A stretch of 64,000 nucleotides of DNA, from assembly GCA_031254575.1 (NCBI GenBank), contig JAIRUE010000039.1, forward strand, positions 6,793 through 70,792. The letters run 5' to 3'. Numbering within the stretch: the stretch's first letter is position 1; each line of letters opens with the position of its first letter. Below the pieces are notes generated by a model. The model was not told the DNA's origin. It made no database searches and worked only from the letters and a program-made list of their open reading frames with translations. The position numbers were made by a program, and so were the translations under genes. The DNA comes from Oscillospiraceae bacterium (GTDB lineage: Bacteria > Bacillota > Clostridia > Oscillospirales > UBA929). Shown here piece after piece: positions 1 to 64,000 of this stretch.

Positions 1-633
1 TACGGGATCGTCGCCACCGCGCGCTTAAATCTCCGCTCCAAGCCCAGCCTGGGTTCCCCCACGGTCAAGATCCTGACAATCGGGACCGTTTTGGAGCTCG
101 ACGGCGTGATGGGCGGCTGGTATTCGGTCACTCACGACGGCGACAAAGGATACGTGCATCCCGACTATATCGAGCTCGCTTCCGAAAAACCGGAGCAGAC
201 AATAGACGGCTTTGCCGTGGGCTTTTCCGGCACAATCCCGGGGGAGGCGCTTGTGCAGACAGGCCGTACCAAACTTGGCTGTCCCTATGTGTACGGCAAG
301 GCCGGGCCCAATTCGTTTGACTGCTCCGGATTTACTTCCTATGTATACAAACAGCACGGCGTTTCCCTGTCCCGCACCGCCGTGGACCAGTACCGTCTGA
401 ACGGGCAGACCGTTTCCTCCGCTTCCGCTTTGCAGGCGGGCGACCTGGTGTTTTTCAGGGATACGAAGGTCAGTAAAAATGTCGTCAGCCATGTGGGGAT
501 GTATGTGGGGGGCGGTCAGTTTATCCACGCCGGATCGGGCACGTACAACGGGGGCAAATGCGTGAAGATCAGCAACCTGTCGACCGGGTATTATAAATCG
601 ATTTACGTGGCAGGTAAACGCGTGTTTACTTAA
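1..633 (+). CDS. NlpC/P60 family cell-wall peptidase with SH3-like N-terminal part (5' end lies outside the window)
   Basis: Frame 1 is open from nt 1 (YGIVATARLNLRSKPSLGSPTVKIL, SH3b-like). Catalytic Cys motif GPNSFDCSGFTSYVY and His motif SHVGMYVGGGQFIHA. Stop TAA at 631-633. Confidence 0.85.
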   Translation, partial: YGIVATARLNLRSKPSLGSPTVKILTIGTVLELDGVMGGWYSVTHDGDKGYVHPDYIELASEKPEQTIDGFAVGFSGTIPGEALVQTGRTKLGCPYVYGKAGPNSFDCSGFTSYVYKQHGVSLSRTAVDQYRLNGQTVSSASALQAGDLVFFRDTKVSKNVVSHVGMYVGGGQFIHAGSGTYNGGKCVKISNLSTGYYKSIYVAGKRVFT

Positions 634-656
634 ATCCCGGGTTTACATTACTTTCC

Positions 657-699
657 AAAACGCCGTTTCCGTCAAAAGCGGGCGGCGTTTTCCTTTCGG
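657..699 (+). terminator. Rho-independent terminator candidate after the NlpC/P60 gene
   Basis: Nested GC stem CGCCG-ttt-CCG-tcaaaag-CGG-g-CGGCG (661-687) followed by TTTTCCTTTC. Confidence 0.6.
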
Positions 700-717
700 C
701 GCGATGGGGAAACCGTC

Positions 718-746
718 TTGACAATTCCAGCCGCGCGCGCCATAAT
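718..746 (+). promoter_or_regulatory. sigma-70-type promoter of the pseudouridine synthase gene
   Basis: TTGACA (718-723), 17-nt spacer, CATAAT (741-746). The ATG at 753 lies about 7 nt after the -10, with no SD in between. Confidence 0.5.
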
Positions 747-752
747 GCGGGT

Positions 753-1715
753 ATGAGGGAATATACCGTTACAAAAAATGGGGACGGCAGCCGTGCCGAC
801 CGTTTTTTATCCAAAACCGCGCCCGACGTTCCCCCCTCCGCCCTTCAAAAGGCGTTCAGGAGGCGGGACGTCAAGCGCGGCGGTAAGCCCTGCCGGGCCG
901 GAGAGCGGCTCGCGGAAGGCGATACGATACGGCTGTACGGGGTGACGCCGCCTGTGGGGAACGGACCGCCCGCCCGGTCAGCTCCGCCGGGACGTGAAAG
1001 GATCGGCCACGCCCTCATAGGCCGGTCCCTAAACATTCTCTATGAAGACCCGCACATACTCGTTCTGCGTAAACCCGCCGGCCTGCCCAGCCAAAACGAC
1101 GGCGGCGAGGCGGGCATAGAGGATATGGCGCGGGCGTATCTGCGCGGCAAAGGCGAGTGGGCGCCGGCTGAGGAAAACGGATTTTTGCCGTCGCTGTGCC
1201 ACAGGCTGGACCGCAACACCGAGGGATTGTTACTGTTTGCCAAGACCGCCGCGGCGCTGCGCGTCCTGACGGAGAAAATTAAAAACCGCGAAATCATCAA
1301 GACCTATCGCTGCGTGATTGAGGGCGTCCCGCCGGAGCCGTCCGGCGAATGGCGCGACTGGCTCTGGAAGGACGCGAAACGGAAGCGTGTCTATGCGCAA
1401 ATGAATCCGTCGCCGGGAGCGAAACAGGCCGTACTGCGCTACCGTGTTTTGCGGACACGCGGGGAGAGGAGCCTGCTGGAGATAGAATTGGTCACGGGCC
1501 GTACGCACCAGATCCGCGTCCAGTGCGCGAGCCGGGGCTTCCCGATCGCGGGCGACGGCAAATATGGGCGCGGCGGCGGAAAGCGGGAAATGGCGCTCTG
1601 CGCCGTAAAAATCGAGATGCGCTTCCGGGCGGACGCGGGGGCGCTTGGATACATGGATGGGCAAGTCTTTCAAATCGACAAAAATTTTGCGGATTTTATT
1701 GACATCGGGGAGTGA
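753..1715 (+). CDS. RluA-family 23S/16S rRNA pseudouridine synthase (RluC/D-like, S4-like N-terminus)
   Basis: HRLDRNTEGLLLFAKT catalytic Asp motif, GRTHQIRVQ motif, and N-terminal ADRFLSK S4-like segment. Confidence 0.85.
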   Translation: MREYTVTKNGDGSRADRFLSKTAPDVPPSALQKAFRRRDVKRGGKPCRAGERLAEGDTIRLYGVTPPVGNGPPARSAPPGRERIGHALIGRSLNILYEDPHILVLRKPAGLPSQNDGGEAGIEDMARAYLRGKGEWAPAEENGFLPSLCHRLDRNTEGLLLFAKTAAALRVLTEKIKNREIIKTYRCVIEGVPPEPSGEWRDWLWKDAKRKRVYAQMNPSPGAKQAVLRYRVLRTRGERSLLEIELVTGRTHQIRVQCASRGFPIAGDGKYGRGGGKREMALCAVKIEMRFRADAGALGYMDGQVFQIDKNFADFIDIGE

Positions 1716-1727
1716 ATTGCATATAGT
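1699..1727 (+). promoter_or_regulatory. sigma-70-type promoter of potABC (inside the 3' end of the preceding gene)
   Basis: TTGACA (1699-1704), 17-nt spacer, TATAGT (1722-1727). RBS GGAGGG lies 8 nt before the ATG at 1764. Confidence 0.5.
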
Positions 1728-1763
1728 GATATTCAGCGTTTCAGCCGGAACGGAGGGTGATAA

Positions 1764-2929
<1,166 letters not shown>

Positions 2930-2933
<4 letters not shown>

Positions 2934-3748
2934 AGCGCCGCGGGGGATTGCTGGCGTTCCCTTATGCCGTGTGGATGATCCTGTTCACGGTCGTACCGAT
3001 GCTTCTGGTGGTCTGGTTCGCGCTCACGGATGAGGACGGCTTGCCGACAGTTGGGAATTTTATCCGTTTGTGGGATTACGGAGCGGTCTTCGGACGCAGT
3101 TTGGGGCTGGCCGCCGTCTCGACCGTGATATGCCTGCTGATCGGCTATCCGCTGGCCTATGTGCTGAGCCGGGAGACGGACGCCATGCGCAACACGGCCA
3201 TGCTGCTCATTATGCTGCCGATGTGGATCAACATCCTGCTGCGCACCTACGCGTGGATGTCGATTTTGGAAAACAGCGGACTGCTCAACCAGCTTTTATC
3301 GTTTTTGCGCCTGCCGGCGCTGCATATAATCAACACCCCGTCGGCGGTGGCGCTGGGCATGGTGTATAATTACCTGCCCTTCATGGTGCTTCCCGTTCTC
3401 ACCGTCATCACAAAGATTGACGACTCCGTCGTAGAGGCGGCGCAGGATCTGGGCGGCAGCCAGGCGACGGTGTTCAGGCGCGTCATTCTGCCGCTGTCAC
3501 TGCCGGGCGTGCTGAGCGGCATCACGATGGTCTTTGTGCCGGCCGTCTCAACCTTTATCATCAGCAAGCTGCTGGGCGGCGGTAAATCGATGCTTTTAGG
3601 CGACCTGATAGAGATGCAGTTTCTTGGTAACACCTACAATCCCTATCTCGGCTCGGCCATTTCGCTGGTGATGATGGTCATCGTCCTGATTTCCATGGCG
3701 CTGATGAACCGCTTCGGCGAGGGCGAGGAGGAGGTCATGGGACTATGA
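2930..3748 (+). CDS. potB: Spermidine/putrescine ABC transporter permease
   Basis: Six-TM binding-protein-dependent permease with EAA-like loop [25 protein letters not shown] overlap with potA. Confidence 0.8.
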
Positions 3749-4578
3749 AACATTCCCGCGTACCCGGACGGGTGCTGCAGGGCTTTATCGCGGTATTTCT
3801 CTACGCGCCCATTCTTGTGCTGATCGTATTCTCGTTCAACGCCACCAAAAGCCGCGTTAAGTTTGAAGGATTTACGCTGGACTGGTACGCAAAATTGTTT
3901 GAGGACCGGCAGGTGCTGTCGGCGCTTTACCTGACGCTCGTTCTCGCGGTCCTGTCGGCGCTGGCGGCGACGGTCATCGGCACGGTTTCGGCCATCGGCC
4001 TGCACAACATGAAGCGCCGCCCGCGAAAAGCGCTGCTCGCGCTGAACAATATTCCGGTCGTCAATCCCGACATCATCACCGGCGTTTCATTGATGCTGGT
4101 GTTTCTCCTCTGCGTATCCTTCCTGCGCTCACTGGGGCTCAGGGCCGGGCTGGGGTTCACGACGCTGTTGCTGGCCCATGTGACGTTCAACATCCCCTAT
4201 GTCATCCTGTCGGTGATGCCAAAACTGCGGCAGCTGAGCAGAAATACCTACGAGGCAGCGCTGGATTTGGGCGCGAACCCGTTTCAGGCATACCGCCGCG
4301 TCATTTTACCGGAAATCATGCCGGGTGTGGTCAGCGGGGCGATAATTGCGTTCACGATGAGCATTGATGATTTTCTGATCAGTTATTTCACCACCGGGAC
4401 ATCGGTCCAGACGCTGCCGATGGTGATTTACGCCATGACAAGAAAACGCATAAGCCCGGAGATAAACGCGCTGTCCACCCTGATGTTCCTGACGGTACTG
4501 GTCCTGCTGATCGTGATAAACATTCTGCAGTCGCGGGATCAGAAGGAGAAGGAGCGGAGATTCCGCGCGGTTTCATGA
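3745..4578 (+). CDS. potC: Spermidine/putrescine ABC transporter permease
   Basis: Permease with loop YEAALDLGANPFQAYRRVILPEI. ATGA overlap with potB. Confidence 0.8.
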   Translation: MKHSRVPGRVLQGFIAVFLYAPILVLIVFSFNATKSRVKFEGFTLDWYAKLFEDRQVLSALYLTLVLAVLSALAATVIGTVSAIGLHNMKRRPRKALLALNNIPVVNPDIITGVSLMLVFLLCVSFLRSLGLRAGLGFTTLLLAHVTFNIPYVILSVMPKLRQLSRNTYEAALDLGANPFQAYRRVILPEIMPGVVSGAIIAFTMSIDDFLISYFTTGTSVQTLPMVIYAMTRKRISPEINALSTLMFLTVLVLLIVINILQSRDQKEKERRFRAVS

Positions 4579-4632
4579 CACGTTAACGGAGCGGTCCCAA
4601 CCGGTTAGACGGAAAGGGGGGTCCTGACGGAT

Positions 4633-5466
4633 ATGAATCAGATGACGTTCGAACTGCGGCTTTTACTGAAAACGGATGTTTTGGATGTCCGGAAGGTCGC
4701 CGCGGGCGACGCGTTACTGTCGGTTTCCAAATATTTTGATATGGTGAGGATCTTTTTGGACGATACGCCGGAAGTCCTGAAGAGCCTGTCAAGAATAGCC
4801 GCTCTTGAAGGAGACGACATGGATTTCCGGAGATTGGAGGATATGAATAAGCTGCTGCCCGGCATCGGTACCCATATCCTCAAGGATGACTTCTCAGCCA
4901 TTCTGGACGCCGGCAGGGAAAACGGCGGCGAACCGCCGGCCGGGCGCGCCGACGAAGCCGCGGCCACTTTGCGCGCCTTGCACACACAGGTCATGACGGC
5001 CGTCAAGCCGCCGGTATCCAACGAGGAGGAGCAGGGCGAACTGATATTGGCAGCCTGTTTGAGCCAAATGGATCATGAGGAATCCAACCGCAAGCTGCGC
5101 GTCCTCTCCGTTGACGCCGCGGCCTTTATGCTGCAAACGATCGCGTCGGCGCTGAGCGACGAATACGACGTGTTTTCATTGAAAAAAGGGGCGCTTGTGG
5201 AGAAATTCCTGCGGTATACGGTGCCGGAATTATTTTTGCTTGACTACAACATGCCCGGAATAACCGGAGGCGAACTCGTATCGGTCATCAGGAGCTTTGA
5301 TGAGCACAAGGAGACGCCGGTCATTTTTTTAACGGCGGCGGAAACGGAAGAATCTGTGAGGGATGCCGTTCCCTCCGTGGCCTGCGACTATATCGTAAAA
5401 CCGCCGGATATACGGGTATTGAAAGCAAAAATGGAGAAACATATTGTCAGAAAAAAAGCGTTTTAG
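4633..5466 (+). CDS. Single-domain response regulator (C-terminal receiver) with about 150-aa helical N-terminal extension
   Basis: Receiver landmarks VLSVDAA, LFLLDYNMPG (phospho-Asp), VIFLTAA and DYIVKP. The N-terminal part has Hpt-like spacing (FLDDTPEVLKSL ... LLPGIGTHIL) but no clear H-x-x-K-G. Confidence 0.7.
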   Translation: MNQMTFELRLLLKTDVLDVRKVAAGDALLSVSKYFDMVRIFLDDTPEVLKSLSRIAALEGDDMDFRRLEDMNKLLPGIGTHILKDDFSAILDAGRENGGEPPAGRADEAAATLRALHTQVMTAVKPPVSNEEEQGELILAACLSQMDHEESNRKLRVLSVDAAAFMLQTIASALSDEYDVFSLKKGALVEKFLRYTVPELFLLDYNMPGITGGELVSVIRSFDEHKETPVIFLTAAETEESVRDAVPSVACDYIVKPPDIRVLKAKMEKHIVRKKAF

Positions 5467-5523
5467 TAAGCCCGCGGCGCGGGACGCGGCTTATGGCAAT
5501 CCATTGCGTTAGGGTGTTTTTCA

Positions 5524-6348
5524 ATGGTCTGGTTTGAAAGGGAACAAAAAATACTGGATGACGCCGCCGCTCTCCTCGACGAAATGAGGGCCGGCCGGAC
5601 TTTGGACGCCGACGGTTTCGCCGTCTTTGTCGGTGAATACGGCAGCTTGCTTGAGCAGCTGCGCCGGGCGGCGGAAACCCCCGGCGGGGTCATGCCCGCT
5701 TTTACGCCGGCTCCCGCGGACGGGGCCTGGGACGATACGGCGGTTGACAAACCCCAGGGCCTTCTCCATACGGGCGGTAACGAAAAAGCGTATGATATGC
5801 TGCTCGTGAGATTCTTAGCCGAACAGCCGGTCATGCTGCATAACCTTGAACAGGCGGCCGGGGACGGAGATCACATATTGGCATCCGGGATCGCGCGCCA
5901 GATGAAAGGCATTGCCGCGACGATTGGGGCGGTAAACCTGCCGCGGTGCCTGTCTGAAATTGAGCGGGCGTTTATGTCCGGACTGCCGGACGGCCGCAGT
6001 GACGAACTGCTGGAGGGCTGCAGGGCGGAACTCCGCAGGGTGCTGAGCGCTATCTCTATGATGAACCTGCCGGACACAAGGCGGCAAGTGGCGGACGAAC
6101 CGCTGGACTTGGAAAAAGCGCTCGCGCTGATTCGCGGGATAAAACCGCTTCTGGAGAAATACATCTCTCTCAGTCAGGAGCAGATTGGGACCGTCAGGAC
6201 AATTCTTGCCCCTGTGGGCGAAGCCTGCGGCAAACTGGCGGCGCAGCTTGAGGACTTTGATTTGGAAGAAGCGCTGGAAACGCTTTGCGGAATAGAAGAG
6301 GAGCTTATCGGTCATGGAGGGGGAGCGGAACGTCCGCCGTCCGTTTGA
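5524..6348 (+). CDS. Hpt-like (histidine phosphotransfer fold) protein with Arg at the canonical phospho-His position
   Basis: LLVRFLAEQPVMLHNLEQAAGDGDHILASGIARQMKGIAATIGAVNLPRCLSEIERA matches the Hpt helix pattern (..aH.LKG.a...Ga..L). It reads A-R-Q-M-K-G, with the Arg codon at 5896-5898. Confidence 0.55.
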   Translation: MVWFEREQKILDDAAALLDEMRAGRTLDADGFAVFVGEYGSLLEQLRRAAETPGGVMPAFTPAPADGAWDDTAVDKPQGLLHTGGNEKAYDMLLVRFLAEQPVMLHNLEQAAGDGDHILASGIARQMKGIAATIGAVNLPRCLSEIERAFMSGLPDGRSDELLEGCRAELRRVLSAISMMNLPDTRRQVADEPLDLEKALALIRGIKPLLEKYISLSQEQIGTVRTILAPVGEACGKLAAQLEDFDLEEALETLCGIEEELIGHGGGAERPPSV

Positions 6349-6453
6349 AACCACCGGAGGGAACGCCATAGGCGGGGACTGCTCCGGAAACTGCCTGCTC
6401 TGCGGCAAATGCGCGGGGCAATCGATTTTGGAGGACTTCCGTGAAAAAATCTC

Positions 6454-6482
6454 TTGCCTTTTTCAAACGGCTCTGCTATAAT
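6454..6482 (+). promoter_or_regulatory. sigma-70-type promoter of rpmB
   Basis: TTGCCT (6454-6459), 17-nt spacer, TATAAT (6477-6482). Confidence 0.55.
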
Positions 6483-6555
6483 TTATTGGCGTGCCGAAAA
6501 CGGACGGGCCCGTCCTGCCGCGGACGGACACCCGCATGGAAAGGATGTGGCCCAG

Positions 6556-6744
6556 ATGGCCAAATGCAATATTTGCAATAAAGGCGTCAGCTTCGGGATC
6601 GCGGTGTCGCACTCCCACAGGCGCTCCAACCGCGCCTGGAAGCCCAACGTCAAACGCGTGAAAGCGATCGTGGACGGTTCTCCCCGGCACATACACGTCT
6701 GTACGCGCTGCCTGCGTTCCGGCAAAGTGACGCGCGCCGTATAA
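6556..6744 (+). CDS. rpmB: 50S ribosomal protein L28
   Basis: MAKCNICNKGVSFGIAVSHSHRRSNRAWKPNVKRVK.. is a typical L28. RBS GGAAAGGA lies upstream of the ATG at 6556, so the track ORF start at 6454 is too far upstream. Confidence 0.95.
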   Translation: MAKCNICNKGVSFGIAVSHSHRRSNRAWKPNVKRVKAIVDGSPRHIHVCTRCLRSGKVTRAV

Positions 6745-6785
6745 AGGCCGGCTCCGCCGCCGGGGCTTGAAAATAAGCTCCGCCG

Positions 6786-7499
6786 TTACTGATTGCCGTA
6801 TCCGCCCAGTTCGGCTCCTATAACGATCACGATGCAAATCAAAAATACCCAGATGGCAATACCCATAAACACCCCCACGCTGCCATACAGCGCGTCGTAC
6901 GCGGCAAAATAACGCATATAGACCTCGAAACCGCGTGACACGGCAAGCCACGCGGCGGTAGCCAGCGCAGCCGTCCACGCGGCGCGTGCGGGCTTTGCCG
7001 ACGTGCCCGGCGTAAGCGTGTAAAGGGCGAACAGCAACAGAAAAACCGCGCCGCCCGCGGCCAGCACAAGGAGCCAGTGGTCAAGGGCAAGGGTGGCGAA
7101 AGTGAGCGCAAGCAGCGCCAAAAACCCCAGCGTGAACAACAGCGCCATGACCCGCGATTTGATAAAGGGCATCCGTTCGCCGCCGTAAGCCTGATTGACG
7201 CCGCGCATCAGCGCCAGCACCCCTGAAGACGCCGCCCACAGCGTCGCGGCGGCCAGTAAAGGCTGCCGCGCGGGCGCGGGACTGCCCGCTTCTCCGAGGA
7301 CACGCAGCAGGTCGCCGGGGAGAAACCCCTCCAAAACGTCAAGCGTCCGTTTGGTATAGGAGAGCGCCCAGTCCGCGAGCATGGCGAGCGGAAAGAGGGA
7401 GAGCAGAAAAAAAAACGCCGTCTCGGCGGCGAGCCCGATGGTATCGTCCTCATTTATATGTCGGACAAACTTTATAATCGCGCGAAAACCTTTTTTCAT
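6786..7499 (-). CDS. YihY/BrkB-family integral membrane protein
   Basis: Motif AAETAFFFLLSLFPLAMLA and a six-TM profile typical of the YihY family. I chose the ATG at 7499 because it forms an ATGA overlap with the prmA stop. Confidence 0.6.
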   Translation of the reverse strand: MKKGFRAIIKFVRHINEDDTIGLAAETAFFFLLSLFPLAMLADWALSYTKRTLDVLEGFLPGDLLRVLGEAGSPAPARQPLLAAATLWAASSGVLALMRGVNQAYGGERMPFIKSRVMALLFTLGFLALLALTFATLALDHWLLVLAAGGAVFLLLFALYTLTPGTSAKPARAAWTAALATAAWLAVSRGFEVYMRYFAAYDALYGSVGVFMGIAIWVFLICIVIVIGAELGGYGNQ

Positions 7500-8413
7500 G
7501 GCCCCTCCCGAAAAAACAGCGCGGCGGCCCATCCCTCCGACACGCGTATCTCTCTCGCTTCCAGACCCGCCGCCCGGGCGGCGGACAAAACATCCTCCAG
7601 CCGCTCCTCAATGATTCCCGACGCGACCCAGCGGCAGCGGGCTCTGAACGGAGCGAGAAGCGGCACAAGGGCGATGACAATATCCGCCACAATGTTGGAA
7701 AACACAAGGTCAAACCCGCCCGCCGCCCGCCGCAGCGCCTCATCCGACAGATAATTGCCCGCAAACGCCGTAAACCTTTCCTCCACACCGTTCAGACGGG
7801 CGTTTTTCTCCGCCGTCCGCACCGCCAACGGGTCAATATCGACGCCGGCGGCGCTTTCCCCGCCCAACAGCAGTGCGCACAGGCTCAGTATCCCGCTGCC
7901 GCAGCCAATATCCAGAACTCTTTTATAGGGGACGCCGCCCCCGGCGTCCCTCATGGATTCGAGCATTTCCAGGCACAGGCGCGTCGAAGCGTGCAGCCCC
8001 GTACCGAAACTCATACCGGGGTCATTGAGGAAAACGGCGCGGTCCCCGGGGTTATCCGGCGGAAGCCACGCCGGCTGTATCAATAGTCTTTCCCCGACCG
8101 GCATAGGTTTATAATACTGTTTCCACGCGTCCGCCCATTCCTCCTCATCGCGCTCCCGCGCCGTCATTCCGGGACAGAGGTCCCGCAGCCGCGCCAAACC
8201 GTCCCGGTCGCCGGCGGGCAGGTACAGGACGATACGGCAGCCGGCGTCATGGAGCAGTTCCGCGTCAAACAGTTCCCACGCGGGGCGGGCAATCTCTATA
8301 TCTTTACCGTCCACGATCTGAAAACTCTCAAAACCTTCCGCGACCAGACGCGCCGTCAGATTCTCAAGGGTCTCCGGCGTGACGGGCAGAGTGATCTCAT
8401 TCCATTTGCTCAT
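7496..8413 (-). CDS. prmA: Ribosomal protein L11 methyltransferase
   Basis: N-terminus MSKWNEITLPV.., FGTGLHASTRLCLEMLE, and SAM motif VLDIGCGSGILS. Confidence 0.9.
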   Translation of the reverse strand: MSKWNEITLPVTPETLENLTARLVAEGFESFQIVDGKDIEIARPAWELFDAELLHDAGCRIVLYLPAGDRDGLARLRDLCPGMTARERDEEEWADAWKQYYKPMPVGERLLIQPAWLPPDNPGDRAVFLNDPGMSFGTGLHASTRLCLEMLESMRDAGGGVPYKRVLDIGCGSGILSLCALLLGGESAAGVDIDPLAVRTAEKNARLNGVEERFTAFAGNYLSDEALRRAAGGFDLVFSNIVADIVIALVPLLAPFRARCRWVASGIIEERLEDVLSAARAAGLEAREIRVSEGWAAALFFREGP

Positions 8414-9900
8414 GGCGCCCCCTCCGTACCGCCGGGAACCAGCCTGACGGTATTTTTGTCATAAAAATAGGCGACGCCCAGATTGCGCCAATCGTCCGGA
8501 TCGGCTTTTATATCGCTGAAAAACAAAACATACGGTTTTACCGTAAACGGCGCGACCTCCACATCGGCGGCGGCGTCATCCCGATACAGGGTCTGACGGG
8601 CCATATACTCGGCGTGATACGTCTCCGCGCCGCCGTTGACCAGCGAACGCAGCGCGCTGACGCCGGTCATCCGGTCGCGGTTTTGGTAAACGGATGTAAA
8701 GCAGGCCAGAGCAAACAGAAACAAGGCGGCGGCGGCCAAATACCGGTCCCGGGTCAGCTCCTGTCCGGGCGCACGCCTCGCGATCCAGCCGCACCAGTAA
8801 AAAAGCGTGAAAAACACAAACAGGACAAGCGAGTAATAGTTCACATTGAGCATACGCCCGTCGCCGTATGCAGACATGGCGTAAAGGTTGGGGGTGAACG
8901 TGGCGGCGTATACGCAGAAAAAAAACGCCGTGGCAAGTCCCGGCAGGCGAAACGCAAAAGAACAGCCCGCGGCGATACGGTACAGCGCAGGGACGGCGCA
9001 GAGCGCGCCCAGAAGAAACGGCGCGTCATGCAGTGCCCGGTTTGACGCGAAACCGGCCGCGTAGGGAAAGGAGACCAAAACGGCGCGGAGCGGTTCCATC
9101 CCCGGCAGGTTTTGCTGGCGTACGGCGTTGCCGGGGGCGAAGGCGCTGATGAGAAGTCCCGCGCAGACGGCGGCAAAACAGAGGGCGGGGACAAAGTATT
9201 TCCCTTTCCGCAGGACGGCGCGGTACGCCGCAAGGGAACCGGTGACAATGATGAGCGTCAGCGCGGTGACATAATTGCCGCCCCCGATGAAAAACGACAG
9301 CAGGACCGTCAAACCGCCCAGAACATACCGTGAAACGGCGCGTTCCGGCGCGGGCCTGAAAGCGAGCGCGGCGGCAAGCATGGCAAGGGAATGGAAGCCG
9401 GTGTAAAAAAACGCGCCGTTGAACCAGTAAAAGGCCTGCACGGGAGAGGGCAGGAATTGCGTCGAGAGAAACAGGATCATCAGTGTGACAATGGCGGCGT
9501 CATGCTTCTCCGCCCCGAACACGCGTAAAAAAACCGTATGAAACAAAAACATCCCGGACGCGGCAAATCCGAGAATCAGCAGCGGCGGGACAAGGATATA
9601 CAGCCGCTCGGAGAAGACAGCCGGCTGTAATGACATGACAAAGACAGCCGAAAAGGTGCCCTGCCACCCTTTATAATAAGAGCGCACCATTTCCGCGGCG
9701 GCGGATACGGTTTTTATGACCGATCCCGTGTCGCGCCACGCACGGCTGGTTCTGACGCCGTAATTGAAGTCATCGGCAGACGGGTGGTCATAAACCGCGA
9801 TGATCAGCATCGGCAGCAGTGACAGCGCGAACGCCGCGAGCAACAGCCATACGGCAAGCCGCCGCGTGCCCATCCGCCGTATGAACGATACCGCCCTCAC
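8410..9900 (-). CDS. Polytopic membrane protein of unknown function (about 12-14 TM, glycosyltransferase-C-like look)
   Basis: 496-aa ORF with many hydrophobic helices and a soluble C-terminal tail. It has 4-nt overlaps with both neighbours. I recognise no catalytic motif. Confidence 0.6.
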   Translation of the reverse strand: MRAVSFIRRMGTRRLAVWLLLAAFALSLLPMLIIAVYDHPSADDFNYGVRTSRAWRDTGSVIKTVSAAAEMVRSYYKGWQGTFSAVFVMSLQPAVFSERLYILVPPLLILGFAASGMFLFHTVFLRVFGAEKHDAAIVTLMILFLSTQFLPSPVQAFYWFNGAFFYTGFHSLAMLAAALAFRPAPERAVSRYVLGGLTVLLSFFIGGGNYVTALTLIIVTGSLAAYRAVLRKGKYFVPALCFAAVCAGLLISAFAPGNAVRQQNLPGMEPLRAVLVSFPYAAGFASNRALHDAPFLLGALCAVPALYRIAAGCSFAFRLPGLATAFFFCVYAATFTPNLYAMSAYGDGRMLNVNYYSLVLFVFFTLFYWCGWIARRAPGQELTRDRYLAAAALFLFALACFTSVYQNRDRMTGVSALRSLVNGGAETYHAEYMARQTLYRDDAAADVEVAPFTVKPYVLFFSDIKADPDDWRNLGVAYFYDKNTVRLVPGGTEGAP

Positions 9901-11144
9901 CCCAGCAGGCTCCTGTAGACCGCCTCGTCCTCCGGTTTGCCGACGACAGACAGGCTGACCTGTGAGAAGTCGAATACCCGCGCGGCAAGTTCCAGTACTT
10001 TTTCGCGCGTTACCGCGTCAATACGGGCGATGATCTCGTCCGGTTCCAGGGTACAGCCCCAAAACAGCACGGCGTCGCCCAGCGAGCTGGAACGGCGCAC
10101 GGTGGACTCGATCGCCATGAGAGTATTGGCCTTGAGCTGTTCCCGCGCGCGCGTCAGTTCCGTTTCGGTCGGTCCCTCTTTGACAAATGTCTCCACGACC
10201 TCGCGCGTCAGTTCCAGAGCCTGTTTCTCCGTCTCCCGCCCCAGCGCGAGATAGACGCCGGCAACGCCAGTGTCGCGGTGCTTGGCGCCGTAAGAATAGA
10301 CGGAATAGCACAGGCCGTTTTCCTCCCGTACGGTCTGAAAGAGCCGCGACGACATGCCCGCGCCCAAAATCGACGTCAGCACATTGTCGGTATAGTGGAA
10401 TTCCCTGTCCCGTTTCAGGCCGGGGAAGCCCAGGCAGAGATGATTCTGCTCGATCGCCTTTTCGCAAAGCCGGAAAGCGGGCGTGTAACGGCAGGGAACC
10501 AACTCCGGGCGTTCCGACGGCGGCATGGCGGAGAGCAGTTCCTCCAGACGCGAAAGGTCTCCGTCGGAAAAATGCCCGGCCAGCGAAACAATGACGTCGC
10601 AGGGGCGGTAGTTCTCGTCTTTATAGGCCAGCATCGCCCCGGCGGTCATGCTCGCGAGAGTCTCCGGCGTTCCCAGCACGGTACCGCCCAGCGGCTGGTT
10701 TTCGTAGACCGACGCAAACAGATTCTGATATACCAAATCCTCCGGCTGGTCCTCGTACATCGCGATTTCTTCAACGATCACGCCCCGTTCCGTTTCCCAG
10801 TCCCCCTCGTCAAAGCGCGGATTGAAGAAGATGTCGCTCAGCAACCCGATTGCCGCCGGCAGGTGGCTGTCCAGCGCGTGGGCGTAAAAACAGGTGTTCT
10901 CCTTGGTGGTATAGGCGTTGACCTGCCCGCCGATCGCGTCTATTTCCGCCGCCAGTTCGGAGGCGGTGCGGGAGCGCGTGCCCTTGAACACCATGTGCTC
11001 AATGGCGTGCGATACGCCGCCCATTCCGGCGGGCTCGTGGCGGGAACCGTGCCCCACCCAAAACCCGACCGCCGCGCTGCGGACATGCTCCATACGCTCA
11101 TAGACGAGCCGCGCCCCATTGGGCAGGGTCTTCATTTCAATCAT
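9897..11144 (-). CDS. M16 (pitrilysin) family zinc peptidase
   Basis: Inverted zinc motif HAIEHMVFKGT (HxxEH). The ATG at 11144 is preceded by GGAGGC at good spacing, so the track start at 11204 is less likely. Confidence 0.85.
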   Translation of the reverse strand: MIEMKTLPNGARLVYERMEHVRSAAVGFWVGHGSRHEPAGMGGVSHAIEHMVFKGTRSRTASELAAEIDAIGGQVNAYTTKENTCFYAHALDSHLPAAIGLLSDIFFNPRFDEGDWETERGVIVEEIAMYEDQPEDLVYQNLFASVYENQPLGGTVLGTPETLASMTAGAMLAYKDENYRPCDVIVSLAGHFSDGDLSRLEELLSAMPPSERPELVPCRYTPAFRLCEKAIEQNHLCLGFPGLKRDREFHYTDNVLTSILGAGMSSRLFQTVREENGLCYSVYSYGAKHRDTGVAGVYLALGRETEKQALELTREVVETFVKEGPTETELTRAREQLKANTLMAIESTVRRSSSLGDAVLFWGCTLEPDEIIARIDAVTREKVLELAARVFDFSQVSLSVVGKPEDEAVYRSLLG

Positions 11145-11225
11145 GTTTTGCCTCCGGCGGCCGGAGAACCTTTTTATAAAAAATTCTCCGGAGTCTCCAA
11201 ACAATTTTTCATTGAATGTGCATAG

Positions 11226-11247
11226 GGGGCGATGCCCGCATCGCCCC
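11226..11247 (-). terminator. GC-rich stem-loop between pnp and the M16 peptidase gene (attenuator/terminator candidate)
   Basis: GGGGCGATG-cccg-CATCGCCCC, a perfect 9-bp stem. No clear U-tract on the transcribed strand. Confidence 0.4.
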
Positions 11248-11266
11248 GCAAATTTACTGGCCTGTG

Positions 11267-13372
11267 CTAGTCGTTGGGCACGGCGTCCTTTTTTGAGAGA
11301 TTGACGCGTCCCTTGTCGTCGGTGCCGAGGTATTTTACCCAGATCATATCCCCGACATTCACCACATCCTCCACTTTCGCCACACGGTAGTTCTCCAGCT
11401 TGGAGATGTGTACCATGCCCTCCTTACCCGGCGCGTACTCGACAAACGCGCCGATGGCGATGACACGCGTCACGCGGCCGCGGTAGGAATCGCCGACGGT
11501 CGGCTCAAAGACGATGGAATTGATGATTTTAAGCGCCCGCTCGCAGTCCGCCATGTTGATGGCGGCGATAAAGATGCGCCCGTCGTCCTCGATGTCGATC
11601 TTGCAGCCGGTGTCGGCGACGATCTTCTGTATCACGCTGCCGCCCTTGCCGATGACCTCGCGGATCTTCTCCGGATCGATTTGTATCTGGATCATCTTCG
11701 GAGCATAGGGAGACAACTCGTCGCGCGGCTTCGCTATACACGGCAGCATAACCTCGTCAAGGATCTGCAGGCGGCCCCTGCGCGTGATTTCAAGGGCGCT
11801 CTTAATGATTTCCGGCGTCAGGCCGTCAATTTTAAGGTCCATTTGAATGGCGGTGATGCCGTCTTTGGTTCCGGCCACCTTAAAGTCCATGTCGCCGTAA
11901 AAATCTTCGACCCCCTGAATGTCGATAAACGTCATCCAGCGCTCGCCCTCGGTGATCAGGCCGCAGGAGATGCCCGCGACCGGGGCCTTGATCGGCACGC
12001 CCGCATCCATCAGCGCCAGAGTGGAACCGCAGATGCTGGCCTGCGACGTGGAGCCGTTGGACGACAGGATCTCGCTGACAAGGCGGATACAGTAGGGAAA
12101 CTCGCTCTCGGACGGGATCATCGGCTCAAGGGCCCGCTCGGCCAGCGCCCCGTGCCCGATCTCGCGCCGCCCGGGGCTGCGGGAGGGACGGGCCTCGCCC
12201 ACAGAGTACGACGGGAAATTGTAGTGGTGCATATAGCGCTTGTATTCGTCGTCAAAGATGTTGTCCAGCTTCTGCTGGTCGGAAATGGTGCCCAGCGTGC
12301 AGATGGTCAGCGCCTGGGTCTGCCCGCGGGTAAACATGCCGGAGCCGTGGGCGCGGGGCAGCAGCCCCACCCGGGCGTCGAGGGGGCGGATGTCCATCAT
12401 GCCGCGCCCATCCACGCGCTTCTGCTCGTCCAGCAGCCACCGGCGCACAACTATTTTTTGCAGTCTGTACAGCACTTCTCCCAAATCAGTGTCCAGTGTC
12501 GGGAAGCGCTCGGCAAGCTGTTCCGCGATTTTGCCGCGCAGTTCCTTCAACCGCGCCTCGCGGACGTTTTTGTTGTCGGTGTCGAGACAATGCCGCAAAT
12601 CGTCCATAACGGAACCTTTGAGCGTCTCATACAGATCATCGTTAAAATACGCCTTGACATAGGCGAACTTAGGCTTGCCGATTTCGTCCCGGATGCCCCG
12701 GATGAACGCGCAGAGCATTTTGATCTCCTCATGCGCCTTCATAATGGCGTCAAACATCATGTCGTCGGGCACTTCGTCCGCGCCGGCTTCAATCATCACG
12801 ACCTTTTCCGCCGTACCCGCGACGGTGAGCTGCAAGGTAGATTTTTCGCGTTCGGCGGTGGTGGGGTTCATCACGATTTGTCCGTCCACCAATCCGACCG
12901 CGATGCCCGCGATGGGACCCTCCCACGGAATATCGGAAACCGACAGCGCGATCGACGCGCCCAGCATGGCGGGAACTTCCGGGGCGCAGTCTGGTTCGAG
13001 ACTCATGACGGTCGCCGCGATGGCGACGTCATTGCGCATGTCGGAAGGAAAGAGCGGACGGATGGGGCGGTCGATCAGGCGCGACGCCAGCACCGCCTTT
13101 TCGCTGGGGCGGCCCTCGCGGCGCAGGAAAGAACCGGGGATGCGCCCGACGGAATACAGACGCTCCTCAAAATCGACCGACAGCGGAAAATAGTCGATGC
13201 CCGCGCGCGGCTGCGCCGCCGCCGTGGCGGTAACCAAAACCGAGGTGTCGCCGTAACGCACCATACAGGCTCCGCCCGCAAGTTCCGCCATCATCCCGGT
13301 TTCAACGCGCAGAAGACGGCCTGCCATCGTGGTCTCAAAGACCCTGAAGGCGGGAAATTTTCTTTTTGTCAT
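11267..13372 (-). CDS. pnp: Polyribonucleotide nucleotidyltransferase (PNPase)
   Basis: 701 aa with two RNase PH-like halves, then KH (IREVIGKGGSVIQKI) and S1 (GRVTRVIAIGAFVEYAPGKEGMVHISKL) domains. Conserved rpsO-pnp synteny. Confidence 0.95.
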   Translation of the reverse strand: MTKRKFPAFRVFETTMAGRLLRVETGMMAELAGGACMVRYGDTSVLVTATAAAQPRAGIDYFPLSVDFEERLYSVGRIPGSFLRREGRPSEKAVLASRLIDRPIRPLFPSDMRNDVAIAATVMSLEPDCAPEVPAMLGASIALSVSDIPWEGPIAGIAVGLVDGQIVMNPTTAEREKSTLQLTVAGTAEKVVMIEAGADEVPDDMMFDAIMKAHEEIKMLCAFIRGIRDEIGKPKFAYVKAYFNDDLYETLKGSVMDDLRHCLDTDNKNVREARLKELRGKIAEQLAERFPTLDTDLGEVLYRLQKIVVRRWLLDEQKRVDGRGMMDIRPLDARVGLLPRAHGSGMFTRGQTQALTICTLGTISDQQKLDNIFDDEYKRYMHHYNFPSYSVGEARPSRSPGRREIGHGALAERALEPMIPSESEFPYCIRLVSEILSSNGSTSQASICGSTLALMDAGVPIKAPVAGISCGLITEGERWMTFIDIQGVEDFYGDMDFKVAGTKDGITAIQMDLKIDGLTPEIIKSALEITRRGRLQILDEVMLPCIAKPRDELSPYAPKMIQIQIDPEKIREVIGKGGSVIQKIVADTGCKIDIEDDGRIFIAAINMADCERALKIINSIVFEPTVGDSYRGRVTRVIAIGAFVEYAPGKEGMVHISKLENYRVAKVEDVVNVGDMIWVKYLGTDDKGRVNLSKKDAVPND

Positions 13373-13403
13373 TTCATTAGTCCTACTTTCTTCATACCAT
13401 GCC

Positions 13404-13420
13404 TCCCGCCGCTGGCGGGA
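13404..13420 (-). terminator. rpsO-pnp intergenic hairpin (attenuator/processing site candidate)
   Basis: TCCCGC-cgctg-GCGGGA stem located immediately after the rpsO stop. Confidence 0.35.
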
Positions 13421-13425
13421 AGCGG

Positions 13426-13692
13426 TTATTTACGCAGTCCCAGTTTGGCGATCAGCGCCCTGTAACGCTCGATGTCCTTCTTCTGCAGATAATCTAGCAG
13501 ACTGCGGCGCTGCCCAACCATTTTAAGCAGCCCGCGGCGGGAGTGCTTATCCTTTTTGTGGATCTTCAAATGCTCCGTGAGTTGGCTGATGCGTTCGGTG
13601 AGGATGGCGACCTGCACCTCCGGCGAGCCGGTATCGGTCTCATGCAGGCGGTTTTTTTCGATGACGCCGGTCTTTTGCTCCTTGAGCAGCAT
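13426..13692 (-). CDS. rpsO: 30S ribosomal protein S15
   Basis: ..[49 protein letters not shown].. is canonical S15. Confidence 0.95.
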
Positions 13693-13876
13693 GACATTTC
13701 ACCTTTCTTTTTTGTCGGGTCCCGCAATACCCGGTCGTCCGGGCCGCCTCCGCTTCAGCGCCCTGGTTCCCCGCGGGCTTGCTTTACCCTTCTCAATTTT
13801 CCCGCGGCGCGGCGTATGGGGCCGGTGAACCGCCAAACATAGCGCCGGGGTCATATTGGCACGGCTTTACGCGCGT
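13693..13876 (-). promoter_or_regulatory. Long GC-rich 5' leader of rpsO (candidate S15 autoregulatory leader)
   Basis: The distance from the predicted -10 (13883-13888) to the ATG is about 185 nt. The leader is GC-rich with several complementary segments. Confidence 0.35.
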
Positions 13877-13882
13877 GACGGT

Positions 13883-13911
13883 ATTGTATCACGCGTTCAT
13901 ACCGTTGTAAA
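13883..13911 (-). promoter_or_regulatory. sigma-70-type promoter of rpsO
   Basis: On the minus strand: TTTACA (13911-13906), 17-nt spacer, TGaTACAAT extended -10 (TACAAT = 13888-13883). Confidence 0.55.
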
Positions 13912-14047
13912 GGACTTTTTTCACCCGGGAGCGGATAAAAGCACTGACTGGAAAAAATCCAAAGGTGAAAATGCCCGGTGATGAAACGGCAAAACGGGCG
14001 GAACGATTTTGCCACGCCCGTCTTTGCCGGCGTTCAAAAATAACACC

Positions 14048-14082
14048 TTGAATATTTCACAAATCTGAAGTATGATATTCAA
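14048..14082 (+). promoter_or_regulatory. sigma-70-type promoter with overlapping inverted repeat upstream of the HTH gene
   Basis: TTGAAT (14048-14053), 17-nt spacer, TATGAT (14071-14076). Inverted repeat TTGAATAT (14048-14055) / ATATTCAA (14075-14082). Confidence 0.5.
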
Positions 14083-14099
14083 AAAGGCGGTGAAGCCGG

Positions 14100-14306
14100 A
14101 TGGACGTTAAGTTTACCGATTATAAGCGGGTAAATGAAACGGGGAGCGAATGGGGCGTAACAACACGTATGGTAATTCTGTATTGTACAGCGGGGCGCAT
14201 CCCCGGCGCGTTAAAATCAGGCGGCATTTGGTTCATCCCGCGAGACGCAAAAAAGCCGGAGGACGGACGCAGGAATAACCGCCGTCAGCCTAAAAAAACA
14301 GAGTAA
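14100..14306 (+). CDS. Small helix-turn-helix DNA-binding protein (MerR/excisionase-like)
   Basis: 68 aa. ..ETGSEWGVTTRMVILYCTAGRIPGALKSGGIWFIPRDAKKP.. is a typical HTH followed by a W-x-IP wing and a basic tail. Confidence 0.65.
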   Translation: MDVKFTDYKRVNETGSEWGVTTRMVILYCTAGRIPGALKSGGIWFIPRDAKKPEDGRRNNRRQPKKTE

Positions 14307-14345
14307 AAGGAGTGACGCAAACTGGAACGCATTAAAAAAATAGCA

Positions 14346-15203
14346 TTGCGCTTGCTGCACCCCGTTACAACGCTGACGGTTTTACTGCCGATACTCTGTA
14401 CGATAGCGTTAATATGTCTATTTATTTTTAATCAACAAGAAACAATATTCGCTTATATTGTTTACGGTATTTCCACTTACTCCTTTGTTATATTAATATT
14501 GGGTTTCTTTGATATGACGGCAAAAATAAAGTTTCTCATTCAAAAAAACAAACTTGGCAACCGCTATATGACGGACATTCCATTTCAGGTAAAAATTTCT
14601 TTGTACGCATCGCTGACATTAAATCTGATATACGCCGTTATCAAGCTGATTGCCGGAATCCATTACGCTTCTTTTTGGTACGGCGCTGACGCCCTATATT
14701 ATATTGTTCTCAGCGCGGCGCGGGTTCTGCTCACACGTCATGTACAGACAAGAGAGAGTGACTTGGCAACAGAATACCGGCGTTACCGTTTATGCGGTGT
14801 CCTGCTGTTTGCATTGAACGCCGCTTTGACCGGCGTGGTTTTTCAAATCATCAATCAAAACATGGGTTATCAATACCCCGGGCTTTTGATTTACGCGGTA
14901 GCGGCATATACCTTTATCAGCCTGACGGTCGCCATTGTAAATGTGGTGAAATATCACAAGCTGCACAGCCCCGTGTTTTCCGCCGTCAAGATAATCAGTC
15001 TTGCCAAAGCGTTAGTCGCGATGTTCGCGTTACAGTCAGCTATGTTTGCCTCTTTCGGTGGTGATAGCCAAACTCTTGAGCGCGTAATGAACAGTATATT
15101 CGGCGGCCTTGTGTGTATGTCAATCTTTGCTATGGCGGTGATGATGGTCGTAAATGCAAACGACAAGCTGAGAAAACTTCGCATTAATATTTCTGAAACA
15201 TAA
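14346..15203 (+). CDS. Integral membrane protein, unknown function (about 6 TM)
   Basis: AT-rich ORF with regularly spaced hydrophobic helices. The start is uncertain: TTG at 14346, or in-frame CTG at 14322 after the AAGGAG at about 14296. Confidence 0.55.
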   Translation: MRLLHPVTTLTVLLPILCTIALICLFIFNQQETIFAYIVYGISTYSFVILILGFFDMTAKIKFLIQKNKLGNRYMTDIPFQVKISLYASLTLNLIYAVIKLIAGIHYASFWYGADALYYIVLSAARVLLTRHVQTRESDLATEYRRYRLCGVLLFALNAALTGVVFQIINQNMGYQYPGLLIYAVAAYTFISLTVAIVNVVKYHKLHSPVFSAVKIISLAKALVAMFALQSAMFASFGGDSQTLERVMNSIFGGLVCMSIFAMAVMMVVNANDKLRKLRINISET

Positions 15204-15281
15204 CTCAAACAATTCGCAAATAGTTTAGCTATATGCTATGGAAGAACGGACGTAACGCACCGCGTAAAGGAGGTTTTTATT

Positions 15282-15953
15282 ATGATAAATATTCTTGTGG
15301 TGGAGGACGATACCAGGCTCAACCAGCTTGTTTGCACTTACCTGAACAACAACGGGTACGCCGCCAAAGGCTGCCTGAATCCCCGCGAAGCCTACGATGT
15401 GATGTACAACTCCCTGTCCGACCTGATTATCACCGACATTATGATGCCGGAAATTGACGGGTTCGAGTTCGCGGAAACCGTGCGCGGCCTGAACAAGACC
15501 ATTCCCATCCTGTTTATGAGCGCCCGTGACGATATGGACTCCATGAAAAAGGGGTTCCGTATCGGCATTGACGATTACATGGTCAAGCCTATCAAACTGG
15601 ACGAATTGGTTTTGCGGATCGGCGCGCTGCTGCGGCGGGCGAATATCGCCAACGAAAAGAAACTGACCGTCGGCGTCCTTGTGATGAACGCCGATGAAAT
15701 GAGCGTCACGCTGGACGGCGAGGAAATCCCCGTGACCTTGCGGGAGTTCAACATCCTGTTCAAACTGCTGTCTTACCCCAAAAAGACGTTCTCGCGCCAA
15801 CAGCTTATGGACGAGTTTTGGGACGCGGACAACGACACAACCCTCCGCGCGGTGGACGTCTATATCAACAAACTGCGCGATAAGTTTTCCGGGTGCGGGG
15901 CGTTCAAAATCGTCACCGTTCACGGGTTGGGTTATAAGGCGGTGTTGACATGA
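15282..15953 (+). CDS. OmpR/PhoB-family response regulator
   Basis: Receiver (ILVVEDD, LIITDIMMPEIDG, MVKP) plus winged-helix output (LTLREFNILFKLLSYPKKTFSRQQL.., VHGLGYK). RBS AAAGGAGG. Confidence 0.9.
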   Translation: MINILVVEDDTRLNQLVCTYLNNNGYAAKGCLNPREAYDVMYNSLSDLIITDIMMPEIDGFEFAETVRGLNKTIPILFMSARDDMDSMKKGFRIGIDDYMVKPIKLDELVLRIGALLRRANIANEKKLTVGVLVMNADEMSVTLDGEEIPVTLREFNILFKLLSYPKKTFSRQQLMDEFWDADNDTTLRAVDVYINKLRDKFSGCGAFKIVTVHGLGYKAVLT

Positions 15954-17023
15954 GGAATCGCAAAAAAGAAACGGACAGCCGTATCAAAGTTAGAAGTAAC
16001 CAATGGCTTGAATCCATTATTACCTTTTCGGTGCTAATGGTTCTCTCCGGGGGACAGGCCATGATACTGGCCGAGTACATGGGTTTTGAAAGCGCGATGC
16101 CCGTTGAGTATATTTTGGGAAGCATCGGGTATTGGGCGTTGGTCACGGCGGCGTTTACTCTGGTAACGCGTTATCAGGTGAAAAAGCGGTTTGATAATCC
16201 AGTACGGCGGCTCAGCCAGGCGGCAAAGGATGTGGCGAGCGGCGATTTTTCCGTAATCATGGAGCCAACCCATACCCCTGACAAGTTTAACTACATGGAT
16301 GTGATGTTTGAGGATTTTAATACGATGGTGGAGGAACTTGGCAGCATCGAAACCCTGAAAAATGACTTTATCGCCAACGTGTCCCACGAGATAAAAACGC
16401 CGCTTTCCGTCATTCAGAACTACGCGGCGCTGATGAAGGACGCCAAACTGACGCCCGAAAAGCGGGACGAATACGCGGACACGATCATAAACGCGTCCAT
16501 GCGGCTGAACTCGCTGGTATCGAACATATTGAAGCTCAATAAGCTGGAGAATACCGAGATACAGGCCGCCGCCGAAGATTACGACCTGTGCCGTCAGCTC
16601 TGCGATTGCGCCCTCACCTTTGAGGAACTGTGGGAGGAAAAGAATATAGAGTTTAAGGTGGATATTGAGGATCGCGCCGTCATCCGCGCCGACAGGGAAA
16701 TGCTTGCAATCGTGTGGCGCAATCTGTTCTCAAACGCGCTCAAATTTACCGGACCGGGCGGGACGGTCACGCTCAAACAGACATCCGGCGCTGATACCGT
16801 CACCGTCACGGTCAGCGATACCGGCTGCGGCATGAGCGAGGACGTGCTGAAACACATATTTGACAAGTTCTATCAGGGCGACACCTCTCACTCACAGGAG
16901 GGTAACGGTTTGGGGCTTGCGCTCACATTGCGCGTCATCGAGCTTGTGGGCGGCTCCGTTTCGGTCAGGAGCGAACCGGGCAAAGGCGCGGCCTTTACCG
17001 TTTGCCTAAAAACCGCGCCATAA
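15950..17023 (+). CDS. Sensor histidine kinase (2 TM, HAMP, HisKA, HATPase_c)
   Basis: H-box FIANVSHEIKTPLS, N-box NLFSNALKFT, G-boxes DTGCGM and GNGLGLAL. ATGA overlap with the regulator gene. Confidence 0.9.
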   Translation: MRNRKKETDSRIKVRSNQWLESIITFSVLMVLSGGQAMILAEYMGFESAMPVEYILGSIGYWALVTAAFTLVTRYQVKKRFDNPVRRLSQAAKDVASGDFSVIMEPTHTPDKFNYMDVMFEDFNTMVEELGSIETLKNDFIANVSHEIKTPLSVIQNYAALMKDAKLTPEKRDEYADTIINASMRLNSLVSNILKLNKLENTEIQAAAEDYDLCRQLCDCALTFEELWEEKNIEFKVDIEDRAVIRADREMLAIVWRNLFSNALKFTGPGGTVTLKQTSGADTVTVTVSDTGCGMSEDVLKHIFDKFYQGDTSHSQEGNGLGLALTLRVIELVGGSVSVRSEPGKGAAFTVCLKTAP

Positions 17024-17049
17024 GTGAAGCAATAACGAATAACAAAGCA

Positions 17050-17077
17050 GCCTGCCGAAATCGGCAGGCCGCTTTTT
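17050..17077 (+). terminator. Rho-independent terminator after the kinase gene
   Basis: GCCTGCCGA-aa-TCGGCAGGC stem followed by CGCTTTTT. Confidence 0.7.
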
Positions 17078-17177
17078 CGCATTAACATTTCTCTAACAAA
17101 TCTCAAACATTTTCTAAACAACTGAGGTCTACCATGTGAGCGGTCGGCACAAAAAATCATACCGCAAGGAGGAAATT

Positions 17178-18083
17178 ATGAACGCGATTGAAACCAAAGG
17201 ATTGTCCAAAGCCTTTCACAGCATCAGCGCCGTGCAAGACTTGACCCTGACCGTACCCGAAGGTTCGATTTACGGCTTCATTGGCGAAAACGGCTCCGGC
17301 AAATCCACAACGGAAAAACTGATCTGCGGCCTTTTAGTTCCCAGCGGCGGTGACATCCGCTTGTACGGCAGGCACTACACAGACGCCGGGGTGCGCGCCC
17401 GGATGGGCGTACTGATTGAAAACCCCGGTTGTTTTCCAAACAGCACGGTCTATCAAAATCTGATGATGCAAGCCTTAAATCTTGACATCAAACATCCAAG
17501 AGCGGAAGTGGAACGCGTTTTGAAACTCGTCAGCATGGCGGGCGCGGCCGGACGCAAATTCAAACAGTGTTCTCTCGGCATGAAACAGCGGCTCGGCGTC
17601 GCTCAATCGCTGCTCGGCAGGCCGAGGATGCTAATTTTAGACGAGCCGATCAACGGGCTGGACGCGGACGGCATGAGGATCGTCCGGGAGACCCTGATCG
17701 AGCTGAACCGCGAGGACGGCGTGACCATTCTTATCAGCTCTCATATTCTCGGTGAGCTTTCAAAAATCGCCACGCATTACGGGATTATCCGAAACGGGAC
17801 GCTGATAAAAGAGATGCAGGCAAACGAAATGAGCGAAGAGTGCCGCGACTTTGTTTTTCTCAAAACGGCAAACGACGGAGGCGCCCTTGCCGTTTTACGG
17901 CAAAAATACCATGAGCTTGAACAAAAGGACGGCGGAATCCGCATTTACAACGAAGCGGAAAGCTCCAATGTAAACAGCCTGATGTACGCGAACGGAATCC
18001 CTGTCAATGAGATCAGTTTTCAGAAGATCGGGCTCGAGGAATATTATCTGCGTGTGATGTCACGCAATAAGGAGGACAAATAA
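17178..18083 (+). CDS. ABC transporter ATP-binding protein (BcrA-like)
   Basis: Walker A GENGSGKST, signature CSLGMKQRLGVAQ, Walker B ILDEP. The ATG at 17178 is preceded by AAGGAGG, so the track GTG at 17136 is less likely. Confidence 0.85.
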   Translation: MNAIETKGLSKAFHSISAVQDLTLTVPEGSIYGFIGENGSGKSTTEKLICGLLVPSGGDIRLYGRHYTDAGVRARMGVLIENPGCFPNSTVYQNLMMQALNLDIKHPRAEVERVLKLVSMAGAAGRKFKQCSLGMKQRLGVAQSLLGRPRMLILDEPINGLDADGMRIVRETLIELNREDGVTILISSHILGELSKIATHYGIIRNGTLIKEMQANEMSEECRDFVFLKTANDGGALAVLRQKYHELEQKDGGIRIYNEAESSNVNSLMYANGIPVNEISFQKIGLEEYYLRVMSRNKEDK

Positions 18084-18084
18084 C

Positions 18085-18906
18085 ATGACTGGAACTATGG
18101 TTAGCAAAGAAACCTTTGAATCTCCGGCTTTCTCAAACCGCGTAAGCTCAATGCTTAAACTCGACTTTTACAGGCTGTTCCATACCCCGGCTTTTTTCAT
18201 CATGCTTATAATTGCCGCCATTATCCCCGCAATGGTTCTCTCCTTATCGGGCGCGGATATGAGCCCGCCGCTTTCTAATTCGGAACACGCCGTCAATACG
18301 CCGCAAATGGCCATGCCGGAATTTGAAAACACTTGGCAGTTAATCGAGTCAACAGGCGGCTCCGCCGTCGCGGAAAACCCGCTTGACTTTGCCGGATTCG
18401 CAAATATCAATATGCTGTTTATCTTCGCCGGTTTGCTGATGGCGATCTTCGTCGCGCATGATTACAGCTCGGGCTTTGTCAAAAGCATTTTCACCGCTCA
18501 TTCCAAAAAGATAGACTACGTACTCTCAAAAAGCGCGGTCGGGATTTTCGGCGGCGCGGGAATGATCGTTACCTACGTTTTCGGAACGGTAATCGCGGGA
18601 CTGTTTACCGGCAAAGCGTTTGACGTAAATGTGAGCGGCCTGATTTTCTGCCTGATTTCCAAATTATTCTTAATGGGCGTATTCTGTTCGCTGTTTTTGG
18701 GGATAGCCGTGTTTTTCAGAAACAGGCTTTGGCTCACGATCGTTTTCACGTTTCTGTTCGGTATGATGTTTTATCCGGCGGCAAGCGTCGCCACGCTCAA
18801 TTCAACAATAATCACAGTGTTTCTCACGCTGATAGCCGGCGTAATCGGTGCAATCGCGTTCGGCGCGGTTTCAACGCTTATCCTTAAAAAACGCGATTTG
18901 GCATGA
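18085..18906 (+). CDS. ABC-2 type transporter permease (BcrB-like)
   Basis: Six-TM membrane protein starting 1 nt after the ATPase stop. RBS AAGGAGG. Confidence 0.7.
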   Translation: MTGTMVSKETFESPAFSNRVSSMLKLDFYRLFHTPAFFIMLIIAAIIPAMVLSLSGADMSPPLSNSEHAVNTPQMAMPEFENTWQLIESTGGSAVAENPLDFAGFANINMLFIFAGLLMAIFVAHDYSSGFVKSIFTAHSKKIDYVLSKSAVGIFGGAGMIVTYVFGTVIAGLFTGKAFDVNVSGLIFCLISKLFLMGVFCSLFLGIAVFFRNRLWLTIVFTFLFGMMFYPAASVATLNSTIITVFLTLIAGVIGAIAFGAVSTLILKKRDLA

Positions 18907-18998
18907 TTCATTCGCTTTCACTTTTCTATGAAAAGGCGCATAGTTTGTTGGATTAACTGCCAGACAGCAACTATCAAAAAATAAGTGGAGGTAATATC

Positions 18999-21584
18999 AT
19001 GGATACAATTCTCGACATAGCCGGAAAAACGATCATCAAATGCAGATTTGTGATTCTGGCCTTATTTATCATCGCCGTCGGAGCAAGCGGCGCGTTACAG
19101 GGCAACGTAAAAATCAACGAGGACATGACAAAGTATCTGCCAAGCGACAGTGAAACAATTATCGCGGCGGGCATTATGAGCGACGAGTTCGGAAACAATG
19201 AAACCTTGAAAGTCATGGTTAAGGATGTCCCGGAGGACAAAACCGGCGTATACCAAGATGCGATCCTGAACGTGAACGGCGGTAATACCGTATTGAAAGT
19301 GTCGCAGGAAGCGTATAAGGATAACAGCGTTTTGTTTGCCGTGACCCTCAAAGCGGGGTTATCGTTAGCGGAATCAAAGGAAGCGGCAGACCATATCCGT
19401 GACGCGCTTTCGGATAAAACGGCCGCGCTTGCAGGTCACGTCGTCACCGAAAACTATGTGGATTCAGTATCGGGCGGGGAAGCCGCAAAGCTCCTTATGA
19501 TCCTGATCCCGATACTGCTTTTGATTCTGTTTATTTCCTCAAAATCATTTATTGACCCGGTGATTTGCCTGATAACCATTATCGTATCCATCGTTATCGG
19601 GCAGGGAACAAACGTGATATTCACCGATGTTTCTTCTATCACCAACAATATGTTCGCGGTGCTGATGATCGCCATATCAATGGATTACTCGGTGTTCATG
19701 CTGCACACCTTCAAGGACGCGAGGGACGAGGGGCTTGAATCAAGGGACGCGGTTTTATATGCCCTAAAAAAATCATTCACGACTATTTCCGGCGCAAGCC
19801 TTACGACGATTGCGGGGTTTGTTTCCTTTACGCTGATGAAGTTTGCTTTTGGCGCGGATATTGGCTGGGTTTTCGCAAAGGGTATTTTAATCAGCTTGCT
19901 GACAGTACTCCTGCTTATGCCGTGCCTGCTGATGTTTTTTGATAAGCTCATCCGAAAAACCTCACACCGGGACTTTTTACCGTCTTTCAAAGGCTTTGGT
20001 AAATTCGTCACTTTGATTCGCTGGGCGGTCATCCCCGTGGTTCTTGTGGGAATTACTGTGTCGGTGTACGGCAGCAATCAAAACAACTTCATCTACGGGA
20101 ACAGTACGCTTATCGAAACGCCCGGCACGATTCTTTACGATGACAACCGTGTGATTGTGGACACATTCGGCAGGCAGAATCAACTGGTTGTTCTTCTTCC
20201 GATAGGTGATAATCTGGCAGCTGAGAATGAACTTGCGGAGCGGCTGCAGGGCGTGGATAATGTTGACTCTGATATTATATCCCTTGCGACGGTGGTAAAC
20301 GGTATAAACCCCGATTTGCTGAAAGCTGATATGAACACGGTTTATAACGCGCTTTCGCCATATTTAGACGTAAACGACTTGCACGGCGAACACTACGCGC
20401 GGATGGTCCTGAATCTGGAAACTCCCGAAGAAGGCGACGAGGCGTTTAAGGCGATTGAGGATATAAAGGCGATTGTGCCTGACGGAGCGTATGTGATCGG
20501 CTCGACCTCGGCGGCTCTCGATATGAAAGACACGATCAATTCAGATTATATGATCGTTACGATTGTTTCTTTGCTGGCGGTCGGTTTAATTGTTGGATTG
20601 AGTTTTAAGTCTTTGTCCTTGCCGCTTCTCCTGCTCCTGTGCGTACAGGGCGGTGTGTTTATCAACATGGCGATTCCAGCCATAACAGGTGAAGCGATAC
20701 CCTACGTCGCGTATATTCTCATCAGCACGATACAGTTAGGGGCGACGATTGACTACGCTATCCTCTTTACCGGCAAATACATGGAAAACAGACAGTCTAT
20801 AAAGAAAGTCCCCGCCGCAATCGCGTCAGTCCACCAAGTCAGCGGTTCGCTGCTCACGAGCGGCGGCGTGTTAATGGCGGCGGGATTTACGATGTTCTTT
20901 ACATCCGCCGACGCGGTGGTATCTAAAATAGGGATGCTGCTGGGCCGGGGCGCGTTCACCAGTATGTCGCTTGTGTTTATCTTCCTGCCCGCTTTGCTTA
21001 TCGTCTTTGACAAGTTCGTTCAAAAAACCACTTATAAAGCGGACTTTTTGGATGATGCGGTTTGCAATCACGAGTCTTTTAACACCATTGCCGATTTGAA
21101 AGACACGGCATATTACGCCGGTTGCTATGCAAGTTTCGGCTGGGAGCTTTCCAAAAGCAAAATAAAGTCCAATCCCTCCTCCGCTATTGAGGATCGGGTT
21201 GTTTTGAATTTCAAACGGAATGTAAATCTTGCGAACAGGGAGAAGCTAAATGTTTTACAGGAAAAATGCGAAATAAGTTTACGGGAAATCGAACGGCTTG
21301 AAAAACGGAAAAACTCATTGGCGATAAGTGTTGCGCTGCTGCTCGGTCTATTGGCGGCAGGAGTCGTCGTCGGCAGCGTGGTCGGCTTTACGAGGGATTT
21401 TATCACGAGTCCGTGGGTTTTTGCTCTCACCAATCTGCTGGGGGTTCTCATGACTATTCCACCGGCGATTGTTTACAACAAAATCAACAAAGCCAAAACA
21501 GCCCGACTCACGCCGCAAATTGAAAAGCAGACCGGCTTGATAAATGAATTTTGCGTTGAAGCGCGGAAATTATTGACTCCCTAA
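18999..21584 (+). CDS. MMPL/RND-superfamily transporter with about 180-aa extra C-terminal module (coiled coil plus 2 TM)
   Basis: Two 6-TM bundles, each followed by a large extracytoplasmic loop (MMPL layout). After about nt 21040 comes a soluble Cys/Tyr-containing segment, a charged helix (LQEKCEISLREIERLEKRKN) and two further TM helices. Confidence 0.7.
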   Translation: MDTILDIAGKTIIKCRFVILALFIIAVGASGALQGNVKINEDMTKYLPSDSETIIAAGIMSDEFGNNETLKVMVKDVPEDKTGVYQDAILNVNGGNTVLKVSQEAYKDNSVLFAVTLKAGLSLAESKEAADHIRDALSDKTAALAGHVVTENYVDSVSGGEAAKLLMILIPILLLILFISSKSFIDPVICLITIIVSIVIGQGTNVIFTDVSSITNNMFAVLMIAISMDYSVFMLHTFKDARDEGLESRDAVLYALKKSFTTISGASLTTIAGFVSFTLMKFAFGADIGWVFAKGILISLLTVLLLMPCLLMFFDKLIRKTSHRDFLPSFKGFGKFVTLIRWAVIPVVLVGITVSVYGSNQNNFIYGNSTLIETPGTILYDDNRVIVDTFGRQNQLVVLLPIGDNLAAENELAERLQGVDNVDSDIISLATVVNGINPDLLKADMNTVYNALSPYLDVNDLHGEHYARMVLNLETPEEGDEAFKAIEDIKAIVPDGAYVIGSTSAALDMKDTINSDYMIVTIVSLLAVGLIVGLSFKSLSLPLLLLLCVQGGVFINMAIPAITGEAIPYVAYILISTIQLGATIDYAILFTGKYMENRQSIKKVPAAIASVHQVSGSLLTSGGVLMAAGFTMFFTSADAVVSKIGMLLGRGAFTSMSLVFIFLPALLIVFDKFVQKTTYKADFLDDAVCNHESFNTIADLKDTAYYAGCYASFGWELSKSKIKSNPSSAIEDRVVLNFKRNVNLANREKLNVLQEKCEISLREIERLEKRKNSLAISVALLLGLLAAGVVVGSVVGFTRDFITSPWVFALTNLLGVLMTIPPAIVYNKINKAKTARLTPQIEKQTGLINEFCVEARKLLTP

Positions 21585-21616
21585 CACCGCAGGGGATAAC
21601 GGGATTAAAGTTTTCC

Positions 21617-21645
21617 TTGTTAACCTCTCATTGCTGTTGTATAAT
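21617..21645 (+). promoter_or_regulatory. sigma-70-type promoter of hybrid kinase 1
   Basis: TTGTTA (21617-21622), 17-nt spacer, TATAAT (21640-21645). Confidence 0.5.
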
Positions 21646-21740
21646 AAGAATTAAGCCCTTATTGCCGCAACGGCCGGGGAAAAGGGGCTCAGTTCGTTGT
21701 GGCGTTTCTGAAAAATGTGGTCATTGGGAGTGCCTGGAAA

Positions 21741-24700
21741 ATGAAGCATCTCAAAGTACGAACCAAACTGATGGCCGGGTTTTTGATTGTCACCGCCCTT
21801 TGTGTTGTTGTGGGCGCGGTGGGGATTATCGGCATGAACCGGATCAAAACCGCGGGAGATTCCATATATGTCACCCATATGTCGGCGCTGCCCGACATCG
21901 CCAAGGCCATTGAATATCTTGAGCGTATGCGCATACAGCTGCAAAACCTGATCCTCGCGGACGGCGATCCGGAGGAAATCAGCACCGCGAAGGCAAAGCT
22001 GGCCGATTACGGGGACAGATTCCTTGAGCACACATCCGCCTATGGCGGAACGATCGTTTTACCGCGCGTACGGCTGCTGTTTGAGGACGCCGTGGACGTG
22101 TTTACCGGAGATTTTGTACCGGGCGCCGGCAAGCTCGTCTCGGAGGCGGAAGCCGGGGGGATGCCGGCTGTTCTCAAGGAGATGCTGAATAATACCAACC
22201 CGGCGGCAAACATGATTGTGGAATATCTGACAGAGTGTATGGAGATAAATATCTCGCTCGCCGACGATTTGACCCGGAAAAATCTCGCGTCATTTGAAAA
22301 TATATGGAAGGTTATTTTTGCCGTTTTATGTGTGGTGACCCTCCTTTCCCTGCTTATATCCCTTTATATCTCCGGCCTCATTTCCAAACCTTTGACTACC
22401 CTGTCGGCTTTTATGAGAAAGGCGGGCACGACGGGTGAATTGTCCCTGTCCCAGGAGGATATTGAAAACATCAGCAGGTTCGGGCAGTCCCGGGATGAAA
22501 TTGGGGACGCCATAGCGGGCTGCGCTTTATTTATCAAGTATATCACAGACGTTTCCTGGAAACTGGAGGGCGTAGCCGAGGGTGATCTGGGCATTGATAC
22601 GGACGTGTTGTCTGACGCCGACACAATCGGAAATTCGCTCAAAAAGATGGTTGGCGGCATCAGCGATATGATACGCTCCTTAAACCGTAAGAACGAATTG
22701 ACCGATACCCTGAACCGGGCGGCTGCTATTTTTATTTCAAGGGAACACGAAACATTTGAGGGAACCATGTCGGTGGGCGTCAGGCAAATAGCGGGGGCGG
22801 CTAAACTGGACAGAGTGACGGTGTGGCGCAACTTTACGCGGCCGGACGGCGAGCACGGGGCGCAGATATATCGCTGGGACAGGGAATCGGGCGGCACGAC
22901 GGAACCGACGCCGGGATCGGAGGATATACATTATTCCAAACTTGCGCCCCTTTGGGTGGAGTCGTTTTTGAACGGGACGCCCGTCAACGGCCCCATACAT
23001 AAAATACCGTACGGCGAATTATTACGGTCTTCCGGTGTGGCGTCCGTGTTTATCCAGCCTGTATTCATCAGCGGAAGGTTCTGGGGCGCCGTCATCTTTG
23101 AGGATCACTATAACGAGCGCTATTTTGAGGCGGATGTAGCAAGTATGCTGCGTTCGGCCGCTTTTCTGTGCGCGAATACCGTCATCCGGGAGGAGATGGA
23201 GCGCGAGATCATCCAGGCGGAGGCCCTCAAAAAGACCCGCGAGGCAGACGAGTTTGCGCGCCTGATATTTGAAACAGTCCCTGTGTCCTGCGACCTGTGG
23301 GATGAGGACGGCAGCATCGTTGACTGCAACGAGGAAGCGTTAAAACTGTTCGGCGTGCGGGACAAGGAAGAATACAGGCGGAGATTTGCGGAGTTTTCGC
23401 CCGAAACCCAGCCGGACGGCAGGAACTCCCTCAGAAGGGTGAGGGAGATAGTCGATACGGTATTAAACGACGGTTTTTTCCGCTTTAACTGGCTGCACAA
23501 CGACGCCGACGGGACGCCTATTCCCGTTGTCATCCACGCTAAGCGTATAATGTACCAAGGCCGCTATGTGGCCGCCAGCTATAAATACGATATGCGCGAG
23601 GAGCTAAGAACACAGGAACAGGCGCGCAAGGCCGAAAAAAGAACGAAGCTCTTATTTGACTCCATGCCGCTGTGCGGTTGTATGTGGGCGGACGACCTTT
23701 CCATTTTAGACAGTAATCAGGAAACAATGAAGCTGTTCGGCCTGCCGGGTAAGCTGAGTACAAGCGAAACTTTCCATAAATTATCGCCCGAAACCCAGCC
23801 GGACGGCAAAAAATCAACCGAGACAGCGCGGAGAAAACTGACTGAAGCATTCAGCGGCAGTGGGTACAGCCGCTTTGAGTGGCTGCATCAAACCCTCGAC
23901 GGTGAGCCGCTTCCCTGCGAAGTCACACTCATCCGTTCGGAATATAACGGCGAAACCGTTGTATTGTCATACATCCGTGACATCCGGGAGCAGAAAAAAA
24001 TGCTGGCGGCGGAAGCCGCCAGCTACGCCAAAACCGCGTTTTTATCCAACATGAGCCACGAGATGCGCACGCCCATGAACGCGATCATAGGCATGGCGGC
24101 CATCGGCAAAAACGCGGCGGATACGGAGCGGAAAGATTACGCTTTCGGCAAGATCGAGGACGCGTCCACCCACCTGCTGGGGGTCATCAACGACGTACTC
24201 GATATTTCAAAAATTGAGGCGAATATGCTGGAGCTGTCACCCGTTGAATTCGACTTTGAGCGTATGCTCCACAAGGTCGTTTCGGTTATCAACTTCCGCG
24301 TCAACGAGAAGCGGCAGAAGTTTTCGGTCCATGTGGACGGCAAAGTGCCGCGCTTCATTGTCGGCGACGACCAGCGCCTGGCGCAGGTCATTATGAACCT
24401 GCTGTCAAACGCGGTGAAATTTACGCCGGAGCAGGGCGCGATACGCCTTGACGCCTCTATGACCGGAGAGAAGAACGGACTATGCGAACTGCGTATCGAG
24501 GTCACGGATACGGGGATCGGCATATCGGCCGAACAGCAGGATAAACTGTTCAGGGCTTTCTCGCAGGCCGAGAGTGGGATCAGCCGCGAATACGGCGGCA
24601 CGGGACTGGGCCTTGTGATTTCAAAGCGTATCGTCGAACTCATGGGCGGCGAGTTGTGGGTCGAGTCCGAGCAGGGAGAGGGATCGCGGTTTATCTTTAC

Positions 24701-25586
24701 CGTCAGGGTGGCGCGGGGGAAGAAAACCGTCCGGAATTTGCTTTCTCCCGGTATCAACTGGGATACCATCCGCGTTCTGGCTGTGGACGACATGGAGGAG
24801 ACCCGCGAATACTTCAAGGACGTGTTCAACCGGCTCCGAGTGAAATGCGATGTGGCGGCGGACGGCTTTGAGGCGCTGCAGATGATTGAGGACAACGGGC
24901 AGTATGACATCTGTTTCATAGACTGGCGTATGCCCGGCATGGACGGCATTGAGCTGACAAGAAGGATAAAGGCGCGCGGGAACGGCAAACCGCCCGTGGT
25001 GATTATGATTTCCGCCTATAATTGGGAGGACATCAAGGAAACGGCTTCCCAGGCCGGCGTGGACAAATATCTGGTGAAACCGCTGCTGTCGTCGGCTATC
25101 ATGGACTGTGTGAACGATTGCCTCGGATTGGGCCATAAACAGGACTCCTTGATTGACGCGGGCGATTTTGAGGGCAGGCATATATTGCTGGCGGAGGATA
25201 TAGAGCTTAACCGGGAAATCGTGCTGGCGCTTATGGACGGCACGGGGCTTAAGATCGATTGCGCGGAAAACGGCAGGACAGCTCTTGACATGGTGGAAGC
25301 GGCACCGGATAGATATGATCTGATATTTATGGATGTACAGATGCCGCAAATGGACGGGCTGACGGCGACGCGGAGCATACGCGCCTTACCCTTCAATCGC
25401 TGTAAGGAAATCCCCATCATTGCCATGACGGCGGACGTTTTTAAGGACGACATCGAAAAATGCCTCGCGGCGGGGATGAACGACCACATTGGCAAACCGC
25501 TGGATATAACCGTGGTGCATGAAAAGCTGCGGCGCTATCTGGGCGAAAGCAATAAGGTTCTTATACCGTCGCGGGACGGAGGCTAA
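21741..25586 (+). CDS. Hybrid sensor histidine kinase 1 (4HB-MCP-type sensor, HAMP, GAF, 2 PAS, HisKA, HATPase_c, two receivers)
   Basis: MKHLKVRTKLMAGFLIV.. is an MCP-type N-terminus. Two PAS domains with SPETQPDG. H-box MSHEMRTPMNAI, G-box EYGGTGLGL. Receivers VLAVDDME..DWRMPGMDG and ILLAEDIELN..MDVQMPQMDG. An alternative GTG start lies at 21699. Confidence 0.9.
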   Translation: MKHLKVRTKLMAGFLIVTALCVVVGAVGIIGMNRIKTAGDSIYVTHMSALPDIAKAIEYLERMRIQLQNLILADGDPEEISTAKAKLADYGDRFLEHTSAYGGTIVLPRVRLLFEDAVDVFTGDFVPGAGKLVSEAEAGGMPAVLKEMLNNTNPAANMIVEYLTECMEINISLADDLTRKNLASFENIWKVIFAVLCVVTLLSLLISLYISGLISKPLTTLSAFMRKAGTTGELSLSQEDIENISRFGQSRDEIGDAIAGCALFIKYITDVSWKLEGVAEGDLGIDTDVLSDADTIGNSLKKMVGGISDMIRSLNRKNELTDTLNRAAAIFISREHETFEGTMSVGVRQIAGAAKLDRVTVWRNFTRPDGEHGAQIYRWDRESGGTTEPTPGSEDIHYSKLAPLWVESFLNGTPVNGPIHKIPYGELLRSSGVASVFIQPVFISGRFWGAVIFEDHYNERYFEADVASMLRSAAFLCANTVIREEMEREIIQAEALKKTREADEFARLIFETVPVSCDLWDEDGSIVDCNEEALKLFGVRDKEEYRRRFAEFSPETQPDGRNSLRRVREIVDTVLNDGFFRFNWLHNDADGTPIPVVIHAKRIMYQGRYVAASYKYDMREELRTQEQARKAEKRTKLLFDSMPLCGCMWADDLSILDSNQETMKLFGLPGKLSTSETFHKLSPETQPDGKKSTETARRKLTEAFSGSGYSRFEWLHQTLDGEPLPCEVTLIRSEYNGETVVLSYIRDIREQKKMLAAEAASYAKTAFLSNMSHEMRTPMNAIIGMAAIGKNAADTERKDYAFGKIEDASTHLLGVINDVLDISKIEANMLELSPVEFDFERMLHKVVSVINFRVNEKRQKFSVHVDGKVPRFIVGDDQRLAQVIMNLLSNAVKFTPEQGAIRLDASMTGEKNGLCELRIEVTDTGIGISAEQQDKLFRAFSQAESGISREYGGTGLGLVISKRIVELMGGELWVESEQGEGSRFIFTVRVARGKKTVRNLLSPGINWDTIRVLAVDDMEETREYFKDVFNRLRVKCDVAADGFEALQMIEDNGQYDICFIDWRMPGMDGIELTRRIKARGNGKPPVVIMISAYNWEDIKETASQAGVDKYLVKPLLSSAIMDCVNDCLGLGHKQDSLIDAGDFEGRHILLAEDIELNREIVLALMDGTGLKIDCAENGRTALDMVEAAPDRYDLIFMDVQMPQMDGLTATRSIRALPFNRCKEIPIIAMTADVFKDDIEKCLAAGMNDHIGKPLDITVVHEKLRRYLGESNKVLIPSRDGG

Positions 25587-25665
25587 CCCCGGTTTATACA
25601 GATCACGCGAACAGTACCGTCCGCCGGTTGAGACGGCAGCCCCAAACAGGAAAGGAAGAGATAAA

Positions 25666-26169
25666 ATGACCGAAGCCATTGCAAAACGCCGCAGTATCCG
25701 AAAATATGATCCGGCGAAGCCCGTGACCAAAGAACAGCTCAATCAGCTTCTGGAAGCCGCTATGCTTGCTCCGTCAGCCTGCAACTCCCGTCCGTGGGAG
25801 TTTATCGCCGTCACAAAACGGGAGATCCTTGACGAAATCGCCCGGATACACCCGTACGCAAAAATGTGCGCTTCGGCCGCGGCCGCTATTATTGTCGTCG
25901 CGCTCCCCCAACCCGATATGCCTGCGGGGTTTTTCCCGCAGGACTGCGGCGCGGCAACGCAAAACATCCTGCTGGAAGCTGTGGCGCAAGGGCTTGGCGC
26001 CTGTTGGTGCGGTGTTTACCCCAGAGAGGAAAGAATGGCCGAAATTGCCGGGCTGTTTGACATCAAGGCGCCGAAACTCCCGTTCTGCGTGATTGCTGTC
26101 GGGACGCCCGCTGAAAAGCCGGCGCAAAGAGGCTTTTTTGAGGAACGCAAAGTCACCTATATAGACTGA
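25666..26169 (+). CDS. Nitroreductase-family oxidoreductase
   Basis: MTEAIAKRRSIRKYD.., APSACNSRPWEF. RBS GGAAAGGAAG before the ATG at 25666. Confidence 0.85.
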   Translation: MTEAIAKRRSIRKYDPAKPVTKEQLNQLLEAAMLAPSACNSRPWEFIAVTKREILDEIARIHPYAKMCASAAAAIIVVALPQPDMPAGFFPQDCGAATQNILLEAVAQGLGACWCGVYPREERMAEIAGLFDIKAPKLPFCVIAVGTPAEKPAQRGFFEERKVTYID

Positions 26170-26226
26170 CGCCCGTTTGAGGGAACAGCCGTCAAACCCG
26201 CGTATAAGGGCCGGCGGCAGAAGGGA

Positions 26227-29256
<3,030 letters not shown>

Positions 29257-29404
29257 AGATAGCGCCGGACGCGCTGTGCGCGGCTATGGGGAACCGGTTG
29301 GGATATGACGGCGACGCGTGTTCGGCCCCGGCGGCGTGCGCCGAATCATATTCTATGCGGGACGTACCTCCCCCGCCCGGCGCAGGAAATGGGGAAAGAC
29401 AGTG

Positions 29405-30193
29405 ATGCAGGCGGTTTTGACGACAGGCGGCGGAATCGGGTTTATTTTTGGTATGACCTGTCTGGGGGCCGCCACGGTATTTTTCTTCCGCAAGTCGGCG
29501 CCGGGCAGCTTCCAGCAGATTTTTCTCGGCTTCGCGGCGGGGGTGATGGTTGCTGCGTCCGTATGGAGCTTGCTGATTCCCGCCATTGAGGAGGCGGAAG
29601 CGCAGGGCCTGATCGGATGGCTACCCGCCGCGGGGGGATTTGCCCTCGGCGTTTTGTTCCTGCTGGGACTGGATCATCTCATACCGCACATCCATCCCCT
29701 TTCCGATGTGCGGGAAGGGCCGGCTTCGGCGTCCAAACGCACGACATTGCTGGTCTTCGCCGTGACCTTGCACAATATCCCGGAGGGGATGGCGGTAGGG
29801 CTTTCTTTCGCCCTGGCGGTTCAGAATGACGATCCGGCGATGTACACGGCCGCTTTCGCGCTGGCGCTTGGCATCGGCATTCAAAACTTTCCGGAAGGCG
29901 CGGCGGTCTCCCTGCCTCTGCTTCAGGAAGGCGTACCGCCCGGCAAAGCCTTTGGGATGGCCTGTTTGTCCGGCGCGGTGGAACCTGTTTTCGGGATTTT
30001 GGCGGTGCTTCTGGCGCTGTGGCTTGGACCTGTGATGCCGTGGCTGTTATCCTTCGCGGCGGGCGCGATGATATATGTCGTGGTGGAGGAATTGATTCCC
30101 GAAGCGCATTTGGGGGAGCATTCCCACGCGGGCACACTGGGCGTCATGGCCGGTTTCCTGGTGATGATGACGCTGGATGTGGCGCTGGGTTAG
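29405..30193 (+). CDS. ZIP-family divalent metal transporter (ZupT/GufA-like)
   Basis: HNIPEGMAVG and IQNFPEGAAVSLPL motifs, about 8 TM. I chose the ATG at 29405 (MQAVLTTGGGIGFIFG..); the track GTG at 29318 adds an implausible basic leader. Confidence 0.85.
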   Translation: MQAVLTTGGGIGFIFGMTCLGAATVFFFRKSAPGSFQQIFLGFAAGVMVAASVWSLLIPAIEEAEAQGLIGWLPAAGGFALGVLFLLGLDHLIPHIHPLSDVREGPASASKRTTLLVFAVTLHNIPEGMAVGLSFALAVQNDDPAMYTAAFALALGIGIQNFPEGAAVSLPLLQEGVPPGKAFGMACLSGAVEPVFGILAVLLALWLGPVMPWLLSFAAGAMIYVVVEELIPEAHLGEHSHAGTLGVMAGFLVMMTLDVALG

Positions 30194-30493
30194 GTATAGG
30201 AATTGTACGGAAGGGGCGGCCGTCGCGCTTGTCGCTAAAGTCAACGCGAGCACCGGCGGCTGGCTTATCCACCACATTCAGCATGAGGATAAAAAAGTCG
30301 CCGCGCATATCCGCGAGCATGGAGCTTAAACCGGGTATACGCGTCATGCGCGCCGTGAATACCGTTGAGGCAGCGGCCGCGTTGACAAGCTCCGGCAGAC
30401 GGAGGAACCGGTCCCTCCGTTTGCCGGAGCATTCTGATTTAAGGAGATGACAAAAGAGCGTGGCGGTTTGCCGCGGGCCGGCGCGCGTTACAC

Positions 30494-30522
30494 TTGACAA
30501 ACGGCGGTACAAACTATATATT
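30494..30522 (+). promoter_or_regulatory. sigma-70-type promoter of the envelope-acylation cassette
   Basis: TTGACA (30494-30499), 17-nt spacer, TATATT (30517-30522). Confidence 0.5.
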
Positions 30523-30562
30523 ACAGGGGTACATCACACAGATTGGAAAGGGGTTCATTGAA

Positions 30563-31120
30563 TTGAACGCGAAAAGGATACGCTGCCTTGTCCTGGCCGC
30601 GCTGGCGCTGTGCGCCGTTACGGCGGGCTGCCAAAGCCCCGGGGCCGGGGGGGACAGCAAGCTCAGCGGTTCCGCGGAAGACGTCCTGAACTTAGTCCTT
30701 GACGGCATTGACGCGTCGCTGCCCGAAGACCAGAAGATGCCTATGTCGTTCTCGCAGCCCGTTACCGCCGATGACAGCCAATATACTATCGGGCTTTCTC
30801 CGGACGATTTTGACAAGTACGTCTCGGAGGCGGTAAGCTCAATGGCCACAATCGGCACGCACGCCCACCAGATCATTCTCATAAAGGCTAAATCCGTCCA
30901 GGACGCGGCTGAGGTCAAAAAGCTCATCACCTCCGACGGCGGCTATGACCCGAAGAAGTGGGTCTGCGTTTACCCCAAAAAGGGCGTCGCGGTCGATTCC
31001 GGCAGTTATGTGCTGCTGATCGCGGGCGAGGCGGCGGTCGCCGACGCGGGGGTCGGGGTTTTCAAAAATGAGGCGGGGTCTGCCGGCGACGTCATCACGT
31101 TCTGGGAGTTTACCGGATAA
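30563..31120 (+). CDS. Lipoprotein (DUF4358-like)
   Basis: Signal peptide with lipobox LCAVTAGC. TTG at 30563 lies after GGAAAGGGG, and the track start at 30494 would overlap the -35 box. This type of lipoprotein commonly precedes MBOAT/DHHW pairs in Clostridia. Confidence 0.6.
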   Translation: MNAKRIRCLVLAALALCAVTAGCQSPGAGGDSKLSGSAEDVLNLVLDGIDASLPEDQKMPMSFSQPVTADDSQYTIGLSPDDFDKYVSEAVSSMATIGTHAHQIILIKAKSVQDAAEVKKLITSDGGYDPKKWVCVYPKKGVAVDSGSYVLLIAGEAAVADAGVGVFKNEAGSAGDVITFWEFTG

Positions 31121-31150
31121 TAGGGGTATTTTCGAGGGGAGGGCGGCGCC

Positions 31151-32560
31151 GTGCTTTTTTCAAGTCCCGAGTTTTTATACTATTTTCTTCCGATCACCCT
31201 TATTCTCTATTTCATAACGCCGATGCCGCAAGGTTCCCCCCGCCTGAGAAATTCGGTGCTGCTGCTGGCAAGCCTTATTTTTTACGCGTGGGGGGAGCCG
31301 AAATACGTCCTGCTGATGGCGGCGCAATGCGCCTCGGCATGGGCTTTTGGGCTGCTCATTGACAAGTATCGCGGGCAAAAGGCCTCGAAGGTCTGGATGA
31401 TCGTCTCCGCCGCGGTGAGTTTTTCGGGACTGATATTCTTCAAATACGCCAACTTTTTCATCACAAACGTCAATAACGCCATAAACGGGCATATCCCCCT
31501 CATCGGCCTGTTGATGCCGGTCGGCATCAGCTTCTACACGTTTCAGATCGTCAGCTACACGTTTGACCTCTACAAGGGCCAGACGGAAGTGCAGCGAAGC
31601 GTGATCGATTTTTCCACTTATGTGGCGCTGTTCCCGCAGCTGATTGCCGGTCCTATCGTGCGTTACGCCGACGTCGCGCGCGAGATCGGGCGCAGGGAGC
31701 ACAGCCTGCCCCGGTTCTCAATGGGTGTGCGGCGCTTTATCATCGGGCTTGGTAAAAAGATGCTGTTGGCGAACATGTTCGGCGAGCTGGTGGACATTTA
31801 TAAAAAAAGCAACGGCACGAGCGTTTTATTTGTTTGGGTCTATATCATCGCCTACTCCCTTCAAATCTATTTCGACTTCTCCGGATACAGCGACATGGCC
31901 ATCGGGCTCGGACACGTTTTCGGTTTCAAATTCCTTGAAAATTTCAACTACCCTTACATAGCCGACAGCATAACAAATTTCTGGCGGCGCTGGCATATGT
32001 CGCTGTCGAGCTGGTTCAGGGACTATGTATATATCCCGCTGGGCGGCAACCGCGTTCCGAAATGGCGGCACGCGTTCAATATCCTTGTCGTCTGGGCCCT
32101 CACCGGCTTCTGGCACGGCGCGGACTGGAATTTTATCCTGTGGGGCGCGTTTTTCGGGGTTGTTCTGCTTGCGGAAAAATTCTTTCTCGGCAAGCTGCTT
32201 GAAAAGACTCCCAAAGCCGTCCGGCATATCTACGTCATGCTGGTGGTGTTCGTAAGCTGGGCGTTTTTCGACGCGGCGGGGCTGGGCGTGTCGTTTGGGG
32301 TGATCGGGCGGATGTTCGGCGCGGGCGCGGGCGCTCTCGCGGACAGGGAAGCTCTGTACTACCTCCGCAGTTACGCGCTCCCGCTGATCATTGGGATCAT
32401 CGGCGCGACGCCGCTGCCGAAGTTTTTAGCCGGTAAAGCTGCGGAAAAGAAGGCGCTTGTCACCGCGCTGGAACCGCTTATTCTCGCGGCGCTGCTGATC
32501 GCCGCGACGGCGTGCATGGTAGACGGTTCGTTCAATCCGTTTATATACTTCCGGTTTTAG
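31151..32560 (+). CDS. MBOAT-family membrane O-acyltransferase (AlgI/DltB-like)
   Basis: MLFSSPEFLYYFLP N-terminus, FYTFQIVSYTFDLYKG, and invariant-His region NFWRRWHMSLSSWFRDYVYIPLGGNR. Confidence 0.9.
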   Translation: MLFSSPEFLYYFLPITLILYFITPMPQGSPRLRNSVLLLASLIFYAWGEPKYVLLMAAQCASAWAFGLLIDKYRGQKASKVWMIVSAAVSFSGLIFFKYANFFITNVNNAINGHIPLIGLLMPVGISFYTFQIVSYTFDLYKGQTEVQRSVIDFSTYVALFPQLIAGPIVRYADVAREIGRREHSLPRFSMGVRRFIIGLGKKMLLANMFGELVDIYKKSNGTSVLFVWVYIIAYSLQIYFDFSGYSDMAIGLGHVFGFKFLENFNYPYIADSITNFWRRWHMSLSSWFRDYVYIPLGGNRVPKWRHAFNILVVWALTGFWHGADWNFILWGAFFGVVLLAEKFFLGKLLEKTPKAVRHIYVMLVVFVSWAFFDAAGLGVSFGVIGRMFGAGAGALADREALYYLRSYALPLIIGIIGATPLPKFLAGKAAEKKALVTALEPLILAALLIAATACMVDGSFNPFIYFRF

Positions 32561-32566
32561 GGGGGC

Positions 32567-33688
32567 GTGGAGATGGAAAAGCGGAAAGCCAGCCTGCGGG
32601 AAACATTGACCGCCGCCGTTTTTATCGCGGTGATAGGCGTGTTTTTTATTCTGAACCTCGCCGTGCCCGCGCCGGAGGTGCTGGTGAGCGAACGCCGCAC
32701 TCCCGCGAAGTTTCCGGAGCTGTCGGTGAAAACCATCCTGTCCGGGGCGTTTATGGGCAATTTCGACGATTACGCCGCCGACCATTTTGTGTTCCGCGAC
32801 GGGTTCCGTTCGATACGCGCGTTCATGGTGCTCGACGTGTTTCTGCAAAGCGACAAGTCCGGTATCTACCGCGATAAGGAGGTTGGTCTCGGCGAGTTCC
32901 GCAAAATGGACGAGACCGCCTTCAGGCAGACCGCCGAAAAAATCAAAAAGGCCGCCGCCTCTCTGGAGGACGTGAACGTTTACTATTCCATTGTGCCTGA
33001 CAAAAGCATATTCGCCGGACGATACATGCCCGGTTTTGACCTTGAAAAGGCAGAGGGTATCCTTTCCGGCGCGCTGGGCGGATACACCTACATCCCGCTT
33101 GCCGGTACGCTGGGCGCGGACAGCTTCTACAAAACCGATCTGCACTGGAATCAGCCCAAAATCGGCGATAAAAGCGGCGGCGTTGTGAACCGCCTGCTCT
33201 CGTCCATGGGTAGGGACCCGGATATGGCCGTGCGCGGTGAAAAGGTTGCCGGGCGGTTCCGCGGCGTCTACGCCGGCCAGCTCGCCCTGCCCGCGGACGC
33301 CGACGGCATGGGGTATTTTGACGTCTCCGGACGGGCGTACTATCTCAATGAGAAGACCCTGCAATTGGAAGAGGGCCCCGTCTATGATTTTGAGCGTTTT
33401 AGCGGCATCGACCCCTACGACTTTTTTCTGCGCGGCCCCCAGCCGCTTATCGTGCTTGAAAACACGGCCGGAGACCCCGGCAGGGAGCTTTACCTGTTTC
33501 GCGACTCCTTCGGCTCCAGCCTGGCGCCGCTCATGCTGGGCGCGTATTCCAGAATAACCCTGATCGACCTGCGCTACCTGAATCTGCAGATCCTCGGCCA
33601 GTTTGTCGATTTCACCCCCGGCTCCGACGCGCTCTTTATTTACAGCTCCCAGATTTTTAACAACCCCAGCGTCTTACAGGTGCATTGA
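32567..33688 (+). CDS. DHHW-family protein (AlgJ/AlgX/DltD-like extracytoplasmic acyl-transfer partner)
   Basis: N-terminal TM anchor, FYKTDLHWN (DHHW-type motif) and C-terminal FRDSFGSSL. It lies directly after the MBOAT gene. Confidence 0.75.
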   Translation: MEMEKRKASLRETLTAAVFIAVIGVFFILNLAVPAPEVLVSERRTPAKFPELSVKTILSGAFMGNFDDYAADHFVFRDGFRSIRAFMVLDVFLQSDKSGIYRDKEVGLGEFRKMDETAFRQTAEKIKKAAASLEDVNVYYSIVPDKSIFAGRYMPGFDLEKAEGILSGALGGYTYIPLAGTLGADSFYKTDLHWNQPKIGDKSGGVVNRLLSSMGRDPDMAVRGEKVAGRFRGVYAGQLALPADADGMGYFDVSGRAYYLNEKTLQLEEGPVYDFERFSGIDPYDFFLRGPQPLIVLENTAGDPGRELYLFRDSFGSSLAPLMLGAYSRITLIDLRYLNLQILGQFVDFTPGSDALFIYSSQIFNNPSVLQVH

Positions 33689-33758
33689 ACACTGTGTCAC
33701 GTCAATACCCGAACTTACGGGCCGGGTTGGCCCGGACAAAAAAACGGAGGTTTACCAT

Positions 33759-34940
33759 ATGTTGATTACCAAAGGAAAAACGGAGATCACACCGCTTGAG
33801 GCGGGGTATGACGAGAAAAGGCTCGACGTTCTTCACAGGCATTTTGAGAGACTGATAAGCGGAAATAAGATCATGTGCGCCTCCTACTGCGCTTCCAGAA
33901 AAGGGAAAGTATTTGCCGCCGGAGCGATCGGGCCGCTGAGATATGACGACCCTGAAAAACCTCTGCTTCCCGACGCGGTAAACCGCATTGCGTCGATCAC
34001 CAAGCTGACGGCCACCGTCGCCGTTATGAAGCTGATCGAGGACGGATTCTTCAGGCTTGACACCCCGGTCAAGGAATTGCTGCCCGAGTTTGACTTCGGC
34101 GACTTTTGGAAAATCAACGTCTATCATCTCCTGACCCACACATCGGGGATGATTCCGGACCAGGGCTATGACGATCTTCCCGAACGCGACTACTGGGCAT
34201 GTATTGATGAATATATCCAAAGCTATGACCCGAAAAAGGACGGGGACTTCAGGTGGCTTTCCGCCGCGCTGAAAGCGGGGGTCAGAAGAGCGCCGGACGC
34301 CGAGTGGCAGTACTGCTCCTTCGGGTTTGCGGTTTTGGGCGAAATTATTTCAAGGGTCAGCGGCGTACACGCTAATAAGTACATAGAGGACGAAATACTA
34401 AAGCCGCTGGGGATGAGAGACAGTGTTTTTGACCTTACTCCCGCTCTCGCGGCGCGCAGTATCGCGGCGAATGAGCGGCAGAAAAAATATCTGGACGCCG
34501 TTGCCGCCGGTCAGGCCGGGGAAGATAAATCTTCCGAATACTGGGATAAAATCCCTTCCACAGGCGGGGGGCTTTTCTCCACGCTTTACGATCTGGTAAA
34601 GTTCGGAAATCTGTGCCTGAATATGGGGACCTTGGGCGGTGAAAGGATTCTCGGCAGAAAGATTTTCGAGAAAATCACAACCCGAGCGCTCTTCGGCAAG
34701 CCCAATTTCGCGTGGAACGTAAACGATCCCGACAGGGCGTACGGAATAGGCTTTGATATGAAAAACGGCGAGTATATCTATTCGCCGGGGAGCTTTTTCC
34801 ACGAGGGCGCCGGAGCGTGCGCGCTGTTTATCGATCCCAAAGAGGAAATGGTGGCGGCCTATTTTGTGCCGGAGGCGAACGGATGGAACGCCGAATCCGT
34901 TTATAACACGCAGATCATCCTGTGGAGCGGATTGATTTGA
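33759..34940 (+). CDS. Serine hydrolase, beta-lactamase/PBP-like fold (SxxK), paralogue 1
   Basis: IASITKLTATVAVMKL (S-x-x-K), YCSFGFAVLGEII, FFHEGAGA. The ATG at 33759 lies after ACGGAGG. No signal peptide. Confidence 0.8.
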   Translation: MLITKGKTEITPLEAGYDEKRLDVLHRHFERLISGNKIMCASYCASRKGKVFAAGAIGPLRYDDPEKPLLPDAVNRIASITKLTATVAVMKLIEDGFFRLDTPVKELLPEFDFGDFWKINVYHLLTHTSGMIPDQGYDDLPERDYWACIDEYIQSYDPKKDGDFRWLSAALKAGVRRAPDAEWQYCSFGFAVLGEIISRVSGVHANKYIEDEILKPLGMRDSVFDLTPALAARSIAANERQKKYLDAVAAGQAGEDKSSEYWDKIPSTGGGLFSTLYDLVKFGNLCLNMGTLGGERILGRKIFEKITTRALFGKPNFAWNVNDPDRAYGIGFDMKNGEYIYSPGSFFHEGAGACALFIDPKEEMVAAYFVPEANGWNAESVYNTQIILWSGLI

Positions 34941-34956
34941 AGGGGGAGCTGTTTAC

Positions 34957-36111
34957 ATGAACAAACATATTACGATCGGCAGCGTCCCGTTTACCCCGGA
35001 GGAAGCGGGATACGAAAGCCTGTATATAGACAGGCTGAACGGGTTTATCGCGCGGATGCTCGATGAAAAAATCGTGCAGGGCGGTTCCTACCATCTCTTC
35101 CGGCGTGGTAAGCTGTTCGCGAATAACGCGGTCGGTTCCCTTGACTACCGCGAACCGGATAAGCCGCTTTTACCCGATAGCATACGGAGGATCGCTTCTA
35201 TCACAAAGCTCTTTACCTCTGTTGCTATTTTCCAGCTTGCCGAGCAAGGCTATATCAATATCAACGACCCTGTCGCGCAGCACCTGTCTGAATTTGACAC
35301 CTCGCTCCACAGGGGAATCACCGTATATAATCTGCTCACGCATACATCGGGCTTATTGCCTGACGGCGGCGCTTTTGACGAGCCGTATGAGAACCGCTGG
35401 ACGAACCATATCAATAATTTTGACGGCAATTGGATCAAGGCGATGCTGACGCAGCCTCCTCACTGCAAACCCAACACCGAATGGGCGTATTCATCCTATT
35501 GTTTCTGTATGCTCGGCGAGATCATACAGCGGATCAGCGGGAAAAAACTCGAGGATTTTGTCATGGAAAACATCGTGACCCCGCTTCATATGAAAGATAC
35601 CTTTTACGAGCTGCCCGAAGAGCTTTTTGACCGCGTATGCGTGACGACCGAATGGGAGATTCCCCGGAAAAGGAGCAACAAGGAGGAAAACATCTGGGAC
35701 AAAGTGCCGCCGGGAGGTTGGGGGATATGCTCCACGCCCGCCGATTTGAGCCTGTTCGGGCAAATGCTGTTGAACAACGGAAGTCTGAACGGGACGCGGA
35801 TCATCGGGAGAAAATCGGTGGAGAATTTAGTGCACCCGCATTTGAAAAACAGCAATTTCCGTAATTACTGCTGGGGCGCGGACGAGATCCAGAACCACCA
35901 TTGCGGGCTGGGCTTTGAGGTAATGGCGGATAAACCGTTCAATCAGATGTCGGAGGGGACCTACGGACACGAAGGCTCGGGCGTAAGCTGGTTTTATGTG
36001 GACCCGAAAGAGGAATTTATCGCAAGTGTGTTCATGCCGTATTACGAGGGTAATTTCAATCTCATACCCATTCACAGGACGAAGTATGTCATATGGGCGG
36101 GTTTGATTTAA
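34957..36111 (+). CDS. Serine hydrolase, beta-lactamase/PBP-like fold (SxxK), paralogue 2
   Basis: IASITKLFTSVAIFQL, YSSYCFCMLGEII, YGHEGSG. Collinear with paralogue 1. Confidence 0.8.
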   Translation: MNKHITIGSVPFTPEEAGYESLYIDRLNGFIARMLDEKIVQGGSYHLFRRGKLFANNAVGSLDYREPDKPLLPDSIRRIASITKLFTSVAIFQLAEQGYININDPVAQHLSEFDTSLHRGITVYNLLTHTSGLLPDGGAFDEPYENRWTNHINNFDGNWIKAMLTQPPHCKPNTEWAYSSYCFCMLGEIIQRISGKKLEDFVMENIVTPLHMKDTFYELPEELFDRVCVTTEWEIPRKRSNKEENIWDKVPPGGWGICSTPADLSLFGQMLLNNGSLNGTRIIGRKSVENLVHPHLKNSNFRNYCWGADEIQNHHCGLGFEVMADKPFNQMSEGTYGHEGSGVSWFYVDPKEEFIASVFMPYYEGNFNLIPIHRTKYVIWAGLI

Positions 36112-36114
36112 CGC

Positions 36115-36933
36115 ATGAAGCTGTTCAAAAGAAAGATCGATACGCTGATCGCGGTGGCGTTCGTTACGTTTAAGGAGTGGGGCGCGTACCGCACCCATTC
36201 TATGGTTTCGATTTTCGTCGGCCCCGTGTATTTCGCGGCGCAGTATTACATCTGGACGGCGGTTTATGGCGGGAGCGGCGAACTAAACGGCATGAAGCTC
36301 GCCGAAATGATACGCTATTTCGGAGCGAGCGCGCTGATCGGTTATCTGGTCATGGATTTCGCGGCCTGGAATCTAAACATGCTCGTTGAGAGCGGAAAAT
36401 TCCTGACATTTGCGCTGCGCCCGCTCAACCACCGGTTTTTTGCCTTCTCCCAAAAAGCGGGGCACCGCCTTTTGGGTTTTGTCCTGGAGTTTATCCCCTG
36501 CCTGATCCTGTTCGCGCTCTTATTCAAGGTTGATATGCGCCCCGCATATGCCGGCTGGTTACTGTTGTCGGTTGTTTTGGCGTTTTTGATGAATTTTTTT
36601 GTTAATTACTGTCTCGGAATGTTCTCGTTTTGGTTTGTACACTCGGGCGGCATCAGGATGGTTTACGGTTTATTCAGCAGCGTTTTCACCGGGATGCTGA
36701 TTCCGCTGGTATTCTTTCCAAAGCCGCTGCAGGTTATCCAGCTCTTCCTGCCCTTCCAATATACGGCTTATGTACCGGTCATGGTGTTTCTGGGCCGGTA
36801 CTCGCTGGGCGGCATAACGCTGCCGATACCCGCGATTGTGGGCATACAGGCGGTTGCGGTCATGACGGTATTTGTCATCTCCGAGATCATGTACAGAGCG
36901 GCAATGAAGCGGTTTACCGCGGTGGGGGCCTGA
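36115..36933 (+). CDS. ABC-2 family transporter permease
   Basis: Six-TM protein starting 3 nt after the preceding stop. It is paired with a second permease and an ATPase. Confidence 0.65.
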   Translation: MKLFKRKIDTLIAVAFVTFKEWGAYRTHSMVSIFVGPVYFAAQYYIWTAVYGGSGELNGMKLAEMIRYFGASALIGYLVMDFAAWNLNMLVESGKFLTFALRPLNHRFFAFSQKAGHRLLGFVLEFIPCLILFALLFKVDMRPAYAGWLLLSVVLAFLMNFFVNYCLGMFSFWFVHSGGIRMVYGLFSSVFTGMLIPLVFFPKPLQVIQLFLPFQYTAYVPVMVFLGRYSLGGITLPIPAIVGIQAVAVMTVFVISEIMYRAAMKRFTAVGA

Positions 36934-36934
36934 T

Positions 36935-37717
36935 ATGAAGAAGCTGTTGGCTATTTACAAGACATGCGTCAAAACCGCGCTCAACAGGGCGGCGGCATAC
37001 CGGCTCAACTTTATACTGTCCTTTCTGATAACGCTTGGCTCCAATATATTGTTCCCGCTTGTAACGATTTTGATTTACAACTCGGGGGCCAGTTTCCCGG
37101 AATGGGATTTTTATGAGGTACTGCTGATACAGGCGGTCTTTACCTTATCGCACGGATTGGCTGGTATTGTCTTCAACGAGGTTTTGTGGAAAACCATGCT
37201 GCATATCCGTGAGGGGAGTTTTGAAATCGTGCTGTTAAAGCCGCTTACCCCCCTGTTTTTCCTCATATCAACGAGCTTCGAGCCTGAATTTGCCGGTTTG
37301 CTGATTGGCGGCGGCGTGATGTTCGGGATTGCGGCTGCGCATACGGGAATAGCGTCGGCGTTGGCAATCGGGCAGTTTTTGCTGTTATTCGCGGCGGGTT
37401 TCGCGGTTATGGCGGGCATAAACATGATGATGGCGGCCACCTCTTTTAAGTGGGTGGGAAACTCTCGGATACCCGAAATCTTTGAAAGCGTGAAAAATTT
37501 CGGGAAATATCCCGCCGCTGTGTTTCCGCAAATCATACGGGGGCTCGCGGCGTTTATTATTCCGGTGAGCATGATCGGATTTTTCCCCGCGGGCGCGCTG
37601 CTGGGACGGCTTGACCTGACCGCCTTTATTGCCATATTGCCTTGTTTTTTATTCATGCTGATCGGGATATGGCTGTATAATCACATGATCAGGCTTTATG
37701 AAGGGGTGGGAGGGTAA
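36935..37717 (+). CDS. ABC-2 family transporter permease
   Basis: Six-TM protein, tightly coupled to both neighbours. Confidence 0.65.
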   Translation: MKKLLAIYKTCVKTALNRAAAYRLNFILSFLITLGSNILFPLVTILIYNSGASFPEWDFYEVLLIQAVFTLSHGLAGIVFNEVLWKTMLHIREGSFEIVLLKPLTPLFFLISTSFEPEFAGLLIGGGVMFGIAAAHTGIASALAIGQFLLLFAAGFAVMAGINMMMAATSFKWVGNSRIPEIFESVKNFGKYPAAVFPQIIRGLAAFIIPVSMIGFFPAGALLGRLDLTAFIAILPCFLFMLIGIWLYNHMIRLYEGVGG

Positions 37718-38703
37718 TGCCAATTATCGAGGTTAATAACCTTACAAAAACATACACGACATATAAACGGGGAAGCGGCGCGAAGGACAGCGTAAAGAGC
37801 TTTTTCAGGCGCGAGCGCGTTGTTGTAAACGCCGTCGACAACATATCTTTTACGGTCGAGGAGGGCAGTATCTGCGGCATACTGGGTCCCAACGGCGCGG
37901 GTAAATCCACAACGATCAAAATGCTGTGCGGCGCGCTGTTCCCCACTTCGGGCGGGATAACCGCGTTACATATGAGGCCTTACGCGGACAGGAAACGCTA
38001 TGTCGGCGAAATCGGCGCGGTGTTCGGTCAGCGCAGCCAGTTAATCTGGGATATACCTCCGATTGACAGTTTTAATATGAACCGGGCGATTTACGGAATA
38101 TCGCAGGCCGACTATAAATCAAGGCTTGACGAGTTGGCGGAGTTGTTTGAACTGACCGAGATCATGCACAAGCCTACGCGGGTCTTATCGCTTGGCGAGC
38201 GCATGAAGTGCGAGTTTATCATGGCGATGCTGCATAAGCCGAAAATCGTATTCCTGGACGAGCCGACTATCGGGCTTGACGTGATCGCCAAAGCGAAAAT
38301 CCGCGAGTTTATTCAGAAGATGAACGCGCAGGGAACGACGTTTATCCTCACAACGCATGATTTGGAGGATGTAAAGCAGTTAGCCGGCCATGTGATCATC
38401 ATCAACCACGGGGTCAAGGTTTTCGACGACACGCTGCAAAAACTGCAGCTCAACCTGGGGGAGAAAAAGATCATTGAACTGACGCTGGAACGCGAAATGG
38501 ATTTTGACGCTTCCGCTTTAGGCGCGAGGCTGGCCGGGCGAAAATCGCCGCTTGAACTGACGCTGGAGGTCGATATGTCGCAGACGGTCATCAGTGATTT
38601 TATCGAGCAATTATCAAAGAAAACAGGTTTTTCGGATATATCGGTCAAGGAGCTTCCTATGGAAGAGATCATCACAAGGATTTACAGCGAGACGGTAAGC
38701 TGA
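37717..38703 (+). CDS. ABC transporter ATP-binding protein
   Basis: Walker A GPNGAGKSTT, signature LSLGERMKCEF, Walker B VFLDEPT, plus an about 100-aa C-terminal extension. The start overlaps the upstream stop (TAATG). Confidence 0.85.
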   Translation: MPIIEVNNLTKTYTTYKRGSGAKDSVKSFFRRERVVVNAVDNISFTVEEGSICGILGPNGAGKSTTIKMLCGALFPTSGGITALHMRPYADRKRYVGEIGAVFGQRSQLIWDIPPIDSFNMNRAIYGISQADYKSRLDELAELFELTEIMHKPTRVLSLGERMKCEFIMAMLHKPKIVFLDEPTIGLDVIAKAKIREFIQKMNAQGTTFILTTHDLEDVKQLAGHVIIINHGVKVFDDTLQKLQLNLGEKKIIELTLEREMDFDASALGARLAGRKSPLELTLEVDMSQTVISDFIEQLSKKTGFSDISVKELPMEEIITRIYSETVS

Positions 38704-38789
38704 CGGTAAAGCCGATCCTGAAAACGGTCAGTTTCAAAACGACTGACAGGGATACGATAAAAATCATAAGGACAGCTTTCCCCATTTCA

Positions 38790-40220
38790 TTACGGCCATT
38801 CTCTCCCCAGTTTCTCTAACCTGTTGTTAAACCTGTTAACCGACAAATTAAAACGCTGCCAGCGGGATGCTGAGTCACTGTAATCCTGATTTATACGCTC
38901 AAAATAGGCGTCAACTGCCATTTTTACTCTCGCATCGTCGCTTCCAAGCAACCTTTCGATCTGCGGCGCCGCGTCCGCGGACAAACTCAGCGCGTAATAA
39001 ATCCCTTCCCGGCCCGTTTTGAAATACCTGTCAATTTGATCTTTTGCAATGACGGCGTCCATTGGCACAACGTTTAACAGCAGATAATAAGTCAGCCCGA
39101 TGGCCGCATAAACGGCAACAATATTGAACGCGGGCTTTATAATATACGCGAACGTAAACGCGAGCCCTATCGCTTCAAAAATAAGGAACCCAAATACCAA
39201 AAACCGCAGCCGTGTAAGCCCGTCGTCCGCATTATACAGCCACATCCGGTAAAACGACGAAATCAGCAGTATCCCCGTGACGGCACATAAATAGCAGCAT
39301 AATAGCTTTGTCAGCTTTGCCCATTTCCCTGTCTGCGCTTTTGTCAGCCAAACTGTAAAGAGAATGAGTAAAATATTGAGCCCGCTTAAAAACAGCAGCT
39401 CAAAGAATCCGCGGCGGGCGTAATGGGTATAGGTCAGTCCGTATGGCAGATTGTCTCCGCTCGCGAACAGGTACCTGAACTGGATCACCACAAAGATGGT
39501 ATAAATCACCAGAATGGATACAAGCAATATGTTCAGTATAATTAAGTCCCCGCTTTTTACTTTCCTGTCAGCCGCTTTTTCACATCCAGGCTGATATACG
39601 GAATAAACAAGCCCAAACAGGTAAAAGCCCGCGATAATCCCCCACACTATTTTCAACAGCGCATCGAAGTTCATAATCTTTATAATATCTCTCAGGATTT
39701 TTGACACGCTGTTTGAAAATATCAGATCGGCGGAGGAAAGCATTACCAGCAAAAACAGTACGCAGGGTACGGAAACGGCAACGCCGATCAAGACCCGTTT
39801 TGCGGTTCTGGTGTGTTTTTGATTGATTTCGGCGCACCATTTGAAGGGCACGGCAAAGTATCGGAGCGGCTCCGGTATATTTTTCAGTATGTTACCAATA
39901 AACCGTGCCGACACTTCTCTCACCGGCAATCTGTCCGTCATCCACAGCGTCATGACGCTGTACAGTACAAACACAACAATAAAATTGGATACCCGCCATA
40001 TTTCGTTTGCGCTTATAAAGGAATTGAGCGCAAGAACAAAGACGGGAATAAACGTCAAAAGAGGTTTCTTTTTAGGCGTTAAAAAAACCAAGCACACAAA
40101 CTGTATGACTGCAAATACCGGCACGCTGATCCCCGCGTTCCGAGGCAATACCAAATAGGAAAATCCAATTGCCGAAATCAGCAAATATAATAATAATTTT
40201 AACTTTAATGATTTTTCCAT
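38790..40220 (-). CDS. Large polytopic membrane protein (DUF4153/DUF4173-like) with soluble C-terminal tail
   Basis: 476 aa, at least 10 TM, low GC. Third gene of the DUF2975-HTH operon. Confidence 0.5.
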   Translation of the reverse strand: MEKSLKLKLLLYLLISAIGFSYLVLPRNAGISVPVFAVIQFVCLVFLTPKKKPLLTFIPVFVLALNSFISANEIWRVSNFIVVFVLYSVMTLWMTDRLPVREVSARFIGNILKNIPEPLRYFAVPFKWCAEINQKHTRTAKRVLIGVAVSVPCVLFLLVMLSSADLIFSNSVSKILRDIIKIMNFDALLKIVWGIIAGFYLFGLVYSVYQPGCEKAADRKVKSGDLIILNILLVSILVIYTIFVVIQFRYLFASGDNLPYGLTYTHYARRGFFELLFLSGLNILLILFTVWLTKAQTGKWAKLTKLLCCYLCAVTGILLISSFYRMWLYNADDGLTRLRFLVFGFLIFEAIGLAFTFAYIIKPAFNIVAVYAAIGLTYYLLLNVVPMDAVIAKDQIDRYFKTGREGIYYALSLSADAAPQIERLLGSDDARVKMAVDAYFERINQDYSDSASRWQRFNLSVNRFNNRLEKLGREWP

Positions 40221-40223
40221 TTC

Positions 40224-40433
40224 TTATTCCTCCCTGAATTCCAAAATGTCCCCCGGCTGGCAGTGAAGGGTTTTACAGATTTCCTCCAGTGTTGAGAACC
40301 GGATTGCTTTGGCCTTGCAATTTTTCAAAATGGATAAATTTGCGGGCGTGATATTCATTTTTTCCGCAAGCTCCATAAGGCCGATTTTCCGCTTTGCCAT
40401 CATGACGTCTAAGTTCACTATTATAGGCATCAA
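40224..40433 (-). CDS. YozG-type (Cro/C1, XRE-like) helix-turn-helix transcriptional regulator
   Basis: IIVNLDVMMAKRKIGLMELAEKMNITPANLSILKNCKAKAIRFSTLEEICKTLHCQPGDILEF is the hallmark YozG-family sequence. Confidence 0.85.
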   Translation of the reverse strand: MMPIIVNLDVMMAKRKIGLMELAEKMNITPANLSILKNCKAKAIRFSTLEEICKTLHCQPGDILEFREE

Positions 40434-40886
40434 TCACACCGTCCAGTCGTTTTCTTCTTTGTAGGCTACGGCTTGCTTGAACACGTCTTTCAGCGTCAGG
40501 CAAAACAACCCTAAAAGCGAAAATATGATTACAATCAAGGATGACGCGATCGTAAACCAAAAACAGATTTTCAGTAAGAATATGACCGCAATCAAAAAAC
40601 TCGCGACGGAGCATTTTCTGAGGCAGCTGACATTCGGCGCGGTAAACGGATTGCCGCCGAGCAGCGTTCTGAAGATAGCCTTCAGCTGCCACAAAAGGGA
40701 AAGCGCGCATAATCCCGACAATATCAGAATGACGGTGTACGGTATGACTATATACGGAGAATACCCCAAAAAACCGGCAAGCGCGGGCATAATAAAAGGC
40801 AGCGCGATACACCCTATAATTCCGCCGTAAAACATAATGTCAACCAGCACCTTTGTCAGATAATGTACGAAACTGTTCTTATACAT
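40434..40886 (-). CDS. DUF2975-like 4-TM membrane protein
   Basis: 150 aa, 4 TM. Its stop abuts the YozG start. DUF2975 followed by a YozG HTH is a recurrent Firmicutes pair. Confidence 0.6.
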   Translation of the reverse strand: MYKNSFVHYLTKVLVDIMFYGGIIGCIALPFIMPALAGFLGYSPYIVIPYTVILILSGLCALSLLWQLKAIFRTLLGGNPFTAPNVSCLRKCSVASFLIAVIFLLKICFWFTIASSLIVIIFSLLGLFCLTLKDVFKQAVAYKEENDWTV

Positions 40887-40889
40887 ACC

Positions 40890-40946
40890 AATGCCTCCAT
40901 AAATGATTTATGGAGGCATTATACCATGTGGCTTTTCGATTGTCAA
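40890..40946 (-). promoter_or_regulatory. Consensus promoter overlapping a perfect 31-bp palindrome (operator candidate)
   Basis: Minus strand: TTGACA (40946-40941), 17-nt spacer, TGgTATAAT (TATAAT = 40923-40918). Palindrome AATGCCTCCATAAAT-g-ATTTATGGAGGCATT at 40890-40920 spans the -10 edge, the TSS region and the SD (GGAGG). Confidence 0.65.
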
Positions 40947-41079
40947 CACTTAATTATCGAAAATCAATAATTAAATATTGATACTACTGTCCCCTATTAT
41001 AAAACGGACTGTACCGGCATGCCCGCCAGGCCCGCTTATCTTATTCGGAGTACCACAACAGCAATGATGTTATCGGCTT

Positions 41080-41301
41080 TTACCCCGCATGATGGCAGCC
41101 CGCGCCGCAGATATGCCTGTTGGGGCATTCCGGCGCTTTTTGGGAGCCTTTGAGCACCCCCGGAGCGGCTTTGTATACCGTCTGCAAGTCAAGCGACCCG
41201 CAATCGGGACAAGGAATGCGCTTCTCCGCTTTATCCGCCATAGACGCGGAGATGTTGTATTCTTTGCCGCATTTGGGACAGCGCAGGTCATAAAATGGCA
41301 T
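41080..41301 (-). CDS. FmdB-family zinc-ribbon protein
   Basis: MPFYDLRCPKCGKEY..IPCPDCGS (CxxC..CxxC). The ATG at 41301 is preceded by GGAAGGAGA. Confidence 0.8.
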   Translation of the reverse strand: MPFYDLRCPKCGKEYNISASMADKAEKRIPCPDCGSLDLQTVYKAAPGVLKGSQKAPECPNRHICGAGCHHAG

Positions 41302-41332
41302 GTCCGGTTCTCCTTCCAAAAATTATCACACA

Positions 41333-41722
41333 TCAATTTGTTTTTACATAAAACTTCCGGTTTCTCGGCGGGTCGAACTCGCAGAAGTATATCCCCTGCC
41401 ATCTGCCGAGGACGGGCTTGCCGCCCTCTATGATAACCGTTACGCTCGAACCGACGGCACTCGCTTTCAGATGCGCCGCGCTGTTTCCTTCGCCGTGACG
41501 GAATTCGGCGCGGTCGGGAAACGCCTTGTCCAGCCCGATGAGCAGGTCATGCACAACGTCCGGGTCGGCGTTCTCGTTGATCGTGACGCCCGCTGTCGTA
41601 TGAGGGCAGTATACAATGGCAATACCGTCCGTCACACCGCTTCTGGCGACGGCTTCACGGACTTGCGGCGTGACATCGTAGAAGTTTTCGCGGGGCGTGG
41701 ATAACGGGTATTCAAAGAGCAT
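41333..41722 (-). CDS. YjbQ/UPF0047-family protein (secondary thiamine-phosphate synthase-like)
   Basis: ..DGIAIVYCPHTTAGVTINENADPDVVHDL..GNSAAHLKASAVG.. matches YjbQ-family landmarks. Confidence 0.8.
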   Translation of the reverse strand: MLFEYPLSTPRENFYDVTPQVREAVARSGVTDGIAIVYCPHTTAGVTINENADPDVVHDLLIGLDKAFPDRAEFRHGEGNSAAHLKASAVGSSVTVIIEGGKPVLGRWQGIYFCEFDPPRNRKFYVKTN

Positions 41723-41812
41723 TGTCAGATTCTCCTATCATTCATGCCAATCAGCATATCAAAAACTGTGTCCCGCGTCTATAAAAAGTATTTGCGGGGC
41801 GTGGCCGGTGTT

Positions 41813-43735
41813 TCACGATCCCTCGACCATCCATACCCTCATGCCGCCGGACTGACGGTTACTCCAGGCATAGTATGGCACGGCCCGCAGAGTGACCGGT
41901 TCCCCCTCCGGTAAACCGGCGCTGTAAAGGGAATTTGTGCTGGGTATCCGGACGCCTTCCGTTTCTATAAGGTAAACGCCGCTGTTCGCAATGCTGCCGG
42001 GTTTGCAGACAAGGGCGGAACCTCGGGGCAGACGGAGCGCGGCGAGGCCGCCGCCGTTGTCCGTTTCCTCAAAGCAATAGACGACCGGGCCGCGCGTCAA
42101 AGCCACACAGCCCGCGGCGGCGCGCACGTTTGCGTTGGCGTACATACGGACGGGTTCCATCTCCAGATGAACGTCCACCACATCCCCGTTCCGCCATATG
42201 CGGTCAATATATGCATACCCGTCCCGCGGTATTGTTTTCTCCTCTTTTCCGTTTACCGTTACCATCCATCTTCCGCACCAGCCGGGTATATGTACGGCGA
42301 AGAAAAAGGAAACGTTTTCATTTTTAGGACGGACAGTATAACGGACATCTCCTTTCCACGGGTATCCGGACTCGCAGTCCACGGTTATGCCGCCCGCCTT
42401 GGAAAACCGCGCCTGACCGCCCAGATAGATGTGGGCATATATACCTTTTTCACTTTCACCCCAGGCATACTGCCCCAATGAGGCGATCAGCCTTGCCAGG
42501 TTAGGCGGGCAGCAGGCGCAGCCGTACCATTCCGGCCTTCGCGGCAGCGCGTGCCTGTATTCCGGCAATACGCCCGACACATTTGGTACGGTTTCGAGCG
42601 GGTTGACATAGAAAAACCGTTTGCCATCCATCTGCATACCGCTCAATATGCCATTGTACAGTTCCTTTTCCAGAATGTCGGCATATTCGCCCTTCGGACA
42701 CAGCTCCAGCATCCGCCGGGCAAAGAACGCCATACCGATAGAGGCGCAGGTTTCGGCGTAAGCAAGGTCGTTCGGCAATTCGTAATCGGAAGAAAACGCC
42801 TCGCCGTGGACGGTGGAACCGACACCGCCGGTGATATACATACGGCGGTCAACAATGCTGCGCCACAGGTTTCCGCAAGCATCCGCCAGTTCCCTGTCTT
42901 CTGTCAAGGCGGCCAGTTCCGCCATAGCCGTAACCATATAGACCGCCCGGACGCTGTGCCCTGCGGCGTCCTTTTGCTCTCTTACCGGCAGATGGCGCTG
43001 ATTATAGGAAGGCTCCTGCTCCCGCGACCAGTGGAACCAGCCCCGGTTTTTGATTTCCCCGGAAAGGACCTCGGGGGTTCGTCCCCGCTCGTTGATAAAA
43101 TACAGGGCGGTGTCCAGATACCGTTTTTCGCCTGTCGCCTCATACATCCGCAGAAGCCCCAACTCCACTTCCTGATGCCCCGGCACGCCCCGCACCTGTC
43201 CTTCGCCCGTGCCGAAGCGGGCGCAGATCAGATCGGCGTTTTTGCGCATGACCGACAGAAAACGGTCTTTCCCTGTCGCCTGCCTATAGGCAACCGCCGC
43301 CTCCATCATATGCCCGGCGCAATACAGCTCGTGGCACTCGGCAAGGTTTTGCCATTTATGTCCGGGTTCCTTCAGGGTGAAGTAGGTGTTCAGGTATCCG
43401 TCCGGCTCCTGCGCCTGTTCTATCAGCGCAATTAACCCGTCCGCTTTTTCCTCCAGCGCCGCGTCTTCCTTCAGAGCCAGGGCGTACGCCGCCGCTTCCA
43501 GCCATTTGGCCAGATCGCTGTCCTGAAAGACCATGCCGCGGAACTCCCCCTCCGCTTTTCCGGCGGCGACGCGGAAATTCTCTATGGCGTGGCTTTTGTC
43601 CATACCCTCAACCTTATCATCCATAACATCATATTGATATGGGATCACGGTCTCCATGACCAACTGCTGAACAGGCGACCAGAAACCGTCGCGTATCGTA
43701 ACGGCTTTGATATTCAGGGTTTCCTGCGTTTTCAT
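41813..43735 (-). CDS. Glycoside hydrolase family 127 (beta-L-arabinofuranosidase, HypBA1-like), cytoplasmic
   Basis: DGFWSPVQQLV.., HELYCAGHMMEAAVAY, AYAETCASIGM and WYGCACCPPNLARL (the CC codons are at 42509-42514). No signal peptide. I prefer the ATG at 43735 over the GTG at 43744 on RBS spacing. Confidence 0.85.
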   Translation of the reverse strand: MKTQETLNIKAVTIRDGFWSPVQQLVMETVIPYQYDVMDDKVEGMDKSHAIENFRVAAGKAEGEFRGMVFQDSDLAKWLEAAAYALALKEDAALEEKADGLIALIEQAQEPDGYLNTYFTLKEPGHKWQNLAECHELYCAGHMMEAAVAYRQATGKDRFLSVMRKNADLICARFGTGEGQVRGVPGHQEVELGLLRMYEATGEKRYLDTALYFINERGRTPEVLSGEIKNRGWFHWSREQEPSYNQRHLPVREQKDAAGHSVRAVYMVTAMAELAALTEDRELADACGNLWRSIVDRRMYITGGVGSTVHGEAFSSDYELPNDLAYAETCASIGMAFFARRMLELCPKGEYADILEKELYNGILSGMQMDGKRFFYVNPLETVPNVSGVLPEYRHALPRRPEWYGCACCPPNLARLIASLGQYAWGESEKGIYAHIYLGGQARFSKAGGITVDCESGYPWKGDVRYTVRPKNENVSFFFAVHIPGWCGRWMVTVNGKEEKTIPRDGYAYIDRIWRNGDVVDVHLEMEPVRMYANANVRAAAGCVALTRGPVVYCFEETDNGGGLAALRLPRGSALVCKPGSIANSGVYLIETEGVRIPSTNSLYSAGLPEGEPVTLRAVPYYAWSNRQSGGMRVWMVEGS

Positions 43736-44098
43736 CCCTGTCACTTCCCTTCCGATGGTAGCGAGTTTCGCCCGCGCATAGTCCCACCGGGCCTGCGGCG
43801 GGACATAAAAGACGTTTTCGGCGACGGGTCGTCGGGATTCGCCCCAGCATAATCATCCTCTTGTATGTCGGTGTCTGGGACACATTATACAATAGATTGC
43901 GTAAACCTGCAAGCGCGAAAGCGGTCCCGCACTTGCGGAACCGCTTTCCCATTCTAAATGATTAGTCGTAAATCAACTCGCCGCGAATAATCTCATCGGC
44001 ACAAACGGCGATATTGTTCATTCTGCCAACCCACAGCATTTTTGTATAAGTATGATTGGGAAGATATCAGTTCCATAAAAGCCCGCGCAAAATTCCTA

Positions 44099-44107
44099 TG
44101 GTAGAAT
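44099..44107 (+). promoter_or_regulatory. Extended -10 promoter candidate for the giant-protein operon
   Basis: TGgTAGAAT in an AT-rich 445-nt intergenic region. No good -35. Confidence 0.3.
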
Positions 44108-44189
44108 CATACTAATCGAGACTGTCAAAGAGGCTTCTTTTTGTAGGTTTCGTCCAGAACAACAATCAAAATAAAAGGAGAGATATGTC

Positions 44190-47100
44190 ATGAGGAACAG
44201 AGCCTTCAAGAGACCGGTGAGTCTGGCGCTGAGTTGCTTTATGGCGGTCGGGCTGTTTTTCGTCACGACGGAGCCGGAGGTGATGCGGGCGTACGCCAGC
44301 GGCACGCCAAGCCCCGACGACTATAATTCGCTCCTATACGAAATGAGGTTCGCGCCGGGCGCGGAGCTTACCCCCGAATACGCCGCGTGGAAGCAATCCG
44401 GCGAGGCGGCGCAGGACGACTCCACATGCCTGCAGCTTGAAGACGGCGGCAAAGCCGAATCCAAACCCCTGACGGTCGGGAGCGGGATGGGCGTTGTTGT
44501 GGACTTCCAGTATAAACCTACCGGTTCCTCCAACAGCGCCATCACGCTGAAAGGCTCCGGCAGCGCGGAATATGTACTTACGGTTCGAAACACGGGATTT
44601 ACCGTGACAGGAGGCGGGCAGCCGGGCGGTTTTGCCACCGCGTTTGCTCCGGGCGGCGACGGTTTTTCACCGAAATTCACCGCCGAATTTATTATAAGCG
44701 GAGGACAGGTCACAGCCGAGATATTCAACGCCTCCGGAGACAGCATAGGCAAAACGGGCAATTATCCTTTCCCGGACGGTACTTTGAACGTAATCCTCGC
44801 GGAAAACGGCGGGAGCTCCCGCTACACCTTTCTTGACGCGTTCGGAACAGCCGGCACAAGGGTGTTGGCGGATATAGATTTTTCAAACGAGGGAGAAACA
44901 AACCTGACGGACGCGGGCTGGAGTTTTAACGGAGGCGGCACCGAAAGAGGCTTCAATTACTCGGGCAAACCGTTGGGGCTTTACCTTACCGCCCCCACAT
45001 CAGGCGGCGGCGGCAGCGCCCTATCCCCCAAGTATGACGCCAGGCACGGCCTGACCATAGAGACGACGTTTCAAGTTGCGGACGTACCCGGCAACCGCGG
45101 AGCCAACTTCAGATTGATCGGTCCCACCAAAGGGGGGAACTGGAATGAACCTTTCCTTGTCGTATTATCTAAAAACGGCACGGGCGGCTGGATTACATTC
45201 AGAACGGAACCGGGCGTTAACCAAGGTGAAATACAAAGCCCCGCTACCAATAATATGACCTATACCGGCAATACCTTTTTACCGGCGTTAAAAGCGGTGA
45301 TCACGGTTGACGGCGGAGGGGCGAAGGTCAATGTGACCAATGCCCCTAATTCATTTAACTGGAACGCGAATAACGGAAACGCGTTTTCTTTGCCCGCGTC
45401 CGACCTCGGCCAGCTTCAATTTACGATGTGTGAGGTCGACGGCTGCGGGGCGCAGACCGTCTGGCAGACCTTTAAGGTGACGCAGAACCGGGGCGCAAGC
45501 GCCCTGCTGAGCGCGTTCAAAAACAAAACCGCTACGACCGGGACCGAAGGATGGGCGCTGACCGGAGCCGCCGATGTAAAACCGGTAGACCCGGCAGGCA
45601 CACATTTTCTGCAAAACGGGCTTCATCTGACAGGCGCCCAACGGGCGGTATCCCCCGCGTTAAAAAGTATCCTCCCCACGGACGCGCTGAAAGACGGCGC
45701 CAAGGTCGTCGTGGAATTTGACTATATCCCCGCACCGGGGGATGTGATGACGTCGCAGGTCGCGCTGCGGAACGCGGCCGGCACGAACGACGCTTATTAC
45801 AGCAGTTCAACCTGGAAAGGTAACTCTCTGGACTCAAACGGGTTTAAGAGCGTTGTGAACGGAGGCAGCTTCCAAACGCTGCCGCATGACTCCAAAGTAC
45901 CCGGCGGCGGCGACCATTATTACAACCACGGCGTCAATCCGGCCCCAGGTGATTTCTCAAAGAAATACAGGGTGGAATTAACGGTCATCGGAGGCTATTA
46001 CTATTACGTTATGTATGATGAAAACGGAAACGTCTTCTGGGACAGGAACAATGACCCCTACACTCTGAACGGCCTCGACGTCGGCGACATGGTCGTGTGC
46101 CTTGAGGAGACGGGAAACGGCGGCCAGTCGAGGGTTACCCTCGTTCAGGTCTACGGCCTGCCGGAACACAGGCATGATGAGTGGCAGCCGGTGTTTCTGG
46201 ATCTCTTCTCCGGCTCCGCTTTGGACGCAAACAGGTGGACCGGCGCGGCGGCTGTCGGCGGCGGCGGGCTTACGCTCGCGGCCGGGCAAAAGATCCTGTC
46301 AAACATGACGTTCAACGCCCAGGACAACCTGCGGATCGTGTTTGACCTGGCTTTGCCCGCGTCCGCGCAGGGCAAGATCGGACTTATCACCGAGGGGCTC
46401 GCGAACGATCTTTTCGCGGGCCTGAACACGGGAGATTTTGTGGCGTCGGCAAGCTCTTCGGTCACGATCGGAACAGACAGACTGTTTGCGTGGAACAAAA
46501 CGGTCAATGTCAGGATCGACATTGTCAACGGAACCGCGACCGCCGCCGTCTTTACTCCCGGCGGATTGCAGCTGTGGAGTTCCGAGGCAGTCTCCGCCGG
46601 CGCGAACAGCAACGTGAAAATCGGCTTTGAGGCTCTGTCCGGCACAAATACCGCGAAATTCAGCAACCTCATCGTGTATTCCGGCGCGGCGGGCGCGGAG
46701 CAGGATTACGATTGGTATGAGCTGTATAAGAACTTTACAACCGTTTTGGAATCCCCCACTACCAATAACGTGACAAACCTCACAACCGATATGAACACAA
46801 CCGCCGCCGCCGCCGGCCGGCTTTCATGGAATAAAAACGGCTTGTCTAACGCCTCCATTTCCACCAGAGGCGAAACCATCGGCACCACGCTGGGACGGCT
46901 CGGCAAGTTTTACGGCGACGCGTGGCTGCGGATTGAAAACAGCCAGTGGATCATGTCGCGGGAGAACCTGACAGTCGCCGATAATCTGCTGATCATGTAC
47001 GACTTCATACCGGACGGCGCGGAGAGCAGCCAGGAAGCGCCGGGCTTTGTCGCGGAGAACGCGGCCAATGGCAACCGGGTGCTGTACGCGGGCATCGTAC

Positions 47101-49487
47101 ATCCGGGCTTCGCGGTCAGGCCCGGCGGCGGCATCGCCCCCTATTCCATACCGGATGGGAAACCGGCGACCAGCAGCTATTCAAGGACCCGCGACGGAAC
47201 GCCCGGACTGCATAACGGCTGGGTCGTCACGGTCCAGATAGAGATCGTCTTCAACATAGCCACCGTCAGGCTCATCGGCAACGGCGGCACGCTTCTGTGG
47301 GAATCCGGCAAGGTGCCGGTCACCGCGGACACGATCAGGATAGGCTTTAATAACGCCGATAATACGGGGTCTTCCTATTTCAACAACCTGAGGGTGTATA
47401 CGGGTAAAGTAACCGCCGGGAAGGGTCCGTATAATCTTAAACCCGGCAGGGTCGAAGACCCCATCGCCATTCCCTCGGACCCGTTTGACTGGGACGCCGT
47501 ATACGATTATTTAGACGAAATAGACGCCGCGCAGAGTAGCCAGAAGTCACTGCTGGCGTCCGGCGGCACACATTACTCCGACACCATACCCGATACGGTG
47601 GACCTCGCGGCGATGGCCGCCCGCTTCTCGGTGGGGCTGACCAATATGCTGATACTGCCGAATTCAGACGGCGGGGAAGCGAACGAAGGAAACGCGGTAT
47701 CGACATCAAACGGCACCAAAGTCAGGCTGTATATGCCCTATGGGATCGGTAACTTCACTCTCAACGGCGGCGGCGGTTTCACCAACTCCTACATAGGCGG
47801 AAGCGCCGGCTGCTGGCCCAAGGATCTGGAAGCCATCGTGCTGATGAGGAATATAGCCGGTGATTTCGGCACCTGGGGCGGCTTCACGTCAGCCGACGAC
47901 ACGAGACACAGGGATAACCTGACCCTCAAGGCGATATTGGAATACTCCCTGGAGGAAGAGATGGACCTTCTGCGCAGGGCCGACGGTTCGATGAACCGGA
48001 TACAGCTCGCGCTGACCAGTATCTATCAAGTCAATCCCTCGGCGGAGCTGAAAGACCTGCTCGATGAAATAAGCATCGCGATGCGGAAGAACGCGGTCGA
48101 GGAGTACGACTACGCTTACGCTTACCCGGACTGGAACCACACCGTGAACTACAGGGGTTATGAGAGCAACTCCTTTACTATGTTCGTCAACGGAGGCATG
48201 GCCCGTTCCCTGACACGGTGGTCTTCCAACGGCAATAACGGGTACGCAGACGGCCTGGACCTCGCCGGTAAACTGGCGAGAAGCGTTTTGCTGCCCCAGT
48301 TCTGGAAGCCGGATTTCACCGCCGATTGGAGAAACACCACCGCGCAGCGCAAGGCTGTGGACGAACAGCACAACGCGATCTACGACGGTCATTTCCATCA
48401 GTATTTCGTAGCGGCCACGGGCCTGCTGCGCTACGCGGAGGAGACACACGATATCCGGATGATGGAATATGTCCGGGATCTTTATGAATACTCCAAGAGC
48501 TTCGGGCTTTCCAACATCGGCCTGTACGGCGAGGGCTGCGGCCTGGGCGACATGCTCCTGCTGGCCACCCAGCTCACCAGGAACGGCGTGGCCGACTACT
48601 GGGACGATATAGACCGCTATATCCGCAACATGGTGGTGGAAGCCCAGATCGACGCCGCGAGACTGCAGGCTTCCGTGAACGCCAGAAGCGCAGCCTCTGC
48701 CCAGTCCGAATTCACTAGTACCGCCACTTACAGCAACGGCGTTTGGGGCCCAAGAACCAGCGGAAGCGTCAGTCCTGTCGTGCAGAGGGCGGACGGCCTT
48801 GTGTGGGGCGGCATAACCTACCCGACGCATCTCCCGCAGCACAACATGGAGTGGATCGCCTGCTGCCCGGGTAACTTCCCGCAGGGCATGTACTACGCGT
48901 GGTCCTCCATCGTCACCGAGGAGAACGGCGTCGTATCGGTCAATCTGCCGCTGAACAGGGCGTCGGAGTGGCTGGATGTCGACAGCTACATCCCCTACGA
49001 GGGCAAGGTGGTGCTTAAAAACAAGACGGCCCCGACGGTGGCGTTCCGCGTACCCGACTATGTAAATGACCGCTTTTTAGTGACGGCCAAAGTCAACGGC
49101 GCCGAAAAAGCGATCAAATGGACCGGTTCCTATATCTACATAGACGGACTCAGCAACTCCGACGTGATCACCATAGAATTCCCGCTGGAACAGTGGACGG
49201 AGACCCGCACGCTGATGTGGGCCAGGGACGACCAGCGCAAGGAAGCCACCGACCCGGGGTGGAAGAATACCAATAATACTGGCCTCTGGTCGAACAGCAA
49301 CCCCGATTCGTTCACGTTCACATTCGTGGGCAACACCGTAATCGACGTCGCCGGGGGAATTGCCGCCAATGCGAGTGACTACAGGTTCTTCCAGCGGGAT
49401 ACCATGAAAGCCGCCGTTAACAGTCATGCCTCCGCGCCGATGAAGACGGTAACCCGGTTTGTGCCGAACACCATCATCACATGGTGA
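44190..49487 (+). CDS. Giant secreted protein 1 (1765 aa): signal peptide, five divergent beta-sandwich (LamG/ConA-like) modules, GH127-like core
   Basis: RBS AAGGAGAG. Signal peptide ..CFMAVGLFFVTTEPEVMRAYA. Five modules of about 180-230 aa, each ending in a recurring strand pattern. The C-terminal 670 aa carry EGC (48531-48539) and ACCPGN (CC at 48861-48866) plus a beta-sandwich resembling the neighbouring GH127. Confidence 0.8.
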   Translation: MRNRAFKRPVSLALSCFMAVGLFFVTTEPEVMRAYASGTPSPDDYNSLLYEMRFAPGAELTPEYAAWKQSGEAAQDDSTCLQLEDGGKAESKPLTVGSGMGVVVDFQYKPTGSSNSAITLKGSGSAEYVLTVRNTGFTVTGGGQPGGFATAFAPGGDGFSPKFTAEFIISGGQVTAEIFNASGDSIGKTGNYPFPDGTLNVILAENGGSSRYTFLDAFGTAGTRVLADIDFSNEGETNLTDAGWSFNGGGTERGFNYSGKPLGLYLTAPTSGGGGSALSPKYDARHGLTIETTFQVADVPGNRGANFRLIGPTKGGNWNEPFLVVLSKNGTGGWITFRTEPGVNQGEIQSPATNNMTYTGNTFLPALKAVITVDGGGAKVNVTNAPNSFNWNANNGNAFSLPASDLGQLQFTMCEVDGCGAQTVWQTFKVTQNRGASALLSAFKNKTATTGTEGWALTGAADVKPVDPAGTHFLQNGLHLTGAQRAVSPALKSILPTDALKDGAKVVVEFDYIPAPGDVMTSQVALRNAAGTNDAYYSSSTWKGNSLDSNGFKSVVNGGSFQTLPHDSKVPGGGDHYYNHGVNPAPGDFSKKYRVELTVIGGYYYYVMYDENGNVFWDRNNDPYTLNGLDVGDMVVCLEETGNGGQSRVTLVQVYGLPEHRHDEWQPVFLDLFSGSALDANRWTGAAAVGGGGLTLAAGQKILSNMTFNAQDNLRIVFDLALPASAQGKIGLITEGLANDLFAGLNTGDFVASASSSVTIGTDRLFAWNKTVNVRIDIVNGTATAAVFTPGGLQLWSSEAVSAGANSNVKIGFEALSGTNTAKFSNLIVYSGAAGAEQDYDWYELYKNFTTVLESPTTNNVTNLTTDMNTTAAAAGRLSWNKNGLSNASISTRGETIGTTLGRLGKFYGDAWLRIENSQWIMSRENLTVADNLLIMYDFIPDGAESSQEAPGFVAENAANGNRVLYAGIVHPGFAVRPGGGIAPYSIPDGKPATSSYSRTRDGTPGLHNGWVVTVQIEIVFNIATVRLIGNGGTLLWESGKVPVTADTIRIGFNNADNTGSSYFNNLRVYTGKVTAGKGPYNLKPGRVEDPIAIPSDPFDWDAVYDYLDEIDAAQSSQKSLLASGGTHYSDTIPDTVDLAAMAARFSVGLTNMLILPNSDGGEANEGNAVSTSNGTKVRLYMPYGIGNFTLNGGGGFTNSYIGGSAGCWPKDLEAIVLMRNIAGDFGTWGGFTSADDTRHRDNLTLKAILEYSLEEEMDLLRRADGSMNRIQLALTSIYQVNPSAELKDLLDEISIAMRKNAVEEYDYAYAYPDWNHTVNYRGYESNSFTMFVNGGMARSLTRWSSNGNNGYADGLDLAGKLARSVLLPQFWKPDFTADWRNTTAQRKAVDEQHNAIYDGHFHQYFVAATGLLRYAEETHDIRMMEYVRDLYEYSKSFGLSNIGLYGEGCGLGDMLLLATQLTRNGVADYWDDIDRYIRNMVVEAQIDAARLQASVNARSAASAQSEFTSTATYSNGVWGPRTSGSVSPVVQRADGLVWGGITYPTHLPQHNMEWIACCPGNFPQGMYYAWSSIVTEENGVVSVNLPLNRASEWLDVDSYIPYEGKVVLKNKTAPTVAFRVPDYVNDRFLVTAKVNGAEKAIKWTGSYIYIDGLSNSDVITIEFPLEQWTETRTLMWARDDQRKEATDPGWKNTNNTGLWSNSNPDSFTFTFVGNTVIDVAGGIAANASDYRFFQRDTMKAAVNSHASAPMKTVTRFVPNTIITW

Positions 49488-49503
49488 GGCCGGAGGAACA
49501 GAG

Positions 49504-52500
49504 ATGAAGACTTTCGCAGAAAGGCGGATGAATAATATGAAAAAATATATGAAGGGCGTATTATCTCTTGTGGTGGCGTGCTGTATGATCCTTTCCAACA
49601 CCGCTCTGGCCGCTCTGAACGACTTGCTTGACGACGGAGCCGCCGCCGCGAGCGCGGATTGGACCGACCCGGCAAAACTTGGCGACTATATCCTCGGCGT
49701 CACCGTGCCGGACACGCTGGACCTCGCCGAGCGCGGAGCGCTGGCCGTTCAGGGGCTGACGGCAAAAGCGGCCCAGCCCGGCGGCGTTACCGGCGATGAT
49801 CTCGCAAACGTCCTGGACGCCATCGTCAAGGGGCGCAATATGTCGGGCAGTAATGTGAATTTAGCCGGCGACACAGCCATTATAACAGCCTTGACCGGCT
49901 ATCTGAAAGCATCGCCGAACACCAAAGCATTGAGCGAGGGGATGCTGGCTTTGCAGGGCCTGTATAACCTCTATCCCACAAGCGCCGTGGAGGCGATCCT
50001 TAACGGGATAAACGACGCGTTGCTCACCGGGAGCGTCAATACCGCCGGAAACGCTAGCTATACCGCGCGCGGTTTCCAAGGTTACAGCGAAGCTGTTTCC
50101 GTCAACGGGGCCGCGCTGCGGGCGGTCAGCTCGTGGGCGGGCTTTGACGGCGCCGCGGGCTTGAAAACCGCAAATGTGACAAAATACAGAAACGCGATTC
50201 TGACGAAAGCATATTGGGAGGCGGAAGCAAGGCCCAGAGTGGTGGTCGACGCGGAATTGGCGCGATTCAACGGCAACATGGGCGCCTACGCTTCCGCACT
50301 GCTGGGGCTGCTCACTTACGCGGAATACTCCGGCGACACGAGTCTGTTAAATTACGTGCAATCAGGCTATAAGTTCATCCGTGAATACGGCCTCAAATCC
50401 ATCGGTCTGTTCGGCGAAATTTGCGTGACCGCGGAAATGACCCGGCTTGCGCTTAAGCTGAGCCTGATGGGAGTGGGCGACTACTGGGACGACGCGGAGC
50501 GATATATCCGCAACGAACTGGCCGAAAAGCAGGTCACTAGCGGATCCGATACCGGTCTGTTTTACTCCGCCTCCGGCTGGCCCACGCATCTCACGGCGCA
50601 GAACGATGAAGTCGGCATACGCTGTTCGGCGGCGGCCGCACAGGCCATGTACGACGCGTGGGAATCAATCGTCACCGGCGACAAGGACATGGCGCAGGTC
50701 AACCTGCTCCTGAACAGGTCTTCCTGTCTGCTGGACGTACACAGCTACCTGCCTTATACCGGCAGAGTCGAGTTGGCTGTCAAAGACGCCAAAGCCGTCT
50801 CCGTCCGCCTGCCCCTGTGGGTGGACTGGAAAACAGTCAGCGTGGCGGGCGCGGGCTATGGCAGGGTAGGGCATTATCTCATACTGACCAATCTGTCTCC
50901 CGGCGCCAATATAAGCATTACCTTTGACCTGGCGGAGCGGACCGAACCGCAGATACTAAAGTGGAAGGAAAGCGATCCGTTTTACAACAGCACGCTCCCG
51001 GGCGCTTCCTGGATACCCGCGGATCCTAAAAATAAGTTTGACTTCACATTCAAAGGCTACACATTAGTCGAAATCCGGCAGACCGCCGGCGTAACCGCGA
51101 CCCCCACAAACATCCTCTTGTATCAGGGGAGGGGCGGCTCGCTTCCCTCGCCGAAGACGGTAGACCGCTACATCCCTTATCACACGGTGAGTGAAAGACC
51201 TGTCAAGGACGATTACCCCGGGGCTCCGCTGACGGTCAGCGACGTCGTTCCCGCCGGTCAAACCACCGCAGGCAAGACGCTGGCTTTGCCCGCGCTGCCC
51301 GACGGGGCGACATACCCCGCAAGCGGCACGGTTGGCGGCACGGGATTGATTGCATCTCACAGCATAGCGGGCACAACGCTGACATACGGCACGACCAGCC
51401 AAAGCGACGGTACGACTGACACCCTCACCATAACTGTTTCCAACGCGACACACTATAAACCTTACGATGTGGTCGTGACCGTCACCGCGGTACCTTTGGA
51501 GCCGCAAACCATCACGTTCGGGACGACGCCTGCGGCGGCGACCTACGGCGATGTCTTCACACATACGGCGGCGCTTCAAGGCGCGGGCGGTACGGGCGCG
51601 ATCACTTACGCGGTCACAAGCGGCCCGGCGGCGGTAGACGTCAATACCGGCGAAGTGACCGTCACCGGCGTCGGCCTCGTCACGATCACAGCGACAAAGG
51701 CGTCGGACGCCACCTATGCCGAAACGACAGCCGTCTACAGCTTCATGGCCGGCTCCAAAACGCTGACCGTCACCGGGCTGACGGCGGCAGACCGCCCCTA
51801 TGACGGAACGACAGCGGTTGGAGTGACGGGCGGCGCGCTTGACGGCGTGGTATCGCTTCTTGATGACGTGGATTATACGCCCGCTATCAGCGGCGGCGAC
51901 ATAGCCGACGCAAACGCCGGGAACAACAAGTCCGTAACCGTCGCCGCGATCTCGCTGACCGGCGCGGACGCGGGCAAATACACGCTGACGCAGCCGACGG
52001 GCATAACGGTGAATATTACGCCGAAGGACATCGTCATCGACACCGTCGCCGCGCCGACAAAGGATTGGGACGGCACGGCCGCGGCGTCGGCGGGCGCGGT
52101 CACGTTCAGCGGAGAGATCACGGGGCAGGCGCTGACGGCGGGTACGGATTATACCGTCAGCGTGGTCTTCACGGACGGCAGCTATGACGCGGGAACCGGC
52201 AACAGGCTCTACACCTACACGGTGACAATGCTGAACACCACCAAAGCCAACAACTACAACTTAACACCCCACACGAAGACAGGCACGGACGGGACAATCA
52301 ATAAGATTTCCTATCCCGGGGCTCCGCTGGCGGTCAGCGACAGTGTCAGGGCCGACGAAGCGGCAGCGGGCAAAACCGTGGTCTTACCCGGGCTTCCGGC
52401 AGGGGCGGGTTACACGACTGTCGCGGTGGGCGGTTCCTCGGGGTTGATAGACGGTACGCCTACGGTGTCCGGCACAACGCTGACATACAGCACGACCAGC

Positions 52501-54300
52501 CAAAGCGACGGCACGACGGACACCATTACCATAGGCGTCACCGGCGCGACAAACTATGACGATTATTCCGTGGTCGTGACCGTCACCGCGCAGACTGTTC
52601 AGCAAGAGGACGTTCCTGCCGCGACAATTGACTATATGAATGAACAGCTCACCGGGCTCACCGCGAACGCGGCCTATACGGTAAACGGAACGGCGAAAAG
52701 CGCCAATGCAAGCGGCAAAATTCTTATTGACGCGGCATGGCTGGGACAGGGCGTCAGCATTGTCAAAACAGGCGTGGCCGCCGCAGGCACGGCTGACAGC
52801 GATCCGCAATATTTCACAATCCCGGCGCGTCCAAACGCGCCGGCACCCGGTAAGACCGACACGGCGGGCGGCGGCAATAACGGCTCAATTACCGGCGTTG
52901 ACGGCACGATGGAATACAGATCAGGCTCCAGCGCCTGGACGGCTATCGCCGGCACATCGGTGACGGGGTTGGCGGCGGGGACTTACAGCGTGCGTGTAAA
53001 AGCCACGGCAACCGCATTTGCCGGTGTGTCCGCAAGTGTGTCAATCGCTCCCAGCAGCGGCGATAGCGGTTACACACCGCCCCCGCAGGGCGGCGGCACG
53101 CCGCCCGTGACCAATCTCCCCACCGTCCCTGTCAACGGCGGCGCGGTGCAGGTGAACTATGCGCAATCGGGCGGAACCGTGACGCTTACCCTGACCGACA
53201 GTAAGGTAGAGGAGATCATCGAAAAAGCCAAAGACGGCGAAGCGGTCCTCGACCTCACCGGCGTGAAGGGCGCGGAGACCGCCGTCCTCGACGTCAACGC
53301 GGCCAAAGTCTTCAGCGAAGCGGAGGTCGCGGTTACGGTGAAACTCCCCGGCGCGGACGTTACCCTCGTCCCCAAAACCCTGGCCAAACTAGCCGCCACG
53401 ACGGACAATGGCAAAACGCCGGTCACGGTGGAGGCGAATACCGTGCCGGTGACAGACCTCAACAGGATGCAGGCGGCGCAGGTCAGGGGATACGAACCGG
53501 TCGTCAACGTGGATGTGTATGTGGGCAGCAAAAAGATCGACGTCCCCATCACGACCAGCCTGCCCTACAAACTCAAGACAGTCGAGAACCCCAAAGCCGT
53601 CTGCGTATGGTACCTGAACGATATGGGCAACATCAAGAAACTGTACGGCGCGTATGACGAAAAGACGGAGATGATCACATTCACGGTGGACCACCAGGGC
53701 TACTTCGTGGTTGGGTACGACCCGGTGGCGCTGTGGGAGAACAGGTTCACAGACGTCAGCGAAGATCACCCGTTCTATGACGCGATCGCCTACGCCAGCT
53801 ATTACAGCGGCAAACTGTTTGCCGGCACCAGCGACACCACCTTTGACCCCGACGGGGTCATGACGCGCGGCGACTTCATGACGGTGCTGTATAAGCTGGC
53901 GGGGCGTCCCGCGTACAGTGAGGGCTACCGGAACTTCGGCGACGTGAAAGCGGGCGACTATTACTACGACGCGATCCTGTGGGGGGCGAACACCGGCATT
54001 GTGGCCGGCAAGGGCGGGGACAGGTTTGCCCCGTCTGACGCGCTGTCCCGGCAGGAAATGGCGGTGATCCTCTATAAGTACGCGGCGAAGGTGGCGGGCT
54101 ACGTCATTCCCGAATACCGCGGGGCGCAGACATTTGATAAAGTGGACGGCTGGGCGGCAACGCAGACCGGGGCGCTTGGCAAAGCCGGGATGCTGACGAG
54201 CGGCGGGTCCGACCTGACGGAGTCCGCCTCCCGCGCCGAGATCGCGCGGGTGTTTATGGACTTTATTCGGTTTGTCGTCGCTTCAACCTCTGACCGTTGA
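49504..54300 (+). CDS. Giant secreted protein 2 (about 1598 aa): signal peptide, GH127-like core, Ig-like and MBG(YDG)-like repeats, three SLH domains
   Basis: GGAGGA lies 7 nt before the ATG at 49504. Signal peptide ..VVACCMILSNTALAA. The core is paralogous to protein 1 (GDYWDDAERYIRNE). Repeats with PYDGTTAV / KDWDGTAAA. C-terminal SLH triplet from 53746 (FTDVSEDHPFYDAI.., FGDVKAGDYYYDAI.., FDKVDGWAATQ..). Confidence 0.8.
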   Translation: MKTFAERRMNNMKKYMKGVLSLVVACCMILSNTALAALNDLLDDGAAAASADWTDPAKLGDYILGVTVPDTLDLAERGALAVQGLTAKAAQPGGVTGDDLANVLDAIVKGRNMSGSNVNLAGDTAIITALTGYLKASPNTKALSEGMLALQGLYNLYPTSAVEAILNGINDALLTGSVNTAGNASYTARGFQGYSEAVSVNGAALRAVSSWAGFDGAAGLKTANVTKYRNAILTKAYWEAEARPRVVVDAELARFNGNMGAYASALLGLLTYAEYSGDTSLLNYVQSGYKFIREYGLKSIGLFGEICVTAEMTRLALKLSLMGVGDYWDDAERYIRNELAEKQVTSGSDTGLFYSASGWPTHLTAQNDEVGIRCSAAAAQAMYDAWESIVTGDKDMAQVNLLLNRSSCLLDVHSYLPYTGRVELAVKDAKAVSVRLPLWVDWKTVSVAGAGYGRVGHYLILTNLSPGANISITFDLAERTEPQILKWKESDPFYNSTLPGASWIPADPKNKFDFTFKGYTLVEIRQTAGVTATPTNILLYQGRGGSLPSPKTVDRYIPYHTVSERPVKDDYPGAPLTVSDVVPAGQTTAGKTLALPALPDGATYPASGTVGGTGLIASHSIAGTTLTYGTTSQSDGTTDTLTITVSNATHYKPYDVVVTVTAVPLEPQTITFGTTPAAATYGDVFTHTAALQGAGGTGAITYAVTSGPAAVDVNTGEVTVTGVGLVTITATKASDATYAETTAVYSFMAGSKTLTVTGLTAADRPYDGTTAVGVTGGALDGVVSLLDDVDYTPAISGGDIADANAGNNKSVTVAAISLTGADAGKYTLTQPTGITVNITPKDIVIDTVAAPTKDWDGTAAASAGAVTFSGEITGQALTAGTDYTVSVVFTDGSYDAGTGNRLYTYTVTMLNTTKANNYNLTPHTKTGTDGTINKISYPGAPLAVSDSVRADEAAAGKTVVLPGLPAGAGYTTVAVGGSSGLIDGTPTVSGTTLTYSTTSQSDGTTDTITIGVTGATNYDDYSVVVTVTAQTVQQEDVPAATIDYMNEQLTGLTANAAYTVNGTAKSANASGKILIDAAWLGQGVSIVKTGVAAAGTADSDPQYFTIPARPNAPAPGKTDTAGGGNNGSITGVDGTMEYRSGSSAWTAIAGTSVTGLAAGTYSVRVKATATAFAGVSASVSIAPSSGDSGYTPPPQGGGTPPVTNLPTVPVNGGAVQVNYAQSGGTVTLTLTDSKVEEIIEKAKDGEAVLDLTGVKGAETAVLDVNAAKVFSEAEVAVTVKLPGADVTLVPKTLAKLAATTDNGKTPVTVEANTVPVTDLNRMQAAQVRGYEPVVNVDVYVGSKKIDVPITTSLPYKLKTVENPKAVCVWYLNDMGNIKKLYGAYDEKTEMITFTVDHQGYFVVGYDPVALWENRFTDVSEDHPFYDAIAYASYYSGKLFAGTSDTTFDPDGVMTRGDFMTVLYKLAGRPAYSEGYRNFGDVKAGDYYYDAILWGANTGIVAGKGGDRFAPSDALSRQEMAVILYKYAAKVAGYVIPEYRGAQTFDKVDGWAATQTGALGKAGMLTSGGSDLTESASRAEIARVFMDFIRFVVASTSDR
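51211..51490 (+). repeat. Intragenic repeat copy A (about 93-aa module)
   Basis: DDYPGAPLTVSD...GTTLTYGTTSQSDGTTDTLTITV...YDVVVTVTA. Long DNA identities with copy B, for example CCCGGGGCTCCGCTG(A/G)CGGTCAGCGAC and ACGACCAGCCAAAGCGACGG. Confidence 0.8.
52309..52590 (+). repeat. Intragenic repeat copy B (about 93-aa module)
   Basis: SYPGAPLAVSD...GTTLTYSTTSQSDGTTDTITIGV...YSVVVTVTA. See copy A. Confidence 0.8.
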
Positions 54301-54419
54301 GATTTCAGTGTTTTCAAGCCTTGCCCGAATAACTTTTTACCTCTTTGGTCTTTAGTTGGTCATTGTTTTTTACTGGTGGTTAGTGGCAGTTACCGCTAAC
54401 CACCGTAAACTATTGCAGG

Positions 54420-54686
54420 TCAATGGCACTTGCTATCGCTTCCATAGTACGCGCCTGTGCGCTCTTGAAAGCGTGTGAGTATATGTAATGACAAAAATTT
54501 TGCCCCTAAAAAGGAATTAGCAAGAGGTGATTTGATTTCGTATTTTTCCGTAGGCCGGATGTAATACGCCGCGAGCTGTTTACTTGAAGTCATATATACA
54601 AGCGGCTGTTTCAGGTTCGACCACGGTTTTACGAATGGCTGCAACTTCGTCAGGCCACCAACGGAACTCCCATGATAAAAGGTCAT
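54420..54686 (-). CDS. Hypothetical protein (N-terminal MTFYHGS.. motif), possibly truncated
   Basis: 88-aa ORF with an ATGA overlap to the upstream ORF. The tail looks non-native (..FLSLHILTRFQERTGAYYGSDSKCH). Confidence 0.35.
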   Translation of the reverse strand: MTFYHGSSVGGLTKLQPFVKPWSNLKQPLVYMTSSKQLAAYYIRPTEKYEIKSPLANSFLGAKFLSLHILTRFQERTGAYYGSDSKCH

Positions 54687-55277
54687 AACCCACGCTCCTT
54701 TTCAGTCCGCGATAAATCGTTGTTAAGCATGTTCTGATGGATTCTTTCCATCCAGTATGTCGAGAGTATTTCACCGTACAGCTTTGATTTTTTATTTTCC
54801 CCGACATTCATATGCCCTCCGAATATTACATAGCTATCGGGTTTTTCTGTAATCAGGTGTGGCGGGAAATTATATCGTCCCCTCTCGTTTTTATACTGGT
54901 CAAGATACCGAAGCGCAAGAGAGCACCTTTTCATAATCGCGGAAATGATAAATCCTTCCGAAACCAGACTCGTCAGGTGGGGTTAATTGAATGTGTTGAT
55001 TCAGAAACCGCAGAATAAATTCCATTTTTTCAGCAAAAGCGGAAATCTCGTTCGACAATCCTAAAATCCAGCATTTCCCCAAAATGTTTTCCATACGGTA
55101 ATCATGGCTCCCGTGGATGTCGCCAATATTATCCGTCTGCGAACGCTCCGCAAGGCGCGACAGCCAAACCGACACCTCACCATTTTGAAGCAAGGATTCT
55201 GGAGCTTCAGTGGGTTTTTCGAGAATGTAGCTTATAGTCACGTCGGCGTTTTCAAGTAGCCATTGACGATTCGTCAA
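54683..55277 (-). pseudogene. Hypothetical gene split by a frameshift (ORFs 54900-55277 and 54683-54934)
   Basis: Two same-strand ORFs in different frames overlap by 35 nt. Both have protein-like composition. The first overlaps the MBL gene stop by 4 nt. Confidence 0.45.
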
Positions 55278-56119
55278 ACTTCCACCACCATTCCGTCATA
55301 AGCGAACTTCACGCCGTACTGATCTTCCAGCGTAATATAATCATCATACGATTTGCCCCAATCTTCCTCAATGTGGGTGACGATTATATCGTTTACAAAC
55401 AGTTTGCGTTTGATTTCCAAAACATCTTCTATACTGTGCAATTCCTGACGCAACGGATGGTCAGCGCCAATAGATCTGTCGTTTTTCAGCGTATCGCCAA
55501 CAAACGTATTGCCGATAATGAGCAAGTCGGCATTTTGCAATGATTCTTCCATCGGAAACGGCTTACAGTCGCAAGGAGCGTAGATAACCTTGCGTCCGTC
55601 GTTTTCAAACATAAATACTGAAACGGATTTGCTTTTACCGACCGGCACAGCAGATATTTGTATGTTTCCAATATTAAACGGTTCGGTTATCAGCCTTCGG
55701 TTAGCCAACCCCATTTTCACATAATAATCAAGAATAGCGCCGTAACCAATACCTATTCCGTTTAGCGTTTCCATAACTTCCGGTGTGGCGCATACTTCGA
55801 CAGGGGAACGCGGCGGGATTTTTTCATAGTAGTCAATCCATTCCAGCCGCAACTGTTCAAAAATACGCATACCCAACGTGTGGTCAGGGTCGCGGTGCGT
55901 GTACAGAATGTACTCCACCGTGCGAATATCGGAGGCATTTAGTGCGTGTGCAATATCTTCCGGGGTATCGACGAGCAAAGACACATCTTCGAGATAAAGG
56001 GAGCAGCCGTATCTTTTGTACCGTCCGCCTTTTTTTCTTGCTTCAACACAAATCCTGCACTGGCACAACGGCTTTGGCAAACAAACACAGCCGCCCGAAC
56101 CGATTATAATGAACTTCAT
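55274..56119 (-). CDS. MBL-fold metallo-hydrolase (PhnP-like, Cys-rich N-terminus)
   Basis: IIIGSGG, CQCRIC, and metal motif YTHRDPDHTLG (HxHxDH type). Confidence 0.8.
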   Translation of the reverse strand: MKFIIIGSGGCVCLPKPLCQCRICVEARKKGGRYKRYGCSLYLEDVSLLVDTPEDIAHALNASDIRTVEYILYTHRDPDHTLGMRIFEQLRLEWIDYYEKIPPRSPVEVCATPEVMETLNGIGIGYGAILDYYVKMGLANRRLITEPFNIGNIQISAVPVGKSKSVSVFMFENDGRKVIYAPCDCKPFPMEESLQNADLLIIGNTFVGDTLKNDRSIGADHPLRQELHSIEDVLEIKRKLFVNDIIVTHIEEDWGKSYDDYITLEDQYGVKFAYDGMVVEV

Positions 56120-56120
56120 T

Positions 56121-56411
56121 TTACAAATCCTTTCTCATTCTGATTCTACCGTTTTCCTTGCCGTATTTACTGTTCATTATCTTACCGTCTGTATAAAAAC
56201 CGTATTTTTCATAAAATCTTATCGAATTGACATTTTCGTCTAACACCCACACGATCATACTCGTTTTCCCAATACTGCGAGCTTTTTCACAAGTAAACTC
56301 CATTGCCTTTGTCCCGATACCCATTCGGAAATAGTCGGGATGCAGATAAATATAATGCAATTCATAGAAGTCATCACCCACGTCATCGTCCTGCGGGGGC
56401 GCAATTTTCAT
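56121..56411 (-). pseudogene. GNAT N-acetyltransferase lacking its N-terminal third
   Basis: Acetyl-CoA motif region IYLHPDYFRMGIGTKAMEF..VLDENVNSIRFYEKYGF is present. The frame stays open upstream to a TAA without a start (..DIPDEKRLRFYNTNSYVIQYAGKTIGI-MKI..). At 96 aa it is too short for a GNAT. Confidence 0.6.
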
Positions 56412-56569
56412 TATCCCAATGGTTTTTCCGGCATACTGTATGACATAGGAGTTTGTGTTATAGAACCGTAACCGTTTTTCGTCAGGAATATCGGGTCTCC
56501 CCCGCTGACGGCAACCTCGATTTCCGAAAACTTATTGCGGAGGTCTGATACAGGTCGTATCTGCAACAC
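56411..56569 (-). pseudogene. Phd/YefM-type antitoxin N-terminal fragment (52 codons) running into the truncated GNAT
   Basis: My own translation is (V/M)LQIRPVSDLRNKFSEIEVAVSGGDPIFLTKNGYGS-ITQTPMSYSMPEKPLG*. The first about 36 aa match the Phd/YefM N-terminal pattern. AAGGAG lies 10 nt upstream, with TTGACA-17-TAATAA further upstream (56621-56593). Confidence 0.5.
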
Positions 56570-56646
56570 GCCTTAACAACTCCTTTATAATTTTATTATC
56601 ATAATATTACCTCAATGTCAAATGGGAGGGCATAAATGAAGGGACC

Positions 56647-57130
56647 ATGCAATCGAGCAGGAACGGGCGGTATGCCGAGTTCTACAAACTGAACGGGAGG
56701 GTCAACTACATAGAAGCCGTTATCCTCAGCGAGTACGCGCTAAAAGAGAATCATCCCGTATATCCGGACGCGCTGGATGAGCTTCGCAGCGCGGACCCTG
56801 CTGTTCGTATCCTCTTCATCATGGAAAAACCGGAGATCGAGGAAAAGCCCGGCCTTGAACTATTCCAATCTGCCCGGTATCGGCTTCTGCGACGTACATA
56901 TCTGCATCGAATCGGAAGAGCCGTGGCACAGGATAAAGACAGTGCATTTTCTCTCAAACACACCCGCTATCCGTATCTTTCCCCATGAAGCGGACGCCAT
57001 CTTCGGCCTGTACGCCCTGACCGACATCCCCAAAGACGATTACATCCTCCCCGCCTCAACAAGCGAGAAGGTCCAGCGTCGTCTGTGTATTTGTCCATAT
57101 GGGTTTATGCGTATCAGTGTGGTTGCTTGA
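56647..57130 (+). pseudogene. Hypothetical gene with a probable +1 frameshift (ORFs 56647-56988 and 56777-57130)
   Basis: The first ORF turns Arg-rich and implausible after ..PGLELFQS. The second frame reads protein-like from ..NLPGIGFCDVHICIESEEPWHRIKTVHF.. to its stop. Confidence 0.4.
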
Positions 57131-57192
57131 CAAAATTGCGATTTTAATATTATTATAGCCTTAACGCCTTAACATCGACGGAAAGGTTTTGA

Positions 57193-58266
57193 ATGATGAA
57201 AGGAAACGTAAAGCCTTTGGGCAGAACCTGGCTTGACGGGGACAACATCCTCTGGTGCGGGTTGTCGGGGAGCGGGATTGAGTTTGAGATAAGCGCGTCA
57301 AGGCTTGAATTAACCCTCGCGGGCGACAGCGGCGCAAACCCGAACAACAAAGACGGCAACGCAAGGTTTGCCGTTTATGTCAACGGCGAGCGGGTGATCG
57401 ACGAGCAGATTGACGGCAAGGAAAAAAGCTGTGTTGTTTTTGATACGCAAACCGCCGCCAACGTCAAGCTCATAAAACTTTCCGAATCCGCAAACTCCGT
57501 TTTCGGAATAAAGGGTATTGCCTCGGAAAACTGCGTAAGCCTGAAACCCGCCGATAATAAACCGTTACTGATCGAGTTTATCGGCGATTCCATCACATGC
57601 GGATACGGCGTTGACGACGAGGTGAAGGAAAACCATTTTTCCACGTCAACCGAGGATATAACCAAAGCGTATGCGTATAAAACGGCTGAAAACCTGAACG
57701 CCGACTATTCAATGGTGTCTTACAGCGGATACGGCATCATTTCCGGGTATTCGGACGACGGGCGGAAATCAGTCAATCAGTTGGTGCCGGAATACTACGA
57801 TAAAACAGGGTTTTCTTACGGTTCGGCAAACGGCAGGAAACTTGAAACCGTCCCTTGGGACTTTTCAGTCCGGCAGCCCGGCATCGTTGTTATAAACCTT
57901 GGCACGAACGACAGCAGTTATACTAAAAACGACCCCGAAAAGTGCGCGGAGTATCAGACGGAATATACGGCATTTTTGAAAGCCGTCCACGAGAAAAACC
58001 CTGACGCAAAAATCATCTGCTCACTGGGGATAATGGGTCAGGATCTTTATACATACATGGAAAACGCGGTTTCTGACTATTCGCGGGAAACAGGAGACGA
58101 CAATGTATCCTGTTTCAAGTTTGATGTTCAGGATATGGCGGCCGACGGTATCGCCGCAGACTGGCATCCGTCGGAGAAAACCCACGAAAAAGCCGCTCGG
58201 AAGCTGGCAAAAGAAATTGCAAAACTATACGGATCGTGTTATTCTATTATTAGCCGGACTGAATAG
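57193..58266 (+). CDS. SGNH/GDSL esterase with CE2-type N-terminal beta-sandwich (acetyl-xylan/glucomannan esterase-like)
   Basis: LGRTWLDGDNILWCGLSGSGIEFEI (CE2-like N-domain), block I IEFIGDSITCGYG, block III VINLGTNDS, block V DWHPS. No signal peptide. Confidence 0.8.
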   Translation: MMKGNVKPLGRTWLDGDNILWCGLSGSGIEFEISASRLELTLAGDSGANPNNKDGNARFAVYVNGERVIDEQIDGKEKSCVVFDTQTAANVKLIKLSESANSVFGIKGIASENCVSLKPADNKPLLIEFIGDSITCGYGVDDEVKENHFSTSTEDITKAYAYKTAENLNADYSMVSYSGYGIISGYSDDGRKSVNQLVPEYYDKTGFSYGSANGRKLETVPWDFSVRQPGIVVINLGTNDSSYTKNDPEKCAEYQTEYTAFLKAVHEKNPDAKIICSLGIMGQDLYTYMENAVSDYSRETGDDNVSCFKFDVQDMAADGIAADWHPSEKTHEKAARKLAKEIAKLYGSCYSIISRTE

Positions 58267-58267
58267 C

Positions 58268-58302
58268 CCTGCATATAATATTCTGCGAATATTATATGCA
58301 GG
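58268..58302 (+). terminator. Perfect 15-bp hairpin directly after the esterase stop
   Basis: CCTGCATATAATATT-ctgcg-AATATTATATGCAGG. No U-tract follows. Confidence 0.5.
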
Positions 58303-58409
58303 GTCGAGGGTATATAAAAATGATGAGGTATCGCTGTGTATCTGCCCGGCACAATACAATACGGTATCGTGATTATGGGTTTGGTAAAAACAAGAGAGGA
58401 TTCTAAGAT

Positions 58410-61133
58410 ATGAAACTCGTCTGGAAACTTGCTGTTCCTCAAATATGTATTGTGATATGCGTTGGTCTGGTCAGCTACGCCGTTATTTTTTCCTCATTCA
58501 ACCGTACGCGGGAACAATACATCCGGGATGCCATTGATAACCGGTTTCAATCTATAACCAAGGAAATCGAAAAAAGCGCACTGGATTCCGTGAAACAAAC
58601 ATCTGTGTTCGTAAGTCTGCCAGCTGTGTTTCAGGCATATGAAATCGCGCTTAGCGGCGATATATACGACTCTTATTCACCCGAGTCTCAGGCAGCGCGT
58701 GAATTGCTGCGCAAAGAACTCGCTCCGATGCTGGACAATTATGCCAAAATGACGGGCACGAAACTCGATCTGCATTTTCACCTGCCCAACGGGTTTAGCT
58801 TAGTCCGTCTATGGCGCGAAAAGAATTTTTTTATCGATGGCGAATGGGTCGATATGTCCGACGACCTGAGATTATACAGGCATACGGTTGTTGACGCGAA
58901 CAGAACAGGGGAAATCGCTTTGGGTATAGAACCCGGCAGCGCCGGATTTGCTATCCGGGGGGTGATCCCCGTCATTGCGCCTGACGGCCGCCAGCTTGGG
59001 TCTGCGGAGGTTCTCCATGATTTTGATTCCATCCTTGACGCCGCGACGGAAAAAGATAATTTTTATATTTCTCTTTATGCAAATAATGAACTGCTTGATA
59101 TTTCCGTAGAACTGTTAGATCAGAAAAAATACCCGCCAAAAGGGGATTTTATGCGGGTAGTCGAAGCGAAAGACAGCTCTGTTGAATCCCTGATTACGCC
59201 GGAGTTATTGTCCGCCGGAAAAAATGGCGCCTCATATGAGCACCATGGTTCCATGACGCTCGCGGCATTCCCCCTTGTTGATTATCATGGGACACAAGTC
59301 GGCGTTATTGTCTGCGCTATGAATGCCGCGGTAATATCCGATCTTGAAAACACAGCCGCAATCGTTCTGGCGATTATGCTTGCGGGTATGGCCGTAATAC
59401 CGACTTTGGCGCTTATACTGCGGCTTCGCATATTGGTTTCCCGTCCGATTAACCTTGTCAAAGCTAAGATTCAGGACATCGCCGAAGACCGCGCCGACCT
59501 CAGTGAGCAAATCTCCAACCGCCAAAATGATGAGATCGGGGAATTGGCCAAGTGGTTCAACACACTGACCGCTAAGCTGGATGGCATTTTAAGAGAGCGC
59601 CAGGCGATGGCTCACTGGTACGGATCGATCCTGGACGCCATACCATTTATGGTCTCTGTTCAGGATTTGGATATGAAATGGACATTTATAAATAAACCGC
59701 TTGAGAAAATGCTTGGGAAAACGCGGGAAGATGTGCTCGGGTTACCGTGTAAAAGCTGGGACATCGACATTTGCGGTACCGGCAATTGCGCCATAACCTG
59801 CGCAAAACGCGGACTGAAGGAAACACGCTTTTTGCACGGAGGTGTCTCTTACAAGGTCGATGTTGAAACCATCTCTGACTTAAAAGGTGAAATCATAGGT
59901 TTCATCGAAATTATTCAGGATATAAGCAAATTAGAACATCTGGCAAAGCAGCGGGCGGAGGCGGCGGCCGCAAGTCAGGCAAAATCCGACTTTTTGTCCC
60001 ATATGAGCCATGAGATACGCACACCGCTGAACGCCATCGTCGGGATGACCTCGATCGGAATGTCCGCAGACGATCCTGAGCGAATGAAACATAGTCTGAC
60101 GAGAATTGCGGACGCTTCGAAACTTTTACTTGGCGTAATCAATGATATTTTAGATATGTCGAAAATAGAAGCCGGCAAATTAGAGCTTTCTGCGGAAGAG
60201 TTTAGTTTCGAAAAGATGCTTCAGCAGGTCGTAAATGTCATGAGGTTTCGTACGGATGAAAAAAATCAGACGTTCACGGTGCATATTGATAAAGATATTC
60301 CGAAAAGCTTTATAGGCGATGCCCAACGATTGGCTCAGGTCATTACCAACCTGATTGGAAACGCGGTAAAATTCACGCCCGAATACGGCTCTATCACTGT
60401 TGATTCATTGCTTTTAGAGGAAGAAAACGGCGTATGCACAGTTCAGATAAGTGTCAAAGACTCCGGGATCGGTATCAGCCCCGAGCAACAGACCAAGCTG
60501 TTTCAACCCTTCCATCAGGGCGAAAGCGGTACGGCGCGCAAATATGGCGGCACAGGACTTGGCCTTGCTATTTCCAGTAACATTGTTGAGATGATGGGCG
60601 GCAGGATATGGATCGACTCGGAGCTTGGGAAGGGTTCAACCTTCACTTTCACCGTCCGGCTCGCAAAATGTGAGGGAGGGACAAATGGGCTTTCAGAGCA
60701 GGGAATCAACCTGGACCATGTCCCCATTCCGCAGGATACCGCCGGACTATTCATAGGAAAACGTATCCTGCTTGCGGAGGACGTTGAAATCAACAGAGAG
60801 ATAGTTCAGATACTGCTGGAACCGACGCAGGTCCGGATAGACTGCGCTGAAAACGGCAGGGAGGCCGTTCGCATGTTCCGCCAGTCTCCAGACGAATACG
60901 ATATGATTTTCATGGACGTGCAGATGCCCGAAATGGACGGATATGAGGCTACAAGCGCCATACGCGCGCTCAACACACCGAAGGCCTTAACGATTCCGAT
61001 CATTGCTATGACGGCTAATGTATTCAGAGAAGACATTGAGAAGTGTTTTACATGCGGCATGGACGGCCATATGGGAAAACCGCTTGATTTTAATGAAGTT
61101 ATCGCCATTCTGCGGCAGTATTTGCTGCCATAG
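58410..61133 (+). CDS. Hybrid sensor histidine kinase 3 (TM, double-Cache-like sensor, HAMP, 4-Cys PAS, HisKA, HATPase_c, receiver)
   Basis: H-box MSHEIRTPLNAI, KYGGTGLGL, receiver ILLAEDVEIN..MDVQMPEMDG..GKP. Cys cluster PCKSWDIDICGTGNCAITCAKRG at 59748-59801. Confidence 0.9.
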   Translation: MKLVWKLAVPQICIVICVGLVSYAVIFSSFNRTREQYIRDAIDNRFQSITKEIEKSALDSVKQTSVFVSLPAVFQAYEIALSGDIYDSYSPESQAARELLRKELAPMLDNYAKMTGTKLDLHFHLPNGFSLVRLWREKNFFIDGEWVDMSDDLRLYRHTVVDANRTGEIALGIEPGSAGFAIRGVIPVIAPDGRQLGSAEVLHDFDSILDAATEKDNFYISLYANNELLDISVELLDQKKYPPKGDFMRVVEAKDSSVESLITPELLSAGKNGASYEHHGSMTLAAFPLVDYHGTQVGVIVCAMNAAVISDLENTAAIVLAIMLAGMAVIPTLALILRLRILVSRPINLVKAKIQDIAEDRADLSEQISNRQNDEIGELAKWFNTLTAKLDGILRERQAMAHWYGSILDAIPFMVSVQDLDMKWTFINKPLEKMLGKTREDVLGLPCKSWDIDICGTGNCAITCAKRGLKETRFLHGGVSYKVDVETISDLKGEIIGFIEIIQDISKLEHLAKQRAEAAAASQAKSDFLSHMSHEIRTPLNAIVGMTSIGMSADDPERMKHSLTRIADASKLLLGVINDILDMSKIEAGKLELSAEEFSFEKMLQQVVNVMRFRTDEKNQTFTVHIDKDIPKSFIGDAQRLAQVITNLIGNAVKFTPEYGSITVDSLLLEEENGVCTVQISVKDSGIGISPEQQTKLFQPFHQGESGTARKYGGTGLGLAISSNIVEMMGGRIWIDSELGKGSTFTFTVRLAKCEGGTNGLSEQGINLDHVPIPQDTAGLFIGKRILLAEDVEINREIVQILLEPTQVRIDCAENGREAVRMFRQSPDEYDMIFMDVQMPEMDGYEATSAIRALNTPKALTIPIIAMTANVFREDIEKCFTCGMDGHMGKPLDFNEVIAILRQYLLP

Positions 61134-61307
61134 CATACCGCGCGAAGCCGGATACTCCGTTGTAACATATGCCAAAAAGAAAGCGAAGAAATTACCTGTT
61201 GAGACTAAAAGGTTCACACCTTTTGCTGCAAATCTACCCTCTCAATTGCACCTATACTCCGCAATCTTCTTTCCCGATAAACAAGCAAACCCAACTGTTT
61301 TTAAGAA

Positions 61308-61343
61308 GGCTCTGCAAGACTGGACATCCAGTTTTGCAGAGCC
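61308..61343. terminator. Long hairpin between convergent genes (bidirectional terminator candidate)
   Basis: GGCTCTGCAAgACTGGacaTCCAGTtTTGCAGAGCC. It lies 34 nt after the minus-strand gene stop, with T-rich runs on both sides. Confidence 0.55.
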
Positions 61344-61376
61344 AATGCGTCTTTTGGGATCATACCCCTCTAAGTA

Positions 61377-61988
61377 TCAGCCATGCCTTTTCCCTTTCCA
61401 TGAGATAGGGCGAGGGGCTTTCCTGTCCAGCGTGTCGGGAGTGTCCTGAGTCACTAAAGGCGGTTGAGGTGTCAAGTCCGCCTTGGGAACCGCTTTATCT
61501 TCCTGGGTTGGCCGCGATTGCTGCGTGGGGACTACCGCAAGAATCGGTTTAGACGATACTGTTTGCGGCTTCGGAGACTGCTGGCGCACCGGCGGCGGCT
61601 GATACGCGGGGGCTGGAACCGTTTGATATGCCGCTACCGGCTGAAATTTGTAAAGTCCTTGCGCTGTCACAGGGAGGGGATAGGCTTCGCCGGCTTGTTT
61701 TCTCGCCTCCTCAGCCTGTTTTCTTGCTTCATCGGCCTGCCTTTTCGCCTCGTCAGCCTGCTTTCTTGCTTCGTCGGCCTGTTTTTTCGCATAATAAATA
61801 TCCCGGACTTTTTGATAGCATTCCCCGGCCTTTTGATAATAGACAGCGGCCTTTTGAAAGGAATATTCATGCCGGTATTCCTGAGCTCTTTGGTAATATT
61901 CCTCAGCCGTCTGATACAGCCGCTCAGGCTGCTTTAAGTCCCAGTAGTATATATTGGACGCTTTGATAACGCGGTTATCTCTCTTCAT
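61377..61988 (-). CDS. Low-complexity protein: Tyr-rich helical N-part, KQADEAR heptad repeats, Pro/Gln-rich tail
   Basis: I chose the ATG at 61988 (MKRDNRVIKASN..); the track start at 62135 adds an unlikely leader. No signal peptide or TM. Confidence 0.5.
   Translation of the reverse strand: MKRDNRVIKASNIYYWDLKQPERLYQTAEEYYQRAQEYRHEYSFQKAAVYYQKAGECYQKVRDIYYAKKQADEARKQADEAKRQADEARKQAEEARKQAGEAYPLPVTAQGLYKFQPVAAYQTVPAPAYQPPPVRQQSPKPQTVSSKPILAVVPTQQSRPTQEDKAVPKADLTPQPPLVTQDTPDTLDRKAPRPISWKGKRHG
61693..61790 (-). repeat. In-frame 21-nt tandem repeat, about 4.5 copies
   Basis: Plus-strand units GCCTG(Y)TTTCTTGCTTC(R)TCG / GCCTGCCTTTTCGCCTCGTCA encode KQADEARKQADEAKRQADEARKQAEEARKQA. Confidence 0.85.
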
Positions 61989-62243
61989 ATGAACCCGCCT
62001 TTCGGTCCATGCCGCTGTCCCGCATAAGCGCAGAAAGGTCAGCAACCATCCCTCGCTTCCAAATATAGCATAACACACAATCCGCCGCAATGCAACGGCA
62101 TTGTCGAAATAACGAAAACCCGCATGAGTTGACACGGCAAAGCCGATACTGTATAATCATGGCGCATCCGTCACGGGAAAAGCGGAACATGCGGATCGCA
62201 ACAATACTGATACGCGGGGCGTAGTTTTCTAAAGGAGGCACAT

Positions 62244-63236
62244 ATGGCTTACTATGGCTTTAACATGCTGTACATGTTTTCCAAGCACAAAGACTTGCCG
62301 CCCGCGCAAGCCGACGAAAAGGAACTGGAGTTTATCGCCAAGCACGGTTTCAATTTCATCCGTGTCCCGACGGATTACCGCTTTTGGACGGAGGGTTATA
62401 ACTATCTGCAGCCGGACGAGCGCGTCTTCGGGCAAATCGACCGCTACTTTGAAGCCTGCCGCAAGTACGGGCTGCATTTTTCATTGAACCTGCACCGCGC
62501 GCCCGGTTACTGCATCAACGGCAACCATCTTGAAAAGCATAACCTGTGGAAGGATGAGGAAGCCTTTGAGGCCTTTGTTTTCTTGTGGGAGGGGTTTGCC
62601 AGGCGGTATAAAGGCATCCCCGCGCGGGAAATGAGTTTTGATCTGCTGAACGAGCCGCCTTCCGCGGGACAGTACGGCTTCACGCGGGACATCCACCAAA
62701 AAGTCATGCGCACCACTATTAAAGCAATTAAAGCTATCGACCCGGACCGCCCCGTGATTATCGACGGCGTTGGCGGCGGGCACAAAGCTATGCCGGAACT
62801 GGCGGACGCGGGCGCCATCCACAGCGGGCGGGGGTATACGCCGTTTCAGATCAGCCACAACCAGGCCGGTTGGTGCGGCGATATAAAGTGGGAGAAGCCC
62901 GTATATCCCGGTACGATGGAAGGAAAAACCTGGGACAGGGACGCGCTGTTGAGGTTTTACCAGCCTTGGGTGGACGTGGAGAAGCAAGGCGTGCAAATAC
63001 ATATCGGGGAGTTTGGATGCTTTAATAAGACCCCCAACGACGTAGCCCTGCGATGGCTGTCCGACCTTATGTCCGTGTACAGGGAACTGGGCTGGGGATA
63101 TGCCCTTTGGAATTTCAAAGGGCCGTTCGGCATTATCGGGCATGGCAGGCCGGGCGCGGCCTTCACGGAAATGGACGGTTTCAGCGTGGATAAGGATTTA
63201 CTGGAGATCATGAAAAAGAACCGTAAAGAGGGCTAG
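62244..63236 (+). CDS. Glycoside hydrolase family 5 (cellulase/mannanase-type), cytoplasmic
   Basis: GFNFIRVP, acid/base FDLLNEPP, nucleophile IHIGEFGC. RBS AAAGGAGG. No signal peptide. Confidence 0.8.
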   Translation: MAYYGFNMLYMFSKHKDLPPAQADEKELEFIAKHGFNFIRVPTDYRFWTEGYNYLQPDERVFGQIDRYFEACRKYGLHFSLNLHRAPGYCINGNHLEKHNLWKDEEAFEAFVFLWEGFARRYKGIPAREMSFDLLNEPPSAGQYGFTRDIHQKVMRTTIKAIKAIDPDRPVIIDGVGGGHKAMPELADAGAIHSGRGYTPFQISHNQAGWCGDIKWEKPVYPGTMEGKTWDRDALLRFYQPWVDVEKQGVQIHIGEFGCFNKTPNDVALRWLSDLMSVYRELGWGYALWNFKGPFGIIGHGRPGAAFTEMDGFSVDKDLLEIMKKNRKEG

Positions 63237-63289
63237 TTTCCCAGCTGCCGCGTTGCGGGAAAGGCTGCTCATATGAACGGTATGCCGGA

Positions 63290-64000
63290 TTATTCCAGCT
63301 CTCTGAGCAGCGCTTCCACAATTTTTGGGTATACCCATTCCAATTTATTCCTGTCAAGCAACCCGAACAACTCTCCGTCACCGGTCAAGCCGTGGTTGTC
63401 CCACCAAATGCACGGGATTCCGCGCGCTCTCGCCGAGGCGGTGTAATAAGCGGTAAACTCTGCGCGGCTGCGGTCGTTGTCGCCTTTTTTACGCGCGCCG
63501 AATTCGCCGATGACGACCGGAATCCCGTTGCTGATGTAGGTTTTGTAAAGTTTATCCATAAAACTGTCTATATCCTTTGTGTTGCTTGTTTTTGTCATGT
63601 CGAATTCCGAAACGCTGCCGCTTTCGTTCGGGCCTTGCAACGCGAAATTATAGGGCGTGTACGCATGGACAGAGATTATGATTTTATTTTCCGCCGTGTC
63701 CTCCGGAAGCCGGAACCGGCTGTGGACGGCGGTATCCGCGTTGGCGCCCAAACCGCTCACCATTAAGTAGCGCGTTTCGTTGCAGCCGCCCGCGGCGCGG
63801 ACGGTATCAACAAAAATCTGGTTCAGGTTACACAAGGTGTCAAGGGCGTCCCTGCATATGTCGTTGCCCATGTCCTGCCACCACTCATACTGCGTTCCCA
63901 CCAGACGCGGCTCGTTCAGTCCCTCAAATATAAGGTTTTCCCCATAACCGGCGAAACGCGCGGCCACCTGCTCCCAAATGCGGCTGATATACCGCGCCGA
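63290..64000 (-). CDS. Glycoside hydrolase family 5 (3' part; 5' end lies outside the window)
   Basis: LIFEGLNEPR (acid/base), ISVHAYTPYNF, PVVIGEFGARK (nucleophile). The reading frame is open to the window edge. Confidence 0.8.
   Translation of the reverse strand, partial: SARYISRIWEQVAARFAGYGENLIFEGLNEPRLVGTQYEWWQDMGNDICRDALDTLCNLNQIFVDTVRAAGGCNETRYLMVSGLGANADTAVHSRFRLPEDTAENKIIISVHAYTPYNFALQGPNESGSVSEFDMTKTSNTKDIDSFMDKLYKTYISNGIPVVIGEFGARKKGDNDRSRAEFTAYYTASARARGIPCIWWDNHGLTGDGELFGLLDRNKLEWVYPKIVEALLRELE

Follow-up and report, generated by a model that had tools for sequence, protein, structure and literature searches.

Zinc-dependent glycosidases with a Cys nucleophile are, to our knowledge, so far confined to two CAZy families, GH127 and GH146, whose activities are retaining β-L-arabinofuranosidase, 3,6-anhydro-D-galactosidase and aceric acid hydrolase. 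Their general acid/base is a Glu that precedes the Glu-x-Cys motif in the sequence (E322 in HypBA1, E694 in Bll3HypBA1). We know of no catalytically dead partner of a GH127, of no pseudoenzyme paired with a GH146, and of no precedent among CAZymes for enzyme/pseudoenzyme tethering of the kind proposed below. SLH-anchored multimodular glycoside hydrolases of Clostridia have a Sec signal and a catalytic module, followed by Ig-like spacers and, at the C-terminus, an SLH triplet as wall tether. In heteromeric glycosidases such as the LacLM β-galactosidase, the subunits of a single enzyme come from two neighbouring or overlapping genes. The catalytic machinery of clan GH-P, to which GH127 and GH146 belong, is a Cys3-Glu zinc site with a Cys nucleophile; the GH127 enzyme HypBA1 homodimerises via its β-sandwich 2, and in the HypBA2/HypBA1 system an extracellular enzyme feeds this intracellular GH127 (PMC10850190).

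The locus described here lies within a 64,000-nucleotide stretch of an Oscillospiraceae contig, hereafter the window (Table 1). As an earlier note on this DNA had described, a GH127 gene is divergent from two closely spaced giant genes, and all motifs quoted in that note were found in the translations. The giant genes, encoding proteins A and B, form a two-gene operon, with 16 nt between the stop codon of A and the ATG of B. This ATG has a GGAGG 8 nt upstream, and the ATG of A has a ribosome-binding site, AAAGGAG, ahead of it. A promoter and terminator scan of the divergent intergenic region returned nothing over shuffle expectation and no consensus promoter was called; a search of the whole window against Rfam gave no matches. 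Bulk GC at 42–54 kb is higher than in the flanks. A horizontally acquired island was ruled out, as the GC3 of the three genes (0.67–0.77) lies inside the range of other window genes. Elsewhere in the window, an MBOAT/DHHW/β-lactamase-family cluster is located 6–13 kb upstream, and CE2 and GH5 genes are located 3–8 kb downstream.

Table 1. Features of the locus, in window coordinates.
Feature	Position	Strand	Description	Evidence
Canonical GH127 gene	41813..43735	-	640 aa, no signal peptide	Pfam
Divergent intergenic region	43736..44189	.	454 nt, 47.6% GC	
Protein A gene	44190..49487	+	1765 aa	
Sec signal peptide of protein A	44190..44297	+	MRNRAFKRP...MRAYA/S	Predicted, by eye
N-terminal region of protein A	44298..47474	+	Modules, ~1060 aa	
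Type-A core	47475..49487	+	(α/α)6 barrel and two β-sandwiches; full putative Zn site	AlphaFold, Foldseek, hhalign
Core A putative site: H1401, H1403, E1433, N1562		+		Site alignment
Core A putative site: E1448	48531-48533	+		
Core A putative site: C1450	48537-48539	+		
Core A putative site: C1558	48861-48863	+		
Core A putative site: C1559	48864-48866	+		
Protein B gene	49504..54300	+	1598 aa	
Sec signal peptide of protein B	49504..49611	+	...ILSNTALA/A	Predicted, by eye
Type-B core	49681..51189	+	Degenerate site	BLASTP 6e-56 to core 1; B clade of NJ tree
Protein B stalk	51190..53733	+		Self-BLAST, Pfam
SLH triplet	53740..54297	+	Cell-wall anchor	PF00395 7e-20, two stretches

The product of the divergent gene is the canonical GH127 that the earlier note took it to be: PF07944 (E = 2.6e-111), PF20736 (9.9e-21) and PF20737 (7.3e-24) all exceeded their gathering thresholds, and the catalytic Glu, E-T-C and C-A-C-C motifs are intact. 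Proteins A and B each contain a core of ~600 aa (core 1, also core A, and core 2), and the two cores are paralogues (30% identity over 499 BLASTP columns, E = 6e-56), as had been claimed. Neither core matched PF07944, PF20736 or PF20737 even at E ≤ 1, and no Pfam or NCBIfam model reached its cut-off with either, which places both outside any curated family. Their relatives gave subthreshold scores with the GH127 Pfam models, save for isolated PF20736 scores just above cut-off; 24 of 40 members weakly matched PF20736 and 9 matched PF07944, and no other family recurred. When a 40-sequence family profile was compared with the local GH127, hhalign gave 94.6% probability and E = 6.9e-8 over 391 columns, and the family HMM gave true GH127 ORFs 30–47 bits. 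The best PDB match of the A1 profile was HypBA1 (E = 0.005; three collinear stretches), with GEsC opposite G-E338-T-C340 and CC opposite C417/C418; PDB sequence searches with the cores found nothing closer. Three of four landmarks that the earlier note had paired by eye between the neighbouring GH127 and the cores were recovered by hhalign (ETC/EGC, CACCPPN/ACCPGN and DCESGYPWKGDV/DVDSYIPYEGKV). The fourth, HELYCAGHMME/HFHQYF, was not: HELYCAGHMME lies opposite core-1 residues about 197–210, and HFHQYF lies opposite the histidine of AAGHSVRAVY in the GH127.

The structure of core A was then predicted with AlphaFold (pLDDT 82.8, pTM 0.89) and compared with known structures using Foldseek. The best 21 matches were all GH146 or GH127 (E = 2.8e-12 to 9.6e-9), with alignments of about 600–710 columns, mostly about 700, at ~12% identity, and the next fold followed four orders of magnitude behind. 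Among the best 50 of 615 matches, which extend to E of about 0.012, (α/α)6 epimerases were found at weaker scores, and a LanC-like or other Zn-Cys fold was absent. Core A thus has the clan GH-P architecture, an (α/α)6 barrel followed by two β-sandwich domains; core 2 is inferred to share this fold from its paralogy with core 1. Together, the profile, structural and active-site evidence shows a remote homology of both cores to the GH127/GH146 fold, a relation first suggested by eye.

The zinc-site pattern of the clan (Glu-x-Cys and Cys-Cys) was located in core A by alignment: E1448 and C1450 fall opposite E338 and C340 of HypBA1, and C1558 and C1559 opposite its C417 and C418. In the acid/base region, hhalign placed a near-invariant Tyr (Y362 in core-1 numbering) opposite E322 of HypBA1 and a conserved Glu, E363, one column off. 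This candidate acid/base is kept in 113 of 156 sequences and is replaced by Lys in core 2 and Gly in member P0004. Core A keeps the whole putative Zn-Cys site, and its residues suggest that it is catalytically competent.

Both cores are members of a large family, with 572 clusters (50% identity) at E ≤ 1e-30 and 1280 at E ≤ 1e-10; the members listed are unnamed or annotated as "hypothetical protein". Most keep both Glu-x-Cys and Cys-Cys. Across 156 sequences, the counts of retained residues were 134 for E378, 133 for C380, 133 for C488, 126 for C489, 137 for H331 and 132 for H333, and the Cys triad is CCC in 227 of 265 sequences. GTDB species representatives yielded no close relatives of either core 1 or the P0014 clade, and full-text literature searches returned no description of the core family or of a GH127-type pseudoenzyme pair. 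We regard the cores as a candidate new family of clan GH-P. In the 125 ORFs flanking 79 family loci, Pfam revealed no conserved partner or transporter; the commonest families were PhyH (5), URO-D (4), BNR_2 (4) and SBP_bac_1 (3).

By eye, the predicted signal peptides of both A and B have n-, h- and c-regions and AxA sites, and protein A shares the mature N-terminus PSPDDY with the related protein P0005, to which its N-terminus is 28% identical over 551 aa. The N-terminal modules of protein A had no Pfam matches, whether the whole protein or five pieces were searched, and phmmer found no PDB match to this region. An AlphaFold model of residues 38–1095, built from a four-sequence alignment, reached a pLDDT of 33, too low for the model to be used. 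Modules 4 and 5 (residues 702–832 and 921–1072) are related to each other (E = 2e-10), the sole demonstrable relation among the five modules that the earlier note had read as β-sandwiches. From its sequence pattern, judged by eye, the region appears β-rich and lectin-like and possibly binds glycans.

Core 2 departs from core A at its site. Five residues have changed (H331 to N, H333 to G, E363 to K, C488 to R and N492 to A). These changes remove the predicted nucleophile Cys, the two conserved His and the candidate acid/base Glu, as well as N492, and leave E378, C380 and C489 in place. Because C488 is replaced by Arg, the zinc/nucleophile feature of clan GH-P is missing from core 2. The site is degenerate in the B members, with a pattern of residues that differs from one member to the next (NGYKECRCA, DSYEDCDCQ, DSYEDSDSQ, QSYEDDTTI, SSYEDDATL and HPYEDGSAA). 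Core 2 is thus, on its residues, most likely a pseudoenzyme, and the "pair of enzymes" of the earlier note does not hold in that form; as three of the four zinc ligands are kept, residual metal binding or an altered activity is possible. Downstream of this core, the stalk of protein B contains two 88-aa repeats (residues 568–654 and 934–1021; 58% identical by self-BLAST), two YDG domains around residues 752–930 (PF18657, E = 3.9e-23, two stretches) and further Thr/Ala-rich Ig-like segments. An SLH anchor was found in protein B only, as two PF00395 stretches and a third, degenerate motif, and about 155 residues of the region matched 6bt4 and 3pyw, structures of the Sap SLH domain. The YDG pair and SLH domains previously read from the sequence were thus confirmed by Pfam, the latter also by structure. 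Consistent with the extracellular, wall-tethered location put forward for the pair, A and B look extracellular, and B carries an SLH tether to the wall.

In an NJ tree, A and B fall into separate clades, and each of the six clade-A genes is accompanied by a B partner, either downstream or fused. B lies directly downstream of A in the window and at L001, L002 and L211, with gaps of 0–16 nt, whereas P0007/L167 and P0008 are fusions of the two in a single polypeptide. The L001 pair is smaller, at 894 and 583 aa. Wherever there was enough sequence, B carries an anchor: the SLH triplet in the window and a lipobox Cys in L001, L002, L211 and P0014; P0007/L167 has a hydrophobic C-terminal tail after its B half (the survey covered members other than P0008 and P0060). 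In the window, L001 and L002, A lacks an anchor, but it is not always anchor-free, since the clade-A protein P0001 bears a lipobox of its own. In the rest of the family, both sites of a tandem pair are usually intact, so tandem duplication alone implies no complex.

The neighbouring GH127 showed no such association. Genes of its kind are common in Clostridia (564 close loci; 65% identity to that of Massiliimalia), and a survey of 80 GH127 loci from other Clostridia showed no core-family member nearby. Nor was a GH127 seen among the called and Pfam-scanned genes of four related loci, L001, L002, L162 and L167, read with flanking sequence (at L167, flanking ORFs other than the small ones); these loci likewise had no further core-family ORF. 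Synteny of all three genes, which the earlier note had named as a check, was seen neither at the related loci nor at the GH127 loci, and the hand-off of products to the GH127 that the note had inferred is unsupported. The GH127 is probably an unrelated neighbour outside the A/B system. A β-L-arabinofuranoside substrate for the pair would be pure analogy and is likewise unsupported.

These observations led us to favour, with a probability of roughly 55%, a model in which the operon encodes a two-part surface glycan machine, with active A docked on anchored pseudoenzyme B. An ancient duplication within an unnamed GH127/GH146-related family would have given rise to A and B. Secreted A would present ~1060 aa of modules that may bind glycans and, after them, a catalytically competent core, in which Glu1448, Cys1450, Cys1558 and Cys1559 are predicted to hold Zn2+, with Cys1558 as the nucleophile of a retaining glycosidase and Glu1433 as the likely acid/base. 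B would keep the fold of core A without the nucleophile and other site residues and would be fixed to a wall polymer by its Ig-like/YDG stalk and SLH triplet. It would dock A, probably via the β-sandwich domains by analogy with the HypBA1 homodimer, thereby keeping the active subunit on the cell surface, and may add a non-catalytic binding cleft. The substrate would be a nutritional glycan and, by analogy, may be a furanoside.

Alternatively, the target of the pair could be the envelope of its own cell instead of food glycans; it might, for example, remodel or trim a secondary cell-wall polymer or an S-layer glycan. The SLH anchor of B, the lipoprotein nature of its relatives, the PG_binding_1 domains on some family members and the upstream MBOAT/DHHW/β-lactamase-family cluster are consistent with this, as is the L001 pair, which sits among genes for FemAB, a Polysacc_synt flippase, PBP5, a PGA_cap/Peptidase_M15 protein and a Mur ligase. 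However, we consider a role in the envelope unlikely: such cell-wall context was found at one locus only, of the 118 family members with a complete N-terminus, about 35 appear to be cytoplasmic, and SLH- or lipid-anchored nutritional CAZymes are common in Clostridia. A SASA esterase, fused to member P0061 and adjoining member L162, and the downstream CE2 and GH5 genes suit nutrient glycans equally well.

A little more doubtful still is the use of the GH-P fold and Cys/Zn site for other chemistry, such as a lyase, an epimerase, thiol transfer or pure binding, in which case neither A nor B would be a glycoside hydrolase. The family has no characterised member, its identity to GH127/GH146 is low, epimerases occur among the weaker fold matches, and some lineages have replaced the Cys triad with Asp (DDD in 6 and GDG in 7 of 265 sequences). 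Against this, the four zinc ligands and the neighbouring His occupy homologous positions in about 85% of members, the strong fold matches are all glycosidases, carbohydrate-esterase fusions exist, and Asp in place of Cys488 is what is expected at a glycosidase nucleophile position.

Least probable is the original proposal that both giants are active and release β-L-arabinofuranosyl oligosaccharides which the cytoplasmic GH127 finishes, for although the genes are adjacent and divergent, the GH127 is intact, the cores are GH127/GH146-like and HypBA2/HypBA1 offers a precedent (PMC10850190), core 2 has lost its key site residues, no GH127 was seen among the scanned genes of the four related loci, no transporter lies in the locus, and substrate transfer by analogy is weak at ~12% identity.

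Beyond the docked A/B machine itself, we tentatively suggest, at somewhat less than even odds, that the family is a third clan GH-P family of Zn-dependent Cys glycosidases, widespread in uncultured Planctomycetota, Hydrogenedentota, Sumerlaeota, Chloroflexota and Acidobacteriota and including a Clostridial or gut-associated subclade with an obligate A/B heteromer, in which the catalytic subunit would be held at the surface by its dead, anchor-bearing paralogue. A third family with the GH127/GH146 site, far larger and nearly all of it uncultured, would widen the reach of Cys/Zn chemistry and give a function to more than 1000 protein clusters now unnamed or called "hypothetical protein", many of them in poorly understood glycan-degrading phyla. 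An active subunit paired or fused with a dead, anchor-bearing paralogue would be a testable case of a pseudoenzyme as surface scaffold, for which the window proteins or the L001 pair offer ready-made constructs.

Compared with described systems, core A resembles HypBA1 of Bifidobacterium longum (PDB codes: 3WKW, 3WRE and 7EXU) in its (α/α)6 barrel and two β-sandwiches; Glu-x-Cys, Cys-Cys and a His of a "GH" motif align between HypBA1 and the cores, and the first β-sandwich of the family weakly matches PF20736. The HypBA1 homodimer, formed via β-sandwich 2, is a plausible ancestor of an A/B heterodimer. In contrast to the cores, with which it shares ~12% identity, HypBA1 is cytoplasmic and single-domain, and its acid/base region is spaced and flanked differently. 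The GH146 enzymes BT0349 and Bll3HypBA1 (PDB codes: 6YQH, 5OPJ and 8K7X) gave the best Foldseek matches (E = 2.8e-12, TM about 0.47) and have the Cys3-Glu zinc site of the clan that is predicted in core A. Bll3HypBA1 is, like A and B, a large multimodular protein (crystallised construct, aa 380–1223), whereas GH146 is another sequence family, monomeric and with different accessory modules. LacLM, unlike the proposed A/B heteromer, is not an enzyme-plus-pseudoenzyme pair, and neither of its subunits is an anchor. Finally, SLH-anchored Clostridial glycoside hydrolases carry catalytic module and tether together, whereas here the SLH polypeptide bears the apparently dead module and the predicted active module resides on a separate, anchor-free polypeptide.

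The gene layout described in the earlier note for 41813-54300 was confirmed by ORF mapping and translation. The leftward gene encodes a canonical GH127, as had been stated: all three GH127 domains were detected by Pfam (PF07944, 2.6e-111; PF20736, 9.9e-21; PF20737, 7.3e-24), and the HGEAF, AETC and GCACCPPN catalytic motifs are intact. A gap of 454 nt with 47.6% GC separates it from gene A. The close spacing of genes A and B, together with the GGAGG ahead of the gene B ATG, indicates that they form an operon. By eye, each protein starts with a Sec-type signal sequence. Protein A had no Pfam match, the Pfam matches of protein B were two YDG domains and SLH domains only, and NCBIfam gave nothing relevant on either protein. 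The SLH region also matched Sap SLH-domain structures, so the anchor claimed for protein B is upheld by both Pfam and a structure match.

Features of the window
Feature	Position	Strand	Size	Observation
GH127 gene	41813-43735	-	640 aa	No signal peptide
Gene A	44190-49487	+	1765 aa	AAAGGAG upstream of ATG
Gene B	49504-54300	+	1598 aa	GGAGG 8 nt before ATG; starts 16 nt past gene A stop
Hybrid histidine kinase	21699-25586
Hybrid histidine kinase	26227-29256
Hybrid histidine kinase	58410-61133
Gene run	30494-36111			DUF4358, MBOAT, DHHW, two beta-lactamase-family (PBP-like) genes
ABC-2 exporter	36115-38703			Directly after the gene run
CE2 acetyl esterase	57193-58266
GH5 cellulase-family gene	62244-63236
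No confident gene	40813-41812		about 1 kb	Overlapping 110-134-aa ORFs only; GC 0.51
No confident gene	54301-55273		about 1 kb	Overlapping 110-134-aa ORFs only; GC 0.44

The core of protein A (core 1, or core A) and that of protein B (core 2, or core B) are remote GH127/GH146 homologues and, as proposed earlier, paralogues of each other (BLASTP, E 6e-56, 30% identity). By BLASTP, core 1 gave a marginal match to the local GH127 (1e-4) spanning ACCPGN/ACCPPN and the next beta-sandwich, and core 2 gave none; single-sequence searches of the PDB with either core returned no match. Profile methods were clear. The best PDB match of a 6-sequence profile was HypBA1, the GH127 of Bifidobacterium longum (E 0.005), in three collinear stretches that placed GEsC on G-E338-T-C340 and CC on C417/C418. 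A 40-sequence profile aligned with the local GH127 over 391 columns (hhalign, probability 94.6%, E 6.9e-8), and genuine GH127 ORFs scored 30-47 bits with the 40-sequence HMM of the family to which both cores belong. Among 40 family members, weak matches to PF20736 (24/40) and PF07944 (9/40) were the only Pfam matches that recurred. The AlphaFold2 model of core 1 (pLDDT 82.8, pTM 0.89) consists of an alpha-helical barrel followed by beta-sandwiches; in a Foldseek search of the PDB its top 21 matches were all GH146 or GH127 (E 2.8e-12 to 9.6e-9, TM about 0.45, identity about 12%, about 700 aligned columns), and the first other fold appeared at 1e-4. The profile alignments and the Foldseek result thus bear out the remote similarity suggested in the earlier note, and three of its four by-eye landmarks were correct. 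The pairing of HELYCAGH with HFHQYF was wrong: in the hhalign alignment, HFHQYF of core 1 falls on the histidine of 'AAGHSV' in GH127. A Pfam check for GH127 domains matched neither core.

The catalytic apparatus of clan GH-P (GH127 and GH146) is a zinc bound by Cys3-Glu with a Cys nucleophile; in the GH146 Bll3HypBA1, Zn is bound by E723, C725, C804 and C805, while E694 and C804 are catalytic (PMC10850190). With positions numbered on core 1, conservation among 156 sequences was 134 for E378, 133 for C380, 133 for C488, 126 for C489, 137 for H331, 132 for H333 and 113 for E363, and the Cys triad was CCC in 227 of 265. Core 1 keeps the full site (H1401, H1403, E1433, E1448, C1450, C1558, C1559 and N1562 in protein A numbering); in core 2 these eight positions read N, G, K, E, C, R, C and A. 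Judged by sequence, core 2 is without the predicted nucleophile, both histidines and the candidate acid/base, which argues against the two enzymes envisaged before. In minor lineages (P0004 and L192:3530-8233 among them), Asp replaces Cys488, giving Asp-Asp-Asp (6/265) or Gly-Asp-Gly (7/265) with H331, H333 and E378 kept. Such a replacement is expected of a nucleophile position, and these triads may represent a switch from a Zn-Cys to a carboxylate nucleophile.

A and B are conserved as a pair. The full site HHYEECCCN (H331, H333, Y362, E363, E378, C380, C488, C489, N492) is present in all of the nearest relatives of core 1 (P0001, P0002, P0005, P0007 and P0008), each of which has a core-2-like partner. 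In locus L001, gene B begins at the stop codon of gene A, and its product, which shares 45% identity with core 2 (E 1e-137), has the site DSYEDSDSQ; in L002 and L211 it lies 15 nt past gene A, and the contig holds the B N-terminus only, with the B signature VPDTLDLAARGALAVQG. P0007 and P0008 are fusions in the order signal peptide, N-terminal modules, core A (HHYEECCCN) and core B, with SSYEDDATL or HPYEDGSAA in the B half, and the P0007 orthologue in L167 (92%) is the same fusion. In L162, a B-type gene (QSYEDDTTI) adjoins a SASA esterase and a family gene outside clade A with the near-complete site HHCEECCCN. The A and B clades were separate in an NJ tree (without bootstrap), indicating that the duplication is older than these lineages, and the member-to-member variation of the B site suggests that it is apparently no longer under selection. 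Wherever there was enough sequence, in a survey leaving out P0008 and P0060, B carried an anchor. In the window this is an SLH triplet; L001, L002, L211 and P0014 have a lipobox Cys instead, and in the P0007/L167 fusion the B half is followed by a hydrophobic C-terminal tail. A usually has none, P0001 being the exception. Most likely, the operon encodes a predicted secreted Zn-Cys glycosidase, protein A, from an unnamed clan-GH-P-like family, and a catalytically dead, wall-anchored paralogue, protein B, which probably tethers it. HypBA1 is a homodimer via beta-sandwich 2 (PMC10850190), from which an A/B heterodimer could have evolved by a simple route. The gene directly 3' of the pair in L001 (10501-11697) codes for 398 aa with DUF4082 and Lectin_like domains; its product could be a third, glycan-binding component, and the window has no equivalent.

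The earlier note had proposed that the pair releases beta-L-Araf oligosaccharides, which the neighbouring GH127 finishes. Genes like this GH127 are common in Clostridia (564 related loci; the top one, in Massiliimalia, is 65% identical), and a family gene lay within 10 kb in 0/80 such Clostridial loci. Conversely, L001, L002, L162 and L167 showed no GH127 (small flanking ORFs of L167 left out). Codon-position GC gave no sign of the three genes as a co-transferred island, and the flanking-gene survey across the family found no conserved transporter, regulator or partner. On these results the pathway is conjecture; the observation and the homology call were right, and the functional model has to be revised, most likely towards an enzyme with a dead anchored paralogue.

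Hints from gene context were mixed: the CE2 and GH5 genes 3-8 kb downstream of the operon, which form a loose carbohydrate setting, and the SASA esterases tied to the family hint at nutrient glycans, whereas the cell-wall biosynthesis context of L001 and PG_binding_1 fusions hint at the cell's own envelope. Elsewhere in the window, the gene run and exporter look like a cluster for O-acylation and export of a glycan or peptidoglycan. Three large hybrid kinases within 40 kb combine PAS/GAF/Cache sensor domains with HisKA, HATPase and receiver domains, and the scan of ORFs at about 19-63 kb turned up no DNA-binding regulator cognate to them. The two stretches without a confident gene had no Rfam match, and ORF 41070-41402, the sole one scanned, no Pfam match.

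Only five relatives came out of word-indexed searches with core 1 as the seed. When 1.84 billion cluster representatives were scanned exhaustively with HMMER, 1868 proteins matched at E<=1e-3, of which 1280 passed E<=1e-10 and 572 passed E<=1e-30, with true GH127s probably among the weakest tail. A typical member has about 630 aa; none scanned reached the Pfam threshold for a catalytic domain, and among the listed matches all named ones are 'hypothetical protein', the majority having no name. GTDB species representatives held 538 family loci, the best 80 of which were nearly all from MAGs of Hydrogenedentota, Planctomycetota, Sumerlaeota, Chloroflexota, Acidobacteriota and relatives, frequently with several copies per genome; one of these 80 was from Bacillota. 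Signal peptides, some of Tat type, occur in about half of the members with a complete N-terminus, and about 30%, lacking an N-terminal extension, appear cytoplasmic. Twin-arginine signals were observed in P0017, P0038, P0049 and P0069 (PF10518 in 2/40 members), as would fit export of the protein in a folded, metal-loaded state. Accessory domains include an unassigned N-terminal module of about 250 aa with the motif ENWxSGxIDxxRW, PG_binding_1, FGE-sulfatase and SASA carbohydrate esterase, the last three fused to the core in different lineages (P0124, P0036, P0050, P0061). Repeated local duplication is a trait of the family. MAGs of Chloroflexota, Sumerlaeota and Acidobacteriota commonly carry tandem arrays of 2-3 family genes, each with a full catalytic site (L005, L013, L029, L037, L048, L053, L081 and others), and 24 of 81 loci had more than one ORF matching the family profile, some being fragments of one gene.

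No publication describing the family or the A/B pairing was found, and relative to Pfam, NCBIfam and the literature, a comparison that excludes dbCAN/CAZy, the family counts as unnamed. The HMMs of GH127 and GH146 do not place either core in those families; the features of clan GH-P, its fold and zinc site, are predicted from model and sequence for core A only.
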